44,415 nucleotides of DNA from an uncultured Ruminococcus sp. (lineage in GTDB: Bacteria > Bacillota > Clostridia > Oscillospirales > CAG-272). The DNA is taken from contig CAZQTN010000002.1 in the NCBI GenBank assembly GCA_964596195.1, positions 2,468-46,882 on the forward strand, written 5' to 3'. Positions within the stretch are counted from its first letter, which is position 1; each line of letters begins with the position of its first letter. The translations under genes and the position numbers were made by a program. The notes beneath the pieces were generated by a model. It made no database searches. It saw nothing but the letters and a program-made list of their open reading frames with translations, and was not told the origin of the DNA. This document shows positions 1 through 44,415 of the stretch, piece after piece.

Positions 1-828
1 TGGGAGATCTATATAGATGCTCGCACGATGGAAAAGTACCGTTCGCTTGACTCGTCGTATTCGCGTGCGATAATGGAAAGCATTGAGGGCGGTGACGAGC
101 CGAAATTCCGTATGTGCTCGGACGGTCGGTGTCCGCACCTTGACAAGCGCGGTCTTTGTAAAATCATTATCAACGAGGGCGAGGAATATCTGTCGGAGAT
201 ATGCCGCGAGCATCCGCGATTTTATAATGAGTCATCACGAGGTGTCGAGGTTGGACTCGGCATGGCGTGCGAGGAAGCAGCGCGGATCATACTATCGTCA
301 GACGCTTACTACAATTTTGAGGTCGTAGGCGAGATAGAGGGCGAGTGTGAGAGTGCGGAATTTGATGCGATCGGTGAAACCCGAAGGCTTTTTGGGCTCC
401 TCTCGTCGAATGAAAGCTACCCCGCTCGGCTTGCGCGCATATATGAGGAGTGGGGAGTATCTCCCGACAGACTTTCTAATGGCGAATGGCGCGAGCTGCT
501 TTCGGGGTTTGAGTATCTTGATGCGGCTCACGCGGATATGCTTTCTGTCTACTCATCAGAGGTTAATTCGTTTGGCGATGCGGACAAGCTTTGCGAGCGA
601 GCGCTGGCGTATTTTGTGTACCGTCATTGTGCCGCGGCGCGCGATGAGATGGACTTTTGCGCGTCGCTCGGTCTTGCGCTTTTTCTTGAGAGATTGTTTG
701 CTTCGGTGCTCGTGCGCGAAGGGGTAAAAAACCTTGACGGTGCCACCCGTGTCGCGCGAATTATATCCGAGGAGCTTGAATATTCCGAAGAAAACACCGA
801 TGTGATAAGGCAGGAATTCTGTTTTTGA
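1..828 (+). CDS. FliB-like lysine-N-methylase / Cys-cluster metal-chelating domain protein (5' end outside window)
   Basis: Frame 1 is open from nt 1 (WEIYIDART-MEKY...), so the ATG at 28 is internal. The motifs WEI.ID....KY and DGRCPHLDKRGLCKI..EGEEYLSEICREHPRF resemble the FliB/YkgJ-type cysteine-cluster family. TGA stop followed by a hairpin terminator. Confidence 0.55.
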   Translation, partial: WEIYIDARTMEKYRSLDSSYSRAIMESIEGGDEPKFRMCSDGRCPHLDKRGLCKIIINEGEEYLSEICREHPRFYNESSRGVEVGLGMACEEAARIILSSDAYYNFEVVGEIEGECESAEFDAIGETRRLFGLLSSNESYPARLARIYEEWGVSPDRLSNGEWRELLSGFEYLDAAHADMLSVYSSEVNSFGDADKLCERALAYFVYRHCAAARDEMDFCASLGLALFLERLFASVLVREGVKNLDGATRVARIISEELEYSEENTDVIRQEFCF

Positions 829-836
829 ATATAGAA

Positions 837-866
837 AAGGAGTGTCGGGTGACACTCCTTTTCTTG
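837..866. terminator. Bidirectional intrinsic terminator between convergent genes
   Basis: Stem AAGGAGTGTC (837-846) / GACACTCCTT (851-860), loop GGGT. A-run upstream and T-run downstream. Confidence 0.7.
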
Positions 867-875
867 TGCTGTTTC

Positions 876-1580
876 TTACAGCGACTCCACGAATGAAATT
901 ATTTGGCTGCTGATCATATCGTAGCCGTGCGAAGTGAGGTGCTGACCGTCTGAGTAGACCTTGCCTGCGGCTTTGTTCCCTTCGCGGTCGAGAGAGGGGT
1001 CGTAGTAGCAGAGGAGCGACGGGTTAACGGGGCAATTATCCCACAGGTTAAGGCAGGGTACACCTCATTTTTTGCATATCTGCTCAGCTATCTTGAAATA
1101 GTGACGGCGTTTGAAGTACTTGCCATCCCCATCGATGGGGCAACCCATCTTTTGTGCAATTATGAAGCCGATCTTCGCGTTTGGAAAGGTTGTCAGTGCT
1201 CTATAAAACATAGCTTCCATAGCATCGACGAACGTCGTGTCGTCGTAGCTGCCGCTAAAATCGTCTTCGATAAGCTTGCCGCATTTATCAGAGCCGATAC
1301 CGAGTAGATCCGCATCGTTCGTACCGCCCTCGAAAATTATGTAATCGACCTTGTCGTTCTTTTTCTGTATTTCTCCAACCGATCGGCTGACCCAATGGCG
1401 GCGTTGGCTGTTTGCGTAAAACAGCTCAGCGGTGACGGTTGCTCCGCTCATGCCGTAGTTATACCACTCCATTCCGAGAGCTTCACCTACTCTTGCCGCC
1501 CATCCGCGGCGCGCATCTGCACCCGCCTCACAGATGCTGTCACCCTCGAATACTATCGTTTTTCCCTTGAAGTTTTTCAT
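876..1580 (-). pseudogene. SGNH/GDSL-family hydrolase interrupted by an in-frame TGA at 1065-1067
   Basis: The N-terminal 171 aa carry block I (FEGDSICEAG) and block III (FEGGTNDA). After the TGA the same frame stays open for 62 more codons (GVPCLNLWDN...SDGQHLTSHGYDMISSQIISFVESL, TAA at 876-878). That tail contains the block V DxxH catalytic motif. Confidence 0.7.
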
Positions 1581-1733
1581 ATTTACTCCTTTAAAAAGCT
1601 TTCCTGGTTCGCTCTTGAATTATGATAGCACAAACGGATCTCAACATCAATACGTCAAAGCAAATTCCATTATTTTTGAAATTGCTGGTAATTTCAATCA
1701 AAAATTGCTTGAGCGAGAAAATTTCTCTGTGTA

Positions 1734-1762
1734 TTGATTTATTCAAAATCCTATGATATACT
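1734..1762 (+). promoter_or_regulatory. Sigma-A type promoter for the glycoside hydrolase operon
   Basis: TTGATT (1734-1739), 17-nt spacer, TATACT (1757-1762), about 35 nt upstream of the ATG at 1798. Confidence 0.45.
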
Positions 1763-1797
1763 TGTGTTAAAAACATAAACACAAAAAGAGGTAGCGT

Positions 1798-3663
1798 ATG
1801 GAATTTATTTTAGGATGCAATTATTGGGCGTCCAATGCAGGCGCGGATATGTGGCGCTTTTTTGATGCTGACGTTATTCGCGAGGATCTCGGGGTGCTTG
1901 CGGAGCATGGAGTAACGCATATGAGGGTGTTCCCGAACTGGCGTGATTTTCAGCCTGTACAGCCACTTTACGCTGGACGCGGCGAGCTTGTTGGGTACTG
2001 CCTCGAGGGCGATCGCGATACTGAGAACGGGTATTTCCTCGATGAGAAAATGCTTGAAAATTTCGATACGTTTCTTGATATTTGCGACCAAAACGGCATA
2101 AAGATCATCGTCGGACTCATAACGGGCTGGATGAGCGGACGCCTTTACGTTCCCACGGCGCTCTTTGGTAAAAACGTGATCACGGATCCCACAGCCGTAT
2201 ACTTCGAGCAGCTATTTATCAAGGGCTTTGTGTCAAGGTTTAAGTCGAGGACGGCAATTTACGCATGGGATCTTGGCAACGAATGTAACTGTATGGGTGA
2301 GGCTGACAGGATCTGCGCGGTAAACTGGACGGCAACTATCGCAAACGCCATACGCGCACTCGACCCCGACCGACAGATCGTTTCGGGTATGCACGGCCTT
2401 GGCGTTGAGCCGAGTGCTGCGTGGCAGATCAGAGATCAGGCGGAGTGGAACGATATACTCACGACTCATCCGTACGCATATTGGTGTTCCTATACCAAAA
2501 ATGACAAGATGCTGTCTCTGCGAACGACGATGCACGCGACCGCGCAGAACAAGTATTACGCCGAGTGCGGCGGCAAGCCCTGTATGGCCGAGGAGATCGG
2601 CACGATGGGGCCGATGCTTGCATCAAACGAGACCTCGGCGCGCTTTTTAAGGACAAGTCTTTTCTCCCTTTGGTCAAACGACTCGGTCGGAGTGATGTGG
2701 TGGTGTGCGCATGAGCAGACGATGCTCACAGCATTTCCGTATTCGGCGAACATGGTGGAGACGGAGCTTGGGCTGCTTAACCCCGATCGCTCACCGAAGC
2801 CCGTTATGCTGGAGATAAAGCGCTTTTCCGAGTTTTTAAGGTCCTTAGACTTTGATCTTCCGCCCGCACGCACCGATGCGGTGTGCCTTCTTTCTCACGG
2901 TCAGCGCCAGTGGGGGATTTGCTACGCGACGCATATACTTGCACGCCAAGCGGGGATCAACCTGCGCTTTGCCTATGCTGACGATGGCATTCCCGACGCC
3001 GACACTTACCTGCTTCCGTCAGTCAACGGAATTGAGGTTATGAGTTCAAGGCGCTATAACGAGCTGCGTGAGCGCGTCAAGAATGGCGCAAAACTCTATA
3101 TATCAATGAACAACGGCGTTCTCTCTGAGCTCGAGGCTCTTACGGGCGTGCGCGTGGTTGACTCATACGAGTCTCCGGAGCAGAGGAGCTTTACCCTTGA
3201 CGGAGAGAAGTATTCCTTCCGTACCAAGCGCACCTTTATTCTTGAGTCCGTGGGGGCTGACGTAATAGCGCGCGATGAGTGCGGTAACCCCGTGATCAGC
3301 GAATATACCTATGGCAAGGGCAGAGTGACGTACTTCAACTTTCCGCTTGAGGATAACCGCGTTGACGGTCATAACGAGTTTGACGGCAACTATCACAAGC
3401 TTTACTCACGCGTGTTCGGTCACCTTGCGGAAAAGCAACCGATAAGAATATCGGGCGCGGGCGTTTATACCACCCTGCACGGCGAGGGTGACGTGGTATA
3501 TGCAATATCGGTCAATCATTCCGACACAGAAGCAAGCATCGAGATCGCGTGCGACGGATATGCGCTAAACCGTGTGATATACGGTAGCGCCGATACGGTC
3601 GGCGCATACGATGCCGCGGTGCTTGAATTTAAGAAAAATAGGGTGGAAATGTGGAATACTTAA
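1798..3663 (+). CDS. Clan GH-A (beta/alpha)8 glycoside hydrolase (GH5/GH42-like), no signal peptide
   Basis: 621-aa ORF with RBS AGAGG. N-terminal GCNYWASNAG...HMRVFPNWRDFQP, candidate acid/base WDLGNECN and candidate nucleophile MAEEIGT are typical of cellulase-superfamily TIM barrels. A non-catalytic C-terminal domain of about 250 aa follows. Confidence 0.55.
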   Translation: MEFILGCNYWASNAGADMWRFFDADVIREDLGVLAEHGVTHMRVFPNWRDFQPVQPLYAGRGELVGYCLEGDRDTENGYFLDEKMLENFDTFLDICDQNGIKIIVGLITGWMSGRLYVPTALFGKNVITDPTAVYFEQLFIKGFVSRFKSRTAIYAWDLGNECNCMGEADRICAVNWTATIANAIRALDPDRQIVSGMHGLGVEPSAAWQIRDQAEWNDILTTHPYAYWCSYTKNDKMLSLRTTMHATAQNKYYAECGGKPCMAEEIGTMGPMLASNETSARFLRTSLFSLWSNDSVGVMWWCAHEQTMLTAFPYSANMVETELGLLNPDRSPKPVMLEIKRFSEFLRSLDFDLPPARTDAVCLLSHGQRQWGICYATHILARQAGINLRFAYADDGIPDADTYLLPSVNGIEVMSSRRYNELRERVKNGAKLYISMNNGVLSELEALTGVRVVDSYESPEQRSFTLDGEKYSFRTKRTFILESVGADVIARDECGNPVISEYTYGKGRVTYFNFPLEDNRVDGHNEFDGNYHKLYSRVFGHLAEKQPIRISGAGVYTTLHGEGDVVYAISVNHSDTEASIEIACDGYALNRVIYGSADTVGAYDAAVLEFKKNRVEMWNT

Positions 3664-4457
3664 TAGCAATAGATATGGAGGGCATTCACGGGGTTGTCGG
3701 TCAGCCTTACGTTGGACTTCTGCGTGATATACCCGATTATAAAATAGCGGTTGAAAATGGCACAAAAGAGGTCAACGCCGCAGTGAAAGCGCTGTTTGAT
3801 AGTGGCGCAACGAAGGTTGCCGTGTGGGACAATCACGGCGGCGGCGGAAACCTCGATTTTGAAAAGATAGACCCCCGTGTAACGAAAATCAACTCGAAAG
3901 GCGATAAATTTCGCTTTGATTTTGCAAAGGATCACGACTTTTGCGGCATAGTTTACCTTGGCTATCACGCAAGGGAGGGCACACTCGGCGCGGTGCTTGC
4001 ACACACTTACAGCTCGGTTGCCATTCAGTATGCAAAGCTCGACGGGGTGGCGGTAGGTGAATTGGAGCTTGACACTTATATTGCCGCGACCTACGGTATT
4101 GTACCCCTGTTCTCGGCGAGCGACGACATCTGCAACGCGCAGTTCTCGGCTCTTGCACCCGATGCCGTTACCGTGACGACCAAATACGCCAAGGGCAGGA
4201 ATGCCGCCGATTTCAGAGATGAGGATGAGGTGCTCCGCGAGATATACGACGGCGTTTGTGCCGCGGTAAAAAAGAGCCCCTCCGCCGTTGGTTATCCAGT
4301 GCCTGCAAGCGCGGAGATCAGATACACCCGTATGGAGTTCGCGGCTGAGAAGCTCGCGCGCGAGGCTGAGCTTGGCATTTCTTGCGAGTATGGCGAAGAT
4401 GCACATATACTTAAATTTACTGTCGATTCGCTCGCTCAGGTCGTTGCTATGCTCTGA
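3651..4457 (+). CDS. Peptidase M55 (DppA-type D-aminopeptidase) family protein
   Basis: GTG start overlaps the upstream stop by 13 nt, with RBS GGGTGGA. The N-terminus EYLIAIDMEGIHGV and WDNHGGGGN match the DppA/M55 pattern. Confidence 0.6.
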   Translation: MEYLIAIDMEGIHGVVGQPYVGLLRDIPDYKIAVENGTKEVNAAVKALFDSGATKVAVWDNHGGGGNLDFEKIDPRVTKINSKGDKFRFDFAKDHDFCGIVYLGYHAREGTLGAVLAHTYSSVAIQYAKLDGVAVGELELDTYIAATYGIVPLFSASDDICNAQFSALAPDAVTVTTKYAKGRNAADFRDEDEVLREIYDGVCAAVKKSPSAVGYPVPASAEIRYTRMEFAAEKLAREAELGISCEYGEDAHILKFTVDSLAQVVAML

Positions 4458-4472
4458 TAAAAGGGTGGATAT

Positions 4473-5222
4473 ATGAAACAGACCGAAATTTTAGTCAGAT
4501 CAACGCTTGACGGAACGCTTCAGCCGTCTCTTTTCTACCGTGCGAGCACGCCCGGGCGGCCGCTCCTTGTCGGGCTTCACACCTGGAGCTTTGATCGGTT
4601 TAATCAGATAGGAAATATGCTTCCCTTTGCCGAGGAGCTCGATTTCAACCTGCTCCTGCCGGAGTTCAGGGGGCCAAATCTGCCGTCAAATCCGAACGCG
4701 CGTTATGCCTGCGGCTCAGAATATGCAAAGCGGGATATTAAGGACGCGATCGACTACGTGATAGAGAATGAGAGAGTTGACAGGGGCAACGTCTTTTTAC
4801 TCGGCTTGTCGGGCGGCGGTCATATGGCTCTGCTTATGGCAGGGTACTGCCCCGAGTGCTTCAAGGCTATCGGTGCTTTCGTGCCGATCTGCGATCTTGT
4901 CGGATGGACTGAGGAAAACGCAGGATACAAGCCGCACGTTATCGCTTGCTGTGGCACAGAGGATGAAATGCTCCGCCGCTCACCGATCAGCTACGTTGAT
5001 ACGATAGCGAGGGCAAACCTCAAGATCTTTCACGGAAAGTACGACTCCTGTGTGCCCGTAACGCAGAGTATGAGACTATATGAAACGGTCTTTAAAAAAC
5101 ATCCACGTTCGCGTGTTTTTCTAGACATTTTCGACGGCGGGCACGAAATTGATATGAAGGTCGCTATGTATTGGCTTTTGTCGCAATATAAGGGTAGCGA
5201 CAAGACGAATGTTACGGGATAA
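4473..5222 (+). CDS. Alpha/beta-hydrolase (S9 peptidase / esterase-like)
   Basis: RBS GGGTGGA 3 nt before the ATG. Nucleophile elbow GLSGGGH, a later HGKYDSCVP (Asp) and DGGHE (His) suggest a Ser-Asp-His triad. Confidence 0.55.
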   Translation: MKQTEILVRSTLDGTLQPSLFYRASTPGRPLLVGLHTWSFDRFNQIGNMLPFAEELDFNLLLPEFRGPNLPSNPNARYACGSEYAKRDIKDAIDYVIENERVDRGNVFLLGLSGGGHMALLMAGYCPECFKAIGAFVPICDLVGWTEENAGYKPHVIACCGTEDEMLRRSPISYVDTIARANLKIFHGKYDSCVPVTQSMRLYETVFKKHPRSRVFLDIFDGGHEIDMKVAMYWLLSQYKGSDKTNVTG

Positions 5223-5300
5223 CTTCACACGGGTGTTGGTATAACCTTGAAAAATGTAAACAAATAGTTGCATAAACAATTAAAAGGAGGTAAAAAGAAG

Positions 5301-6626
5301 ATGAAACGGTTTATTTCTCCGATCAATCTTTTGTATTTTGGGCTTTTGAGCCTTGTTGCAAACGCTTACGTGCTTATCGATCTGTCACTTCTGACGCTGC
5401 TTTTTATCGTGCCGGCGCTCATCTTTTTGAACCTCTACGCCGGCACGATAACCTCGCAGACCAAAAGTATGCGTCTGCGCATTTGTCACCACGGCGGAGT
5501 ACTGCTTGGGGCATTCGCTATGTCGCTGGTGGTGTCCGTTCTCTTTCACGCCGTGCTTGCAATATTTACCTATAAAAGTAATCTGCCCTTGCTTATCAAG
5601 AGCGCGGAGTGGTGCATCGGTGTCTCGGAGCTGATATTCTGGAACGGTATGCTCTGCGTGTACGCAACCTCGAAGCAGATGGGCGTCAAGTGGCGCATCA
5701 TAGGTGCGATATGCGGTATGGTGCCCGTGATCAACATTATCGCGCTGAGCATTATTATCAATATAGTGATGGACGAGATAGAATACTCGCTTGAGCGCGA
5801 GCACATCGAGGAAAAGGGCGAGGCCGAAAGATGTAAGACCAAGTACCCGATACTCTTTGTTCACGGCGTGTTCTTCCGTGACTCGAAGCACTTTAACTAT
5901 TGGGGCAGGATACCACGCTCTCTCAAGGCACGCGGCGCGACCGTCTATTACGGAGAGCACCAATCGGCCCTTGCGGTTGCGGACAGCGGTCACGAGCTTG
6001 CCGCGAGGATCAGATACATACTCGACCGCTACGGCTGCGAAAAGGTGAACATAATCGCCCACTCCAAGGGCGGTCTCGACTGTCGCTACGCTATTTCCGA
6101 GTACGGCATTGCACCCTACGTTGCATCTCTTACTACGATAAACACGCCGCATAGGGGTTGTCTGTTTGCGGACAGGCTGCTTTCTCTTGCCTCGAACAGA
6201 CTAAAGAAATGCGTATCCACCGCGTACAACGTAACTCTGCGCGACCTCGGTGACGAGGACCCCGATTTTATGGCGGCGGTCACTGACCTTACGGCGGCGG
6301 AGTGCAACAAGCGAAACGAGAAATTGACCTTCCCGGACGGCATCTATGCGCAAAGCGTCGGCTCGGTTCTTCAAAAATGGCACACGGGACAATTTCCGCT
6401 CAATCTGTCTTATCACTACGTGAAAAAGTATGACGGTCAGAACGACGGTCTCGTCGGCGAGAGCTCTTTCTCCTGGGGAGAGAAATACACCCTCATCAAG
6501 GTTGAGGGAAAGCACGGCGTTTCTCATTGTGACGTGATCGATCTGACGCGCGCCGACCTTAAGTACTTCGACGTTCTGGAGTTCTATTCAAACCTTGTTG
6601 AGGATCTGAAAAACAGGGGATTATAA
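5301..6626 (+). CDS. Membrane-anchored triacylglycerol lipase-like alpha/beta hydrolase
   Basis: Preferred start is the ATG at 5301, 9 nt after AAGGAGG; the track ORF starts at 5268. The first ~170 aa form several hydrophobic helices. The C-terminal part has YPILFVHGVFF and IIAHSKGGLD (lipase class 2 GxSxG). Confidence 0.6.
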   Translation: MKRFISPINLLYFGLLSLVANAYVLIDLSLLTLLFIVPALIFLNLYAGTITSQTKSMRLRICHHGGVLLGAFAMSLVVSVLFHAVLAIFTYKSNLPLLIKSAEWCIGVSELIFWNGMLCVYATSKQMGVKWRIIGAICGMVPVINIIALSIIINIVMDEIEYSLEREHIEEKGEAERCKTKYPILFVHGVFFRDSKHFNYWGRIPRSLKARGATVYYGEHQSALAVADSGHELAARIRYILDRYGCEKVNIIAHSKGGLDCRYAISEYGIAPYVASLTTINTPHRGCLFADRLLSLASNRLKKCVSTAYNVTLRDLGDEDPDFMAAVTDLTAAECNKRNEKLTFPDGIYAQSVGSVLQKWHTGQFPLNLSYHYVKKYDGQNDGLVGESSFSWGEKYTLIKVEGKHGVSHCDVIDLTRADLKYFDVLEFYSNLVEDLKNRGL

Positions 6627-6688
6627 TATTGAAAAAAGTTACACGGGTGCCTGCTTTTGGCATCGTGATTAGGTTGCAAACGACCGGA

Positions 6689-6726
6689 GGCGGCCGAGGA
6701 ATATACTCCCTCGGCCGCCTTTTATT
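6689..6726 (+). terminator. Intrinsic terminator after the lipase gene
   Basis: GGCGGCCGAGG (6689-6699) pairs with CCTCGGCCGCC (6709-6719), followed by TTTTATT. Confidence 0.8.
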
Positions 6727-6730
6727 ACAT

Positions 6731-6759
6731 TTGAACAACAGTCTTGAAAATGGTATAAT
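6731..6759 (+). promoter_or_regulatory. Sigma-A type promoter upstream of the LysM-CAP gene
   Basis: TTGAAC (6731-6736), 17-nt spacer, TATAAT (6754-6759). Confidence 0.5.
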
Positions 6760-6930
6760 TATATTGCTTTGGCGGCAGGGCACTTATGTTGTGCCTGTTT
6801 TATTTTGTCGCTTTTGCAAAATTTGAGAAAGGAGAAAATTGGTCGCCTTGCGTGCGACCATCTAGGCAATCGCAACGTATTCGAATTAAGTTGCGCTTGC
6901 CTAAAAGAAAAAAGAAAAGGAGATTTCAAA

Positions 6931-7548
6931 TTGAAAAGAATTTTAACAGTTTTACTTTGTACAGTTATGCTGTTCGGAGCGCTTGCATCAGGGGTGCGAG
7001 TCTCTGCCGCCACTACCACGCATACCGTCGTTAAGGGCGACACTATGTGGCGCATCGCAGTCAAATACGAGGTCGGCATCTCGGAATTGAAGAGCGCAAA
7101 TACACACATTAAAAATTACGATCTTATCTACCCCGGTCAGAGGATCAATATCCCCTCGCTTGACTCGTCCGTGAGTGCATACGAGCAGGAGGTAGTTCGC
7201 CTCGTTAACGAGATCCGCAAGGAGAACGGGCTTAGCGCCCTTACCCACGATTGGGAGCTCTCTCGCGTGGCAAGATATAAGTCGCAGGATATGCGCGACC
7301 TCGCATACTTCTCGCACACAAGTCCGACGTACGGCTCCCCCTTTGATATGATGAAGAGCTTTGGAATTTCATATAGAACGGCAGGCGAGAATATCGCCAA
7401 GGGATACAAGACCCCTGCGGCCGTCGTTGACGGGTGGATGAACTCGTCCGGCCACCGCGCAAATATACTTAATTCGTCCTTCACGCACATCGGTGTAGGC
7501 TACGTTGCAAGCGGCAACTATTGGACGCAGATGTTTGTGGGAAGATAA
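6931..7548 (+). CDS. Secreted LysM + CAP/SCP (YkwD-like) domain protein
   Basis: Preferred TTG start at 6931, 8 nt after AAAAGGAG, gives the signal peptide LKRILTVLLCTVMLFGALASGVRVSA. LysM motif HTVVKGDTMWRIAVKY...YPGQRINIP. CAP domain motifs GENIA...GWMNSSGHRANIL...HIGVGY. Confidence 0.7.
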   Translation: MKRILTVLLCTVMLFGALASGVRVSAATTTHTVVKGDTMWRIAVKYEVGISELKSANTHIKNYDLIYPGQRINIPSLDSSVSAYEQEVVRLVNEIRKENGLSALTHDWELSRVARYKSQDMRDLAYFSHTSPTYGSPFDMMKSFGISYRTAGENIAKGYKTPAAVVDGWMNSSGHRANILNSSFTHIGVGYVASGNYWTQMFVGR

Positions 7549-7563
7549 ATTCAAGCTTGGGCG

Positions 7564-7592
7564 TTGACATTTGAGTCGTGTTGGGTTATAAT
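7564..7592 (+). promoter_or_regulatory. Canonical sigma-A promoter for the histidine phosphatase / large surface protein unit
   Basis: TTGACA (7564-7569), 17-nt spacer, TATAAT (7587-7592). Confidence 0.6.
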
Positions 7593-7629
7593 TATTATAT
7601 CTTTGATATAAAAGGAGAGATAATATAAA

Positions 7630-8340
7630 ATGCTTTTCTTCTACGTACGACACGGAGACCCGATATACGACCCCGATTCGCTGACTCCCCTCGGGCACAG
7701 ACAGGCCGAGGCCGTGGCGAAGAGGCTGGCAACCTTCGGTCTTGACGAGATATACGCCTCAACCTCAAATCGCGCGGTGCTCACCGCAACTCCGACCTCC
7801 GAGCTTACCAAAAAGACGATCACCAAGCTCGATTGGGCGAACGAGGGACACGCGTGGGACGAGCTTACGGTAAAGACCCCCGAGGGCAAGCGCTGGCTCT
7901 TCCACAGGACCGAAATGAAGGAGCTTTTCCACACCCCCGAGATCAAGGCTCTCGGCTTTGAGTGGTATAAGCATCCCGCATTTGCAGAGTATGATTACAA
8001 GGGCGGCATCGAGCGCATTCAGCGCGAGTCGGATGCATTCTTTGAGTCGCTCGGTTACAAGCACGAGGGTGGCGGAAAGTACAAGGTGGTCGCGAAAAAT
8101 GACAAGCGTGTGGCGCTTTTTGCGCACCAAGGCTTCGGATTGGCGTTCCTTTCCTGCGTTTTGGCTATACCTTACCCCATGTTTTGCTCGCACTTTGACC
8201 TCGGCCTTACGAGCGTGACGGTCATCAACTTCGCGGAGGAGAACGGATACGCCTATCCAAGGGTACTGACCTATTCCAACGACTCGCACATATACAGAGA
8301 AGGCTTGCCCACTAAAGGAGCAAATTATATAAGCTATTGA
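7630..8340 (+). CDS. Histidine phosphatase (phosphoglycerate mutase-like) family protein
   Basis: RBS AAGGAGAG. The N-terminal FYVRHGDPIYDP...LTPLGHRQAE contains the RHG catalytic motif. Confidence 0.65.
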   Translation: MLFFYVRHGDPIYDPDSLTPLGHRQAEAVAKRLATFGLDEIYASTSNRAVLTATPTSELTKKTITKLDWANEGHAWDELTVKTPEGKRWLFHRTEMKELFHTPEIKALGFEWYKHPAFAEYDYKGGIERIQRESDAFFESLGYKHEGGGKYKVVAKNDKRVALFAHQGFGLAFLSCVLAIPYPMFCSHFDLGLTSVTVINFAEENGYAYPRVLTYSNDSHIYREGLPTKGANYISY

Positions 8341-8405
8341 TGAGATACATGAGAAATCTATCAAGCATTTGCGCGGTCGCTAAAAGCGACAGAATGGAGA
8401 TTAAA

Positions 8406-11400
8406 ATGAAGAAGGTCACCAAGCTTCTGATTCTGACATTGTCACTTGTAATGCTTTGCGGCGTTTTTGCCGTCACGGCGCTTGCTGAGAGCGTTACGGA
8501 CACCGACTCATCGTACGGCACGGCAACCGTTGCCGACGGAAACCTTTACGAGGTCGTGTACAACGGCTCCTCGACGTACTATGATTCAAGCACTACGCTT
8601 CAGGACGTTATTACCGCAGCGCCCTCGGGCTCTACCATTTATTTTCTCGGTGACGTGACCGAGGTTACCGACCGTTATGAAAATCCCAACAAGGCGGGAG
8701 AATATGTTGCCACTCCTGTAAGAGTAACCAAGCCACTTACTTTTGATCTGGGCGGGCACACACTTACCTTTGAACAGCGCGCAAAGAATTGCGGTATTTA
8801 TATAAGTACAACGGAGCTCGTCACCTTTAAAAACGGTAACGTTGCCACCGTGGCTCATTCCGATTATAACAGCAGTGGCAAAACGTTCGCATTTTCTAAC
8901 ATAAGCGCGAACGGAGCCAACGTTGCGTTCGAGGGGATAAATTCGTGCGTCAGCTCGCTCGTTTACTCATACAGCAGTAACTACACGATCACCGTAAAGG
9001 GCGGCGTCCATACCTTGAACAGCGCTCCAGCGGATATGAATACCCCCGGATTTATCTCAGGACAGCATAATATCAATGCGACCGTAATCGACGCCGTAAT
9101 ATACGCTAACGACAGAGCGATTTTGGGTGCGTCCTCTTATAAGGTGACGGGCACCACGTCTCGCATAACCACCTTCGATTTTGAAAACTGTAAAATAATT
9201 TCCAAGTCTGCCGAGACCAATATCATCGGCAACGCGAACATATATACCAACGTAAACTTTAATGGCTGCCACATATTGGGTAGTGTGACACCGTCGATCA
9301 ATGCGTCGGATGCCAATGTAGGAATAACGGTAGCTACCGCAAAGAATTTCGTGCTCGGCGAGAACACGTTTTTCTCATCCGGCTCCAATCTGTCCGCCAC
9401 TTCAACGGTTTCCGCAGGTATGGCTGTTCAGCCTACCGCCGAGCAAGCATTGGTTAACGGAGCGATGTATGAATTTGACCGCAAGGTAGATTTCATATAT
9501 GCTACCTGGTACGACGAGAATGGAGAGGTGCTCAAGCGCATAAAGATCGATTCCACCGTCACTACTCTTTCGGGACTTGCTCCCGATTACGCGGGAACAG
9601 GTGGCACCGCTAACGGATGGTACAGGATCGGCGGCTACGTCGCGAACGCTTGGACCGATACCGTCAACGGTAATAAAGCGGTGGACTTTTCCGCTATTGA
9701 CGTAGCCTCGATCACCGAGGGCATTTCGTTCTATCCTCTCGCTGACGAAAGCGAGATCAGCGCAGACCTCCGCGCCGCGATGTACAATCTCTCCACCGCG
9801 GGCGCAATCCAAAGCAACCTATACATTCCCGAAACCCCCGATAACGTTGAGATCCTCGGCGTTTACGCAGGAGAGAGGGAAGTGGCCGGCAAGCTCGTGC
9901 TTTACCACAATCACACGGATGACCCCGTGTATTACACGATGTACGTTATAGGCGAGGTTGGAGCAACTGAGTTTACCAAGAATACGGATGTTACCGTTAA
10001 GTACAGAGTAAACGGAAGCGTCGATCTTGAGCAGGTATACAGCCTGTCTCCCGAAAAGTATGCAAATGTCATTTATGACGATTCTCAGAAAAACGAGGGC
10101 AACTCATACGGCGAGGAGGCGTACAACGTAGTCGCAGACCTCGTAAGATACTCATATCTCCTTTCCGTTTACACGGGTGCTGAGGATGCCGACCTTACCG
10201 CTCTTTATAACAAAATGTATGCACTCTGCTCCGAGCTTCCCTCCGATAATGCTCTTGCAGGCTCTGTTACGAATGCCTTCACCCTCGCGGGCGCAGGCTC
10301 TATCGCATACGAGGCGTCAAGCTACGAGCCGAGATGGAGATTTACGCTTAACGAATCCGCACAGATCATAGACGCCAAGATCACCCTTGAGGGGTATAGC
10401 GTCGGCACTCTCGCCGATCGCACCAATTTCACCACTCATACCTACGGTATAGAGCAGATAACCAAGACTGCTGAGGGCTATATCACCGCCGCATATACCG
10501 AAAACATTCCGATTTATAATATCACACAGCCGTTCACCATTACCTTTACCAAGGCGGATGGCACCGAAATTTCAGGTACATACGATCTTAAATCGTACTA
10601 TACCGCCGTCAGCAAGGGCACCGCGGCAGCGGACTTCATCAAGTCGGTCGTCGCTCTTTCCGATTCCACAGTCGCATACAAGTTCCCTGAGGGCAGGGTT
10701 ACGGCAGATGACGTAGCCGACTTCTGGGAGTGCGATCACGCAGATGCAGTCAAGCAGGAAAACGTCGTATCTTACATCTACAACTTCCATCCTCGCTATT
10801 GCAGAAGGTGTGACTCCTGGCTCTTCTACTATGAGGACTACGGCGCTGTGGCAGACGGTGTGACTAACCGTACCCGTGCCACTCACGTCTCCGGCACGAA
10901 CGACTACGAGGCGATCTATTGGACTCATACGAACGCCAACGAGTGGAAGGCAAGGGACTATCTTTCGGGCGGTAAGCACGTTGCCGTCGTAGGCAACTCC
11001 GATCCTGCGAATGCCAAATATTACTACATCAGCCTTCCCGAGGGTCGCGGTATTTATACCGCTGATGCTAACCGCGACGGGATACCCGAGACTACATATA
11101 CCGGTCAGAACCTCGGTACTATCACCGTCGCTACCGACACCTCCTGGAACGGCGTTAATCTTATCATCGATGACGATGCGATCTGTAATGCTAGCGGATG
11201 CTCGTGTGTGAACGACGTCGGCGTTGCAAGAAAGCACGCTTATAACAGTCAGTCCATTTTCGCTATCGACGAGTACGGCTCGGAAAACTACACCGAGAGC
11301 CTGACGGGCAAGATCACCTCTCTTAGCGCAGGGGCTACCAACATCGGCTATGCTCCCGGCCGCAAGATGCTCGTTCAGCTTACCGACTCGAACAAAAAGA

Positions 11401-12716
11401 TCTATTTGCGCTACGGCTCTAATGCAAGCAACGGCGCATCCGTTACCGAGGTCATTCTCGTTGACGAGTTTGGAAACGTTGATCCCTCGACTCCCGTTCA
11501 GTGGGATTACGCCACGATAACCGGCGCTACGGCGTATGCGGTAGACGTCGATCCTATCAAGATCTCGGGTCTTGATGCGGCAGGTGCTATTAATGCAAGC
11601 TTTGAGAGCTACGTTAACAACTCCTTGAGCATCAGTATTCCGCATTACGTATCCTGCTCCAGAAATATTGCTATCAAGCGCTCTAATGCAACCGTTGAGG
11701 GTATCGAACGCTTCTTCACCGAGGAGGTAGCTAACTCCAACGTTACCAACAAGCGCTTTGCGTACACCTTTATCACCGTAAATCTGTGCTCGAATGCTAC
11801 CATAAAGGATATGCTCGTTATGAACCATAACAGCCAGTCCGGTGAATCTGGCGTCAGCCAGGGCTCGTACGAGTTCAGTGGCGGCAACGCAAACGCCGTA
11901 AGCTGGATCAACTGCGTAACGAAGAATATGTTCTCCAGCACTAAGGACGGATCTCTTGTTCAGGCTTATCCCGTTTACAGAGGTCTGTTCGGTACCAACC
12001 ATATCCGTAATATGTATCTCAAGGGCTGTTACCTTAACTCCTTTGATGCACACACAGGCGCGTACAACGTAACTATTGAGGACACCACCGTTGAGCATAT
12101 GAACTTTATCGGCGGCGGTGATATCATCATAAAGAACGTCGTAGTGTATACAGCGAGTCAGGGCATGGCATTCAATCTCCGTACCGACTACGGCTCGACC
12201 TGGAGAGGTGACGTATACGTAGACGGCCTTACCGTCAAGTACGCTCTCGCAAGCGGATACAAGCCCTCTAGGATCACCATCTTCAATGGATCTTACGCTA
12301 ATCAGTATTGGGGCTTTGATACCTACGCTCCGCAGAACGTAACGATCAACAATTTCCACATACAGTCGTATACTGCTACCGTTTCAAACGGTGTAAGAAC
12401 CGAGACCCTCGGAATCAAGGATAACTCGTATATGCCGGTATACTACTACTATGCTCTCAACAGCCTTAAGGATACCGACGTTCCCGACGAGAGTAAGGCC
12501 GGCATCCACGGACCTACCGATAAGGGCGATTCCAGCATTACCTACGATTACGGTACTAACAGACTCGTATGTACCCAGAAGATCACCATAACCAACAGCG
12601 TGGATATCACGATTCCCACCGGTAGCTTCTGGAAGGATATGACTGTGACCGTTGACGGTGTAGCCAAGAGGTGGGTTGGAACCGATGGCTCCGGCAACTG
12701 GGAAGACGAGGAATAA
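8406..12716 (+). CDS. Very large secreted right-handed beta-helix (pectate-lyase-fold) protein, function unknown
   Basis: Preferred start is the ATG at 8406 (GGAG 5 nt upstream). It gives MKKVTKLLILTLSLVMLCGVFAVTALA, a typical signal peptide; the track ORF starts at 8337. The sequence is Asn/Thr/Gly-rich and periodic. An internal DYGAVADGVTNRT...AIYW motif resembles the N-cap of pectate_lyase_3 / GH28 / GH55-type beta-helices. No LPXTG, SLH, dockerin or transmembrane anchor is visible at the C-terminus. Confidence 0.55.
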   Translation: MKKVTKLLILTLSLVMLCGVFAVTALAESVTDTDSSYGTATVADGNLYEVVYNGSSTYYDSSTTLQDVITAAPSGSTIYFLGDVTEVTDRYENPNKAGEYVATPVRVTKPLTFDLGGHTLTFEQRAKNCGIYISTTELVTFKNGNVATVAHSDYNSSGKTFAFSNISANGANVAFEGINSCVSSLVYSYSSNYTITVKGGVHTLNSAPADMNTPGFISGQHNINATVIDAVIYANDRAILGASSYKVTGTTSRITTFDFENCKIISKSAETNIIGNANIYTNVNFNGCHILGSVTPSINASDANVGITVATAKNFVLGENTFFSSGSNLSATSTVSAGMAVQPTAEQALVNGAMYEFDRKVDFIYATWYDENGEVLKRIKIDSTVTTLSGLAPDYAGTGGTANGWYRIGGYVANAWTDTVNGNKAVDFSAIDVASITEGISFYPLADESEISADLRAAMYNLSTAGAIQSNLYIPETPDNVEILGVYAGEREVAGKLVLYHNHTDDPVYYTMYVIGEVGATEFTKNTDVTVKYRVNGSVDLEQVYSLSPEKYANVIYDDSQKNEGNSYGEEAYNVVADLVRYSYLLSVYTGAEDADLTALYNKMYALCSELPSDNALAGSVTNAFTLAGAGSIAYEASSYEPRWRFTLNESAQIIDAKITLEGYSVGTLADRTNFTTHTYGIEQITKTAEGYITAAYTENIPIYNITQPFTITFTKADGTEISGTYDLKSYYTAVSKGTAAADFIKSVVALSDSTVAYKFPEGRVTADDVADFWECDHADAVKQENVVSYIYNFHPRYCRRCDSWLFYYEDYGAVADGVTNRTRATHVSGTNDYEAIYWTHTNANEWKARDYLSGGKHVAVVGNSDPANAKYYYISLPEGRGIYTADANRDGIPETTYTGQNLGTITVATDTSWNGVNLIIDDDAICNASGCSCVNDVGVARKHAYNSQSIFAIDEYGSENYTESLTGKITSLSAGATNIGYAPGRKMLVQLTDSNKKIYLRYGSNASNGASVTEVILVDEFGNVDPSTPVQWDYATITGATAYAVDVDPIKISGLDAAGAINASFESYVNNSLSISIPHYVSCSRNIAIKRSNATVEGIERFFTEEVANSNVTNKRFAYTFITVNLCSNATIKDMLVMNHNSQSGESGVSQGSYEFSGGNANAVSWINCVTKNMFSSTKDGSLVQAYPVYRGLFGTNHIRNMYLKGCYLNSFDAHTGAYNVTIEDTTVEHMNFIGGGDIIIKNVVVYTASQGMAFNLRTDYGSTWRGDVYVDGLTVKYALASGYKPSRITIFNGSYANQYWGFDTYAPQNVTINNFHIQSYTATVSNGVRTETLGIKDNSYMPVYYYYALNSLKDTDVPDESKAGIHGPTDKGDSSITYDYGTNRLVCTQKITITNSVDITIPTGSFWKDMTVTVDGVAKRWVGTDGSGNWEDEE

Positions 12717-12788
12717 AAAACATCAATAAAAAATGAGGAAAAACGTAGGTTTTCAACCTTGGCTTCCTCAAATTTGCACTTAATATTA

Positions 12789-12828
12789 GAGAGGTACTGT
12801 GTTTTTTCACAATACCTCTCGTTTTTTA
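12789..12828. terminator. Hairpin terminator between convergent genes
   Basis: GAGAGGTA (12789-12796) pairs with TACCTCTC (12813-12820), with inner TGTG/CACA pairs. TTTTTT at 12822-12827. Confidence 0.6.
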
Positions 12829-12859
12829 TTCGGTTATGTCTAGAGGCGACAGCCCCGTT

Positions 12860-14755
12860 TTATTCAGCGGCGAAGATGAACGGATAGGTCTGCTGCTCGC
12901 CGGATATGAAGTATACCTCTGCATCGGGGTGAGCCACGGTAAGGTAATTTTCGAGATTGGCGCGAGCCTCGTCGGTCGCGTCGGCACCGGAAAATACCGT
13001 GAGCATAAACTTGCCCTCGATCGAGAGCAGCTTATCTGCCAGGGCGTTCGTCGCGGTGGTGAAATCGGCGTCGGACACAACGATCTCCTTATCAATAATT
13101 CCGATCGTGTCGCCATTGGTGATATGAATGCCGTTCATATCGGCATCGCGGATAGCGGGTGAAACGTAGCCGGTCGTCACACGCTTCATAACCTCTTCAG
13201 CCTCCACGAGGATATCATTGGGCTCAAGGTTTTCAAAGTCGATGGCGGTGAGGGCAACGTAGCCCATACCGATGTTTTTGCTGGGAATGACGTATACCTT
13301 TGCGTCCTCGTACAGCTCACCTGCCTGTTGTGCGGCCATAAAGATGTTGCCGTTGTTCGGCAGGACGAAGATGTTTTCCGCATTTATCTGCTTGAACGCA
13401 TCGATAAAGTCGTTGGTCGAGGGGTTCTGGGTCTGTCCGCCCTGAACGGTGACGTCAACTCCAAACTCAGCAAAAAGCTGCTCAACGCCTGCACCGTTGC
13501 TTACGGATACGATGGCGTTTTTCTTTTTGGGAGCCGCAGCCGCTTCGACCGGCTGTTCATCGGGTACGGCAAATGCCGAGGTCGCGGAGGGGGCGATGGC
13601 ATCGCTCTTTTCCTCTTTGATGGTGTCGCTGTGCTGTACGGACATATTCTCTATCTTAATGGTGAGAAATTCTCCGTACTCGCGGCACTTTTCGAGCACC
13701 TTTTCGGGTGTAAAGGTGTGTACGTGGAGCTTGACGATGCTGCCTGTAATAAAGCATACGACGGAGTCGCCGACACCTGTGAGGAACTCCTTGAAGCCAT
13801 CTACGTCAAAGGTCTTGGGATCGCACTTTGACTTCTGGAGCTGGAGAAGACACTCGGTACAATATGCGTAGGTCATTACGCTGTCTTCATTAAAGGCAAA
13901 TTCGGTGGGGGGTGCCACCCGTGTAGCGTTATTCGCCTTTGCGGTATCGGGCAACTCGTCTCCGTTAAGCACGCGGTTAAAGCCGTCTATAATGTAGAAC
14001 AGACCTGCTCCGCCGCTGTCAACGACACCCGCATCCTTAAGGACGGGGAGTATCTCGGGCGTGCGCTCAACCGATGCGTGCATCTCGCGCGTCAGGTCGG
14101 CAAAGAGCGAACGAATGGTACTCTTTTCGTTAATGCGCGATACGGCGTATTCAACCGCCTCTCTCGCAACGGTCAGGATGGTGCCCTCGGTGGGGGTCAT
14201 AACGGACGAGTACGCCTGCTGTACACCCATCTCAAGTGCGTGGCCAAATGCTGCCGCGTCGGCCTTCTTTACGTTTTCAAGATCCTTTGCAATACCTGCA
14301 AAGAACTGAGATACTATAACTCCGGAGTTTCCTCTTGCGCCGAGGAGCATTCCGCGCGCGAGCGCCTTCATTGCCTCGGAGAGGTTGTCGGATTCAACGC
14401 CCTCAAGTGCGGCAATACCGCCCTCGATGGTCATACGCATATTATCGCCGGTATCACCGTCGGGAACGGGGAACACGTTGAGCTTGTTTACCTCGTCTGC
14501 ATTCTGGGTGAGCTCTTTGGCGCCGTTCTTCGCCATTTTCGAGAAAAGCAGACCGCCAAGATACTTGGTCGTTATGCGCTTTATGGGGTTAGGCTTATTT
14601 TTTTCGCTTGTCGCGGCCTTTTTCTTGGGCGCGGCCTTTTTTGGGGGCTCTGTCTTTTCTGCTTTGGGCTTTTTGCTGCCGAGGAATGACGGCTTCTTTG
14701 TCTTTTCGCCGGACTTGGTGCTATCCTTATCCTTGTCGGTTATCTTATCTGCCAT
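12860..14755 (-). CDS. fakA: DAK2-domain fatty acid kinase catalytic subunit (YloV/FakA-like) with a Lys/Pro-rich N-terminal extension
   Basis: 631-aa ORF. LNVFPVPDGDTGDNM and GARGNSGVI are Dak2 phosphatase-domain motifs. It lies 5 nt downstream of the degV stop. The first ~60 aa are KKPxxK-type low complexity. Confidence 0.7.
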   Translation of the reverse strand: MADKITDKDKDSTKSGEKTKKPSFLGSKKPKAEKTEPPKKAAPKKKAATSEKNKPNPIKRITTKYLGGLLFSKMAKNGAKELTQNADEVNKLNVFPVPDGDTGDNMRMTIEGGIAALEGVESDNLSEAMKALARGMLLGARGNSGVIVSQFFAGIAKDLENVKKADAAAFGHALEMGVQQAYSSVMTPTEGTILTVAREAVEYAVSRINEKSTIRSLFADLTREMHASVERTPEILPVLKDAGVVDSGGAGLFYIIDGFNRVLNGDELPDTAKANNATRVAPPTEFAFNEDSVMTYAYCTECLLQLQKSKCDPKTFDVDGFKEFLTGVGDSVVCFITGSIVKLHVHTFTPEKVLEKCREYGEFLTIKIENMSVQHSDTIKEEKSDAIAPSATSAFAVPDEQPVEAAAAPKKKNAIVSVSNGAGVEQLFAEFGVDVTVQGGQTQNPSTNDFIDAFKQINAENIFVLPNNGNIFMAAQQAGELYEDAKVYVIPSKNIGMGYVALTAIDFENLEPNDILVEAEEVMKRVTTGYVSPAIRDADMNGIHITNGDTIGIIDKEIVVSDADFTTATNALADKLLSIEGKFMLTVFSGADATDEARANLENYLTVAHPDAEVYFISGEQQTYPFIFAAE

Positions 14756-14760
14756 GTGGC

Positions 14761-15627
14761 TTATCTTTCCTTTCCAATAAAGAAAACTGCAAGTGTGCCG
14801 GGGCCTGAGTGTGCGCCGATAACCGGTCCGACGTCAGTCACAAGGTCAACTTCGTTGCCGAATTTTTCCTTGATCGCATCGGCGAATATCTTAACGTCGC
14901 GCTCGCAATCTGCGTGGCTGATAAAGAGGGTGGCACCCTCCTTGTCGTCAGCAAGCTCCTCATACTTCTTTACGATGGTGTCGATGGCCATTTTTCTGCC
15001 GCGTACCTTCTGCACGGAAACAAGGTGTCCCTCGTTGTCAACGTGGAGAACGGGCTTTATGCCGATAGCACTGCCGACAAAGTAGGACAGTGCGCTTATT
15101 CTGCCGCCGCGCTTGAGGTAGACGAGATCGTCGACCGTAAACCAATGGCAAAGCTTGGAGATCAGCGATTTTACGTACTCGGCGTTTTCCTCGAGTGAGG
15201 CGCCCTCGCCCTTCTTCTTTGCTGCGAGATAAACGAGCAGACCCTCTCCGGCAGATGCACAAAGGGTGTCTATGACGACGATTTTGCGCTCAGGGTACTT
15301 TTCCTTAAGGCCCTCTGCGGCGATGCGTGCAGAGTTATAGGTGGTGGAAAGACCGGACGAGAAGCCGAGGTAGAGCATATCCTTGCCTTCGCCGAGTATC
15401 CTCTCAAAGGATGCGGAGAACGTATCAGGGTTGATCGCGGCAGTTTTTGCGACTGCGCCGCCTTTCATTTTTTCGTAAAACTCACTTGTTGGCATCTCGA
15501 AGTTGAAATAGCTCTTGTCCTCGCCGTCAAAGCGGAAGGTGAGCTCCTCGTAGCCAACGCCCCACTCGGCAAGAGTTTCGGGCTTGATGTCACAGGCGGA
15601 GTCTGTGTAGATCACGTATTCATTCAT
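14761..15627 (-). CDS. fakB: DegV family fatty-acid-binding protein
   Basis: MNEYVIYTDSACDI start and 288-aa length are typical of DegV. It sits directly upstream of the DAK2 gene, the classic FakB-FakA pairing. Confidence 0.7.
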   Translation of the reverse strand: MNEYVIYTDSACDIKPETLAEWGVGYEELTFRFDGEDKSYFNFEMPTSEFYEKMKGGAVAKTAAINPDTFSASFERILGEGKDMLYLGFSSGLSTTYNSARIAAEGLKEKYPERKIVVIDTLCASAGEGLLVYLAAKKKGEGASLEENAEYVKSLISKLCHWFTVDDLVYLKRGGRISALSYFVGSAIGIKPVLHVDNEGHLVSVQKVRGRKMAIDTIVKKYEELADDKEGATLFISHADCERDVKIFADAIKEKFGNEVDLVTDVGPVIGAHSGPGTLAVFFIGKER

Positions 15628-15788
15628 AATTTTTCCTTTCCGCGTGCCAAAAGCAATATACCCAAATTACTTAATACTATTATATTGACTTGCGTATTAA
15701 AATAATTCGGTGTTTTCTATTTTGGTCGCGCATGGGGCGAGGCGTACAGACCTGTGGGAAAATACGCACACCAATCTTATTATAGCAC

Positions 15789-15817
15789 AGAAAAGTTGAT
15801 TTGTCAACAACTTACAT
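15789..15817 (-). promoter_or_regulatory. Canonical sigma-A promoter for degV-fakA
   Basis: On the minus strand: TTGACA (15817-15812), 17-nt spacer, TATAAT (15794-15789). Confidence 0.6.
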
Positions 15818-15938
15818 TTTGCTAAAACGATGGAAATGGCAAAAATGCGACACGGGGTAGCACTAAAAAATGCAAAACCCCGTGAAATTTTATAAAAATG
15901 TAAACTAAAATTGTCAAAAACACCGTAACAAACAGGCT

Positions 15939-16526
15939 TTATTGCTCCTCTTTCTCAATGGTGAATTCGGTAAAACGGCAATCTCCCTCGCACGCGGTAA
16001 AGCCGACGTGGAAGCGCTCGGGCAGATCGGGATTGTAGAGAACGAAGTTTTGGCCTGCGTACCACACCTCAACGGTCTTGCCGCTGATTTTTGCGGTCAT
16101 CTCGTGCTCGACACCCTCGCTCACAGAGAAACGGTTGCAAAGGAGCTTCGTTGCCTTAAAGGGGCGCTCCTTGTTTTCCCATACGGCGTCAAGGCGCCAG
16201 ATGTTACAGCCGTTGCACCACGCAACGACCTCGAAGAACTGCTCAAGCACGGGTATTTTGCCCTCTGCGTTGATCTCTTCGGAGATAACGAGCAGGGGGG
16301 CGGCCACGCCATAAAAGGTGAAGCGCGCGCTGAGTGTAACGCTGCCCGAATACTTGTCCTTTGAGATCATAGTGATGTAGTCGTATTCGCCGTTGTCGGG
16401 GTTAATGCCGCAGCCGACACCCGCCTCGTCCTCTGTCATAGGCACGTACGCCTTTGACTGTGGGCAGTGAACATGGAGCATATCCTCTTTCCACTCGCTT
16501 TTCTTGAGATCGTACATTTTTTTCAT
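15939..16526 (-). CDS. Hypothetical cytoplasmic protein, beta-rich (possibly ConA-like jelly roll)
   Basis: 195-aa ORF with RBS AAAGGAG and no signal peptide. The alternating beta-strand-like sequence ends in GFTACEGDCRFTEFTI. No family is confidently recognised. Confidence 0.35.
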   Translation of the reverse strand: MKKMYDLKKSEWKEDMLHVHCPQSKAYVPMTEDEAGVGCGINPDNGEYDYITMISKDKYSGSVTLSARFTFYGVAAPLLVISEEINAEGKIPVLEQFFEVVAWCNGCNIWRLDAVWENKERPFKATKLLCNRFSVSEGVEHEMTAKISGKTVEVWYAGQNFVLYNPDLPERFHVGFTACEGDCRFTEFTIEKEEQ

Positions 16527-16648
16527 TCGGTTGACTCCTTTGTTTTTGTTTCGGGTTTATTCTAGCATAATCCGTGGGCGATGTCAACTTGCCTTGGATA
16601 ATTTACACGAAAAAATCCGTCATTATCCTCAAAAAGCCTCCGAAGCGG

Positions 16649-16677
16649 TTGACTTTCCAAATCCACGCGGTTAAAAT
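16649..16677 (+). promoter_or_regulatory. Sigma-A type promoter for the lyase array
   Basis: TTGACT (16649-16654), 17-nt spacer, TAAAAT (16672-16677), 63 nt upstream of the ATG at 16741. Confidence 0.5.
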
Positions 16678-16740
16678 GAAGTTGTTTTACATCGCGCGGA
16701 CACGCAGTATGCGTGCGCGCTCACAAGGAGGATATCTTAT

Positions 16741-19700
16741 ATGCTTTTACAGGGTGCACGGGAATACGAGTTTTACAATTCCAATGCAGGCGATCGGTTT
16801 GCCGAGCTCTCGCGCTCGGGTATGAAGGCCGTTTTCATCTACTCGCCTAACGTCTATACTAACGGCCGGGCAGTCAGATACGATCCCAACGACCGAAACG
16901 TGCGTACTATCGCTATCTCGGGCGAGGTTTTTGCGCCCGTATCCCTCTTCACCGATCATCTTGGTGCATCGGTTGAGATCGTGGGCGACAACGCAACGCT
17001 CTCGCTGGGCGGCGCTTCGGCGGACTTCCGGATCTGTCAGAGCAAGGGTGTCGCGTGCCTGCCCGTTATCCGCTGTGCCCAGGCTCTCGGCCTCTCGGCT
17101 AAGGGATATTACGAGGGCAGACTCGTCGTTATCGGCACGCCTGCCGACATTTCGGCTATGGATGACGATGCCGATATGCAGACTGCGGGCGCGTATATGA
17201 TTTTTGGCAAGTACGATCCTTATTCCTTCACCTCGGACGACTATAAAGCCGCGAGAGAAAAATGGAAGATCAAGCTCGTCGGCTCGCCCGAGCTTAACGA
17301 TATGAGTAACGATCTGGTAAGAGAAAAGATAGAGGCGCTTGACAGGGCCGCCGAGGAAAAGTGGGCCACGATGCACAAGGAGCCCGACAGGTTCATTCTG
17401 TGGGGCGATGCACCGCCCGTCGAGTCGTTCGAGCTTGGCCGTCAGTACGGCGGACTTCGCGTTCTGGCGCGTGCGTGGGCGACCTACGGCTGTAAGATGT
17501 ATCAGAACGAAGAGATAAGGCTTGCAGTCATGGACGGCGTCGAGTGGATGTACGAGCATATGTACGGCGTTGCTGAAATGGAGGAGCGCGGCTGGCGCTC
17601 GGCACACGCGTTCAATTGGTACGAATGGTTCGTTTCGGCACCCGACTACCTTTGTGATATATTCTACTGCTTTGAGGACTGCTACACGGTCGAGGACAGG
17701 CGCAAATATCTTGAGTGCTTTGAGTGGTGCTCCACCTTTATGCGCCATTGGTTCAAGCGTGACGCCGCCCTTTCGAGAATATGGACGGGTACGAAGGTGG
17801 GCATCGCTTGCGAGGATCCCGATTGGCTGTACGGTGAATACGTTGATTTTGATATGCTTCTCGGCCTTGGCGAGACCGAGGAGGGGCCGCGCGTCGACTA
17901 CGTTCAATGGACTCACGGAATGCCGTATAACAATCATTACGGCGTTCTCAATCTTGATCGCGTGCTCTACGTTGCATCAACTCTTGCAGGCACGCCTGTG
18001 GAGTTTTTGAACCCCAAGCAGTACAACCAGTTTATGCTGATAAAATATATGTACGAGGCCGCCATGCATAAGGGTCAGGCGTTCGTAATGTTCTGCGGCA
18101 GATATACGGACATACTCGAGAGCCACGAGGGTGGCGCTATCGTCGGTCACGCAATGCAGATGTATGGTATGTTCGGAGAGGACGAGGATACGTACCTTGC
18201 GAAATTCCTTAAGCGCAGCACGGACGGCAACCCCATCTCGGTAAGCACGATAAAGAACATCGTCAGCATCGAGACCTCGCGCATCGTTGACTCCATACTT
18301 AAGGACGATAATCTACAGGTTGACGATTACGAATACGCTCACGCGTGGTTCACGGGTGACAGAGCCGCACAGCACAGAAATAATTACGCTATCGGTATTG
18401 CTATGTCCTCAAAGCGCGAGCCTGCATGGGAGTGCATCAACAGCGCGAACAAGACCGGCTGGTACACCGGCGACGGCGCGACATATCTGTATACCGATTA
18501 CGATCGCAATCAGTTTGACGGAGCGAATTTCCTTACCAAAAATATAGAGGTTGCATATCGCATTCCCGGCACAACCGAGGACTCGCGCGAGAGGGTTGCG
18601 CGCTCGATCAAGTCGAACCTGCGGGGCACAAAGAGCTATGCCGGCAGTATGCAGATAGAGGATAAATATATCCTCGCGGCTATGGATTTCGAGAGCTATA
18701 ATTACGAGGGACCGGACGAGAATCCCGATGACTCCGACTACGGCGGAAGCCCGCCTCCGCACAAGAACGACCTTCGCGCAAAGAAGGCGTGGTTCTGCTT
18801 TGACGATGAGATCGTCTGCCTCGGTGCGGGTATAAACTCGACTATGGATTCCCCGGTACATACGACCGTTGAGCACAAGAGGATAGTTACCGACGAGCTC
18901 GGTATTTTCCTTGACGGAGAGGGAAGAATGCCTGCCGAATCCTTCGAAAAACTTGACACGGGTGCTAAGTGGGTGCTTATGGACGGTCACTCGGGCTACG
19001 CGTTCCCTTGGGGCGGCGAGGTCTATGCGCGCAGATACACCTGCGAGGCAGCAAACGGGCAGGATTTCTTCGAGCTCGGCCTTGAGCACGGTAAAAATCC
19101 CACCGATGCGACCTATGCATACGCAATTATGCCGTACGCAAGTCTTGAAAAGCTCGATACGTATGTGAAAAATCCCGACGTTGAGATACTTGCCAACACC
19201 TCAAGGGTTCAGGCGGTTGTCGAGAAGACACTTGATATTAGGTGCTACGCCTTCCACGAGGCGGCCGATCTTGCGGGAGTTATGGTTGATGCGCCCTGCC
19301 TTGTCACAATGACGCACAACACCCTCTCTGTGAGCGACCCGACGCGCGAGCTTGAGAAGCTCACCGTTACCGTGTGGTCATCGCTTGAGATAACCGAAAA
19401 GGCGCCGAATATGCAGGTGCTTCACCGCGGCGGCAAAACTATAATTACCCTTGATCTTACGGGTGCGAACGGCAGACGCTTTGATCTTAAGTTTATCCCC
19501 TTTGCAAAGGATATGAAATACAAGGTCAGATACGACCAAAATGACGAGGCCAAGTTTCTTGAGCTCTCGCACACGGGCGCCGTTGCGGCGTTTGCATACT
19601 GCAACAGGGTTATGAAGGACGGCGTATCTCAGCCTATGGGCGAAGGGGAACGCGCGGTATTCAAAAATGATGTTCTGTGCCTACCCGTGTCGTTTTTTGA

Positions 19701-22209
19701 GAGGTTTTTGGGTACTCACGTTGCTTCGGGCGAGGCGTACGTGCCTGCGGTAAGCACCGCGCACGAGTGCGGCTTTGCCGCCGAGACCTTCTATGAGGGC
19801 AGACTCGTCGTGATAGGCACGCCCGAACACATAGAGGCAATTAAGAAAAATCCCTTGCTTGAGGAAGCTGGCGCGTACGCCGTGTTCGGCAAGTACGATG
19901 CATCGGTTTTCACGAGTGAGGATTATGAAAAGGCGAGATACGAGTGGAAGCTGCGATTGGTCGGCTCGCCCGAGATCAACGATCTTGCCGACAAAACCAT
20001 TCTCGGCAAGATAGGCTTCATTGATAATAATTGTCGCGCGGCGATGGCCGAGATGAACAGAGGTGACGACCGCGTGATCCTCTGGGGTGACAAAGCACCC
20101 GTTGAAACTGATGATCTTGGCCGTCAGTATTACAAGCTTGAGCATATGGCGCGCGCCTGGGGCACTTACGGATCGGAGTTCTATCAGAGTGACGAGGTGC
20201 TTGCACTCATACTTGAGGCTATGGAGTGGCTGTATGAGAATATGTACGGCGAGGCTGAGATCGCCGGCACGGGCTGGCGTGACGTACGCCTGTTCAACTG
20301 GTGGTATTGGTTCGTCGGTGCGCCCGACTCCCTCACCAACGTGATGCTCATTCTCGGGGATATACTCACCCTCGAGCAAAAACAAAAGTACCTCAAGTGC
20401 TACAAGTGGGTAAGGACGATAATGTACCCTGATCCCAAGGGCCCCGGTGCCGCGTCGAGAATACTCGTCGGCACGAAGGCCGCGATACTGCTTGAGGACG
20501 TGGGACTGCTTGAGCAGGCACAGCTCGACTGCGATATCACGATGCGCTTCGACGAGTACGGTGCGGTGCACCGCGCGGATTACCTCGACTGGACACACTC
20601 CCTGCCGCATAACATCTCCTACGGTGCGATCCATCTTCAGCGCTCGATGTTCGTGGCGGCAACGCTTGCGTCGACCCCCCTTGCCTTTGACGGACCGCAG
20701 AGATACAATCAGTTCAATCTTATCAGATACACCTTCGATCCCTCCATCTACCGCGCGCAGGGCTTCGTGATGTTCTCCGGCAGAAGCACGTTCGCTCGCG
20801 AGCTAAATCAGGGCGCCGCGATACTTGCCGCCGCACTTCCTATGATCGGCGTTTACGGCGAGGATGAGGATATGTACGTCAAGCGCTTCATAAAACGCAA
20901 CGCCTGCACCCCCGAGATCGTGGATATGATAAAGGCTCACGCCTCGATCTATGAGTGCGCAAAGCTCAAGGCGATACTCGATGATCCCGCGGTCGACGGC
21001 GGCAACGACGGCTACGAGTGCGCACACGCCTGGTTTACGGGCGACAGAGCCGCACAGCACAGAAACAATTACGCCATCGGTCTTGCTCTCTCGTCCGAGC
21101 GTGAGCATATGTACGAGTGCATCAACAGTGCCAACAAGACAGGCTGGTATACGGGCGACGGCGCGACCTATCTTTACACCACCTACGACGGTCATCAGTT
21201 CGACGGCGATAACTTTATCACCAAGAATATAAACGTCGCCTACCGCTTCCCCGGCACGACCGAGGACTCGCGTGAGAGGGTGGCGCGCTCCATTTCCTCA
21301 CAGTACGGTTGGTATCCTGAAAACTCCTTCTCGGGCAGTATGAAGATCGAGGATAAATATATCGTTGCGGCTATGGATTTTGTTTCGCTCAATTACGAGG
21401 GGCCCGATATCAAGCCCGACGATTACGGCTACGGCGGCAGCCAGCCGATCCACAAAAACGACCTTCGCGCCAAGAAGGCGTGGTTCTGCTTCGACGGCGA
21501 GATCGTTTGTCTCGGTGCGGGTATAACCTCGACGATGGACTCCCCCGTGCACACGACGGTCGAGCACAAGAGGATCGTTACCGACGAGCTTGGAATTTAT
21601 CTTGACGGAGAGGGAAGATTGCCCGCCGAAAGCTTTGAAAAGCTTGACACGGGTGCGACCTTCGCACTTATGGAAGGGCATTGCGGATACGTATTCCCGA
21701 GCGGAAAAGGCGTTTATGTGCGCAGATACACGTGCGAGAGCGCAAATAATCAGGATTTCATCGAGATCGGAATAGACCACGGCAAGAATCCTGCCGATGC
21801 TACCTACGAATACGTGCTTATTCCCTATGCTGGCACGAAAAAGCTTGATACGTATGCAAAAAATCCCGACGTTGCCGTGCTTTCAAACACTAAAAAGGTG
21901 CAGGCTGTCAGAGAAAACGGGCTCGGCATTACCGCTTACGTATTCCACGAGGCGGGCGAGTGCGAGGGTATATCCGTTGATGCGCCCTGCATAGTTGCAC
22001 TTTCTAAGTGCTGCGGCGAGTGCACGCTTGCAATCACCGACCCGACTCACAAATGCGACAAGATCACGGTTACCCTTGGCGGCGGCATCAAGGTGATCGG
22101 GGCGAGTGATAAAATAACCGTCGGCGAAAATTGTGGCAATACGGTCGTTGCCGTTAATACCTTTATGGCTCACGGCAGAAAATTTGAAATGAAATACGAG
22201 GAAAGATAA
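16741..22209 (+). CDS. Tandem-duplicated polysaccharide lyase family 8-like protein (two complete modules, aa 1-924 and 925-1822)
   Basis: 1822-aa ORF with RBS AAGGAGGA. Both halves carry NW(Y/W).WF, WTH..P(Y/H)N..YG, AHAWFTGDRAAQHRNNYAIG..(S)S.RE..(Y/W)ECINSANKTGWYTGDGATYLYT, YR(I/F)PGTTEDSRE, AAMDF and AKKAWFCFD.EIVCLGAGI. These match my recollection of Lyase_8 (hyaluronate / chondroitin AC / xanthan lyase) signatures. Confidence 0.7.
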   Translation: MLLQGAREYEFYNSNAGDRFAELSRSGMKAVFIYSPNVYTNGRAVRYDPNDRNVRTIAISGEVFAPVSLFTDHLGASVEIVGDNATLSLGGASADFRICQSKGVACLPVIRCAQALGLSAKGYYEGRLVVIGTPADISAMDDDADMQTAGAYMIFGKYDPYSFTSDDYKAAREKWKIKLVGSPELNDMSNDLVREKIEALDRAAEEKWATMHKEPDRFILWGDAPPVESFELGRQYGGLRVLARAWATYGCKMYQNEEIRLAVMDGVEWMYEHMYGVAEMEERGWRSAHAFNWYEWFVSAPDYLCDIFYCFEDCYTVEDRRKYLECFEWCSTFMRHWFKRDAALSRIWTGTKVGIACEDPDWLYGEYVDFDMLLGLGETEEGPRVDYVQWTHGMPYNNHYGVLNLDRVLYVASTLAGTPVEFLNPKQYNQFMLIKYMYEAAMHKGQAFVMFCGRYTDILESHEGGAIVGHAMQMYGMFGEDEDTYLAKFLKRSTDGNPISVSTIKNIVSIETSRIVDSILKDDNLQVDDYEYAHAWFTGDRAAQHRNNYAIGIAMSSKREPAWECINSANKTGWYTGDGATYLYTDYDRNQFDGANFLTKNIEVAYRIPGTTEDSRERVARSIKSNLRGTKSYAGSMQIEDKYILAAMDFESYNYEGPDENPDDSDYGGSPPPHKNDLRAKKAWFCFDDEIVCLGAGINSTMDSPVHTTVEHKRIVTDELGIFLDGEGRMPAESFEKLDTGAKWVLMDGHSGYAFPWGGEVYARRYTCEAANGQDFFELGLEHGKNPTDATYAYAIMPYASLEKLDTYVKNPDVEILANTSRVQAVVEKTLDIRCYAFHEAADLAGVMVDAPCLVTMTHNTLSVSDPTRELEKLTVTVWSSLEITEKAPNMQVLHRGGKTIITLDLTGANGRRFDLKFIPFAKDMKYKVRYDQNDEAKFLELSHTGAVAAFAYCNRVMKDGVSQPMGEGERAVFKNDVLCLPVSFFERFLGTHVASGEAYVPAVSTAHECGFAAETFYEGRLVVIGTPEHIEAIKKNPLLEEAGAYAVFGKYDASVFTSEDYEKARYEWKLRLVGSPEINDLADKTILGKIGFIDNNCRAAMAEMNRGDDRVILWGDKAPVETDDLGRQYYKLEHMARAWGTYGSEFYQSDEVLALILEAMEWLYENMYGEAEIAGTGWRDVRLFNWWYWFVGAPDSLTNVMLILGDILTLEQKQKYLKCYKWVRTIMYPDPKGPGAASRILVGTKAAILLEDVGLLEQAQLDCDITMRFDEYGAVHRADYLDWTHSLPHNISYGAIHLQRSMFVAATLASTPLAFDGPQRYNQFNLIRYTFDPSIYRAQGFVMFSGRSTFARELNQGAAILAAALPMIGVYGEDEDMYVKRFIKRNACTPEIVDMIKAHASIYECAKLKAILDDPAVDGGNDGYECAHAWFTGDRAAQHRNNYAIGLALSSEREHMYECINSANKTGWYTGDGATYLYTTYDGHQFDGDNFITKNINVAYRFPGTTEDSRERVARSISSQYGWYPENSFSGSMKIEDKYIVAAMDFVSLNYEGPDIKPDDYGYGGSQPIHKNDLRAKKAWFCFDGEIVCLGAGITSTMDSPVHTTVEHKRIVTDELGIYLDGEGRLPAESFEKLDTGATFALMEGHCGYVFPSGKGVYVRRYTCESANNQDFIEIGIDHGKNPADATYEYVLIPYAGTKKLDTYAKNPDVAVLSNTKKVQAVRENGLGITAYVFHEAGECEGISVDAPCIVALSKCCGECTLAITDPTHKCDKITVTLGGGIKVIGASDKITVGENCGNTVVAVNTFMAHGRKFEMKYEER

Positions 22210-24830
22210 TGTATAAGATCAACTATACCGAGGTTGAATATAACAGATTTCTTGAGCTCTCAAGTGAGGGGGCGATCGCAACCTTTATCTACTCCGCAAA
22301 CGTAATGAAGGACGGCCGTATCTGCCGATACGATGATGCCGATAGGAACGTGCGCGCCGTTGCCAAAGATGGTGTTACGATGGTACCCGTGTCGTTTTTT
22401 GAGAAGTTTTTGGGCGTAAAGGCGCCCGAAACCGATGAAAAATATCTCCCCCTTATCAAGACTGCAAGTGAGCTTGGCTTCTCGGCGCGGTCGTGCTACT
22501 TTGACCGCCTGACCGTTATAGGCACAAAGGAGCAGCTCGCCGAGATCGAGGCAAGCGAGAATCTTCAGGAGGCGGGCGCGTATGCCGTTTTCGGAAAGTA
22601 CGATGCAGCGTCCTTCACGCACGAGGATTATGAGTATACCAAGGATCAGTGGAGATTGCGCCTCGTTGGCTCTCCCAAGATGAACGACATATCTGACCCC
22701 GTCGTTGCCGAGAAGCTCGCGCTTGTAGATTCAGAGTGTGAGAAGTGGCTTGCACAGATGAATCGCGAGGACGACAGAGTTATAATTTGGGGCAACGAGC
22801 CTCCCGTCGAGTCGGCTGCCCTTACTGCGCAGTATAACAGGCTTTGGGCTTTGACTCGCGCATACGGAACGTATGGAAGTGTTTATTACAAAAATGAAGA
22901 GCTTTACCAAACGATTCGCGAAACACTCGATTGGCTGCGCGACAATATGTACGGCAAGGCGGCGATCGAGGGGCGCGGCTGGCGCGATATGCGCACATTT
23001 AATTGGTGGGATTGGCACGTCGGTGCGTCTTACCCCCTGACAGATATTTTACTCGTTATCGAGGACAGACTTACAATGCAGGAAAAGGCCGATTACCTTG
23101 AGTGCTACAAGTACGCAACTACGATAATGCGCCTTGGCGACGGACGTGCACAGGCTTCCAGCCGACTTAAGGGATGCACCAAGACGGCGCTCTTGCTTGA
23201 GGATGCTGAGTGGCTAGAGCGCTCGCACGAGGACTGTGATACGTTGATGGGTCTTGTCAAGGAGGGTGAGGGCATTCACGAGGGTGACTACGTTAACTGG
23301 ACTCACCTTATGCCACACAACATCTCCTACGGCAAGGGCAACCTTGAGCGCACGCTCTTCGTTTCCTCGGTGCTCGCATCGACTCCTATGGATTTTTCCG
23401 GCCCTAAGAAATACAACCAATTTATGCTTGCGAAGTACTGCTTCGACCCCGCCCTTTACAAGGGCCAGGGCTTTATGATGTTCGCAGGACGCTCTACCGC
23501 GGGCAGCGAGATGGGAATGGGCTGTAGCCTTATTTCCTGGATGCTGCCGATGATCGGTGTTTACGGCGAGGACGAGGACAACTACCTCAAAAGGATGATA
23601 AAGCGCAATCTTGCAACTCCCGATGCCATTAACAGGGTGAAGCGCGAATGCTCCATCTACGAGCTTAAGAAGCTTGACGAAATTCTGAAGGACGAGTCAA
23701 TACCGTGCGATAACGATTATGAGTACGCGCACGCTTGGTACACAGGTGACAGGGCGGCTCAACAGAGAAACAATTACGCCGTCGGTATAGCCCTTTCCTC
23801 AAAGCGCGAGATCTCTTACGAGTCGATAAACGGCTGCAACAAAACAGGTTGGCACATCGGCGACGGTGCGGTTTACGTTTATACCGATTATGACAGATAT
23901 CAGTATGACGGTCCTAACTTTACAGCAAAAAATATCGACGTTGCCTACAAGTTTCCCGGCACTACTGAGGACTCACGCGAGAGGGTCGTCCGCTCTATAG
24001 CGCGCGGATGGAAGTCGCCAAGGAGTTTCGTTGGCAGTATGCAGATAGAGGATAAGTACATTGCCGCGACGATGGACTTTGAGGCTTATCATTTCGAGGG
24101 CGAGGACACGAATCCCGATGACTACGGTCACGGCGGCAGCCTTCCTCCGCACGAGAATGACCTTGTGGCTAAGAAGTCGTGGTTCTGCTTTGACGATGAG
24201 ATATTCTGCCTTGGCGCAGGTATCACCTCTACTATGTCGTCGCCCGTGCGCACCACGGTCGAGCACCGCAGGATAGTGACCGACGAGCTTGGAATTTACA
24301 TCGACGGAGAGGGAAGAATGCCCGCATCCGACTTTGAAAAACACGACACGGGTGCCGCTTGGGTGCTTATGGACGGCCATTGTGGCTACGTTTTCCCGCA
24401 GGGCGCGAATATAAGCGCGCGCAGATACGTATGCGAGAGCGCAAAGGGGCAGAGCTTCTTTGAATTGCTTATCGAGCACGGTGAGAATCCGAGCGGTGCA
24501 AGCTACTGCTACGCTATGCTCCCCTACGCCGATGAAAACAGGGCACGCAAGTACGCGTCCGACCCCGACGTTACCGTAATATCCAATACCGCAGCACTTC
24601 AGGCGGTACGCGAGAGAGGACTCGGCATCAGCTGCTACGTATTCCACGAGACGGGCGAGTGCGAGGGACTTACGGTCGATAAGCCTTGTATCGTTACCGT
24701 AACTGCAAATAAGCTTATAGTGTGTGACCCGACGCACGAGCTTGAGTGCATCAATATTACGCTTGGCGAGCGCACCTTTACCGCAAACGTTGCCGGTAAG
24801 CGCGGAGCAAGGATAGATTTCGATATTTAA
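22209..24830 (+). CDS. Polysaccharide lyase family 8-like protein (third paralogous module)
   Basis: 873 aa. The ATG shares one base with the upstream TAA (TAATG). It has the same motif set (NWWDWHVGA, NWTHLMPHNISYG, AHAWYTGDRAAQQRNNYAVG, NKTGWHIGDGAVYVYT, FPGTTEDSRE, AKKSWFCFDDEIFCLGAGI). Confidence 0.7.
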   Translation: MYKINYTEVEYNRFLELSSEGAIATFIYSANVMKDGRICRYDDADRNVRAVAKDGVTMVPVSFFEKFLGVKAPETDEKYLPLIKTASELGFSARSCYFDRLTVIGTKEQLAEIEASENLQEAGAYAVFGKYDAASFTHEDYEYTKDQWRLRLVGSPKMNDISDPVVAEKLALVDSECEKWLAQMNREDDRVIIWGNEPPVESAALTAQYNRLWALTRAYGTYGSVYYKNEELYQTIRETLDWLRDNMYGKAAIEGRGWRDMRTFNWWDWHVGASYPLTDILLVIEDRLTMQEKADYLECYKYATTIMRLGDGRAQASSRLKGCTKTALLLEDAEWLERSHEDCDTLMGLVKEGEGIHEGDYVNWTHLMPHNISYGKGNLERTLFVSSVLASTPMDFSGPKKYNQFMLAKYCFDPALYKGQGFMMFAGRSTAGSEMGMGCSLISWMLPMIGVYGEDEDNYLKRMIKRNLATPDAINRVKRECSIYELKKLDEILKDESIPCDNDYEYAHAWYTGDRAAQQRNNYAVGIALSSKREISYESINGCNKTGWHIGDGAVYVYTDYDRYQYDGPNFTAKNIDVAYKFPGTTEDSRERVVRSIARGWKSPRSFVGSMQIEDKYIAATMDFEAYHFEGEDTNPDDYGHGGSLPPHENDLVAKKSWFCFDDEIFCLGAGITSTMSSPVRTTVEHRRIVTDELGIYIDGEGRMPASDFEKHDTGAAWVLMDGHCGYVFPQGANISARRYVCESAKGQSFFELLIEHGENPSGASYCYAMLPYADENRARKYASDPDVTVISNTAALQAVRERGLGISCYVFHETGECEGLTVDKPCIVTVTANKLIVCDPTHELECINITLGERTFTANVAGKRGARIDFDI

Positions 24831-24837
24831 TATAGTA

Positions 24838-24881
24838 AATGCCGTGCGCCCCGTTGGGATAAGCGCACGGCATTGTTTTTT
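24838..24881. terminator. Bidirectional intrinsic terminator (lyase array / glmM)
   Basis: AATGCCGTGCGC (24838-24849) pairs with GCGCACGGCATT (24863-24874), then TTTTTT. Confidence 0.8.
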
Positions 24882-26211
24882 ATTCAAGTGCTTCGATAGC
24901 CTTGACGATAAGGTAAACTGCACCACGGCAAATACCCTCGTCCGGGTGCTCTACCATCACGCGCACCACGGGCTCGGTTCCACTCTTACGCAAGAGCACA
25001 CGACCGACCCCGTGTAACGTTTTTTGCACCTCTTGATACGCGCTTTGTACTGTCGGATCGGCGATTGCACGCTCCTTATCGCGCACGCGCACGCTCTTTG
25101 TCAGCTGAGGATACATAACGAGTCCCTCCGAAAGTCGGGAGGCAGGTAGCTTTGATTCGATCAGCACCTCCATTATTTTGATCGCGGTGATGAGTCCGTC
25201 GCCCGTCGTTGCGTTGGCGGCAAAAATTATATGCCCCGATTCCTCCCCGCCGAGGGAATAACCGCCCTCGCGCATTGCCTCCCATACGAATCGGTCGCCA
25301 ACGTCGGTGCACAGGCACTTTATCACCTCGCGCTCAAGCGCATCACGAAGTCCGAGATTGGACATTACCGTCGTCACGACGGTGTTGCCCTGTAAAGCTC
25401 CGCGCGAGCGCAGATATTTTGCCGCGAAATAAAGTATCATCTCACCGCTTATTACGTTGCCGCCCTCATCAACCGCAAGGCAACGGTCGGCATCGCCGTC
25501 AAAGGCAAAGCCGATATCCAGCTTCTCTCTCTTAACGAGCTCACATAAGGCCGATATATGAGTTGATCCGCACTCATCGTTGATATTGGTTCCGCACGGC
25601 TCGTTGCCGATAACGTAGGTTTTTGCCCCCAGGGCATCAAAGATGCTTTTTGCCAGCATCCACGCAGAGCCGTTCGCCGCGTCGAGTCCTATGCGCAGAC
25701 CCTTGTAGGAATGCCTGGCAAGCGAGATGATATACCCCGTGTAACGATTTCGCCCCAAAACGTAATCGACAGTCCGTCCGATGCCGCTGCCCGTAGCAAG
25801 CGGAATATCGTCAGGTGAATCAATGTATTTCTCGATCTTGTCGGTGAATTCGTCACTCATTTTCTCGCCGTTATGGTTTATCAGCTTTATGCCGTTGTCT
25901 GTGTATGGGTTGTGGCTTGCGGAGATCATTATTCCGCCGTCAAAGCCCTCGCTCCTGACCACGTATGACAACGAAGGCGTGGTTGTAACGTGTAACAGAT
26001 AGGCATCCGCGCCGACCGAGGTCAGACCCGCTACAAGCGCGTATTCAAACATATAGCTCGACAGTCGAGTATCCTTGCCTATCACTATTCGCGCGCGCCC
26101 TCCGTCACAGGAATGCGCACCCAGATATTTTCCTATTTTAAAGGCGTGCTCAACCGTCAGTATTACGTTCGCCTCTCCGCGAAATCCGTCCGTGCCAAAA
26201 TACTTTCCCAT
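24880..26211 (-). CDS. glmM: Phosphoglucosamine mutase
   Basis: MGKYFGTDGFRGEAN N-terminus, active-site SASHNPYTDNGIK, Mg-binding FDGDADR and GEESGH motifs. 443 aa. Confidence 0.9.
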   Translation of the reverse strand: MGKYFGTDGFRGEANVILTVEHAFKIGKYLGAHSCDGGRARIVIGKDTRLSSYMFEYALVAGLTSVGADAYLLHVTTTPSLSYVVRSEGFDGGIMISASHNPYTDNGIKLINHNGEKMSDEFTDKIEKYIDSPDDIPLATGSGIGRTVDYVLGRNRYTGYIISLARHSYKGLRIGLDAANGSAWMLAKSIFDALGAKTYVIGNEPCGTNINDECGSTHISALCELVKREKLDIGFAFDGDADRCLAVDEGGNVISGEMILYFAAKYLRSRGALQGNTVVTTVMSNLGLRDALEREVIKCLCTDVGDRFVWEAMREGGYSLGGEESGHIIFAANATTGDGLITAIKIMEVLIESKLPASRLSEGLVMYPQLTKSVRVRDKERAIADPTVQSAYQEVQKTLHGVGRVLLRKSGTEPVVRVMVEHPDEGICRGAVYLIVKAIEALE

Positions 26212-26876
26212 CAGTTTCTGACCTCCTTTTCTATCGGCTTACCCTCACCCTTGAATATGGAATTTTCAGACACGAATCCGCGCACTCTAGATAGGGGATA
26301 TACGGTAGCACCCTTTCCTATTACGCTACCGGGACAGAGCACCGAGTTGCACCCTATTTCGGCAAGATCGCCGACCGCCGCGCCGAATTTTCTGCGGCAC
26401 GTATCCACTTTTTCTGTGCCAAACGACACCGTAACGTTGCTCTTGTCGCTTTTGAGATTTGATATTATCGCCCCCGCGCCGAGATGTGCGCGCCAGCCAA
26501 GCACAGAGTCGCCGACGTAGTTAAAGTGAGGTATCTGCACCCCGTCGAACAGCAGGCTGTTTTTGACCTCGCTGGAGTTGCCGACCACGGCCCCCTTGCC
26601 GACGATAACGCCGCCGCGTATATATGCCCCCGTCCGTATTTCTGCCTGCTCGTCAATTATCGCAGGCCCTGCGATGGTGGCTTTTTCATTCACGCGCGCA
26701 CTCTTTGCTATCCATACGCTCTGTCCGACGCGCTCAAAAAGGTGCGCGTCGAGTCCTCGCCCGATGCGCATTATCGCTTCTCCGATCAGCTCCGGTATCT
26801 CCCAAGGGTATTGGACCGCCCTGCACAGATCGTGCGCAATGGTTTTGTCAAAGGAAAAAAGCTCTCCGTCTTTCAT
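26211..26876 (-). CDS. Hexapeptide-repeat (left-handed beta-helix) transferase, GlmU C-terminal-domain-like
   Basis: 221 aa with repeated [LIV]G..x..I patterns (IRTGAYIRGGVIVGKGAVVGNSSEVKNSLLFDGVQIPHFNYVGDSVLG). Its stop overlaps the glmM ATG (TGATG). Confidence 0.55.
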   Translation of the reverse strand: MKDGELFSFDKTIAHDLCRAVQYPWEIPELIGEAIMRIGRGLDAHLFERVGQSVWIAKSARVNEKATIAGPAIIDEQAEIRTGAYIRGGVIVGKGAVVGNSSEVKNSLLFDGVQIPHFNYVGDSVLGWRAHLGAGAIISNLKSDKSNVTVSFGTEKVDTCRRKFGAAVGDLAEIGCNSVLCPGSVIGKGATVYPLSRVRGFVSENSIFKGEGKPIEKEVRN

Positions 26877-26941
26877 TTATATAACAGGCCTCTCATTCTG
26901 TTTGATTTTCTATTATTATATGCAAAAAGCGGAGAATAAAA

Positions 26942-26978
26942 CAAAAAAAGAACATAGAGTTATCACTCTCTGTTCTTT
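26942..26978 (-). terminator. Intrinsic terminator after the araC-nitroreductase unit
   Basis: On the minus strand: AGAACAGAGAG / CTCTATGTTCT stem (one mismatch) followed by TTTTTTTGTTTT. Confidence 0.65.
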
Positions 26979-26982
26979 TGCC

Positions 26983-27010
26983 GTAGGGGCGATTCACGAA
27001 TCGCCCCTAC
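26983..27010. repeat. REP-like palindromic element GTAGGGGCGATTCACGAATCGCCCCTAC
   Basis: Perfect 28-nt palindrome directly abutting the nitroreductase stop codon. The same core recurs twice at 40028-40094. Confidence 0.85.
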
Positions 27011-27529
27011 TCAGACGTAAAATACTCTGTTCGGCTTGCGCTCCTTGGGTGCAGGGAAGTCACCCTTCGCATAGCCGAGGATAAGGTTGCCGACGCCCTC
27101 GTACTCACCCTCAATGCCGAGTGAAGCAAGCCACTCGCGCCACTCCGCAGTTTCAAAAACCTCGCGTGCGCGGTGTACCCAGCAGGAGCCAAGACCGAGC
27201 GCGTGTGCTGCCAGCATCATATTTCCGAGTGTGAGGCTTCCGTCGTATACGGCGGTATGTGCCACCTTGTTTGCGAGCACGACGAGCACGACGGGCGCTC
27301 CGTAAAACGGGTCTCCGCTTCCGCCCATTACGGCCGCGTTTGCCGCCGAGAGCCTATCCCGTGTCGCCTTGTCCGTTACCGCTATGACTATCGGGCTTTG
27401 CAGATTTCTGCCGCTTGCCGCCTCGATGCCTGCCTTTATTACGGCATCTATATCCTCTTTCTTCGGCATATCGGGGGTGTATGCCTTGACACTTCTTCTT
27501 TCTTCGATGCACTTAAGTATTTCGTTCAT
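27011..27529 (-). CDS. Nitroreductase family protein
   Basis: 172 aa. IEERRSVKAY...I..AGIEAASGRNLQ and GLGSCWV are typical of the NfsB/FRP nitroreductase fold. Confidence 0.7.
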   Translation of the reverse strand: MNEILKCIEERRSVKAYTPDMPKKEDIDAVIKAGIEAASGRNLQSPIVIAVTDKATRDRLSAANAAVMGGSGDPFYGAPVVLVVLANKVAHTAVYDGSLTLGNMMLAAHALGLGSCWVHRAREVFETAEWREWLASLGIEGEYEGVGNLILGYAKGDFPAPKERKPNRVFYV

Positions 27530-28341
27530 TTCGTATCCTTTCTGTACTCATTTGGCGAGCATTTTTTTATTTTCTTGAAAACGCGTGAAAAGTAATTTAA
27601 GTCCTCAAACCCGACCCTTGCGGCAATTTCGCCTATCGGCTCGTCCGTTTCACTCAAGAGGACTGCCGCCTTTTCGATGCGATACTCATTTACGTAGGCG
27701 AGCGCCGTTCTGCCGGTCATTCTCTTGAAAAAGCGGCAGAAATACTCGATAGAGAAGTAGCATATCCCGGCCAGCTCCTCGGTCGTGATGCGGCGCTGAT
27801 AGTTTTTCGCTATGTGCGACTTTACGCGCTCAAGCAGGGCGAGGTAGCGGTTGTGCGCCTCTCTTGCCTGCTTTGGCATCTGCTCTGTGCGGTAGTGCTT
27901 TATCAGGTGCGCCATCAGTCGGTAGGTGTGGCTTTTTTGCAGCATATCTCCGCCGATCTCGTCGCTGAGATACGCCTTGTTGATATCGTCAAATATCTCC
28001 TTTACGTATTTGTCGGCGCCTATCAGATTTTTAAAGCACACCGCCTCGGGATCAACGTCCGAGAAAAATGCAGGTGAAATAATAAGGCAAAAATAGCTCA
28101 CCGGCTCGTGTGCGATAAACGAGTGGACGTCGCCGCCGTTTACAACGACGAGGTCACCTGCCGCGGCGCTGAACGGTTTGCCGCCTGCGAGAAATTCGCA
28201 TCTTCCCTCAAGGAAAAACAAAAGCTCCATATGCTCGTGCCAATGCGGCATTAGTGACGTGCGGCTTTCGTAAAGGCGAAATTTTAGGGTGAAATCGTTT
28301 TTCTCGGGCGGGATCGTTTCGTAGAGTGAAATATCCTTCAT
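27526..28341 (-). CDS. AraC family transcriptional regulator (cupin N-domain + HTH)
   Basis: Preferred start is the ATG at 28341 (GGAG 7 nt upstream). The cupin part contains HWHEHMELLFFLEG. The C-terminal part has the AraC double HTH (AARVGFEDLNYFSRVFKK). The stop overlaps the nitroreductase start (ATGA). Confidence 0.75.
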   Translation of the reverse strand: MKDISLYETIPPEKNDFTLKFRLYESRTSLMPHWHEHMELLFFLEGRCEFLAGGKPFSAAAGDLVVVNGGDVHSFIAHEPVSYFCLIISPAFFSDVDPEAVCFKNLIGADKYVKEIFDDINKAYLSDEIGGDMLQKSHTYRLMAHLIKHYRTEQMPKQAREAHNRYLALLERVKSHIAKNYQRRITTEELAGICYFSIEYFCRFFKRMTGRTALAYVNEYRIEKAAVLLSETDEPIGEIAARVGFEDLNYFSRVFKKIKKCSPNEYRKDTK

Positions 28342-28457
28342 ATGTGCTCCGGATGTCAATTTTGTGCTAATCAACAACAAACGAGTTCTTGACTTTGCTA
28401 CCGTATTTAGTATATACTAAAAACAGAAACAAATCAACCCCGGAAGGAAAAATAAAT

Positions 28458-29273
28458 ATGAAAGTAGGCGTAATCACACATCTGCGTGATACCGAAGCAG
28501 ATTCGCTCATCGCAAAGGTGCGCGAGCTTGGCATCGATTACTGTCAGCTCGGTTGTTGGAATCACTCTATCCTCACCCCCGAAACTGCTGAAGCGGTAAA
28601 GGCGGCCTGCAAGAAATACGGCGTGACGATCTCCACCGTGTGGGTGGGCTGGTCGGGACCTACGGCGTGGAACTTCACCGAGGGTCCCATTACGCTTGGC
28701 ATCGTGCCAGTAGAGTATCGATACGACAGATGCCGCGAGCTTATGCACGGCTCCGATTTTGCAAAAATGCTCGGGGTTGATCAGATCGCGACCCATATGG
28801 GATTTTTGCCCGAAAACCCCACCGATCCGCAGTACGCGCCCGTCGTTGCGGCGATAAAGATGGTTGCAAATCATTGCAAGGCAAACGGACAGAAGCTTCT
28901 TTTCGAGACGGGTCAGGAGACCCCTGTTACCATTCTTCGCGTTATTGAGGACTCGGGATGCGACAATCTCGGCGTTAACCTCGACCCCGCAAACCTCATA
29001 ATGTACGGCAAGGCAAATCCCGTTGACGCGCTCACCGTGATCGGCAAGTACGTTTACGACGTGCACGGCAAGGACGGCAGGTATCCCACCTGCGGAAAGA
29101 GTCTCGGCTCCGAGACCCCCATTGGCGAGGGCGCTGTCAATTTCCCCGCCTTTATCGGAAAGCTTAAGGAGATCGGCTATGACGGATGTATCACCATTGA
29201 GCGCGAGATCTCCGGCGAAAAGCAGATAAAGGACATACTTAAAGCTAAAGAGATATTGGAGGGATTTTTCTGA
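28458..29273 (+). CDS. Sugar phosphate isomerase/epimerase (xylose isomerase-like TIM barrel)
   Basis: Preferred ATG at 28458 (MKVGVITHL). LLFETGQE, NLDPANL and ITIEREI are characteristic of the AP endonuclease 2 / xylose isomerase-like TIM family. The gene is divergent from the AraC regulator. Confidence 0.65.
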   Translation: MKVGVITHLRDTEADSLIAKVRELGIDYCQLGCWNHSILTPETAEAVKAACKKYGVTISTVWVGWSGPTAWNFTEGPITLGIVPVEYRYDRCRELMHGSDFAKMLGVDQIATHMGFLPENPTDPQYAPVVAAIKMVANHCKANGQKLLFETGQETPVTILRVIEDSGCDNLGVNLDPANLIMYGKANPVDALTVIGKYVYDVHGKDGRYPTCGKSLGSETPIGEGAVNFPAFIGKLKEIGYDGCITIEREISGEKQIKDILKAKEILEGFF

Positions 29274-30247
29274 TGTTAAAGGTAGGACTTGTTGGTATAG
29301 GCGGAATGGGCTTCGTCCATTACAACGCCTATAAGAAGATCGAGGGCGCACAGGTCGTTGCGGTTGCTGACGTGCGCACGGATATGGCAATGGAAAAAAT
29401 CAAAGAGGACAAGGTGAACGTTTACGCGACCCTTGACGAGCTGTTGGCAAACGAGAAGGTCGACGTGGTTGACATCTGCACACCCAGCTATCTTCATACC
29501 GAGCTTGCCGTAAGGGCACTTGAGGCAGGCTGTCACGTTCTCTCTGAGAAGCCTATGAGCATCTCGACCGCAGATACCGCACGCGTTATCGAGACGGCAA
29601 AGAAGGCGGACAGGCTCTTTATGACGGCACACGTAGTGCGTTTTATGGCGCCATACGTATATCTGCGCGGAGTTATCGAGTCGGGCGAGCTTGGCAAGAT
29701 CGTGCATCTTGATATGAAGCGCATATCCTTCATTCCCCGTTGGAGCTGGGAGGATTGGATGCGTGACGTTAGCAGGAGCGGCGGTACTCCCTTTGATCTT
29801 TCTATCCACGATATTGATTTTGCTTACTCCGTTTTTGGTGAGCCTAAGAGCGTGAACGGTATGTATAAGGAGCTTAAGGATAACAACGATTATATCGTAT
29901 CCAACCTTGTTTACGACGGCTTTACCGTTACCACCACAGGCGGCTGGTTTAATGCCAATATTTCCTTCTCAGCAGAGTATAACGCAATATTTGAAAACGG
30001 CTCCGTTGCGCTTGTGGGCGGTAAGGTTTACAAGAACGGTACGCAGGTTGATCTTGCCACCTCTGCAAAGGAGGTCAGCGAGAATATGGGTATAAATATT
30101 CCCCGCGCTGACGGCTACACCGCCGAGATCGAGTACTTCCTTGAGTGCGTAAAAAGTGACACGCCCCCCACCAAAGTCACTCCCGAGAGCTCCGAGGGTA
30201 GCGTAAGACTCGTTGAGAGAATACTTGCAAATTCAATAAAGCTCTGA
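29273..30247 (+). CDS. Gfo/Idh/MocA family NAD(P)-dependent oxidoreductase
   Basis: The N-terminus MLKVGLVGIGGMGFVH is a Rossmann motif, and EKPMS is the family signature. The start overlaps the upstream stop (TGATG). Confidence 0.75.
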   Translation: MLKVGLVGIGGMGFVHYNAYKKIEGAQVVAVADVRTDMAMEKIKEDKVNVYATLDELLANEKVDVVDICTPSYLHTELAVRALEAGCHVLSEKPMSISTADTARVIETAKKADRLFMTAHVVRFMAPYVYLRGVIESGELGKIVHLDMKRISFIPRWSWEDWMRDVSRSGGTPFDLSIHDIDFAYSVFGEPKSVNGMYKELKDNNDYIVSNLVYDGFTVTTTGGWFNANISFSAEYNAIFENGSVALVGGKVYKNGTQVDLATSAKEVSENMGINIPRADGYTAEIEYFLECVKSDTPPTKVTPESSEGSVRLVERILANSIKL

Positions 30248-30255
30248 TAAATTTT

Positions 30256-30297
30256 CAGAGGCCGCTTCATCCGGATGAAGCGGCCTCTGCTTTTTTT
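30256..30297. terminator. Bidirectional intrinsic terminator
   Basis: CAGAGGCCGCTTCA / TGAAGCGGCCTCTG stem (30256-30289) followed by TTTTTTT. Confidence 0.8.
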
Positions 30298-31603
30298 ATT
30301 TGCTTTTTGTTTTCAGTTCGGTGGTTGCAGGACCGTCAAGCAGCTTGCCGTCCTCGTCAAAGCGTGAGCCGTGACAGGGACAGTCCCAGCTGTGCTCGGC
30401 TTTGTTATATTTGAGCGCGCATCCGAGGTGCGGACAGCGGGGCGCCGTAGGGGTCAGGAGATTTTTAGTGGTTTCAAGTGCGTTTGTAAGGAGCTTCGGG
30501 TGAAGAATGCTTCGCGAGGGTGAAAATATCTCCGTATATTTACCGTCATGCCCTGTTATAAGGTCGACGAGCAGGCTTGCCGCCACCATAGACAGGCTCA
30601 TGCCCCACTTGTTAAAGCCCGTTGCAACAAACAGGCCGTGAGTGTTTTTTGAGTACCGTCCGATATACGGCATACCGTCCAGCGTCATACAGTCCTGCGC
30701 CGCCCATCTGGCCACTTCGTTGGCACCCGTGTAACGTTTTTTGTAAAAATCTTCAAGCTCTTGCCAGCCGCCACCGCGCTTTCCCGTGCGGTGATCTCCA
30801 CCGCCGATAAGCAGATACTTGCCCCAATTTCTGAGGGACATTCCGCATTCCGCCTCGTCAACGTACATCCCATCTACGTCCTCCGCGCCCTCAAGCGCGA
30901 TAACGTACGAGCGGTGCTGATACATTTTGAGTGGGTAAAGGCCGTGCTTGTTGAGGATCGGGAAGTGGGTTGCGATGATTATTTGCTTTGCGCTTATCGT
31001 GTGCCCATTGGCGATGGCCGCTTCCTTTTTCAGCTCGGTCACTCGTGTGTTCTCGTATATATTCAGCTCCTTTGCGACCGCAAAGCCGAATTTTAGCGGA
31101 TGGAACTGTGCTTGCTCGCGCACGCGCACGGCTCCGTCTGTATAAATTGGCAGAGGTACGCTGTCGCACAGCTCAGCGGGATAACCGATCTCGCCGTAGG
31201 CGTGCACCTCGTCCTCCAGCTTTTTTCTGCCCGACCTTGAATATACGTACGCCTCCGTCTCGCGATAATCGCAGTCGATCCTTGCGCACATACGTCGGAA
31301 GTCGGCCAGCGCTTCAAAATTTGCTTCAAGGTACAGCCTTGCCGTTGTTTTATCGTACTTGCGTATCAGTCTATCATATATAAGCCCATGTTGCAGTGTG
31401 ATCTTCGCAGTCGTGCCCGCGCTTACGCCGCCGAGAATGCGGTCGGCCTCCACGAGCGCGTAGTCGATACCGGCCTCCTTAAGCTTGTAAGCGCACAGGA
31501 TACCGGCCATTCCGCCTCCGATTATCAATACGTCCGTTTTTATGCTACTCTCAAGTGACGGAAAGCTCGGCCGCGTTACCGTCCTTGTCCATAGTGATTT
31601 CAT
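30296..31603 (-). CDS. FAD-dependent oxidoreductase with C-terminal Rieske [2Fe-2S] domain (YhfW-like)
   Basis: Preferred ATG at 31603 (GGGAG 9 nt upstream; the track ORF starts at a GTG at 31618). DVLIIGGGMAGI is the FAD-binding motif. CPHLGC...CPCHGSRF is the Rieske motif. Confidence 0.7.
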   Translation of the reverse strand: MKSLWTRTVTRPSFPSLESSIKTDVLIIGGGMAGILCAYKLKEAGIDYALVEADRILGGVSAGTTAKITLQHGLIYDRLIRKYDKTTARLYLEANFEALADFRRMCARIDCDYRETEAYVYSRSGRKKLEDEVHAYGEIGYPAELCDSVPLPIYTDGAVRVREQAQFHPLKFGFAVAKELNIYENTRVTELKKEAAIANGHTISAKQIIIATHFPILNKHGLYPLKMYQHRSYVIALEGAEDVDGMYVDEAECGMSLRNWGKYLLIGGGDHRTGKRGGGWQELEDFYKKRYTGANEVARWAAQDCMTLDGMPYIGRYSKNTHGLFVATGFNKWGMSLSMVAASLLVDLITGHDGKYTEIFSPSRSILHPKLLTNALETTKNLLTPTAPRCPHLGCALKYNKAEHSWDCPCHGSRFDEDGKLLDGPATTELKTKSK

Positions 31604-31855
31604 TGATTTTTCTCCCACTTTTTATATGCTTTTATTATTGGCAAGGCGGAGAAAAATAATACCCCCTGCGAAACTATTGTCGCAGGGGGAAATTCAACAA
31701 ATTTGTTCTTCTTTTCGTCGACGGTCATAAATTTTGCGGCGGATGTGAGCGTAATATTCTCTCCGCCCTCAACACGAGGTTTGAAAAGGACTCAAAATGT
31801 GACATATCAACAAGTTGTTCTTATACAGTATAGCACAAAGTTCATAAAAAATCAA
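31604..31855 (-). promoter_or_regulatory. Promoter plus ~215-nt leader with an internal intrinsic terminator (candidate attenuator or riboswitch)
   Basis: On the minus strand: TTGATT (31855-31850), 17-nt spacer, TATACT (31832-31827). Hairpin CGCAGGGGG/CCCCCTGCG (31689-31662) followed by TATTATTTTT lies about 48 nt before the ATG. Confidence 0.45.
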
Positions 31856-31881
31856 TATTTTAGGCGAAGTTTGTTCATCGG

Positions 31882-31915
31882 TAAAAAGACAGCACCCGAC
31901 CGCAGTCGGGCGCTG
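31882..31915 (-). terminator. Intrinsic terminator after the ECF S-component gene
   Basis: On the minus strand: CAGCGCCCGAC-TGCG-GTCGGGTGCTG followed by TCTTTTTA. Confidence 0.65.
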
Positions 31916-31934
31916 TACGGAAATTCATCATATG

Positions 31935-32528
31935 TCAGCGAGCCTTTTTATCCTTACGGATATTAAGCAGCTTTACTATTGCCGGGCTCAGGATCATGTT
32001 GGTCAGAAGCTCGAAAACGAAGTTCAGACCCACAAAGAAAAGTATGAGATACGCGCCGACTGACATTGAATTGCCCGCCGCCATATCCTTTACCGCATCG
32101 ATAAAGAAGATAAGACAACCGATAAGGAAGATGCCTGTGTTCACTACGGGGCAGACGATTGCCGCCGCCACCACCGCAACGTAGCGGTTGAATTTTTCGA
32201 GCAGCTTGAACACGAGTCCCGCCACAAGACCTGACGCAATTCCCTTGACCATTACCGTGATGATCGTGCCGGGAATGCTGAGTCCCATCCAGAACGCCGC
32301 ATCGGCCGTCATAAAGAATACCACTCCCGAAACTCCGCCGAGCCACGCGCCTGCCCAAGGGCCGCACATTGCCGCGCCGAGTACAACGGGGATGAGGGTG
32401 AGTGAGATCGACGCCAAACCGCCGATCTTGATGAAGCCGCCGAAATACGCGAGTATTGCGACGAGTGCCGTGAAAAGAGATAACAGAACTATCTTTTCGG
32501 TCGACACCTTGCTTGCTGTTTTTTGCAT
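31935..32528 (-). CDS. ECF transporter S component (candidate pantothenate-specific, by context)
   Basis: 197 aa with about 5-6 TM helices. The start (KIVLLSLFTALVAILAYF...) is typical of ECF S components. It is downstream of coaX on the same strand. Confidence 0.55.
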   Translation of the reverse strand: MQKTASKVSTEKIVLLSLFTALVAILAYFGGFIKIGGLASISLTLIPVVLGAAMCGPWAGAWLGGVSGVVFFMTADAAFWMGLSIPGTIITVMVKGIASGLVAGLVFKLLEKFNRYVAVVAAAIVCPVVNTGIFLIGCLIFFIDAVKDMAAGNSMSVGAYLILFFVGLNFVFELLTNMILSPAIVKLLNIRKDKKAR

Positions 32529-32626
32529 AAAATGCCTCCTTGCTGTCGTCCGTGATAGCCGAAGGGAGCGTAGTTGGACTCCTTATGGCTATAACAGTAC
32601 AACGCTTTTTATTTATATTATCTCCG

Positions 32627-33406
32627 CTAGGAGCTAATGCCTTGATTATTCTTTTTGAAGATCACGTTTAGTCCCTTGATAACAAGGTTATCGTCGGTCA
32701 CGATCTCGTGCGTGCAATGCGGTACGACGAGTGGTGCGTAGCCGCCCGTGGCGTATATAGACAGATCGGAGCCGATCTCGGCTCTTATGCGCTCTATCAT
32801 TCCGTCAATCATTGACGCGTGACCGAACAGCGCGCCCGACTTGATGCAATCAACGGTGTTTTTGCCAACCACTCGATCGGGGGCTTCGAGCGATACCTTC
32901 GGCAGCTGTGCCGTGCCGTCGGAGAGGGCATCTAGTCCCATCTGTACACCCGGCATTATCGACACGCCGACAAATGCGCCGCGCCCGTCGACGACGATCA
33001 TCTTCGTCGCTGTGCCCATATCTACAATAAGCGCGGGAGCGCCGTAGCAGGTGCGCGCCGCAACACAGGCGCATATAAGGTCAGCACCGACCGACGATGG
33101 GTCGTCGCAATGTATGTTAAGTCCTGTCTTTGTGCCCGGGCCTACGAGCAAGGCCTCGGTGCCGAAGAGGAAGGATACCGCTTTTTTGATAAGTGAGTTC
33201 AGGGGCGGCACGACGGAAGAAATGATAGCGCCGCTCACCCTTGCACAGTCAACGTCGTGTATAGCGAACACGCCCTTGATTACTGCGGCGTACTCATCTT
33301 CGGTTTTTCGAGTATCGGATGCCACCCGTGCGACGAAAACGAGCTTGTCGCCCTCAAATCCGCCGAGTGCTATGTTGGAATTTCCAACGTCAATGGTAAG
33401 TATCAT
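32627..33406 (-). CDS. coaX: Type III pantothenate kinase
   Basis: Preferred ATG at 33406 (MILTIDVGNSNIALG, RBS AAGGGTG). The ASKHA phosphate-1 motif DVGNSN, GADL..ACVAA and DMGTATK are typical of CoaX. Confidence 0.8.
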   Translation of the reverse strand: MILTIDVGNSNIALGGFEGDKLVFVARVASDTRKTEDEYAAVIKGVFAIHDVDCARVSGAIISSVVPPLNSLIKKAVSFLFGTEALLVGPGTKTGLNIHCDDPSSVGADLICACVAARTCYGAPALIVDMGTATKMIVVDGRGAFVGVSIMPGVQMGLDALSDGTAQLPKVSLEAPDRVVGKNTVDCIKSGALFGHASMIDGMIERIRAEIGSDLSIYATGGYAPLVVPHCTHEIVTDDNLVIKGLNVIFKKNNQGISS

Positions 33407-33436
33407 ATCAACACCCTTTGTAAACAAAAAATTACA

Positions 33437-34495
33437 TTAACCGACGGTTATAAACGGGTTTTTCTCATCCCAAACGTAGTGGAATATATATCCGCATTGG
33501 CCCTCGGTTGTAAGGCGGTTTTCGGATATAAGCCATCTGCCGTCGCCAAAGGAGAACATACCCGTCGAGCCGTGGGGGAAGTGCCAGCCGTATACGCCGC
33601 TTGCCTCGTCGAGCTTGCCGATCTTCTTAAGAGTGAGCACTTCGCCACACTCTCCGACGCCGCGGAGCTTTTCGGTTTTAGGCGAAATAGTTGCATCAAT
33701 GGCATAGAGCCCATAGTTAGGAAATTCGGGCTTCACTCCGTTGTACACAGCCATAAAGAACGCGCCGATATGACGGTCATATTCGAGGTTTTGTACACCC
33801 CACGTGGTGTTGCCGGTGTATACGAAGAATTTGCGCTTTGGTGCATCCGGGCCGCATACGTGCATCGATTTTTGATCCATCGGCTTGGCATATTTGTCCC
33901 AATCGTTGATATCGTAGCACAGTATTACCTGGTGGTCGTTGTCACAGCGCGCAAGGTCGCGGTAGATTCCGTAAGCGACGAAGAGGTAAACGCCCTCGTC
34001 CTCTGTTTTGCCGGGCATCGGGCCGAAGGTCACCCCGTCAATTCCCGAGCAGCCGTAGCGATGGGGTACGGTGTTGCCGTCTTTGTCCTTGCCACAGCCG
34101 TTATAGTCCTTTACGACCTCGCTAAGGTAAATGCACTTCATAACGCCGCTTTCCTCTGCGGACATATCAAGTTTGTCTATCTTGTCCACGTCAAAGCGCG
34201 CGATGTAAAAGCCGTCGTCAAACACGGTGGCATCCTTTATCGTCGACTGTATACCTCTGCCGATCATGTCGTTTTTGTATTCGAGTGAGCCGTATACGCG
34301 GCCGTCACGCTCGTTAAATGCAATACAGCCGAGGTGTCCGATCAGTCCGTCGACCGATCCGACGATCTCGCCCTCAAGCGTTGCTTTTACGAGCTTAGTG
34401 GTGAAGGAATAATAGATAAATCCATTCTTTTTGTCTACGGCGATGCCTTGAATGTGGCATCCGCCCCAAGTACCTGTGTATATCGGTTGCTTCAT
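33437..34495 (-). CDS. Hypothetical cytoplasmic protein (beta-rich, possibly propeller-like)
   Basis: 352-aa ORF with coding-like composition and no signal peptide. No family recognised. The long plus-strand ORF 33257-34288 is its antisense shadow. Confidence 0.4.
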   Translation of the reverse strand: MKQPIYTGTWGGCHIQGIAVDKKNGFIYYSFTTKLVKATLEGEIVGSVDGLIGHLGCIAFNERDGRVYGSLEYKNDMIGRGIQSTIKDATVFDDGFYIARFDVDKIDKLDMSAEESGVMKCIYLSEVVKDYNGCGKDKDGNTVPHRYGCSGIDGVTFGPMPGKTEDEGVYLFVAYGIYRDLARCDNDHQVILCYDINDWDKYAKPMDQKSMHVCGPDAPKRKFFVYTGNTTWGVQNLEYDRHIGAFFMAVYNGVKPEFPNYGLYAIDATISPKTEKLRGVGECGEVLTLKKIGKLDEASGVYGWHFPHGSTGMFSFGDGRWLISENRLTTEGQCGYIFHYVWDEKNPFITVG

Positions 34496-34631
34496 AGTTA
34501 TTTCTCCATTCTGCCGCTACGCGGCATATCGCTTATCAGTATAGCATAAAGGAAAGAGTATTTCAAGTGAAAAGACGGAATTTGGTCAAACAAGAAGAAA
34601 GCGGCACTCGGGGCGAGCGCCGCTTTCACAT

Positions 34632-35405
34632 TCAAGGATCGGTCTTGCGCACTTTTTTGATTAAGAAATATACCGAGTATACAAGCATATCCACCGCGAA
34701 GAAGGCGGCGACGTTTAATATCGGCATAACGTAAGGCGCGATACTCTCGGGCAGAGCGTAAAACGGATCGCGCACGACGAAAAACCAGTTGAAAAAGTGG
34801 GAATAATCGCCCGCCGTGCCGTTGTAAAGCGCGTTGCCGAGCATAGCCCACAGCGTCATCGATGCGATTACCGCAAGATCGCGGTAGCACCTTTTCCAAT
34901 TTGGCTTTTCCTCGCCGTAGATCACGACGAGCAGACAGGCGATTGCCATAACGGCGTGAAAGAGCAGAGTCTGTACCACGCGGTATGATAGGGGGTGCAC
35001 CTGATGCCACATTACGCCTGCCGGGTAGACCAAATATATCAGATTGGAAATAAAGCCGAACAGCGCAAATTGCAGACTGTATCTTCCAAGAAATCGGTTG
35101 TGCCGACTTATAAAAAGCATCACGCACATTGCGGTGCAAATATGGAAGGGAAGCTTCTCAACGTCGATCTCTCCGTAGGCAAACGGCATTAAGAAAAAGT
35201 CGGCTACGTACAATCCGAACGCCACGTTTACAAGCGTGTCGGCAAGCTTGATCTTCGTTGTGCCACCCTTGCCCCTGAGGCAAAGCAGGATAAGTGTCAG
35301 CGCGGCGATAGCTATGGCAATGTAGCACAGGTGCCACACTCCAAAGCAGGTGAAAACCGCGCCGCCCTTCTTATCCGCGAGCATATCGTGTAAAGTTGAA
35401 TACAT
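34632..35405 (-). CDS. Multi-pass integral membrane protein (YwaF/TIGR02206-like, tentative)
   Basis: 257 aa with about 7 hydrophobic helices. The assignment rests on overall topology only. Confidence 0.4.
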   Translation of the reverse strand: MYSTLHDMLADKKGGAVFTCFGVWHLCYIAIAIAALTLILLCLRGKGGTTKIKLADTLVNVAFGLYVADFFLMPFAYGEIDVEKLPFHICTAMCVMLFISRHNRFLGRYSLQFALFGFISNLIYLVYPAGVMWHQVHPLSYRVVQTLLFHAVMAIACLLVVIYGEEKPNWKRCYRDLAVIASMTLWAMLGNALYNGTAGDYSHFFNWFFVVRDPFYALPESIAPYVMPILNVAAFFAVDMLVYSVYFLIKKVRKTDP

Positions 35406-35460
35406 CGTATTTTGCCTTTCGGTTTTTGGTATAAGTACGGGGGCGTGTAAAGTTTTTAGA

Positions 35461-36180
35461 CTATTCGAGTATATTTGAAGTTATGAAATCGACACCCATT
35501 TTCGCCAGAGCGTCACCGTCTGCCGGGTCGTCGACCGTCCAGCAGTTGACCTTTAGACCGGCGTCGTGCATTTTCTTGACGGTTTCCTCGGTAAGCGCTG
35601 TGAATTTGACGTCAACGTCGATCTTGTCGGCGGTGAGCCTGTCGACTATCTCGTCCGTGATCTCGCAGAACAGATACTGCACAGACTGCTCGGGCAGGAT
35701 GTCCCTGATTTTTGTGAGGTTGTCGTAATGGAAGGAAATGAACGTCACGTTATCGAGGTAGTCGAGCTTGCGAATTATCTCGATAAAGCGCGCGGTCTCC
35801 TCCTCGGTAAACTTGGATTTTAATTCGAGCACGCAGTGCTTTTCATACCTCTTGCATATGCTGATGTAGTTCTCGAGTGTAGAGGGGCGCAGGTCGGCGC
35901 GATCCTTAGTGCCGTCCTTGTCGAGCAAAACGACGTTTTGCAGGGTGGCGAGTGTGACTTCCTCAACGGGGATTCGCTCTCCGGATACGCGCATAAGATC
36001 ACTATCGTGGCAGACCACGAAGCGGCCGTCCGCAGTTCTGTGTATATCGGTCTCTATTCCGTAGTACGAGCGGTTGCCTGCGGCAACGAAGGCCGCGTTC
36101 GTGTTCTCGCGCTCAATTCCGGACAGCCCCCTGTGCGCTACCACGCGCACGTTGCTCTTGTTAAATTTGATGGTGTTCAT
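35461..36180 (-). CDS. Glycerophosphodiester phosphodiesterase (GDPD family)
   Basis: VVAHRGLSGIERENT...GIETDIHRTADGRFVVCHD matches the GDPD catalytic HR...E.D.H pattern. Confidence 0.8.
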   Translation of the reverse strand: MNTIKFNKSNVRVVAHRGLSGIERENTNAAFVAAGNRSYYGIETDIHRTADGRFVVCHDSDLMRVSGERIPVEEVTLATLQNVVLLDKDGTKDRADLRPSTLENYISICKRYEKHCVLELKSKFTEEETARFIEIIRKLDYLDNVTFISFHYDNLTKIRDILPEQSVQYLFCEITDEIVDRLTADKIDVDVKFTALTEETVKKMHDAGLKVNCWTVDDPADGDALAKMGVDFITSNILE

Positions 36181-36185
36181 TTCAT

Positions 36186-36692
36186 TCAGCCCTCCGACGA
36201 TCCTCTATCCAGCTCGATGAATTGCTTTACATCTATCACTCCTTTGGAGAGCATAAAGAATTTCTCGTTATAATCTTCAACCGTCATGACTCCGACTGCG
36301 ATTATATAATCGATAAGATCGCCGCTCAGGTCGCTCCCGCGATAGCTGCAGGTCACGCGATATCTTATTTCACCATCTGATATGTCGTAATCAAAGCTTC
36401 CGTCAACAAGTCCGTAGTTCGCGACAGAAATGGCAATTGCGCCCTCAACGCGCTTGTCCTCCTCCATATTAAACGGAAGCTTGGAAATAAACTGAACTAC
36501 CTGATTTTTTGCGTTTACAACAATGATAAATTCAATAGGCAGATCATCTCCCTTTACGCCGGTATTTATAACGAGATCTTCGTCGTGCTGTTCATACGTC
36601 CACCCCATTTTGTCAAGGTGTTTTATAATGCTGCTATAAACCTCGTATGCTCTTTCCATATTGATTTCCTGTGCCATTTTTATATCCTTCAT
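36186..36692 (-). CDS. YbjN-domain (putative chaperone/sensory) family protein
   Basis: 168 aa. The pattern ...GWTYEQHDEDLVINTGVKGDDLPIEFIIVVNAKNQVVQFIS resembles YbjN / type III chaperone-like proteins. The real start is more likely the second ATG at 36677 (GAAGGA 8 nt upstream). Confidence 0.5.
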   Translation of the reverse strand: MKDIKMAQEINMERAYEVYSSIIKHLDKMGWTYEQHDEDLVINTGVKGDDLPIEFIIVVNAKNQVVQFISKLPFNMEEDKRVEGAIAISVANYGLVDGSFDYDISDGEIRYRVTCSYRGSDLSGDLIDYIIAVGVMTVEDYNEKFFMLSKGVIDVKQFIELDRGSSEG

Positions 36693-36747
36693 TTAAAAAA
36701 GATTATACTACATTCTATCACGCTCCGAGGTGGCTTGTCAAGTTATA

Positions 36748-37812
36748 TCAGCTCCGCTCATCGCGCAAAAGCTCCGCGCCGCCGAAGGCTTCGATGTTCT
36801 CCATAGTGAGCTTGCCGATCCTGCCGGCGAGTCCGATAACATATCTCTCGCCGCCGCGCACGTTTCTTACGGTGATGTTGTAGGTTTCGTCCTCTGTCGC
36901 GTGGCGTGAGCCGTACAGGTACGTGTCACCGATGCGTACGGCGTAAATGCCGAGATCCATGTGGGGCGACTCCTTAGCCGTATCGTACACCCCGTCTATC
37001 AGAACGTCGTGTAGCTTAAGACCGCTTTGGTTTAAGAGTCGGACATTGGTGCAGAGCGCGGCGGTACGCACGTTCTTTACAGTTATATTATATATGTCGG
37101 ATATAAGTCCCTCGACGGCAAAGGCGCGCTCCAGCGCGCCGTCAAGCGCGGTAAGGGCGACGGAGTCGTCCTCGGTAAAGCCGCTCACGTTCTCGATAAT
37201 GATGTCGTGACAGCCGCGCCGTATGTCGATGCCGTCCGAGTTTTTGACCAATATCTGCTCGTACGCGTCGGTTTTAAGACCGTGGTACTCGTTGCCGTTT
37301 TCGTCTATGCCGATATCGCTTGAGCAAAAATCAACGCCACCTATATATCCGTTAGAGCAATGAATAAAGTTCATCGCCCACCACCGTTGATTGCGGCAGG
37401 AGATGCCTTCTATTTTGAAGCCGTCGACGTTGGTAAATAGGATAAGGTTGTTTTTCCAGACGGGCGGCAGACCGTCCTTAAGCTGCGTGCGCTCTGACAG
37501 ACCGTTGTACTTTCCGCCGTCAAGAATAGCCTTGCCGCGACCGATAAGCGTTATGTTTTTGTCGGTGCCGGCGGTTGTCCTGCCCACGTCGGTGTCGTGG
37601 TGCTCGTTGACAAACATATTAGAGAAGCACCCGTCTGCCATACGTAGATGACAGTCCTCGAGCACGAGTGTGAAGTTCTCGGGCAGGCGTATCTCACGGT
37701 CGATCATCCAGCATCCGCTGACTGTTGCCGTGCGGCTGCCGTTGCTCACCGCTTCGTGTATCTTTTCGGTGATATACCCATACCCGTGTAAAGAAAAATC
37801 GGTATTTTGCAT
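36748..37812 (-). CDS. Right-handed beta-helix protein, GH28-like (no signal peptide)
   Basis: Preferred ATG at 37812 (MQNTDFSL), 2 nt after the upstream stop. NSDGIDIRRGCHDIIIENVSGFTEDDSVAL resembles the GH28 NTDG...G(D)DD..A(I/L) catalytic region. Confidence 0.5.
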   Translation of the reverse strand: MQNTDFSLHGYGYITEKIHEAVSNGSRTATVSGCWMIDREIRLPENFTLVLEDCHLRMADGCFSNMFVNEHHDTDVGRTTAGTDKNITLIGRGKAILDGGKYNGLSERTQLKDGLPPVWKNNLILFTNVDGFKIEGISCRNQRWWAMNFIHCSNGYIGGVDFCSSDIGIDENGNEYHGLKTDAYEQILVKNSDGIDIRRGCHDIIIENVSGFTEDDSVALTALDGALERAFAVEGLISDIYNITVKNVRTAALCTNVRLLNQSGLKLHDVLIDGVYDTAKESPHMDLGIYAVRIGDTYLYGSRHATEDETYNITVRNVRGGERYVIGLAGRIGKLTMENIEAFGGAELLRDERS

Positions 37813-37814
37813 CG

Positions 37815-38606
37815 TTATTTGCCTGCCTTTATCATATTTCGGTAGTATTCTTCGGGGATCTCGCGCTCCCCTTCGCACAGATTGTAGTCGGCGTGCGCCC
37901 ATAGGTGCTTTATTATCTCCGTGCCTTTTCTTGCATCGAAAATGCCGACACGTGCGCCGCCGAGCTGTGCACTCTTAAGTGCGCCGCAAGCTTCGAGGGG
38001 TGCACGGTAATTTTCAAAGAAGCGTGATCCCGTGCGACCGTGCTTGCGGAAGAGCAGGTCGTAACGTTCTCCGCTGTGTCCGATAACGGTTAGCGAGATC
38101 GGCTCTTCAAGTCTGCCCGGCAGATCTAGCATCTCGTCTACCGCGTGAATGTAGGTGTTGCGGTCAAGCCCCACGCCAATGAGGAGTATTTTTGCTCCCT
38201 CGTCATACAGCCTCTGCCATACGCCGCCCGCCGAGCAGGGAGAGGTCGCTTTTTCCTCGCCGTGCACGAAATTTTCTGCACGTTTGCCAAAAACCGTGAC
38301 CGAATGCGTCGGGTGAAGTGAGCGCACACCGTCCTTTCTGAACGCCGCCACCGTTGGCAGCGCGCCAATGCAGGGCAGGGTTTTTTGCACGTCGTACACG
38401 GGCTGCTCCGCGTTGACACTCGCCCACGTGTGAGTGGGAACTATAAACATTCCGTCGGTAAGGTATGTGACGAAGGCATCGATTAGTCCGTCGCATCCGC
38501 CCTCGACCTCACCTAAGGCGCGCATTGAGGTGTGCACGAGCACCGTGTCTCTTCGGCTGATGCCTATGCTTTCAAGAAATTCGTGTATATCTTTTTGAGT
38601 GAGCAT
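37815..38606 (-). CDS. AAC(3)-family aminoglycoside N3-acetyltransferase-like protein
   Basis: Preferred ATG at 38606 (MLTQKDIHEFL). LVHTSMRALGEVEGG...LI.A and VPTHTW are hallmark motifs of the AAC(3)/YokD family. Confidence 0.65.
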   Translation of the reverse strand: MLTQKDIHEFLESIGISRRDTVLVHTSMRALGEVEGGCDGLIDAFVTYLTDGMFIVPTHTWASVNAEQPVYDVQKTLPCIGALPTVAAFRKDGVRSLHPTHSVTVFGKRAENFVHGEEKATSPCSAGGVWQRLYDEGAKILLIGVGLDRNTYIHAVDEMLDLPGRLEEPISLTVIGHSGERYDLLFRKHGRTGSRFFENYRAPLEACGALKSAQLGGARVGIFDARKGTEIIKHLWAHADYNLCEGEREIPEEYYRNMIKAGK

Positions 38607-38735
38607 AGCTGCTCTCACTTTCTTTTTCGAATCTTCAACGCCATTATAGCACTTCGTTCGTGCATAGTCAAGCGAGGTGTTGACATTTTTGTGGTCGGGT
38701 AGTATAATGTGTGTATAAAAATAGCGAGGTGACAT

Positions 38736-39255
38736 ATGATCTACGAGCTTAAAGACTGCCGCACCGGCGATTGCGCCGACAGACTTACACTACAGTTGAA
38801 ATAAAGAAGGAAGGCAACATCGTGACCTTCTTTTTTCACTCGGAAAACACCAAATATTACTGTCTCTACGACTACTACAACGGCATACATTCTGCCGGTG
38901 ACGCTTGCGAGATACTCATAGGCACAGACCCCGAGCGCAAGGTTTGCTACGAGATGGAGATGAGTGCCGACGGACAGCTGATGTTGGCAAAAATGACAAA
39001 CCACGGTCTTGACGTCGGCTTCGTCGCCGTGCCCTTTATCAAGGGCGAATACACCAGAACAGAAAACGGCTATGACTGCGCCATCACCTTTGACCTCGCG
39101 GACATAAACACCGGCGAGGGCGAGGTTTATTCCATGCCTACCGCCTCGACACCAACGGCGGCGAGGAGTTCCAGCGCCTCTACGCCCTGAACCCCACGGT
39201 CTACCATTGGTTCCATATGCCCGACAAATTCCTTTGGCTTAAGGATTACGTCTAA
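38736..39255 (+). pseudogene. CBM9-like/DOMON-like small protein gene broken by two -1 frame changes
   Basis: ATG at 38736 has a strong RBS GAGGTG but only 22 codons. The body lies in the frame of 38771-39190. The C-terminal FHAYRLDTNGGEEFQRLYALNPTVYHWFHMPDKFLWLKDYV reads in a third frame from about 39127 to the TAA at 39253-39255. Confidence 0.55.
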
Positions 39256-39270
39256 TAAGGTTAATAGCAA

Positions 39271-39300
39271 AACGGCAGAGCGCGATCTCTGCCGTTTTTT
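39271..39300 (+). terminator. Intrinsic terminator
   Basis: AACGGCAGAG / CTCTGCCGTT stem, then TTTT. Confidence 0.8.
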
Positions 39301-39323
39301 CGGTTGTTTTATTTTAAAAAAGG

Positions 39324-39425
39324 TTCCCTTGTGTAAAGGGAGCTCCCGACGTGTCAGGTAAGGGATTGTATCTGATGCGGGCAAAGGACAATCCCTCCGC
39401 CGCTTAAAAGCGGCACCTCCCCTTA
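39324..39425. repeat. Array of four short GC hairpins (REP/MITE-like intergenic element)
   Basis: TCCCTT-GTGT-AAGGGA; AGGGATTGT...ACAATCCCT; GCCGCTT-AA-AAGCGGC; CCTCCCCT-TACAC-AGGGGAGG. Located between convergent genes. Confidence 0.6.
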
Positions 39426-39445
39426 CACAGGGGAGGCGTGTGAAA

Positions 39446-39955
39446 TTATTTACCGCTTACCTTGATGTTTTTGCTCCTCAAAAAGGCGAGGAAATCTTCC
39501 TTTGTGCCCTTGGTGAAGCCGTCCTTGCTAAATGAGTAAATCAGGCGCGCATCCGAGCGAAGCACTATGTAGCGTTTAGTTTGTACGGCGCCTCTGATCT
39601 TTGAAAGCTCGATGTTGATGACCGCGCCGGTTGACGAGGTTGTTTCCAAAGCACCCTCGTGCACGAGGGTGCTTATGCTTATCTGCTCACTTGAAACCTC
39701 CTTGTTGCACTTTTCGAGAGTGCCTATCTGGCTAAGGTACGCAAATAACTTAAAAAGCGGAAAGACGGCCATAAGTATCATAATACCCGGATTGTGTTCG
39801 AGGTCGAAAATCGCAAGCACGAGTTGCGCAAGGAAGCAAACGGCGCAGATAATAAATGCGGCTACGGTGATCGGGCGACGGAAATGAAAGTAGCCGTAGA
39901 TCTCCTTATAGAATGATTTATCGGGCGTGTAGCTGTTTTCAAATAATGGTTCCAT
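39446..39955 (-). CDS. YcxB-like membrane protein (two TM helices + bPH-like C-domain), tentative
   Basis: Preferred ATG at 39955 (RBS AAAGGAG). FYKEIYGYFHFRRP followed by two hydrophobic helices and a C-terminal ...YIVLRSDARLIYSFSKDGF.KGT.EDF..FL is typical of YcxB family proteins. Confidence 0.5.
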   Translation of the reverse strand: MEPLFENSYTPDKSFYKEIYGYFHFRRPITVAAFIICAVCFLAQLVLAIFDLEHNPGIMILMAVFPLFKLFAYLSQIGTLEKCNKEVSSEQISISTLVHEGALETTSSTGAVINIELSKIRGAVQTKRYIVLRSDARLIYSFSKDGFTKGTKEDFLAFLRSKNIKVSGK

Positions 39956-40027
39956 TTTGCGCTCCTTTCTTGTTGATAGAATGGTGGCCTGCGAGGTCAT
40001 TATAGCACAAAAGAGGTGCAAGGTCAA

Positions 40028-40094
40028 GTAGGGGCGATTCACGAATCGCCCGCATTTACCGAGGTTTCACGGGCGATTCGTGAATCGCCCCTAC
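40028..40094. repeat. Two inverted copies of the GGGCGATTC(A/G)(C/T)GAATCGCCC REP-like element
   Basis: GTAGGGGCGATTCACGAATCGCCC (40028-40051) and GGGCGATTCGTGAATCGCCCCTAC (40071-40094), separated by 19 nt. Same family as 26983-27010. Confidence 0.85.
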
Positions 40095-40097
40095 ATA

Positions 40098-40124
40098 TGA
40101 AAACAGCACCTCGGTTGAGGTGCT
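40098..40124 (-). terminator. Intrinsic terminator-like hairpin (minus strand)
   Basis: AGCACCTC-AACC-GAGGTGCT followed by GTTTTCA on the minus strand. Confidence 0.5.
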
Positions 40125-40274
40125 TTGCGCCACCGCGGGTATTCGCCGATGGCGAAGATATCTCACCTTTCACGATACCTCGCAAGCGGGCATCGGTAAG
40201 AAAGGTGGATATGTGAACCGGATTTCTTGCGCTTTGCGCGGCGAAAGCCCGGCTCAAAGCGAGAGCTGCGTCTC

Positions 40275-40316
40275 CCAAAAGAAAGAAAACAGCACTCCTG
40301 ATGGAGTGCTGTTTTC
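40275..40316 (-). terminator. Intrinsic terminator immediately after tRNA-Cys
   Basis: GAAAACAGCACTCC / GGAGTGCTGTTTTC 14-bp stem (40285-40316). On the minus strand it is followed by TTTCTTTTGGG. Confidence 0.8.
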
Positions 40317-40318
40317 TT

Positions 40319-40393
40319 TGGAGGCGCCACCCGGATTTGAACCGGGGGATAGAGGTTTTGCAGACCTGTGCCTTACCGCTTGGCCATGGCGCC
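40319..40393 (-). tRNA. tRNA-Cys (anticodon GCA), CCA encoded
   Basis: The reverse complement reads GGCGCCATGGCCAAGCGGTAAGGCACAGGTCTGCAAAACCTCTATCCCCCGGTTCAAATCCGGGTGGCGCCTCCA (75 nt). It has a 7-bp acceptor stem GGCGCCA/TGGCGCC, anticodon loop CTGCAAA and T-arm GGTTCAAATCC. Confidence 0.92.
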
Positions 40394-40412
40394 GTTCAAT
40401 TTACGCTATATT

Positions 40413-40441
40413 ATTATAGCAGACAGTTTTTGGTTTGTCAA
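40413..40441 (-). promoter_or_regulatory. Canonical sigma-A promoter of tRNA-Cys
   Basis: On the minus strand: TTGACA (40441-40436), 17-nt spacer, TATAAT (40418-40413), about 20 nt upstream of the tRNA 5' end. Confidence 0.7.
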
Positions 40442-40557
40442 GAGGGAAAAGTATTTTTTGAGAAGTTTTTATGTGTTTTTATGTGTAAGCATTTTACTCT
40501 AATATAATATGATGAAAACGAGTGTGACGTACCAAGTAACGCGGTGCATAATCTTGT

Positions 40558-40773
40558 TCATTTTTGTATATTGGGATTATCGCTGATGCCTAGGATGTAA
40601 TCGACAGAAACACTATAAAACGTCGACAGCTTTATAAGTATATCGGTAGGAATATCTCTTTGGCCGAGCTCGTAGTTGCTATAAACTTGCTGTGAGCAGT
40701 TCAAGACTTGGGCGACAGCCCTTTGTGTGAGATCGTTATCCTCGCGCAGATCTCTAATTCTTTTATATATCAT
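40558..40773 (-). CDS. XRE-family helix-turn-helix transcriptional regulator (71 aa)
   Basis: Preferred ATG at 40773 (GGAG 5 nt upstream). IRDLREDNDLTQRAVAQVLNCSQQVYSNYELGQRDIPTDILIKLSTFY is a classic Cro/CI-type HTH_3. Confidence 0.85.
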   Translation of the reverse strand: MIYKRIRDLREDNDLTQRAVAQVLNCSQQVYSNYELGQRDIPTDILIKLSTFYSVSVDYILGISDNPNIQK

Positions 40774-40812
40774 AACAGCTCCATTTTTGACAGTTAGTAT
40801 GAAAATTATAAC

Positions 40813-40859
40813 AAACCGCAAAATGCAGTATTGACTTATACCGCAAATTGCGGTATAAT
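40813..40859 (+). promoter_or_regulatory. Promoter with an embedded perfect operator palindrome, plus an upstream imperfect copy
   Basis: TTGACT (40831-40836), 17-nt spacer, TATAAT (40854-40859). The spacer and -10 contain ATACCGCAA-A-TTGCGGTAT (40838-40856). A related AAACCGCAA-A-ATGCAGTAT lies at 40813-40831. Confidence 0.65.
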
Positions 40860-40915
40860 ATCATCAAAAGCACAATGGGTGTGCTTTTGAGAATTAATGA
40901 CGGGAGAATTTTGTT

Positions 40916-41377
40916 ATGTTTGGAATTGTTATTGTAGGTATAATTATTTTGGTTGTGTTTTTGATTATCAATTATAATATGGCGCAGAATATGCAGGAAA
41001 TAGTTGAAAAAAAGGGATATACCGACTTAAGAGTCGTGACGATTTGCTTTTGGCTCGGCATTATCGGATATCTTTACGTCATAGCTTTGCCCGATCTTGA
41101 AGAGCGCAGACTCCTTAAGAAAATCGCGGGAGAGGAAGTTGATGTTGGTGATATACAATGCTCTGAGAGAGTTATAAAACCTCGAAAGCCAATCGAATTA
41201 ACTTATAATTGCGAAAGCATTATTGTTATGGAAAAGGATTTTGAGGACAGGTGCACATTTTGCCAACGTAAAAGCACTGTAAGATATTGCAAAATAAAAA
41301 AGGATATTGGCACACAACGCATAGCGCTTTGCGAAGATTGTATTAATAAATTTAAGGATAGCTGCGCGAGCAAATAA
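40916..41377 (+). CDS. Small membrane protein with a C-terminal CxxC...CxxC zinc-ribbon (ClpX-ZBD-like spacing), function unknown
   Basis: 153 aa with RBS GGGAG. Two TM helices (FGIVIVGIIILVVFLIINY; VVTICFWLGIIGYLYVIALPD). The C-terminus is RCTFCQRKSTVRYCKIKKDIGTQRIALCEDCINKF. Very AT-rich coding sequence. Confidence 0.6.
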   Translation: MFGIVIVGIIILVVFLIINYNMAQNMQEIVEKKGYTDLRVVTICFWLGIIGYLYVIALPDLEERRLLKKIAGEEVDVGDIQCSERVIKPRKPIELTYNCESIIVMEKDFEDRCTFCQRKSTVRYCKIKKDIGTQRIALCEDCINKFKDSCASK

Positions 41378-41391
41378 GCGAGTGCGTTGTA

Positions 41392-41420
41392 TTGACAAAC
41401 ACAAAAATATGCAGTATACT
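41392..41420 (+). promoter_or_regulatory. Canonical sigma-A promoter
   Basis: TTGACA (41392-41397), 17-nt spacer, TATACT (41415-41420). Confidence 0.55.
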
Positions 41421-41458
41421 TATCTCATCATGTACTTTACTTTTAAGGAGTAAAATCT

Positions 41459-41992
41459 ATGGCGAAAGAAGTCAAAAAGAAAAGCGAGGGAAGGGGCAAC
41501 TCAACTATGAACATAAAAATTATCGAGTATATCGTACAAGCAGTAAAAAACATTTCCGAAATATGCAATAAGGTTGTTGATGCCTCGGATCCCAAAAAGT
41601 ATGCCGAGGGTGTTAATGCACTTAACGAAAATGTTGATGAAACATACGCAAAAATGAGGGAATTGATTACTCAAGACGATACTTTGACTGCAACGGAAAA
41701 AGTCGAAAAGCTGGAAAAATTAGCCGAGAGTCAGCAAGCTGCTCTGAGGGCTTGTAAAGATGATATAAAAGATAACAGAGAGCACATCGCCAAAATTGTT
41801 ACCGAGGTTTTTGCTGCGCTTGCTACTTGTGGTGTTTCTTGCATTCCAAAGGTTATTAAAGGATGCAAAAAAGCTTGTGTTGCGATGCCTGATGATGTGT
41901 TGATTGAGAGTGATATTCCGATTGATTACATTGAAGAAGCAAAAAGCAATAACGAAAACGCAAACGAATCTAATCTTGATTTAGTACATTAA
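41459..41992 (+). CDS. Hypothetical helical protein with a Cys-rich hydrophobic segment
   Basis: 177 aa, with RBS AAGGAG 8 nt upstream. The helical, charged N-part (LTATEKVEKLEKLAESQQAALRACKDDIKDNREH) is followed by IAKIVTEVFAALATCGVSCIPKVIKGCKKAC and an acidic tail. No family recognised. Confidence 0.5.
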   Translation: MAKEVKKKSEGRGNSTMNIKIIEYIVQAVKNISEICNKVVDASDPKKYAEGVNALNENVDETYAKMRELITQDDTLTATEKVEKLEKLAESQQAALRACKDDIKDNREHIAKIVTEVFAALATCGVSCIPKVIKGCKKACVAMPDDVLIESDIPIDYIEEAKSNNENANESNLDLVH

Positions 41993-42011
41993 AAAATCAG
42001 AGGTTATTATA

Positions 42012-42188
42012 ATGGCAAAAGAGAAAAGATTTGAAAAGGTTTATGCTCAGGGGGCGGGGTCTACCGAGATCTGGGTTGACAAGGAAACCGGCGTTAATTA
42101 TTTGTACCACGCAAGCGGATATGCCGGTGGGTTGACGGTTCTCGTCGACAAGGACGGAAAGCCGATAGTAACGCTCACCGAGGATTGA
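42012..42188 (+). CDS. Small DUF6440-like protein (58 aa; below the ORF-track cutoff)
   Basis: ATG at 42012 after AGAGGT. MAKEKRFEKVYAQGAGSTEIWVDKETGVNYLYHASGYAGGLTVLVDKDGKPIVTLTED; the VDKETGVNYL...GGLT.L.D.DGKP pattern matches my memory of DUF6440 proteins. Confidence 0.5.
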   Translation: MAKEKRFEKVYAQGAGSTEIWVDKETGVNYLYHASGYAGGLTVLVDKDGKPIVTLTED

Positions 42189-42298
42189 CGGTTGCAAGCT
42201 GTGAAGCACGAGGTTAAAAGCCTTCTCCGCTTAGAACGCCATTTTAAAGAACAGTTTTGCAAGAATACGGTATATCTCGAAAGAGGTATGCCGTATTT

Positions 42299-42320
42299 TG
42301 CATTTGTGGACACAAATGCA
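42299..42320. repeat. Perfect 10+2+10 palindrome TGCATTTGTG-GA-CACAAATGCA
   Basis: Read directly from the sequence. Located at the GC/AT transition at the right edge of the AT-rich islet. Confidence 0.7.
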
Positions 42321-42364
42321 GTGCTTGTCAGGAAAATTGATAAGTGAATCGGTGATAAAGGCCG

Positions 42365-42543
42365 TCCCTCGTGTCATCCTGAGCGGAGGGCAAGGCCCGA
42401 AGTCGAACTCGAAGGGCGATGCATAGCATCGGGATCTACGAGGGAAAAGAAGTGTTTTGCTCGCCCGAGATCCTGCTTGGCTGATGCCTCGCACTGCTTC
42501 GCAGTTCGACTCCGCTACGCTTCGCTCAGGATGACACGGGCGA
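42365..42543. repeat. ~180-bp imperfect long inverted repeat (MITE/REP-like element)
   Basis: Outer arms CGTGTCATCCTGAGCG (42370-42385) / CGCTCAGGATGACACG (42523-42538). Inner arms AGTCGAACT (42401-42409) / AGTTCGACT (42503-42511) and GGGATCT / AGATCC. Confidence 0.7.
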
Positions 42544-42742
42544 GACTTCGTTCCACAAAAGGTTTCTTGAATCAACTCAGCGCTTATCAATAAAAAGGAC
42601 GAGTGCCTTTTCATTGCTCTTTTTCCCATCTTTTGGAACTTATTTTGGGCGGATTTTTGTCAATAGGTAAAATCAACAAATTTAATGAATTTTTTTCTAC
42701 GAAATTATACGCCGAAAAAACACCATATCTTGATTTTTGGAC

Positions 42743-42772
42743 TTGACTTTTACACTAGATATAGTGTATAAT
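42743..42772 (+). promoter_or_regulatory. nrdD promoter with an embedded NrdR box
   Basis: TTGACT (42743-42748), 18-nt spacer, TATAAT (42767-42772). The spacer holds the 16-bp palindrome ACACTAGATATAGTGT (42752-42767), which fits the NrdR-box consensus acaCwAtATaTwGtgt. Confidence 0.7.
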
Positions 42773-42829
42773 TGTTCTCGCTAACACAATTTGAGCTCGG
42801 GCACGAGTGATGCCGCGAGAGCTCCCGGG

Positions 42830-42900
42830 AGCGCCGATTTTGCGGCGCGTCGAGATCGTTCAGAATCTCTTGTAGCGCCGATTTTTCGGCGCGCTTTTTT
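42830..42900 (+). promoter_or_regulatory. Two near-identical 20-nt hairpins in the nrdD leader, the second followed by T6
   Basis: AGCGCCGATTTTGCGGCGCG (42830-42849) and AGCGCCGATTTTTCGGCGCG (42874-42893). Each folds as GCGCCG/CGGCGC. The second is followed by CTTTTTT. Confidence 0.45.
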
Positions 42901-42969
42901 GCCGATACGGTAAATTAGGAAAAAACAGGAAAAATTAAGAAGCATCGTAAATACAGAAAGGAGAACATA

Positions 42970-44415
42970 ATGAAGCTTATTAAGAGAAGCGGCGCAGAGG
43001 TCGTTTTTGAGAAGGAAAAGATTACGGCCGCCGTTCTGAAGGCGAACGCCGCAGTTGACCCGTCTGCCGCTATTTCTGAAAACGAAATAAGAAAAATTAC
43101 AGATAGAGTCGAGAAAAAGTGCGAGAAGCTCCGCCGTGCGGTCACGGTTGAGGAGGTGCAGGATATGGTCGAGGACGAGATAATGCGCCTCGGTGCATTC
43201 GTGCTTGCAAAGGCCTATATTACATACAGATACCGCCGCGCCCTCGTGCGCAAGTCGAACACGACTGACGATAAGATACTCTCTCTTATCGAGTGCAACA
43301 ACGAGGAGGTAAAGCAGGAGAACTCGAATAAGAACCCCACCGTTAACAGCGTTCAGCGCGACTATATGGCAGGCGAGGTGTCCAAGGACATTACCCGCCG
43401 TCTGCTCCTCTCCGAGGATATAGTAAGGGCGCACGAGGAGGGACTTATCCACTTCCACGATGCGGACTATTTCGCACAGCATATGCACAACTGCGACCTC
43501 GTCAACCTCGGTGATATGCTTGAGAACGGTACCGTTATCAGCGGCACGATGATAGAGAAGCCGCACAGCTTTTCCACCGCTTGTAATATCGCAACGCAGA
43601 TAATCGCGCAGGTCGCGTCCAACCAGTACGGCGGACAGTCGATCAGCCTTACACACCTTGCGCCCTTCGTTGACATCAGCCGCAAGAAGATCCGCGAGGC
43701 GGTTAAAAAGGAGCTTGCTGAGATCGGCGTTTTCGAGGAAGAGGCTATCAACAAGATCGCAGAGGGCAGACTCCGCGAGGAGATCAATCGCGGTGTTCAG
43801 TGCATTCAGTATCAGGTGGTTACGCTTCTGACGACTAACGGCCAGGCGCCCTTTATTACTATATTTATGTACCTCGGCGAGGCGAGAAACGAGCAGGAAA
43901 AGGCCGACCTCGCGCTCATTATCGAGGAGACCCTTGAGCAGCGCATAAAGGGCGTTAAGAACGAGACCGGCGTGTGGATCACACCCGCGTTCCCCAAGCT
44001 CATCTACGTCCTTGAGGAGGACAACGTTCGCCCCGGCTCGAAGTATCACTACCTCACCGAGCTTGCGGCAAAGTGCACCGCAAAGAGAATGGTGCCCGAC
44101 TATATCTCCGAAAAGATAATGCTGAAGAACAAGATCGACAAGAACGGAGAGGGACATTGCTACACCTGTATGGGTTGCCGCAGCTTCCTTACCCCTTACG
44201 TCGACGAGAACGGTCAGCCTAAGTACTACGGCCGCTTCAATCAGGGGGTCGTAACCGTCAACCTCGTTGATATCGCGCTCTCTGCCGGCGGCGATATGGA
44301 GAAGTTCCGCGAGGTGTTCGACGAGCGTATGCAGCTCTGCCACAAGGCGCTTCGCGCCCGTCACGAGCGTCTGCTCGGCACTCTTTCGGATGCTGCGCCC
44401 ATCCTGTGGCAGTAC
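42970..44415 (+). CDS. nrdD: Anaerobic ribonucleoside-triphosphate reductase (class III), 3' end outside window
   Basis: ATG at 42970 after AAGGAG; the frame is open to the window end (482 codons), so it is absent from the ORF track. ATP-cone start MKLIKRSGAEVVFEKEKI. QRDYMAGEVSKD..., AHEEGLIHFHDADY and IATQIIAQVASNQYGGQS match NrdD. Confidence 0.88.
   Translation, partial: MKLIKRSGAEVVFEKEKITAAVLKANAAVDPSAAISENEIRKITDRVEKKCEKLRRAVTVEEVQDMVEDEIMRLGAFVLAKAYITYRYRRALVRKSNTTDDKILSLIECNNEEVKQENSNKNPTVNSVQRDYMAGEVSKDITRRLLLSEDIVRAHEEGLIHFHDADYFAQHMHNCDLVNLGDMLENGTVISGTMIEKPHSFSTACNIATQIIAQVASNQYGGQSISLTHLAPFVDISRKKIREAVKKELAEIGVFEEEAINKIAEGRLREEINRGVQCIQYQVVTLLTTNGQAPFITIFMYLGEARNEQEKADLALIIEETLEQRIKGVKNETGVWITPAFPKLIYVLEEDNVRPGSKYHYLTELAAKCTAKRMVPDYISEKIMLKNKIDKNGEGHCYTCMGCRSFLTPYVDENGQPKYYGRFNQGVVTVNLVDIALSAGGDMEKFREVFDERMQLCHKALRARHERLLGTLSDAAPILWQY

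What the first reader, a model, noticed from the sequence alone, without database searches (positions are those of the whole stretch)
16741..24830. Three head-to-tail PL8-like lyase modules, all leaderless, two fused into one 1822-aa protein
Three paralogous modules of about 870-925 aa lie in tandem: aa 1-924 and 925-1822 of one ORF, plus an 873-aa ORF whose ATG overlaps the preceding TAA. Each keeps a motif set I associate with polysaccharide lyase family 8. This includes the candidate catalytic His/Tyr in WTH..P(Y/H)N..YG, NKTGW(Y/H).GDGA.Y.YT, (I/F)PGTTEDSRE, AAMDF and AKK.WFCFD.EI.CLGAGI, so all three look catalytically competent. None of the three N-termini has a signal peptide or lipobox. 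Each instead begins with a domain of about 130 aa that loosely resembles the clostridial copper-amine-oxidase-N 'stalk' domain (...ISGEVFAPVSLFTDHLGASVEI...). No transporter, regulator or unsaturated-uronyl hydrolase (GH88/GH105) is adjacent. Characterised PL8 enzymes are typically secreted single-module proteins. A cytoplasmic triple array with a natural tandem fusion and no obvious partner genes points to an uncharacterised substrate or role.
Basis: partly seen in the sequence, partly recalled or inferred. Interest (0 to 1): 0.72.

Follow-up and report, generated by a model that had tools for sequence, protein, structure and literature searches.

The report
Leaderless tandem and fused PL8 lyases
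Three complete copies of a family-8 polysaccharide lyase, two fused into one 1822-residue protein, form one operon in an uncultured herbivore-gut Clostridia bacterium; they belong to an uncharacterised clade without export signals that most likely cuts imported sugar-acid oligosaccharides inside the cell.

Summary
ORF 16741-22209 (1822 aa) carries two complete PL8 modules and ORF 22209-24830 (873 aa) a third. Each module is a short N-terminal domain plus Lyase_8_N, Lyase_8 and Lyase_8_C. The nearest solved structures are xanthan lyases (26% identity, TM 0.81). No module has a signal peptide, and an in-frame stop at 16672 rules out an upstream extension. The N-terminal domain is a degenerate Cu_amine_oxidN1 domain.

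Three corrections apply:
- The fusion is not a one-off. About 19 protein clusters from ruminant-gut MAGs carry it, and arrays of up to five genes and a three-module fusion occur.
- Leaderless PL8s that act on imported oligosaccharides are already characterised (R. UCG13 PL8, Pt_XanPL8a).
- The active site is not fully canonical. His, Tyr, Arg and Glu are invariant, but the family-wide TGAN asparagine is absent from the whole clade.

Distant clade members sit beside ABC solute-binding proteins, GH38, GH95 and heparinase II/III-like genes. Sister proteins with the same core have clear signal peptides.

Best reading: cytoplasmic, probably exo-acting lyases with three diverged specificities and an unknown substrate. 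This is a new variant of a known kind, of moderate interest.

The parts
16649..16677 (+). Promoter-like site TTGACT-17 nt-TAAAAT upstream of the PL8 operon
   Evidence: This is a consensus match only (10 of 12 positions).
16725..16731 (+). Shine-Dalgarno AAGGAGG, 9 nt before the ATG
   Evidence: read directly from the sequence.
16741..22209 (+). 1822-aa ORF: two complete PL8 modules fused head to tail with no linker
16741..19512 (+). Module 1 (aa 1-924). N-domain is aa 1-~159 (nt 16741-17217). Key residues: R346, H392, N397, Y400, R454, E564.
   Evidence: It belongs to the 'module-1' orthologous clade.
19513..22206 (+). Module 2 (aa 925-1822). N-domain is aa 925-~1053, with the central hairpin deleted. 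Key residues: R1240, H1286, N1291, Y1294, R1348, E1459.
   Evidence: It belongs to the 'module-2' clade.
22209..24830 (+). 873-aa ORF = module 3, translationally coupled to the first ORF (TAATG overlap). Key residues: R319, H366, N371, Y374, R428, E538.
   Evidence: The AlphaFold2 (AF2) model has pLDDT 88.3.
24102..24164 (+). Clade-specific ~21-aa insertion (EDTNPDDYGHGGSLPPHENDL in module 3) just before the AKKxWF motif. D638, G642, H648, N650 and D651 are (nearly) invariant. The insertion is absent from xanthan lyases.
   Evidence: The model's pLDDT dips here (mean 56 for residues 631-640).
24838..24884 (.). Hairpin ATGCCGTGCGC...GCGCACGGCAT followed by a T-run. It is the likely terminator, shared with the convergent PGM/PMM gene.
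   Evidence: read from the sequence. The scanning tool missed it because the loop is 13 nt long.
15939..16526 (-). Divergently transcribed 195-aa ORF of unknown family. It is a syntenic neighbour only, and no functional link is shown.
   Evidence: It is present only in loci with the same synteny.
8406..12716 (+). Secreted 1436-aa protein with a probable right-handed beta-helix C-terminal domain. It is a candidate extracellular partner, but this is unproven.
   Evidence: Relatives lie near PL8 clade genes in the second context group, L005, L012, L014 and L016.

Best explanation
Proposed explanation. The operon encodes three paralogous family-8 polysaccharide lyases that stay in the cytoplasm. 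They most likely work as exo-type beta-eliminases on imported oligosaccharides that carry a sugar linked to O4 of a glucuronate-type residue. Each paralogue handles a different variant or step.

Shown:
- PL8 sequence, domain order and predicted fold.
- Strict conservation of the catalytic Tyr and His and of the Arg and Glu in all 75 modules examined.
- Absence of any signal peptide in more than 50 clade members.
- Ancient divergence of the three modules: 52-55% amino-acid identity, and third-codon-position identity of only about 55-68%.
- Inheritance of the module-1::module-2 fusion across about 19 protein clusters.
- Translational coupling of the third gene.

Inferred:
- The cytoplasmic location.
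- The exo mode. Xanthan lyase, the nearest relative, removes a terminal side-chain sugar, and the clade has an extra conserved 21-residue loop next to the active-site region.
- That fusion plus coupling serve to make the three activities in fixed 1:1:1 amounts.
- That the invariant Arg (R319 in module 3), one helical turn after the position of the lost canonical Asn, or the invariant Asn three residues before the catalytic Tyr, takes over neutralisation of the carboxylate.

Unknown: the substrate. The residues with which Bacillus xanthan lyase holds pyruvylated mannose (R313, Y315, R612) are not conserved.
For: PL8 identity:
- Pfam scores of 44-303 bits against cut-offs of 22-27.
- Profile against PDB: E 6e-113 to xanthan lyase 6f2p and about 2e-110 to the Bacillus GL1 enzyme.
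- AF2 model with pLDDT 88.3 and pTM 0.87.
- Foldseek to 1j0m: E 1.5e-44, TM 0.81.

Catalytic residues. H, Y, R and E are invariant in 35 single-module homologues and in 40 fusion modules.

Leaderless status. Sister proteins with the same N-domain plus PL8 core carry clear signal peptides. Beta-helix proteins in the same genomes carry signal peptides or lipoboxes. The lack of a leader is therefore a property of the clade and not of gene calling.

Precedent. The R. UCG13 PL8 has no signal peptide, is active only on pentasaccharides, and its model places saccharification inside the cell. Pt_XanPL8a is a second example.

Context in distant members:
- An ABC solute-binding protein, GH38 and GH95 in L015.
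- A heparinase II/III-like gene, a solute-binding protein, a GH51-like gene and a BNR gene in L013.
- A 1966-aa heparinase-II-like protein with Listeria-Bacteroides repeats in L010.
- GH123 and GH127 in L006 and L005.

Fusion is inherited. Module-1s and module-2s form separate clades. The layout fusion plus third gene recurs in L087 at 76-78% identity.

No gene conversion between the modules.
Against: - No transporter, GH88/GH105 or uronate-pathway gene lies in the 44-kb window or in the syntenic loci.
- The canonical Asn is missing, so lyase activity is not guaranteed.
- The Cu_amine_oxidN1 domain is otherwise typical of surface and cell-wall-associated proteins.
- Pt_XanPL8a, although leaderless, was detected in culture supernatant.
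- The exo mode and the substitute neutraliser are inferred from sequence only. I could not inspect model coordinates.
Confidence: 0.6

Rival explanations
1. The proteins act outside the cell. They leave by a non-classical route or by lysis. The N-terminal Cu_amine_oxidN1-like domain holds them on the cell wall, where they attack a polymer.
For: - PF07833 domains occur mostly in secreted proteins, where the domain starts about 30-45 residues in. [quoted passage not shown]
- Sister PL8s with the same core are secreted.
- Leaderless Pt_XanPL8a was found in culture supernatant.
Against: - More than 50 clade members begin directly with the conserved domain and have no hydrophobic segment.
- The same lineages put normal signal peptides or lipoboxes on their extracellular proteins.
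- There is no anchoring motif or C-terminal extension.
- The authors of the Pt_XanPL8a work still assign its main role to the cell interior.
Confidence: 0.15
2. The modules are not lyases. Having lost the charge-neutralising Asn, they have become glycan-binding proteins, or they carry out another C5-proton chemistry on the same fold, such as uronate epimerisation.
For: - The TGAN Asn is present in all 34 canonical xanthan-lyase-like relatives whose His/Tyr motif could be located (of 49 collected). It is absent under all three candidate alignments here.
- N194A was the inactivating mutant used for the xanthan lyase complex structures (the N194A label is in the 1x1h entry title; that the mutant is inactive is from my own knowledge).
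- Dermatan sulfate epimerase shares this fold class and uses His/Tyr.
- The Paenibacillus J2TS4 relative has even lost the His.
Against: - His, Tyr, Arg and Glu are invariant across 75 modules that are only 40-55% identical overall. This argues for selection on catalysis.
- An invariant Arg lies on the same helix and an invariant Asn lies next to the Tyr. Either could plausibly take over the Asn's role.
- Many other PL families neutralise the carboxylate with Arg, Gln or His (from my own knowledge).
Confidence: 0.15
3. The fusion and the array are assembly or annotation artefacts, or decaying duplicates of no functional consequence.
For: - The window comes from a metagenome-assembled contig.
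- Copy number at this syntenic slot varies between relatives. One relative has an interrupted three-module gene. Another has a recombinant single-module gene.
Against: - The same fusion, with 0-6-residue junctions, is found in about 19 clusters from independent samples at 52-85% identity.
- Module 1 and module 2 are separate orthologous clades.
- All reading frames are intact, and all catalytic and structural motifs are conserved.
Confidence: 0.03

Closest known systems
Bacillus sp. GL1 xanthan lyase XalB (PDB 1J0M, 1X1H, 2E22) and Paenibacillus nanensis xanthan lyase (6F2P), PL8
   Same: - Same three-domain PL8 body and same predicted fold (TM 0.81).
- Best sequence and profile match of all solved structures.
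- The catalytic His and Tyr, the GR arginine and the E..IN glutamate align.
   Different: - Only 24-27% identical.
- These enzymes are secreted.
- They have no N-terminal Cu_amine_oxidN1-like domain.
- They carry the TGAN Asn194 and the pyruvyl-mannose binders R313, Y315 and R612. These are all missing or deleted here.
- They lack the 21-residue insertion.
Ruminococcaceae UCG-13 PL8 (Ostrowski et al. 2022) and Pt_XanPL8a of Paenibacillus taichungensis I5 (Han et al. 2026)
   Same: They are PL8 lyases without signal peptides in Gram-positive bacteria. They act, or are proposed to act, inside the cell on imported oligosaccharides.
   Different: - They are single-copy genes inside a dedicated xanthan locus with GH88, GH38, esterases and transporters.
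- I could not compare their sequences directly.
- Here there is no such locus, there are three diverged copies, and two of them are fused.
Secreted 'signal peptide + ~200 aa + Cu_amine_oxidN1 + PL8 with an F5/8-type-C insertion' proteins of gut Clostridia MAGs and Paenibacillus sp. J2TS4 (L020-L032, L042, L050, L065)
   Same: - Same N-domain plus PL8 core.
- 27-40% identity over the best-matching segment.
- Same lack of the TGAN motif in the one member I read (L020).
   Different: - They have clear signal peptides, extra N-terminal domains and a discoidin-type insertion.
- The J2TS4 protein lies next to an ABC transporter and has Gln in place of the catalytic His.
Streptococcal hyaluronate lyases and Arthrobacter/Pedobacter chondroitin AC lyases (PL8)
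   Same: Same fold and the same catalytic His/Tyr/Arg/Glu.
   Different: - About 20% identical.
- NCBIfam equivalog scores are far below cut-off: HylB 398.5 and 225.3 bits against 1350, and chondroitinase-AC 207.2 and 113.8 bits against 1000.
- These are secreted endo-acting enzymes.

Membership tests
CAZy polysaccharide lyase family 8 (PL8) | Sequence membership: Lyase_8_N, Lyase_8 (super-sandwich) and Lyase_8_C domains in that order | tested here: met
   all three domains are above the Pfam gathering scores in each module.
CAZy polysaccharide lyase family 8 (PL8) | Fold: alpha/alpha toroid followed by beta-sandwich domains | tested here: met
   The model has pLDDT 88.3. The top 36 Foldseek hits are all PL8 structures, and the TM-score to 1j0m is 0.81.
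CAZy polysaccharide lyase family 8 (PL8) | Catalytic Tyr and His (XalB Y255/H246) plus Arg and Glu | tested here: met
   invariant in 75 modules.
CAZy polysaccharide lyase family 8 (PL8) | Carboxylate-neutralising Asn of the TGAN motif (XalB N194) | tested here: not met
   Three alternative alignments place it at module-3 G312, Q315 or S318. None of these columns is a conserved Asn in the clade. All 34 canonical relatives scored have the Asn. A structural substitute cannot be excluded without model coordinates.
CAZy polysaccharide lyase family 8 (PL8) | Beta-elimination activity (unsaturated product, A232) | not testable with these tools
   Needs an enzyme assay.
CAZy polysaccharide lyase family 8 (PL8) | Assignment to a CAZy PL8 subfamily (dbCAN) | not testable with these tools
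   No dbCAN library was available.
Xanthan lyase (EC 4.2.2.12) | Residues that bind the terminal pyruvylated mannose (XalB R313, Y315, R612) | tested here: not met
   R313 and Y315 fall in a non-conserved or gapped stretch. The R612 loop is deleted.
Hyaluronate lyase HylB / chondroitinase AC (NCBIfam equivalogs) | Score above the equivalog cut-off | tested here: not met
   398.5 and 225.3 bits against 1350, and 207.2 and 113.8 bits against 1000.
Cu_amine_oxidN1 (PF07833) for the N-terminal domain | Match above the Pfam gathering score (24.2 bits), and the matching fold | tested here: inconclusive
   - The window's own N-domains score 12.6-15.6 bits or nothing.
- 15 of 24 clade N-domains match at E<=0.1, the best at 1.9e-18.
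- The J2TS4 relative scores 33.1 bits.
- Foldseek with the module-3 N-domain model (pLDDT 95) finds nothing at E<0.1.
Sec/Tat-exported or lipoprotein enzymes | N-terminal signal peptide or lipobox | tested here: not met
   The test was by hydropathy and inspection only, because SignalP was not available.

The most novel reading that the evidence does not exclude
The clade is a new PL8 subfamily with a re-wired active site. The TGAN Asn is replaced functionally by the invariant Arg one helical turn later, or by residues of the clade-specific 21-residue loop. The clade has a specificity not yet described for PL8. It works as the intracellular half of a dispersed glycan-utilisation system. The extracellular half would be the secreted beta-helix or heparinase-II-like proteins that recur a few kilobases away. 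The tandem fusions would then be natural multi-specific 'processing lines' for a branched glucuronate-containing plant or microbial glycan in herbivore hindguts.
Probability: 0.22. Interest if true: 0.65.

Novelty: new variant of a known kind. Interest (0 to 1): 0.45.

Why it matters
PL8 is one of the best-studied lyase families, and its Asn/His/Tyr mechanism is textbook. A whole clade keeps His, Tyr, Arg and Glu but has lost the Asn. Under the search thresholds used here, that clade was found only in uncultured Clostridia MAGs, those with a stated source being from ruminant hindguts. This gives a direct test of how essential the Asn is, and it probably hides a new substrate specificity.

Natural PL8-PL8 and PL8-PL8-PL8 fusions, together with the copy-number changes at one chromosomal slot, show how recombination between tandem modules reshapes a bacterium's glycan-degrading repertoire.

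In practical terms, these are candidate enzymes for trimming glucuronate-containing oligosaccharides. None of this changes basic understanding of lyases unless the active-site re-wiring or a new chemistry is confirmed.

Tried and rejected
1. Upstream extension carrying a signal peptide. Rejected: an in-frame TAA lies at 16672-16674 with no start codon after it.
2. Recent duplication or gene conversion between the modules. Rejected: third-position identity at identical residues is only about 55-68% all along.
3. Fold identification of the N-domain. Foldseek against PDB gave no hit better than E 0.17 despite a pLDDT-95 model. Only HMM evidence from longer relatives supports Cu_amine_oxidN1.
4. 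The 195-aa divergent ORF as an obligate partner. Rejected: it has no Pfam hit, and it occurs only in loci that share the whole FakA/DegV synteny.
5. Direct identification of the 1459-aa neighbour. There were no Pfam or PDB hits with the single sequence. A profile of 11 relatives gave only sub-threshold beta-helix hits.
6. Pinning down the residue equivalent to Asn194. phmmer, hmmsearch and hhalign give three different placements. The tools return no model coordinates, so this could not be settled.
7. Literature on the function of PF07833, or on a PL8 lacking the Asn. Nothing specific was found.
8. Xanthan as the substrate. Considered because of the best structural match and a GH38 neighbour in L015. 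Not adopted, because the pyruvyl-mannose-binding residues are absent and no xanthan-type locus is present.
Full report
**1. What is there**

The window holds two co-directional ORFs. One is 16741..22209 (1822 aa) and the other is 22209..24830 (873 aa). The ATG of the second shares one base with the TAA of the first.

Pfam finds the full PL8 domain set (Lyase_8_N, Lyase_8 super-sandwich, Lyase_8_C) twice in the long ORF and once in the short one. All scores are far above the curated cut-offs. A family HMM splits the long ORF at residue 924/925, where module 2 begins with its own Met at nt 19513. The three modules are 52-55% identical.

The operon has clear bounds:
- A promoter-like TTGACT-17-TAAAAT lies at 16649-16677.
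- An AAGGAGG lies 9 nt before the ATG.
- A strong hairpin plus T-run lies at 24838-24884.

**2. No leader**

The reading frame of the first ORF is closed by TAA at 16672-16674, and there is no start codon before 16741. An upstream extension is therefore impossible.

Neither ORF has a hydrophobic segment. The best 19-residue hydropathy is 1.3. The signal peptide of the secreted neighbour ORF in the same window scores 2.5-2.9.

More than 50 homologues start in the same way, directly with the conserved N-terminal domain (M-Y-K/R-x-x-Y-T..F.ELS..GA.A.FIYS).

**3. What kind of PL8**

The best solved relatives are the xanthan lyases of Bacillus sp. GL1 and Paenibacillus:
- phmmer E 2.7e-58.
- Profile E 6e-113 to 6f2p and about 2e-110 to the Bacillus GL1 enzyme.
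- Foldseek E 1.5e-44, TM 0.81, 26% identity, on a model with pLDDT 88.3.

Hyaluronate and chondroitin AC lyases follow at about 20% identity. The NCBIfam equivalogs for HylB and chondroitinase AC are missed by a wide margin.

The catalytic His and Tyr (H366 and Y374 in module 3), the GR arginine (R428) and the glutamate (E538) are invariant. This holds in 35 single-module homologues and in 40 modules of fusion proteins.

The carboxylate-neutralising Asn is not conserved. All 34 canonical xanthan-lyase-like PL8s in which the His/Tyr motif could be located carry a T-G-A-N motif (49 were collected from the genome collection). The clade has no such motif. The three alignment methods place Asn194 at module-3 G312, Q315 or S318, and none of these columns is a conserved Asn.

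The model puts this stretch in helix 313-329. A gapless alignment of that helix agrees with hhalign (Q315 in module 3, Ala in module 1, Gly in module 2). The invariant R319 lies four residues further along the same helix. An Asn (N371) three residues before the catalytic Tyr is also invariant. Either could take over the Asn's role. This is inference, because the tools give no model coordinates.

The residues with which XalB binds pyruvylated mannose (R313, Y315, R612) are not conserved, and the R612 loop is deleted. The clade also has a conserved 21-residue insertion (PDD.G.GGS.P.H.NDL) just before the AKK.WF motif.

**4. The N-terminal domain**

In the window the match to Cu_amine_oxidN1 is below threshold. 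However, 15 of 24 clade N-domains match PF07833, the best at E 1.9e-18. A cultured relative, Paenibacillus sp. J2TS4, scores 33 bits. Modules 2 and 3 have lost the central hairpin of the domain. Foldseek on the module-3 N-domain model found nothing.

A profile of the domain was searched against 1.84 billion representative proteins:
- Strong hits start at residue 1-17 of proteins of about 900-960 aa. This is the leaderless clade, about 21 clusters at E<1e-30.
- Other hits start at about residue 200 of proteins of about 1250-1310 aa.

Proteins of that second, longer type found in the genome collection have clear signal peptides (...A-x-A | A/G-W-D-G-Y...) and a discoidin-type insertion. The same core thus exists in a secreted and a leaderless version. 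This makes the missing leader a real trait of the clade.

**5. Distribution and evolution**

The two-module fusion occurs in about 19 protein clusters from metagenomes and MAGs; those with a stated source come from goat, sheep and deer hindguts. They are 52-85% identical, with 0-6-residue junctions.

In a neighbour-joining tree all module-1s form one clade and all module-2s another. The 873-aa protein branches beside the module-2 clade and has its own orthologues at 76-84% identity.

The same chromosomal slot lies between DegV plus a 195-aa ORF on one side and PGM or nitroreductase on the other. Its content varies between relatives:

| Locus | Content of the slot |
|---|---|
| Window and L087 | Fusion plus third gene |
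| L088 and L008 | A single module-1-type gene plus the third gene |
| L007 | Only the third gene |
| L001 | Only the fusion |
| L003 | An interrupted three-module fusion |

The single gene of L088 is a module-1 body with a module-2 C-terminal tail. That is the product of recombination between the modules of a fusion. Elsewhere there are three (L011) and five (L004) tandem single-module genes. There is no sign of recent gene conversion in the window.

**6. Context**

The window has no sugar transporter, GH88/GH105 or uronate-pathway gene, and the syntenic loci have none either.

More distant clade members do sit among glycan-utilisation genes:

| Locus | Neighbouring genes |
|---|---|
| L015 | GH95, GH38, an M14 peptidase and a solute-binding protein |
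| L013 | A heparinase II/III-like protein, BNR, CBM9-like, two GFO/IDH/MocA oxidoreductases, a solute-binding protein and a GH51-like protein |
| L010 | A 1966-aa heparinase-II-like protein with Listeria-Bacteroides repeats |
| L006 | GH123 |
| L005 | GH127 |

In the window a secreted 1436-aa protein lies 4 kb upstream. Its C-terminal domain begins with the DFGA.GDG.TDD motif and gives weak beta-helix hits. Lipoprotein relatives of it lie 3.5-9 kb from the PL8 gene in a second context group, L005, L012, L014 and L016.

**7. Interpretation**

The best-supported model is a set of cytoplasmic PL8 lyases that finish the breakdown of imported oligosaccharides. This follows the precedent of the R. 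UCG13 PL8 and Pt_XanPL8a. There would be three anciently diverged specificities. Clade-specific differences next to the catalytic Tyr fit this, for example PYNNHYG against PHNISYG. Fusion and translational coupling would fix the stoichiometry of the three activities. The substrate is unknown and is probably not native xanthan.

The rivals are surface action after non-classical release, loss or change of chemistry because of the missing Asn, and artefact. I consider the first two less likely and the third very unlikely.

**8. Verdict**

This is an uncharacterised, distinctive clade of a well-known family, so a new variant of a known kind. Interest is moderate. The missing catalytic Asn and the natural multi-module fusions are the points worth an experiment.

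Noticed in passing
window 8406-12716 (+): Secreted 1436-aa protein with signal peptide MKKVTKLLILTLSLVMLCGVFAVTALA and no Pfam hit. Its C-terminal ~650 aa start with DFGAxGDGxTDD. They give weak hits to a tailspike (8x8m, E 0.0095), GH55 (5m5z, E 0.012) and PF12708, so it is probably a beta-helix glycan depolymerase. Lipoprotein relatives, two in tandem, lie 3.5-9 kb from clade PL8 genes in L005, L012, L014 and L016.
   Followed up: partly
window 15939-16526 (-): 195-aa ORF with no family match, transcribed divergently from the PL8 operon. It has its own promoter-like TTGACA-17-TAGAAT at 16587-16559. It is conserved only in loci that share the FakA/DegV synteny.
   Followed up: partly
L088:7165-10008: Single-module gene that is module-1-like up to ...SDPTRE and module-2-like for the last ~55 residues. 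It looks like a recombinational collapse of a two-module fusion.
   Followed up: yes
L003:8832-17203: Three PL8 modules in one gene (2401 aa as called). The first module is split over two overlapping frames (8832-10118 and 9692-17203), which indicates a frameshift or a sequencing error.
   Followed up: partly
L004:9980-22830: Five tandem single-module clade genes directly downstream of infB. L011 has three in the same position.
   Followed up: partly
L020:8453-12826 (Paenibacillus sp. J2TS4): Secreted 1458-aa relative with CBM_4_9, Cu_amine_oxidN1, and PL8 with an F5/8-type-C insertion. It lies next to an ABC transporter and an M14 peptidase. The catalytic His position reads Gln. An M14 peptidase also follows the PL8 gene in L015.
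   Followed up: partly
window 19504-19515: The codons just before the module-2 Met read GCA AAG GAT ATG. AAGGA may be the fossil ribosome-binding site of a once separate gene.
   Followed up: no
window ~39000-43000: GC content drops from about 0.51 to 0.40, with strong positive GC skew. The small ORFs and the adjacent 527-aa ORF (42781-44364) that I scanned have no Pfam match. This may be foreign DNA.
   Followed up: no
window 36748-37902 (-) and 1798-3663 (+): A weak GH28-like ORF and a GH5-like ORF with a GH42M domain. CAZyme genes seem scattered singly rather than grouped into loci in this genome.
   Followed up: no

Follow-up and report, generated by a model that had tools for sequence, protein, structure and literature searches.

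The AT-rich islet between tRNA-Cys and nrdD in this window (the whole 44,415-nt stretch of DNA that was analysed) represents, with a probability of roughly 0.65, the local state of a gene-turnover hotspot in uncultured gut Clostridia: a mosaic of four independently inherited pieces in which accessory cargo is repressed by a small XRE-type regulator. A non-essential, normally repressed, membrane-associated accessory role is the most likely one for the cargo, and service as a dedicated toxin or phage-defence effector is less likely. The anatomy and composition of the islet, the independent distributions of its genes and the conservation of its operators and promoters are matters of observation.

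Anatomy and composition of the islet

The original prediction of an AT-rich islet of about 2 kb holds up well. Between 40394 and 42360 the G+C content is 0.380 (0.38 vs 0.52, or 0.517, in the remaining window), with a z of about -9 (-8.9, non-overlapping window positions serving as reference), and this is the lowest-G+C 1967-bp stretch in the window, the minimum elsewhere being 0.481. The interval and its borders hold the following features:

40319..40393, minus strand: tRNA-Cys, anticodon GCA (ARAGORN; Rfam tRNA, 62 bits)
40413..40441, minus strand: tRNA-Cys promoter, TTGACA-17-TATAAT with TG (12/12 consensus match)
40558..40773, minus strand: XRE/Cro-CI-type repressor (XRE), 71 aa (HTH_3, E=1.5e-13)
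40805..40859: bidirectional control region with both promoters, O1 and O2 (promoter and operator matches)
40805-40813, minus strand: extended -10 of XRE, within the control region
40815-40829: operator O1, ACCGCAAAATGCAGT, a 15-bp dyad
40831-40836, plus strand: cargo -35, TTGACT
40840-40854: operator O2, ACCGCAAATTGCGGT, a 15-bp dyad
40854-40859, plus strand: cargo -10, TATAAT
40916..41377, plus strand: two-TM membrane protein (TM), 153 aa (hydropathy, AF2)
41392..41420, plus strand: putative promoter-like site of HEL, TTGACA-17-TATACT (11/12 match)
41459..41992, plus strand: helical protein (HEL), 177 aa (AF2, alignment)
42012..42188, plus strand: DUF6440 protein, 58 aa (PF20037, E=9e-27)
42189..42363: spacer with a possible 51-aa ORF (42192-42347; TTG start, GAGGA 6 nt upstream)
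42364..42547: G+C-rich, long, imperfect hairpin (arms 42365-42388 and 42520-42543)
42743..42772, plus strand: nrdD promoter (promoter match), overlapping the palindrome ACACTAGATATAGTGT at 42752-42767
42970..44415, plus strand: nrdD, anaerobic ribonucleotide reductase, truncated by the window end

The left landmark is tRNA-Cys, on whose 5' (promoter) side the islet lies; the tRNA promoter is part of the tRNA and outside the islet, covering its first ~48 nt (40394-40441). Because the block 40282-40480 is kept in relatives at 88-96% identity, the variable part begins near 40481, and homology with relatives restarts at 42621-42654, the right conserved flank. The genes on the tRNA-Cys side are YcxB-like, NAT, GH28-like, YbjN, GDPD and TMEM164, and on the other side stands nrdD, whose promoter palindrome resembles an NrdR box. 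The long inverted repeat claimed to the right of the islet is present as the arms of a hairpin of ~180 nt that folds at -99 kcal/mol (z -6.7). To judge from sequence comparison this element is a lineage-specific insertion upstream of nrdD: it is absent from close-relative loci, its sole match being one of 32 nt in L089, and has no match in Rfam or among plasmid records. The spacer before it is matched by the identical contig L001 alone, and its possible ORF has no Pfam match.

The compositional islet consists of the XRE, TM and HEL genes, with that for DUF6440 outside. GC3 is 0.44, 0.37 and 0.35 in the three, and 0.53-0.72 in 21 of the 22 other measured genes, the exception being the YbjN-like gene at 36186-36692 (0.49); the DUF6440 gene is compositionally normal (G+C 0.50, GC3 0.58). 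Low GC3 marks the small genes of the tRNA-Cys-nrdD interval in every genome examined, and could reflect weak expression instead of foreign origin. The ORF list and Pfam together bear out the claimed absence of integrase, nuclease and ATPase genes from the interval.

Distribution across relatives and origin of the islet

Among the close-relative contigs, whose NrdD is 96-98% identical to that of the window (L003-L007, L010, L091-L096), the tRNA-Cys-nrdD interval takes five arrangements:

Window type: XRE, TM with zinc ribbon, HEL, DUF6440
L003-L010 type: YcxB, 99-aa three-TM protein, XRE, TM157, HEL, 292-aa ATPase
L091, L093, L095 type: TM85 alone
L092, L094 type: a different XRE (89 aa), 69-aa glycine-zipper protein, 247-aa protein, TM85
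L096 type: tRNA-XRE segment inverted, then 23S_rRNA_IVP, 141-aa protein, TM89

In this small sampling of contexts, in which many relative contigs span just 1-2 kb, TM is present in 5/5 arrangements, XRE in 3/5, HEL in 2/5 and DUF6440 in 1/5. The notion of four genes forming one cassette does not survive, given that each has a separate distribution across relatives. Protein identity between the window and L003 is 86% for XRE, 70% for TM and 71% for HEL, and 69% and 71% for the flanking NAT and 139-aa genes; these values fit vertical descent of the XRE-TM-HEL core.

It is quite improbable that nothing special is at work here, that is, that these are lineage-specific core genes which are AT-rich merely as small, hydrophobic, weakly expressed proteins. 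The TM gene is indeed fixed at the locus and evolves at the rate of the flanking genes, the low GC2 is what an abundance of Ile, Leu, Phe and Lys would give, and DUF6440 is of normal composition. However, GC3, which is independent of amino-acid content, also lies 0.2-0.3 under that of the neighbours; even very close relatives differ in whether they carry XRE, HEL and DUF6440, and each arrangement has different genes; and L096 carries an inverted segment. As to whether these could be conserved core genes of normal composition, conservation stands for TM, found in all five arrangements, but its composition is abnormal.

The original prediction likened the layout to prophage immunity or superinfection exclusion, and a remnant of such a region, or of an island that had integrated at tRNA-Cys and then decayed, would share several features with the islet. 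The repressor, divergent promoters and two operators are arranged as in Cro/CI, tRNA-Cys is adjacent, the best-scoring models for XRE are PHROG transcriptional regulators and that of the phage repressor RstR (the latter below its cut-off), and in the relative L008 a tyrosine integrase lies beside the same tRNA. Such an origin is nonetheless most unlikely. The L008 integrase and the islet flank the tRNA on different sides, the integrase on the 3' side; among the ORFs from NAT (37815) to nrdD none codes for an integrase, a recombinase or a phage structural protein; and no direct repeat of 40319-40393 occurs within 40000-43000. The TM family appears on 1 of 2.9 million viral contigs (IMG/VR) and HEL on none; neither has a match among 50,697 records of phages or 72,556 of plasmids; and the closest phage-borne XRE is 64-65% identical, against 80-90% for hundreds of non-viral relatives. 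Of the features of a prophage cassette, then, the divergent promoters and operators are present and the phage-gene neighbours and phage homologues of the cargo are not. A tRNA-targeted integrative island was rejected on the same grounds: the integrase is absent, the islet is on the 5' side of the tRNA and the tRNA-end repeat is absent.

The repressor unit and its cargo

The minus-strand 71-aa regulator is, as claimed, of XRE type: it scores 51 bits against the HTH_3 (PF01381) cut-off of 23 over residues 6-60, and consists of the HTH domain alone, without sensor, oligomerisation domain or toxin-binding extension. Its relatives at 80-90% protein identity form at least 120 distinct 90%-identity clusters. 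The regulatory layout that had been proposed is likewise found, XRE being divergent from the cargo with two operator-like palindromes in the joint control region. Both are copies of the operator ACCGCAAWWTGCRGT within a repressor-plus-operator unit of ~300 bp, 25 bp apart centre to centre, O1 overlapping the XRE promoter and O2 lying inside the -35/-10 spacer of the divergent cargo promoter. They are the sole exact operator sites in the window; at <=2 mismatches there are five matches, a number reached by 1/100 shuffles. This dyad-operator architecture is kept in L003, L096, L113, L118 and L119, and O2 is identical at 15/15 positions in L091-L095, though these have no adjacent XRE. From this arrangement XRE is predicted to bind O1 and O2 and to repress: most likely, a dimer on O1 would shut its own extended -10 promoter, and XRE on O2, between the cargo -35 and -10, would silence the rightward transcript.

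The unit of XRE, O1/O2 and promoter adjoins unrelated cargo in L113-L122, and the homology of repressor units elsewhere ends at the XRE stop codon and the cargo -10. The PADLOC 'Control_protein' model matches XRE weakly (8.5e-5). A restriction-modification controller unit was tried and rejected, no endonuclease or methylase being found among the ORFs from NAT (37815) to nrdD.

A type II-like toxin-antitoxin pair made of XRE and one downstream protein, HEL or TM, might be suspected from weak, sub-threshold matches of XRE to MqsA, PezA and HipB-type antitoxin models, from an XRE-HEL pairing repeated in three diverged lineages and from the possible toxicity of small membrane proteins. It is nevertheless very improbable. 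The toxin-antitoxin-like layout that had been suggested fails because the regulator is divergent from the cargo and not co-transcribed: XRE is on the minus strand, faces away from TM, HEL and DUF6440, and shares no operon with a partner. It is an HTH without a toxin-binding extension, and near-identical XREs accompany unrelated cargo in L113-L122. The partners are separable, TM occurring without XRE in L091, L108, L123 and L125 and HEL in L111 and L112, and neither matches toxin families in Pfam, NCBIfam or PADLOC. Co-transcription, a recognisable toxin family and strict co-occurrence, the marks of a type II pair, are thus all three lacking here.

For the accessory cargo of the preferred mosaic reading, the predicted 153-aa two-TM protein with CxxC...CxxC is well founded in two hydrophobic segments (Kyte-Doolittle 3.1 and 2.3) and in CxxC pairs at residues 113-116 and 139-142, with an AF2 pLDDT of 75-95 across residues 1-70. 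Its C-terminal tail is a CxxC...CxxC zinc ribbon whose sub-type, CxxC...LCxxCIxxF, is common to P0090 and P0185. Because zinc-binding cysteines require a reducing compartment, the tail is probably cytoplasmic, and the membrane topology as a whole is likewise a prediction. The family comprises 1379 clusters at 50% identity without a Pfam model; among 144 members the tail domains include DZR (9), Zn_Ribbon_1 (7), Zn_ribbon_3 (7) and SHOCT (3). The core motif, K-G-Y/H...C-F-W-L-G-x-x-G-Y-L-Y-V-I-A-L-P, is conserved and has no match in Pfam, NCBIfam, PHROG or PDB. Members of the family are frequently found singly amid housekeeping genes (L108, L125); TM occurs without HEL in L091-L096, L108, L123 and L125, and without an adjacent XRE in L091, L093, L095, L108, L123 and L125. 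In the preferred reading the TM gene is the resident of the locus, the N-terminal two-TM core being what close relatives carry there, and its product in the window joins a zinc-ribbon tail to the two-TM hairpin of this large family, which has no name.

The claim of a 177-aa helical protein with its own TTGACA/TATACT promoter agrees with a prediction that has three long helices, a further helix of borderline hydrophobicity and an acidic tail (AF2 pLDDT 59) and with the 11/12 promoter match. A hydrophobic, Cys-containing segment is also there, as a single stretch at residues 111-129, though its hydrophobicity is borderline. In alignment, C99 and the T123-C124-G125 motif are invariant, and neither Pfam, PDB nor fold comparison yields a match. 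AAGGAG lies 8 nt 5' of the ATG, and the promoter-like site includes ATGCAGTAT, which resembles half of O1. Expression of HEL would draw on its own promoter plus read-through from the TM gene. The predicted 58-aa DUF6440-like protein is a full-length member of PF20037 (93 bits vs a cut-off of 26.5, model positions 1-53/53); its gene, of native composition, starts 19 nt past the HEL stop and on this sequence evidence is probably co-transcribed with that of HEL. Given that its neighbours elsewhere are mutually unrelated (a replication protein, chromate transporters, SPFH/NfeD genes) and its function is not described, membership is uninformative on the islet; among the papers searched, a single one mentions DUF6440, once and not in its title or abstract.

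HEL belongs to a rare, lineage-restricted family that usually has an XRE-type regulator alongside. A divergent XRE-type HTH neighbour occurs in three diverged lineages, with a clear HTH match in two of them (window/L003 and L097) and one under the Pfam cut-off in the third (L105). HEL is found without TM in L097-L099, L105-L107, L111 and L112; in the last two, neither XRE nor operator lies next to it. In L003 the HEL and TM genes overlap by 20 nt, which suggests translational coupling, and a functional link between the two is possible in the window/L003 sub-lineage. In L105, HEL is followed by another membrane-anchored zinc-ribbon protein, non-homologous to TM, an order that hints at a repeated partnership of HEL with a tethered zinc ribbon.

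Whether XRE, TM and HEL make up a new abortive-infection or defence module, with XRE silencing a membrane effector (TM, possibly with HEL) until infection or stress, is doubtful. Low-GC3 genes within a hypervariable hotspot, a cargo promoter apparently under tight operator control and a glycine-zipper protein housed in the same hotspot under a different XRE all speak for it. In the sister locus (L003 type), moreover, TM-HEL is followed by the 292-aa ATPase, of AAA_21 type, which matches PtuA, AriA and AbiLi models at E=1e-12 to 1e-14, a partial match without counterpart in the window; because of this ATPase the hotspot may gather defence genes. An ATPase 77% identical to it lies downstream of a distant TM-family gene in L123, but there a 4-nt overlap with a HAD hydrolase gene points to an ordinary operon, and the window itself has neither ATPase nor nuclease. 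TM, HEL and DUF6440 have no PADLOC-DB 2.0 match at E<=1, and XRE matches generic HTH models only. The TM core, present in all five arrangements and part of a 1379-cluster family whose members are often found singly, is unlike a sporadic defence gene, and HEL is kept in L111 and L112, where neither XRE nor operator adjoins it.

A further reading, itself unlikely, takes HEL plus a tethered zinc ribbon as the stress- or phage-triggered effector of a hitherto undescribed, XRE-gated membrane module, and the XRE unit as a portable 'silencing plug'. HEL does occur with zinc ribbons borne by non-homologous partners (TM-zinc ribbon then HEL in the window; HEL then zinc ribbon-TM in L105). Some lineages would then add a PtuA/AriA-like ATPase alongside the HEL and zinc-ribbon pair, and the ~300-bp XRE-operator unit would serve throughout gut Clostridia to silence AT-rich accessory cargo of diverse kinds.

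Meaning and comparison with known systems

As matters stand the islet is an ordinary variable one, and it shows that a layout of a repressor with small membrane genes, however compact, can be a mosaic and not a system. The tRNA-Cys-nrdD hotspot, with five arrangements on near-identical backbones, may offer a natural experiment for gene turnover. The widespread unit of a 71-aa XRE and its operators, with its varied cargo, lends itself to study as a candidate regulatory circuit common to uncultured gut Clostridia, and the two-TM proteins constitute a large family (at least 1379 clusters at 50% identity) with a strongly conserved core motif and no Pfam model. If TM-HEL were a defence or stress effector, a new family would be defined.

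As originally claimed, the gene combination is unlike any described system, with zero matches for the 153-aa and 177-aa proteins in PADLOC, Pfam, NCBIfam, PHROGs and PDB. Its parts nonetheless have recognisable counterparts. Cro/CI immunity switches and the C proteins of restriction-modification systems share with it an HTH-only repressor of ~70 aa, back-to-back promoters and paired palindromic operators; unlike them, XRE here has no phage, restriction enzyme or methylase partner, its cargo consists of small uncharacterised proteins, and the unit is reused, at 80-90% identity, with unrelated cargo in many uncultured gut Clostridia. Firmicute membrane anchors with zinc-ribbon or SHOCT tails resemble TM in joining a two-TM hairpin to a short cytoplasmic domain, whereas the TM core lacks a match in Pfam, NCBIfam, PHROG and PDB and the tail is of its own sub-type. 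From defence hotspots the window version differs in that none of its occupants matches a known defence protein, and from typical integration hotspots the islet differs in having no integrase, att repeat or transposase, in lying on the 5' side of the tRNA and in keeping TM constant. With variability hotspots in general it shares conserved flanks (tRNA-Cys and nrdD), low G+C, small genes and a content that changes on near-identical backbones.

Composition and anatomy of the islet

The tRNA-Cys-nrdD interval is, with a probability of roughly 0.65, a hotspot mosaic, a structural and evolutionary account in which the rightward genes (the cargo) would be silenced by an XRE-operator unit that is reused widely and would serve a non-essential, membrane-associated role. 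The islet within it (40394-42360) has a G+C content of 0.380, compared with 0.517 in the remainder of the window (z -8.9), and is the lowest-G+C 1967-bp stretch of the window, the minimum elsewhere being 0.481. The sharp drop described in the original prediction was therefore borne out by windowed G+C, and every feature listed there was found, namely the tRNA, the XRE, TM, HEL and DUF6440 genes, the HEL promoter and the inverted repeat.

Features of the islet and its borders
40319-40393, minus strand: tRNA-Cys(GCA)
40558-40773, minus strand: XRE, an XRE/HTH_3 protein of 71 aa
40916-41377, plus strand: TM, 153 aa, two strongly hydrophobic segments; CxxC motifs span residues 113-116 and 139-142
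41392-41420: HEL promoter, TTGACA-17-TATACT
41459-41992, plus strand: HEL, 177 aa, predicted helical
42012-42188, plus strand: DUF6440 protein, 58 aa
42192-42347: possible ORF of 51 aa with a TTG start and GAGGA 6 nt upstream, beginning directly after the DUF6440 stop codon
42365-42388 and 42520-42543: arms of the long inverted repeat, part of a hairpin of about 180 nt (-99 kcal/mol, z -6.7)

Third-position G+C (GC3) is 0.44 for XRE, 0.37 for TM, 0.35 for HEL and 0.58 for DUF6440, compared with 0.53-0.72 in 21 of the 22 other genes measured, the exception being the YbjN-like gene at 36186-36692 (0.49); DUF6440 is thus host-like in composition, unlike XRE, TM and HEL. The first 48 nt of the islet are part of the perfect promoter of tRNA-Cys itself, and the block 40282-40480 is kept in relatives. 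A public contig identical to the islet (L001; L numbers denote the related loci compared) corresponds exactly to window 40367-42311; one end falls within the tRNA and the other immediately ahead of the hairpin, and variable flanks in the sampled population are one possible reason for these break points. The 51-aa ORF has no family match and is matched by this identical contig only.

DUF6440 follows HEL after a 19-nt gap and has a GAGG ribosome-binding site, for which reason the two are probably co-transcribed. Its family is widespread in Firmicutes and also occurs in Deinococcus; its neighbourhoods elsewhere are mutually unrelated with no recurring partner, the literature gave one incidental mention, and no evidence was seen for DUF6440 as a member of any module.

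Upstream of the tRNA in the window, on the side away from the islet, lie ordinary chromosomal genes: YcxB-like, aminoglycoside-N-acetyltransferase-like (NAT), GH28-like, YbjN, GDPD and TMEM164. The annotated 5' end of the YcxB-like gene (39446-40042) is overlapped by a pair of 25-nt arms at 40028-40094 that are perfect complements of one another and individually palindromic (GGGCGATTCACGAATCGCCC). Downstream of the islet, nrdD runs from 42970 to the window end, and its promoter (42743-42772) overlaps a 16-bp palindrome, ACACTAGATATAGTGT (42752-42767), of which a weaker copy lies 32 bp upstream (42720-42735); together they resemble tandem NrdR boxes. The imperfect hairpin (42364-42547, G+C 0.60), also in the nrdD upstream region, has no Rfam family, no second copy in the window and no match in plasmid records. 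It is not in the close-relative loci, and the related loci compared have no full copy, L089 alone giving a match, of 32 nt. An insertion of the MITE/REP type and a large terminator are both possible identities.

A portable control region

The available tests place the XRE protein within its family. Operator-type sites, written as ACCGCAAWWTGCRGT, occur exactly in the window only as O1 and O2, and in related loci they are confined to the XRE/cargo control region, which has the following order.

Elements of the control region
40805-40813, minus strand: XRE extended -10, TGTTATAAT
40815-40829: O1, ACCGCAAAATGCAGT
40831-40836: cargo -35, TTGACT
40840-40854: O2, perfect dyad ACCGCAAATTGCGGT
40854-40859: cargo -10

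An XRE dimer at O1 would bring about autorepression, and one at O2 would block the cargo promoter. XRE relatives are numerous: 80-90% identity is shared by at least 120 distinct clusters (clustered at 90%), and 7973 proteins match at E <= 1e-10. Two of the close ones were looked up for genomic context. In L113-L117 the divergent partner of the XRE gene is an operon for signal-peptidase-like and secreted proteins (weak Pfam support), and in L118-L122 it is a gene for a Cys-rich lipoprotein. Across L113-L122 the O2/-35/O1/-10 architecture is kept near base-for-base, and similarity extends from the XRE stop codon to the cargo -10 and no further. By sequence comparison, then, XRE with its O1/O2 control region is a portable unit of about 300 bp with varied cargo. 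The regions compared were window 40805-40859, L113 3920-3975, L119 960-1025 and L096 5559-5604. The unit is not phage-borne, the best XRE identity in phage records and viral contigs being 64-65%.

In L091 (7913-7945), and likewise in L092-L095, O2 is matched 15/15 in the TM promoter without a matching XRE gene adjacent. Its retention there would fit control in trans, by a paralogue whose gene lies elsewhere.

The tRNA-Cys-nrdD interval in relatives

Among metagenome and MAG contigs whose NrdD is 96-98% identical, five arrangements of the interval were found.

Occupants of the tRNA-Cys-nrdD interval
Window, L001, L002: XRE, TM with zinc ribbon (153 aa), HEL, DUF6440, hairpin
L003-L010: YcxB, a 99-aa three-TM protein, XRE, TM157 (a TM version), HEL (20-nt overlap with TM), a 292-aa AAA_21 ATPase
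L091, L093, L095: TM85 (a TM version) only
L092, L094: a different XRE (89 aa), a 69-aa glycine-zipper protein, a 247-aa protein, TM85
L096: the tRNA-XRE-control segment (window 40282-40860) inverted, then 23S_rRNA_IVP, a 141-aa protein and TM89 (a TM version)

The TM gene is the sole constant occupant of all five, and the idea that the islet is a single cassette consequently fails: gene sets differ among these contigs, so that the cassette does not travel as a unit when neighbourhood conservation is followed. Given that identities to L003 (XRE 86%, TM 70%, HEL 71%) stand alongside those of flanking genes (NAT 69%, a 139-aa gene 71%), the XRE-TM-HEL core looks, from these comparisons, vertically inherited between the window and L003 lineages.

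Several details of the other arrangements may be recorded. In L096 the tRNA-Cys, XRE and control region (5559-6102) are inverted relative to nrdD, and the tRNA terminator hairpin recurs in additional copies near the inverted segment (7479-7572). In L092 (6330-7752) the 89-aa XRE is divergent from the 69-aa glycine-zipper membrane protein and the 247-aa protein, which is Cys-rich and coiled-coil; these three hotspot genes have very low GC3 (0.28-0.36).

Empty sites were sought by scanning one genome per species with NrdD. Among the genomes behind the 80 loci kept, the closest are MAGs of uncultured Clostridia/Eubacteriales recovered from animal guts, and NrdD identity does not exceed 83%. Islet genes are missing from 80/80, and tRNA-Cys lies within 8 kb upstream of nrdD in a single locus, L079, in opposite orientation and 6.4 kb away. 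These loci were rejected as empty sites, being too distant.

The cargo families and known systems

Family searches on the three proteins gave a full-length match for DUF6440 and none for TM or HEL, which returned sub-threshold noise only in Pfam, PHROGs, PADLOC and NCBIfam and, as family profiles against PDB sequences, nothing below E=0.07. The TM family is a widespread, unnamed small membrane-anchor family, for which a profile search gave 1379 clusters (50% identity) at E <= 1e-3, or 602 at the stricter E <= 1e-10. Residues 1 to about 60/70 form a two-helix membrane hairpin, the only part that AF2 models confidently (pLDDT 75-95 over residues 1-70, against 40-62 for the zinc ribbon), with K33, G34, C44, F45, G48, G51, Y52, L53, Y54, V55, I56, A57, L58 and P59 invariant. 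None of 144 members scanned has a Pfam match over this core; their recurrent C-terminal additions are DZR (9), Zn_Ribbon_1 (7), Zn_ribbon_3 (7) and SHOCT (3). The tail type of the window protein (CxxC...LCxxCIxxF) is also found in two distant members, P0090 and P0185, and close relatives carry acidic or helical tails in place of the zinc ribbon. Other distant members stand alone among housekeeping genes (L108, L125), and TM does not look like a sporadic toxin. Since distant family members occur in unrelated contexts, the idea that TM is functionally tied to nrdD was rejected.

The HEL family is small (20 clusters); the HEL-encoding contigs looked up all have gene content like the window's surroundings, and its profile found two short contigs only in the metagenome scan. 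In the model, three long helices are accompanied by a helix of borderline hydrophobicity (Kyte-Doolittle 1.6) and an acidic tail that varies, with C99 and a T123-C124-G125 motif invariant; the fold (AF2 pLDDT 59) was uninformative, Foldseek against PDB giving generic four-helix bundles only, at E no better than 0.12. In three diverged lineages HEL has an XRE-type regulator as its divergent neighbour (window/L003; L097-L099, with XRE 40% and HEL 41% identical to the window; L105-L107, whose regulator has an HTH match below Pfam's cut-off), each with its own operator sequences. In L111 and L112, however, HEL comes after other genes, and neither an XRE nor an operator is close by. The gene after HEL in L105 (1488-1853) encodes 121 aa, with a zinc ribbon at the N-terminus and a TM segment at the C-terminus; the protein is non-homologous to the window's TM-zinc-ribbon protein and mirrors its architecture, an echo that is a lead, not a finding. 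A bolder reading, that of a new XRE-gated membrane effector pair with a portable silencing unit, is improbable.

The main rival to the hotspot mosaic is a new defence or abortive-infection module, which is unlikely, if somewhat less so than the effector pair. The defence-flavoured evidence is limited to the PtuA/AriA/AbiLi-like ATPase of the sister arrangement and to general hotspot character, and PADLOC has no match for TM, HEL or DUF6440. This 292-aa AAA_21/AAA_15 ATPase matches the PtuA, AriA and AbiLi models at about 1e-14. It lies after TM-family genes in two arrangements (L003 11070-11948; L123 763-1641; copies 77% identical), L123 having a distant TM member after tRNA-Cys and before the ATPase, whose gene there has a 4-nt overlap with one for a HAD hydrolase.

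As to known systems, a type II toxin-antitoxin module differs from the islet, which has a divergent layout, no toxin family match and co-occurrence that is not strict. The islet likewise departs from a prophage immunity or superinfection-exclusion cassette in being without phage genes or phage homologues: phage and plasmid records have no match for TM or HEL, and viral contig scans gave one weak TM locus (L100) and none for HEL. From a tRNA-integrated island it differs in having no integrase, in lying on the wrong (5') side of the tRNA and in showing no repeat of the tRNA end. A tyrosine integrase gene in L008 (555-1712) lies 143 bp from the tRNA-Cys 3' end, on the side opposite the islet, and homology with the window ends at 40311; it is thus the 3' side of this tRNA that an integrative element uses. 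Of the original interpretation, the single cassette and the phage origin are accordingly given up, whereas the regulatory layout (XRE with its divergent O1/O2 control region) and the unassignable character of the genes stand. It is in this regulatory part that the window resembles a Cro/CI or C-protein switch, and the whole is a variable accessory islet with Cro/CI-type control, a kind already known.
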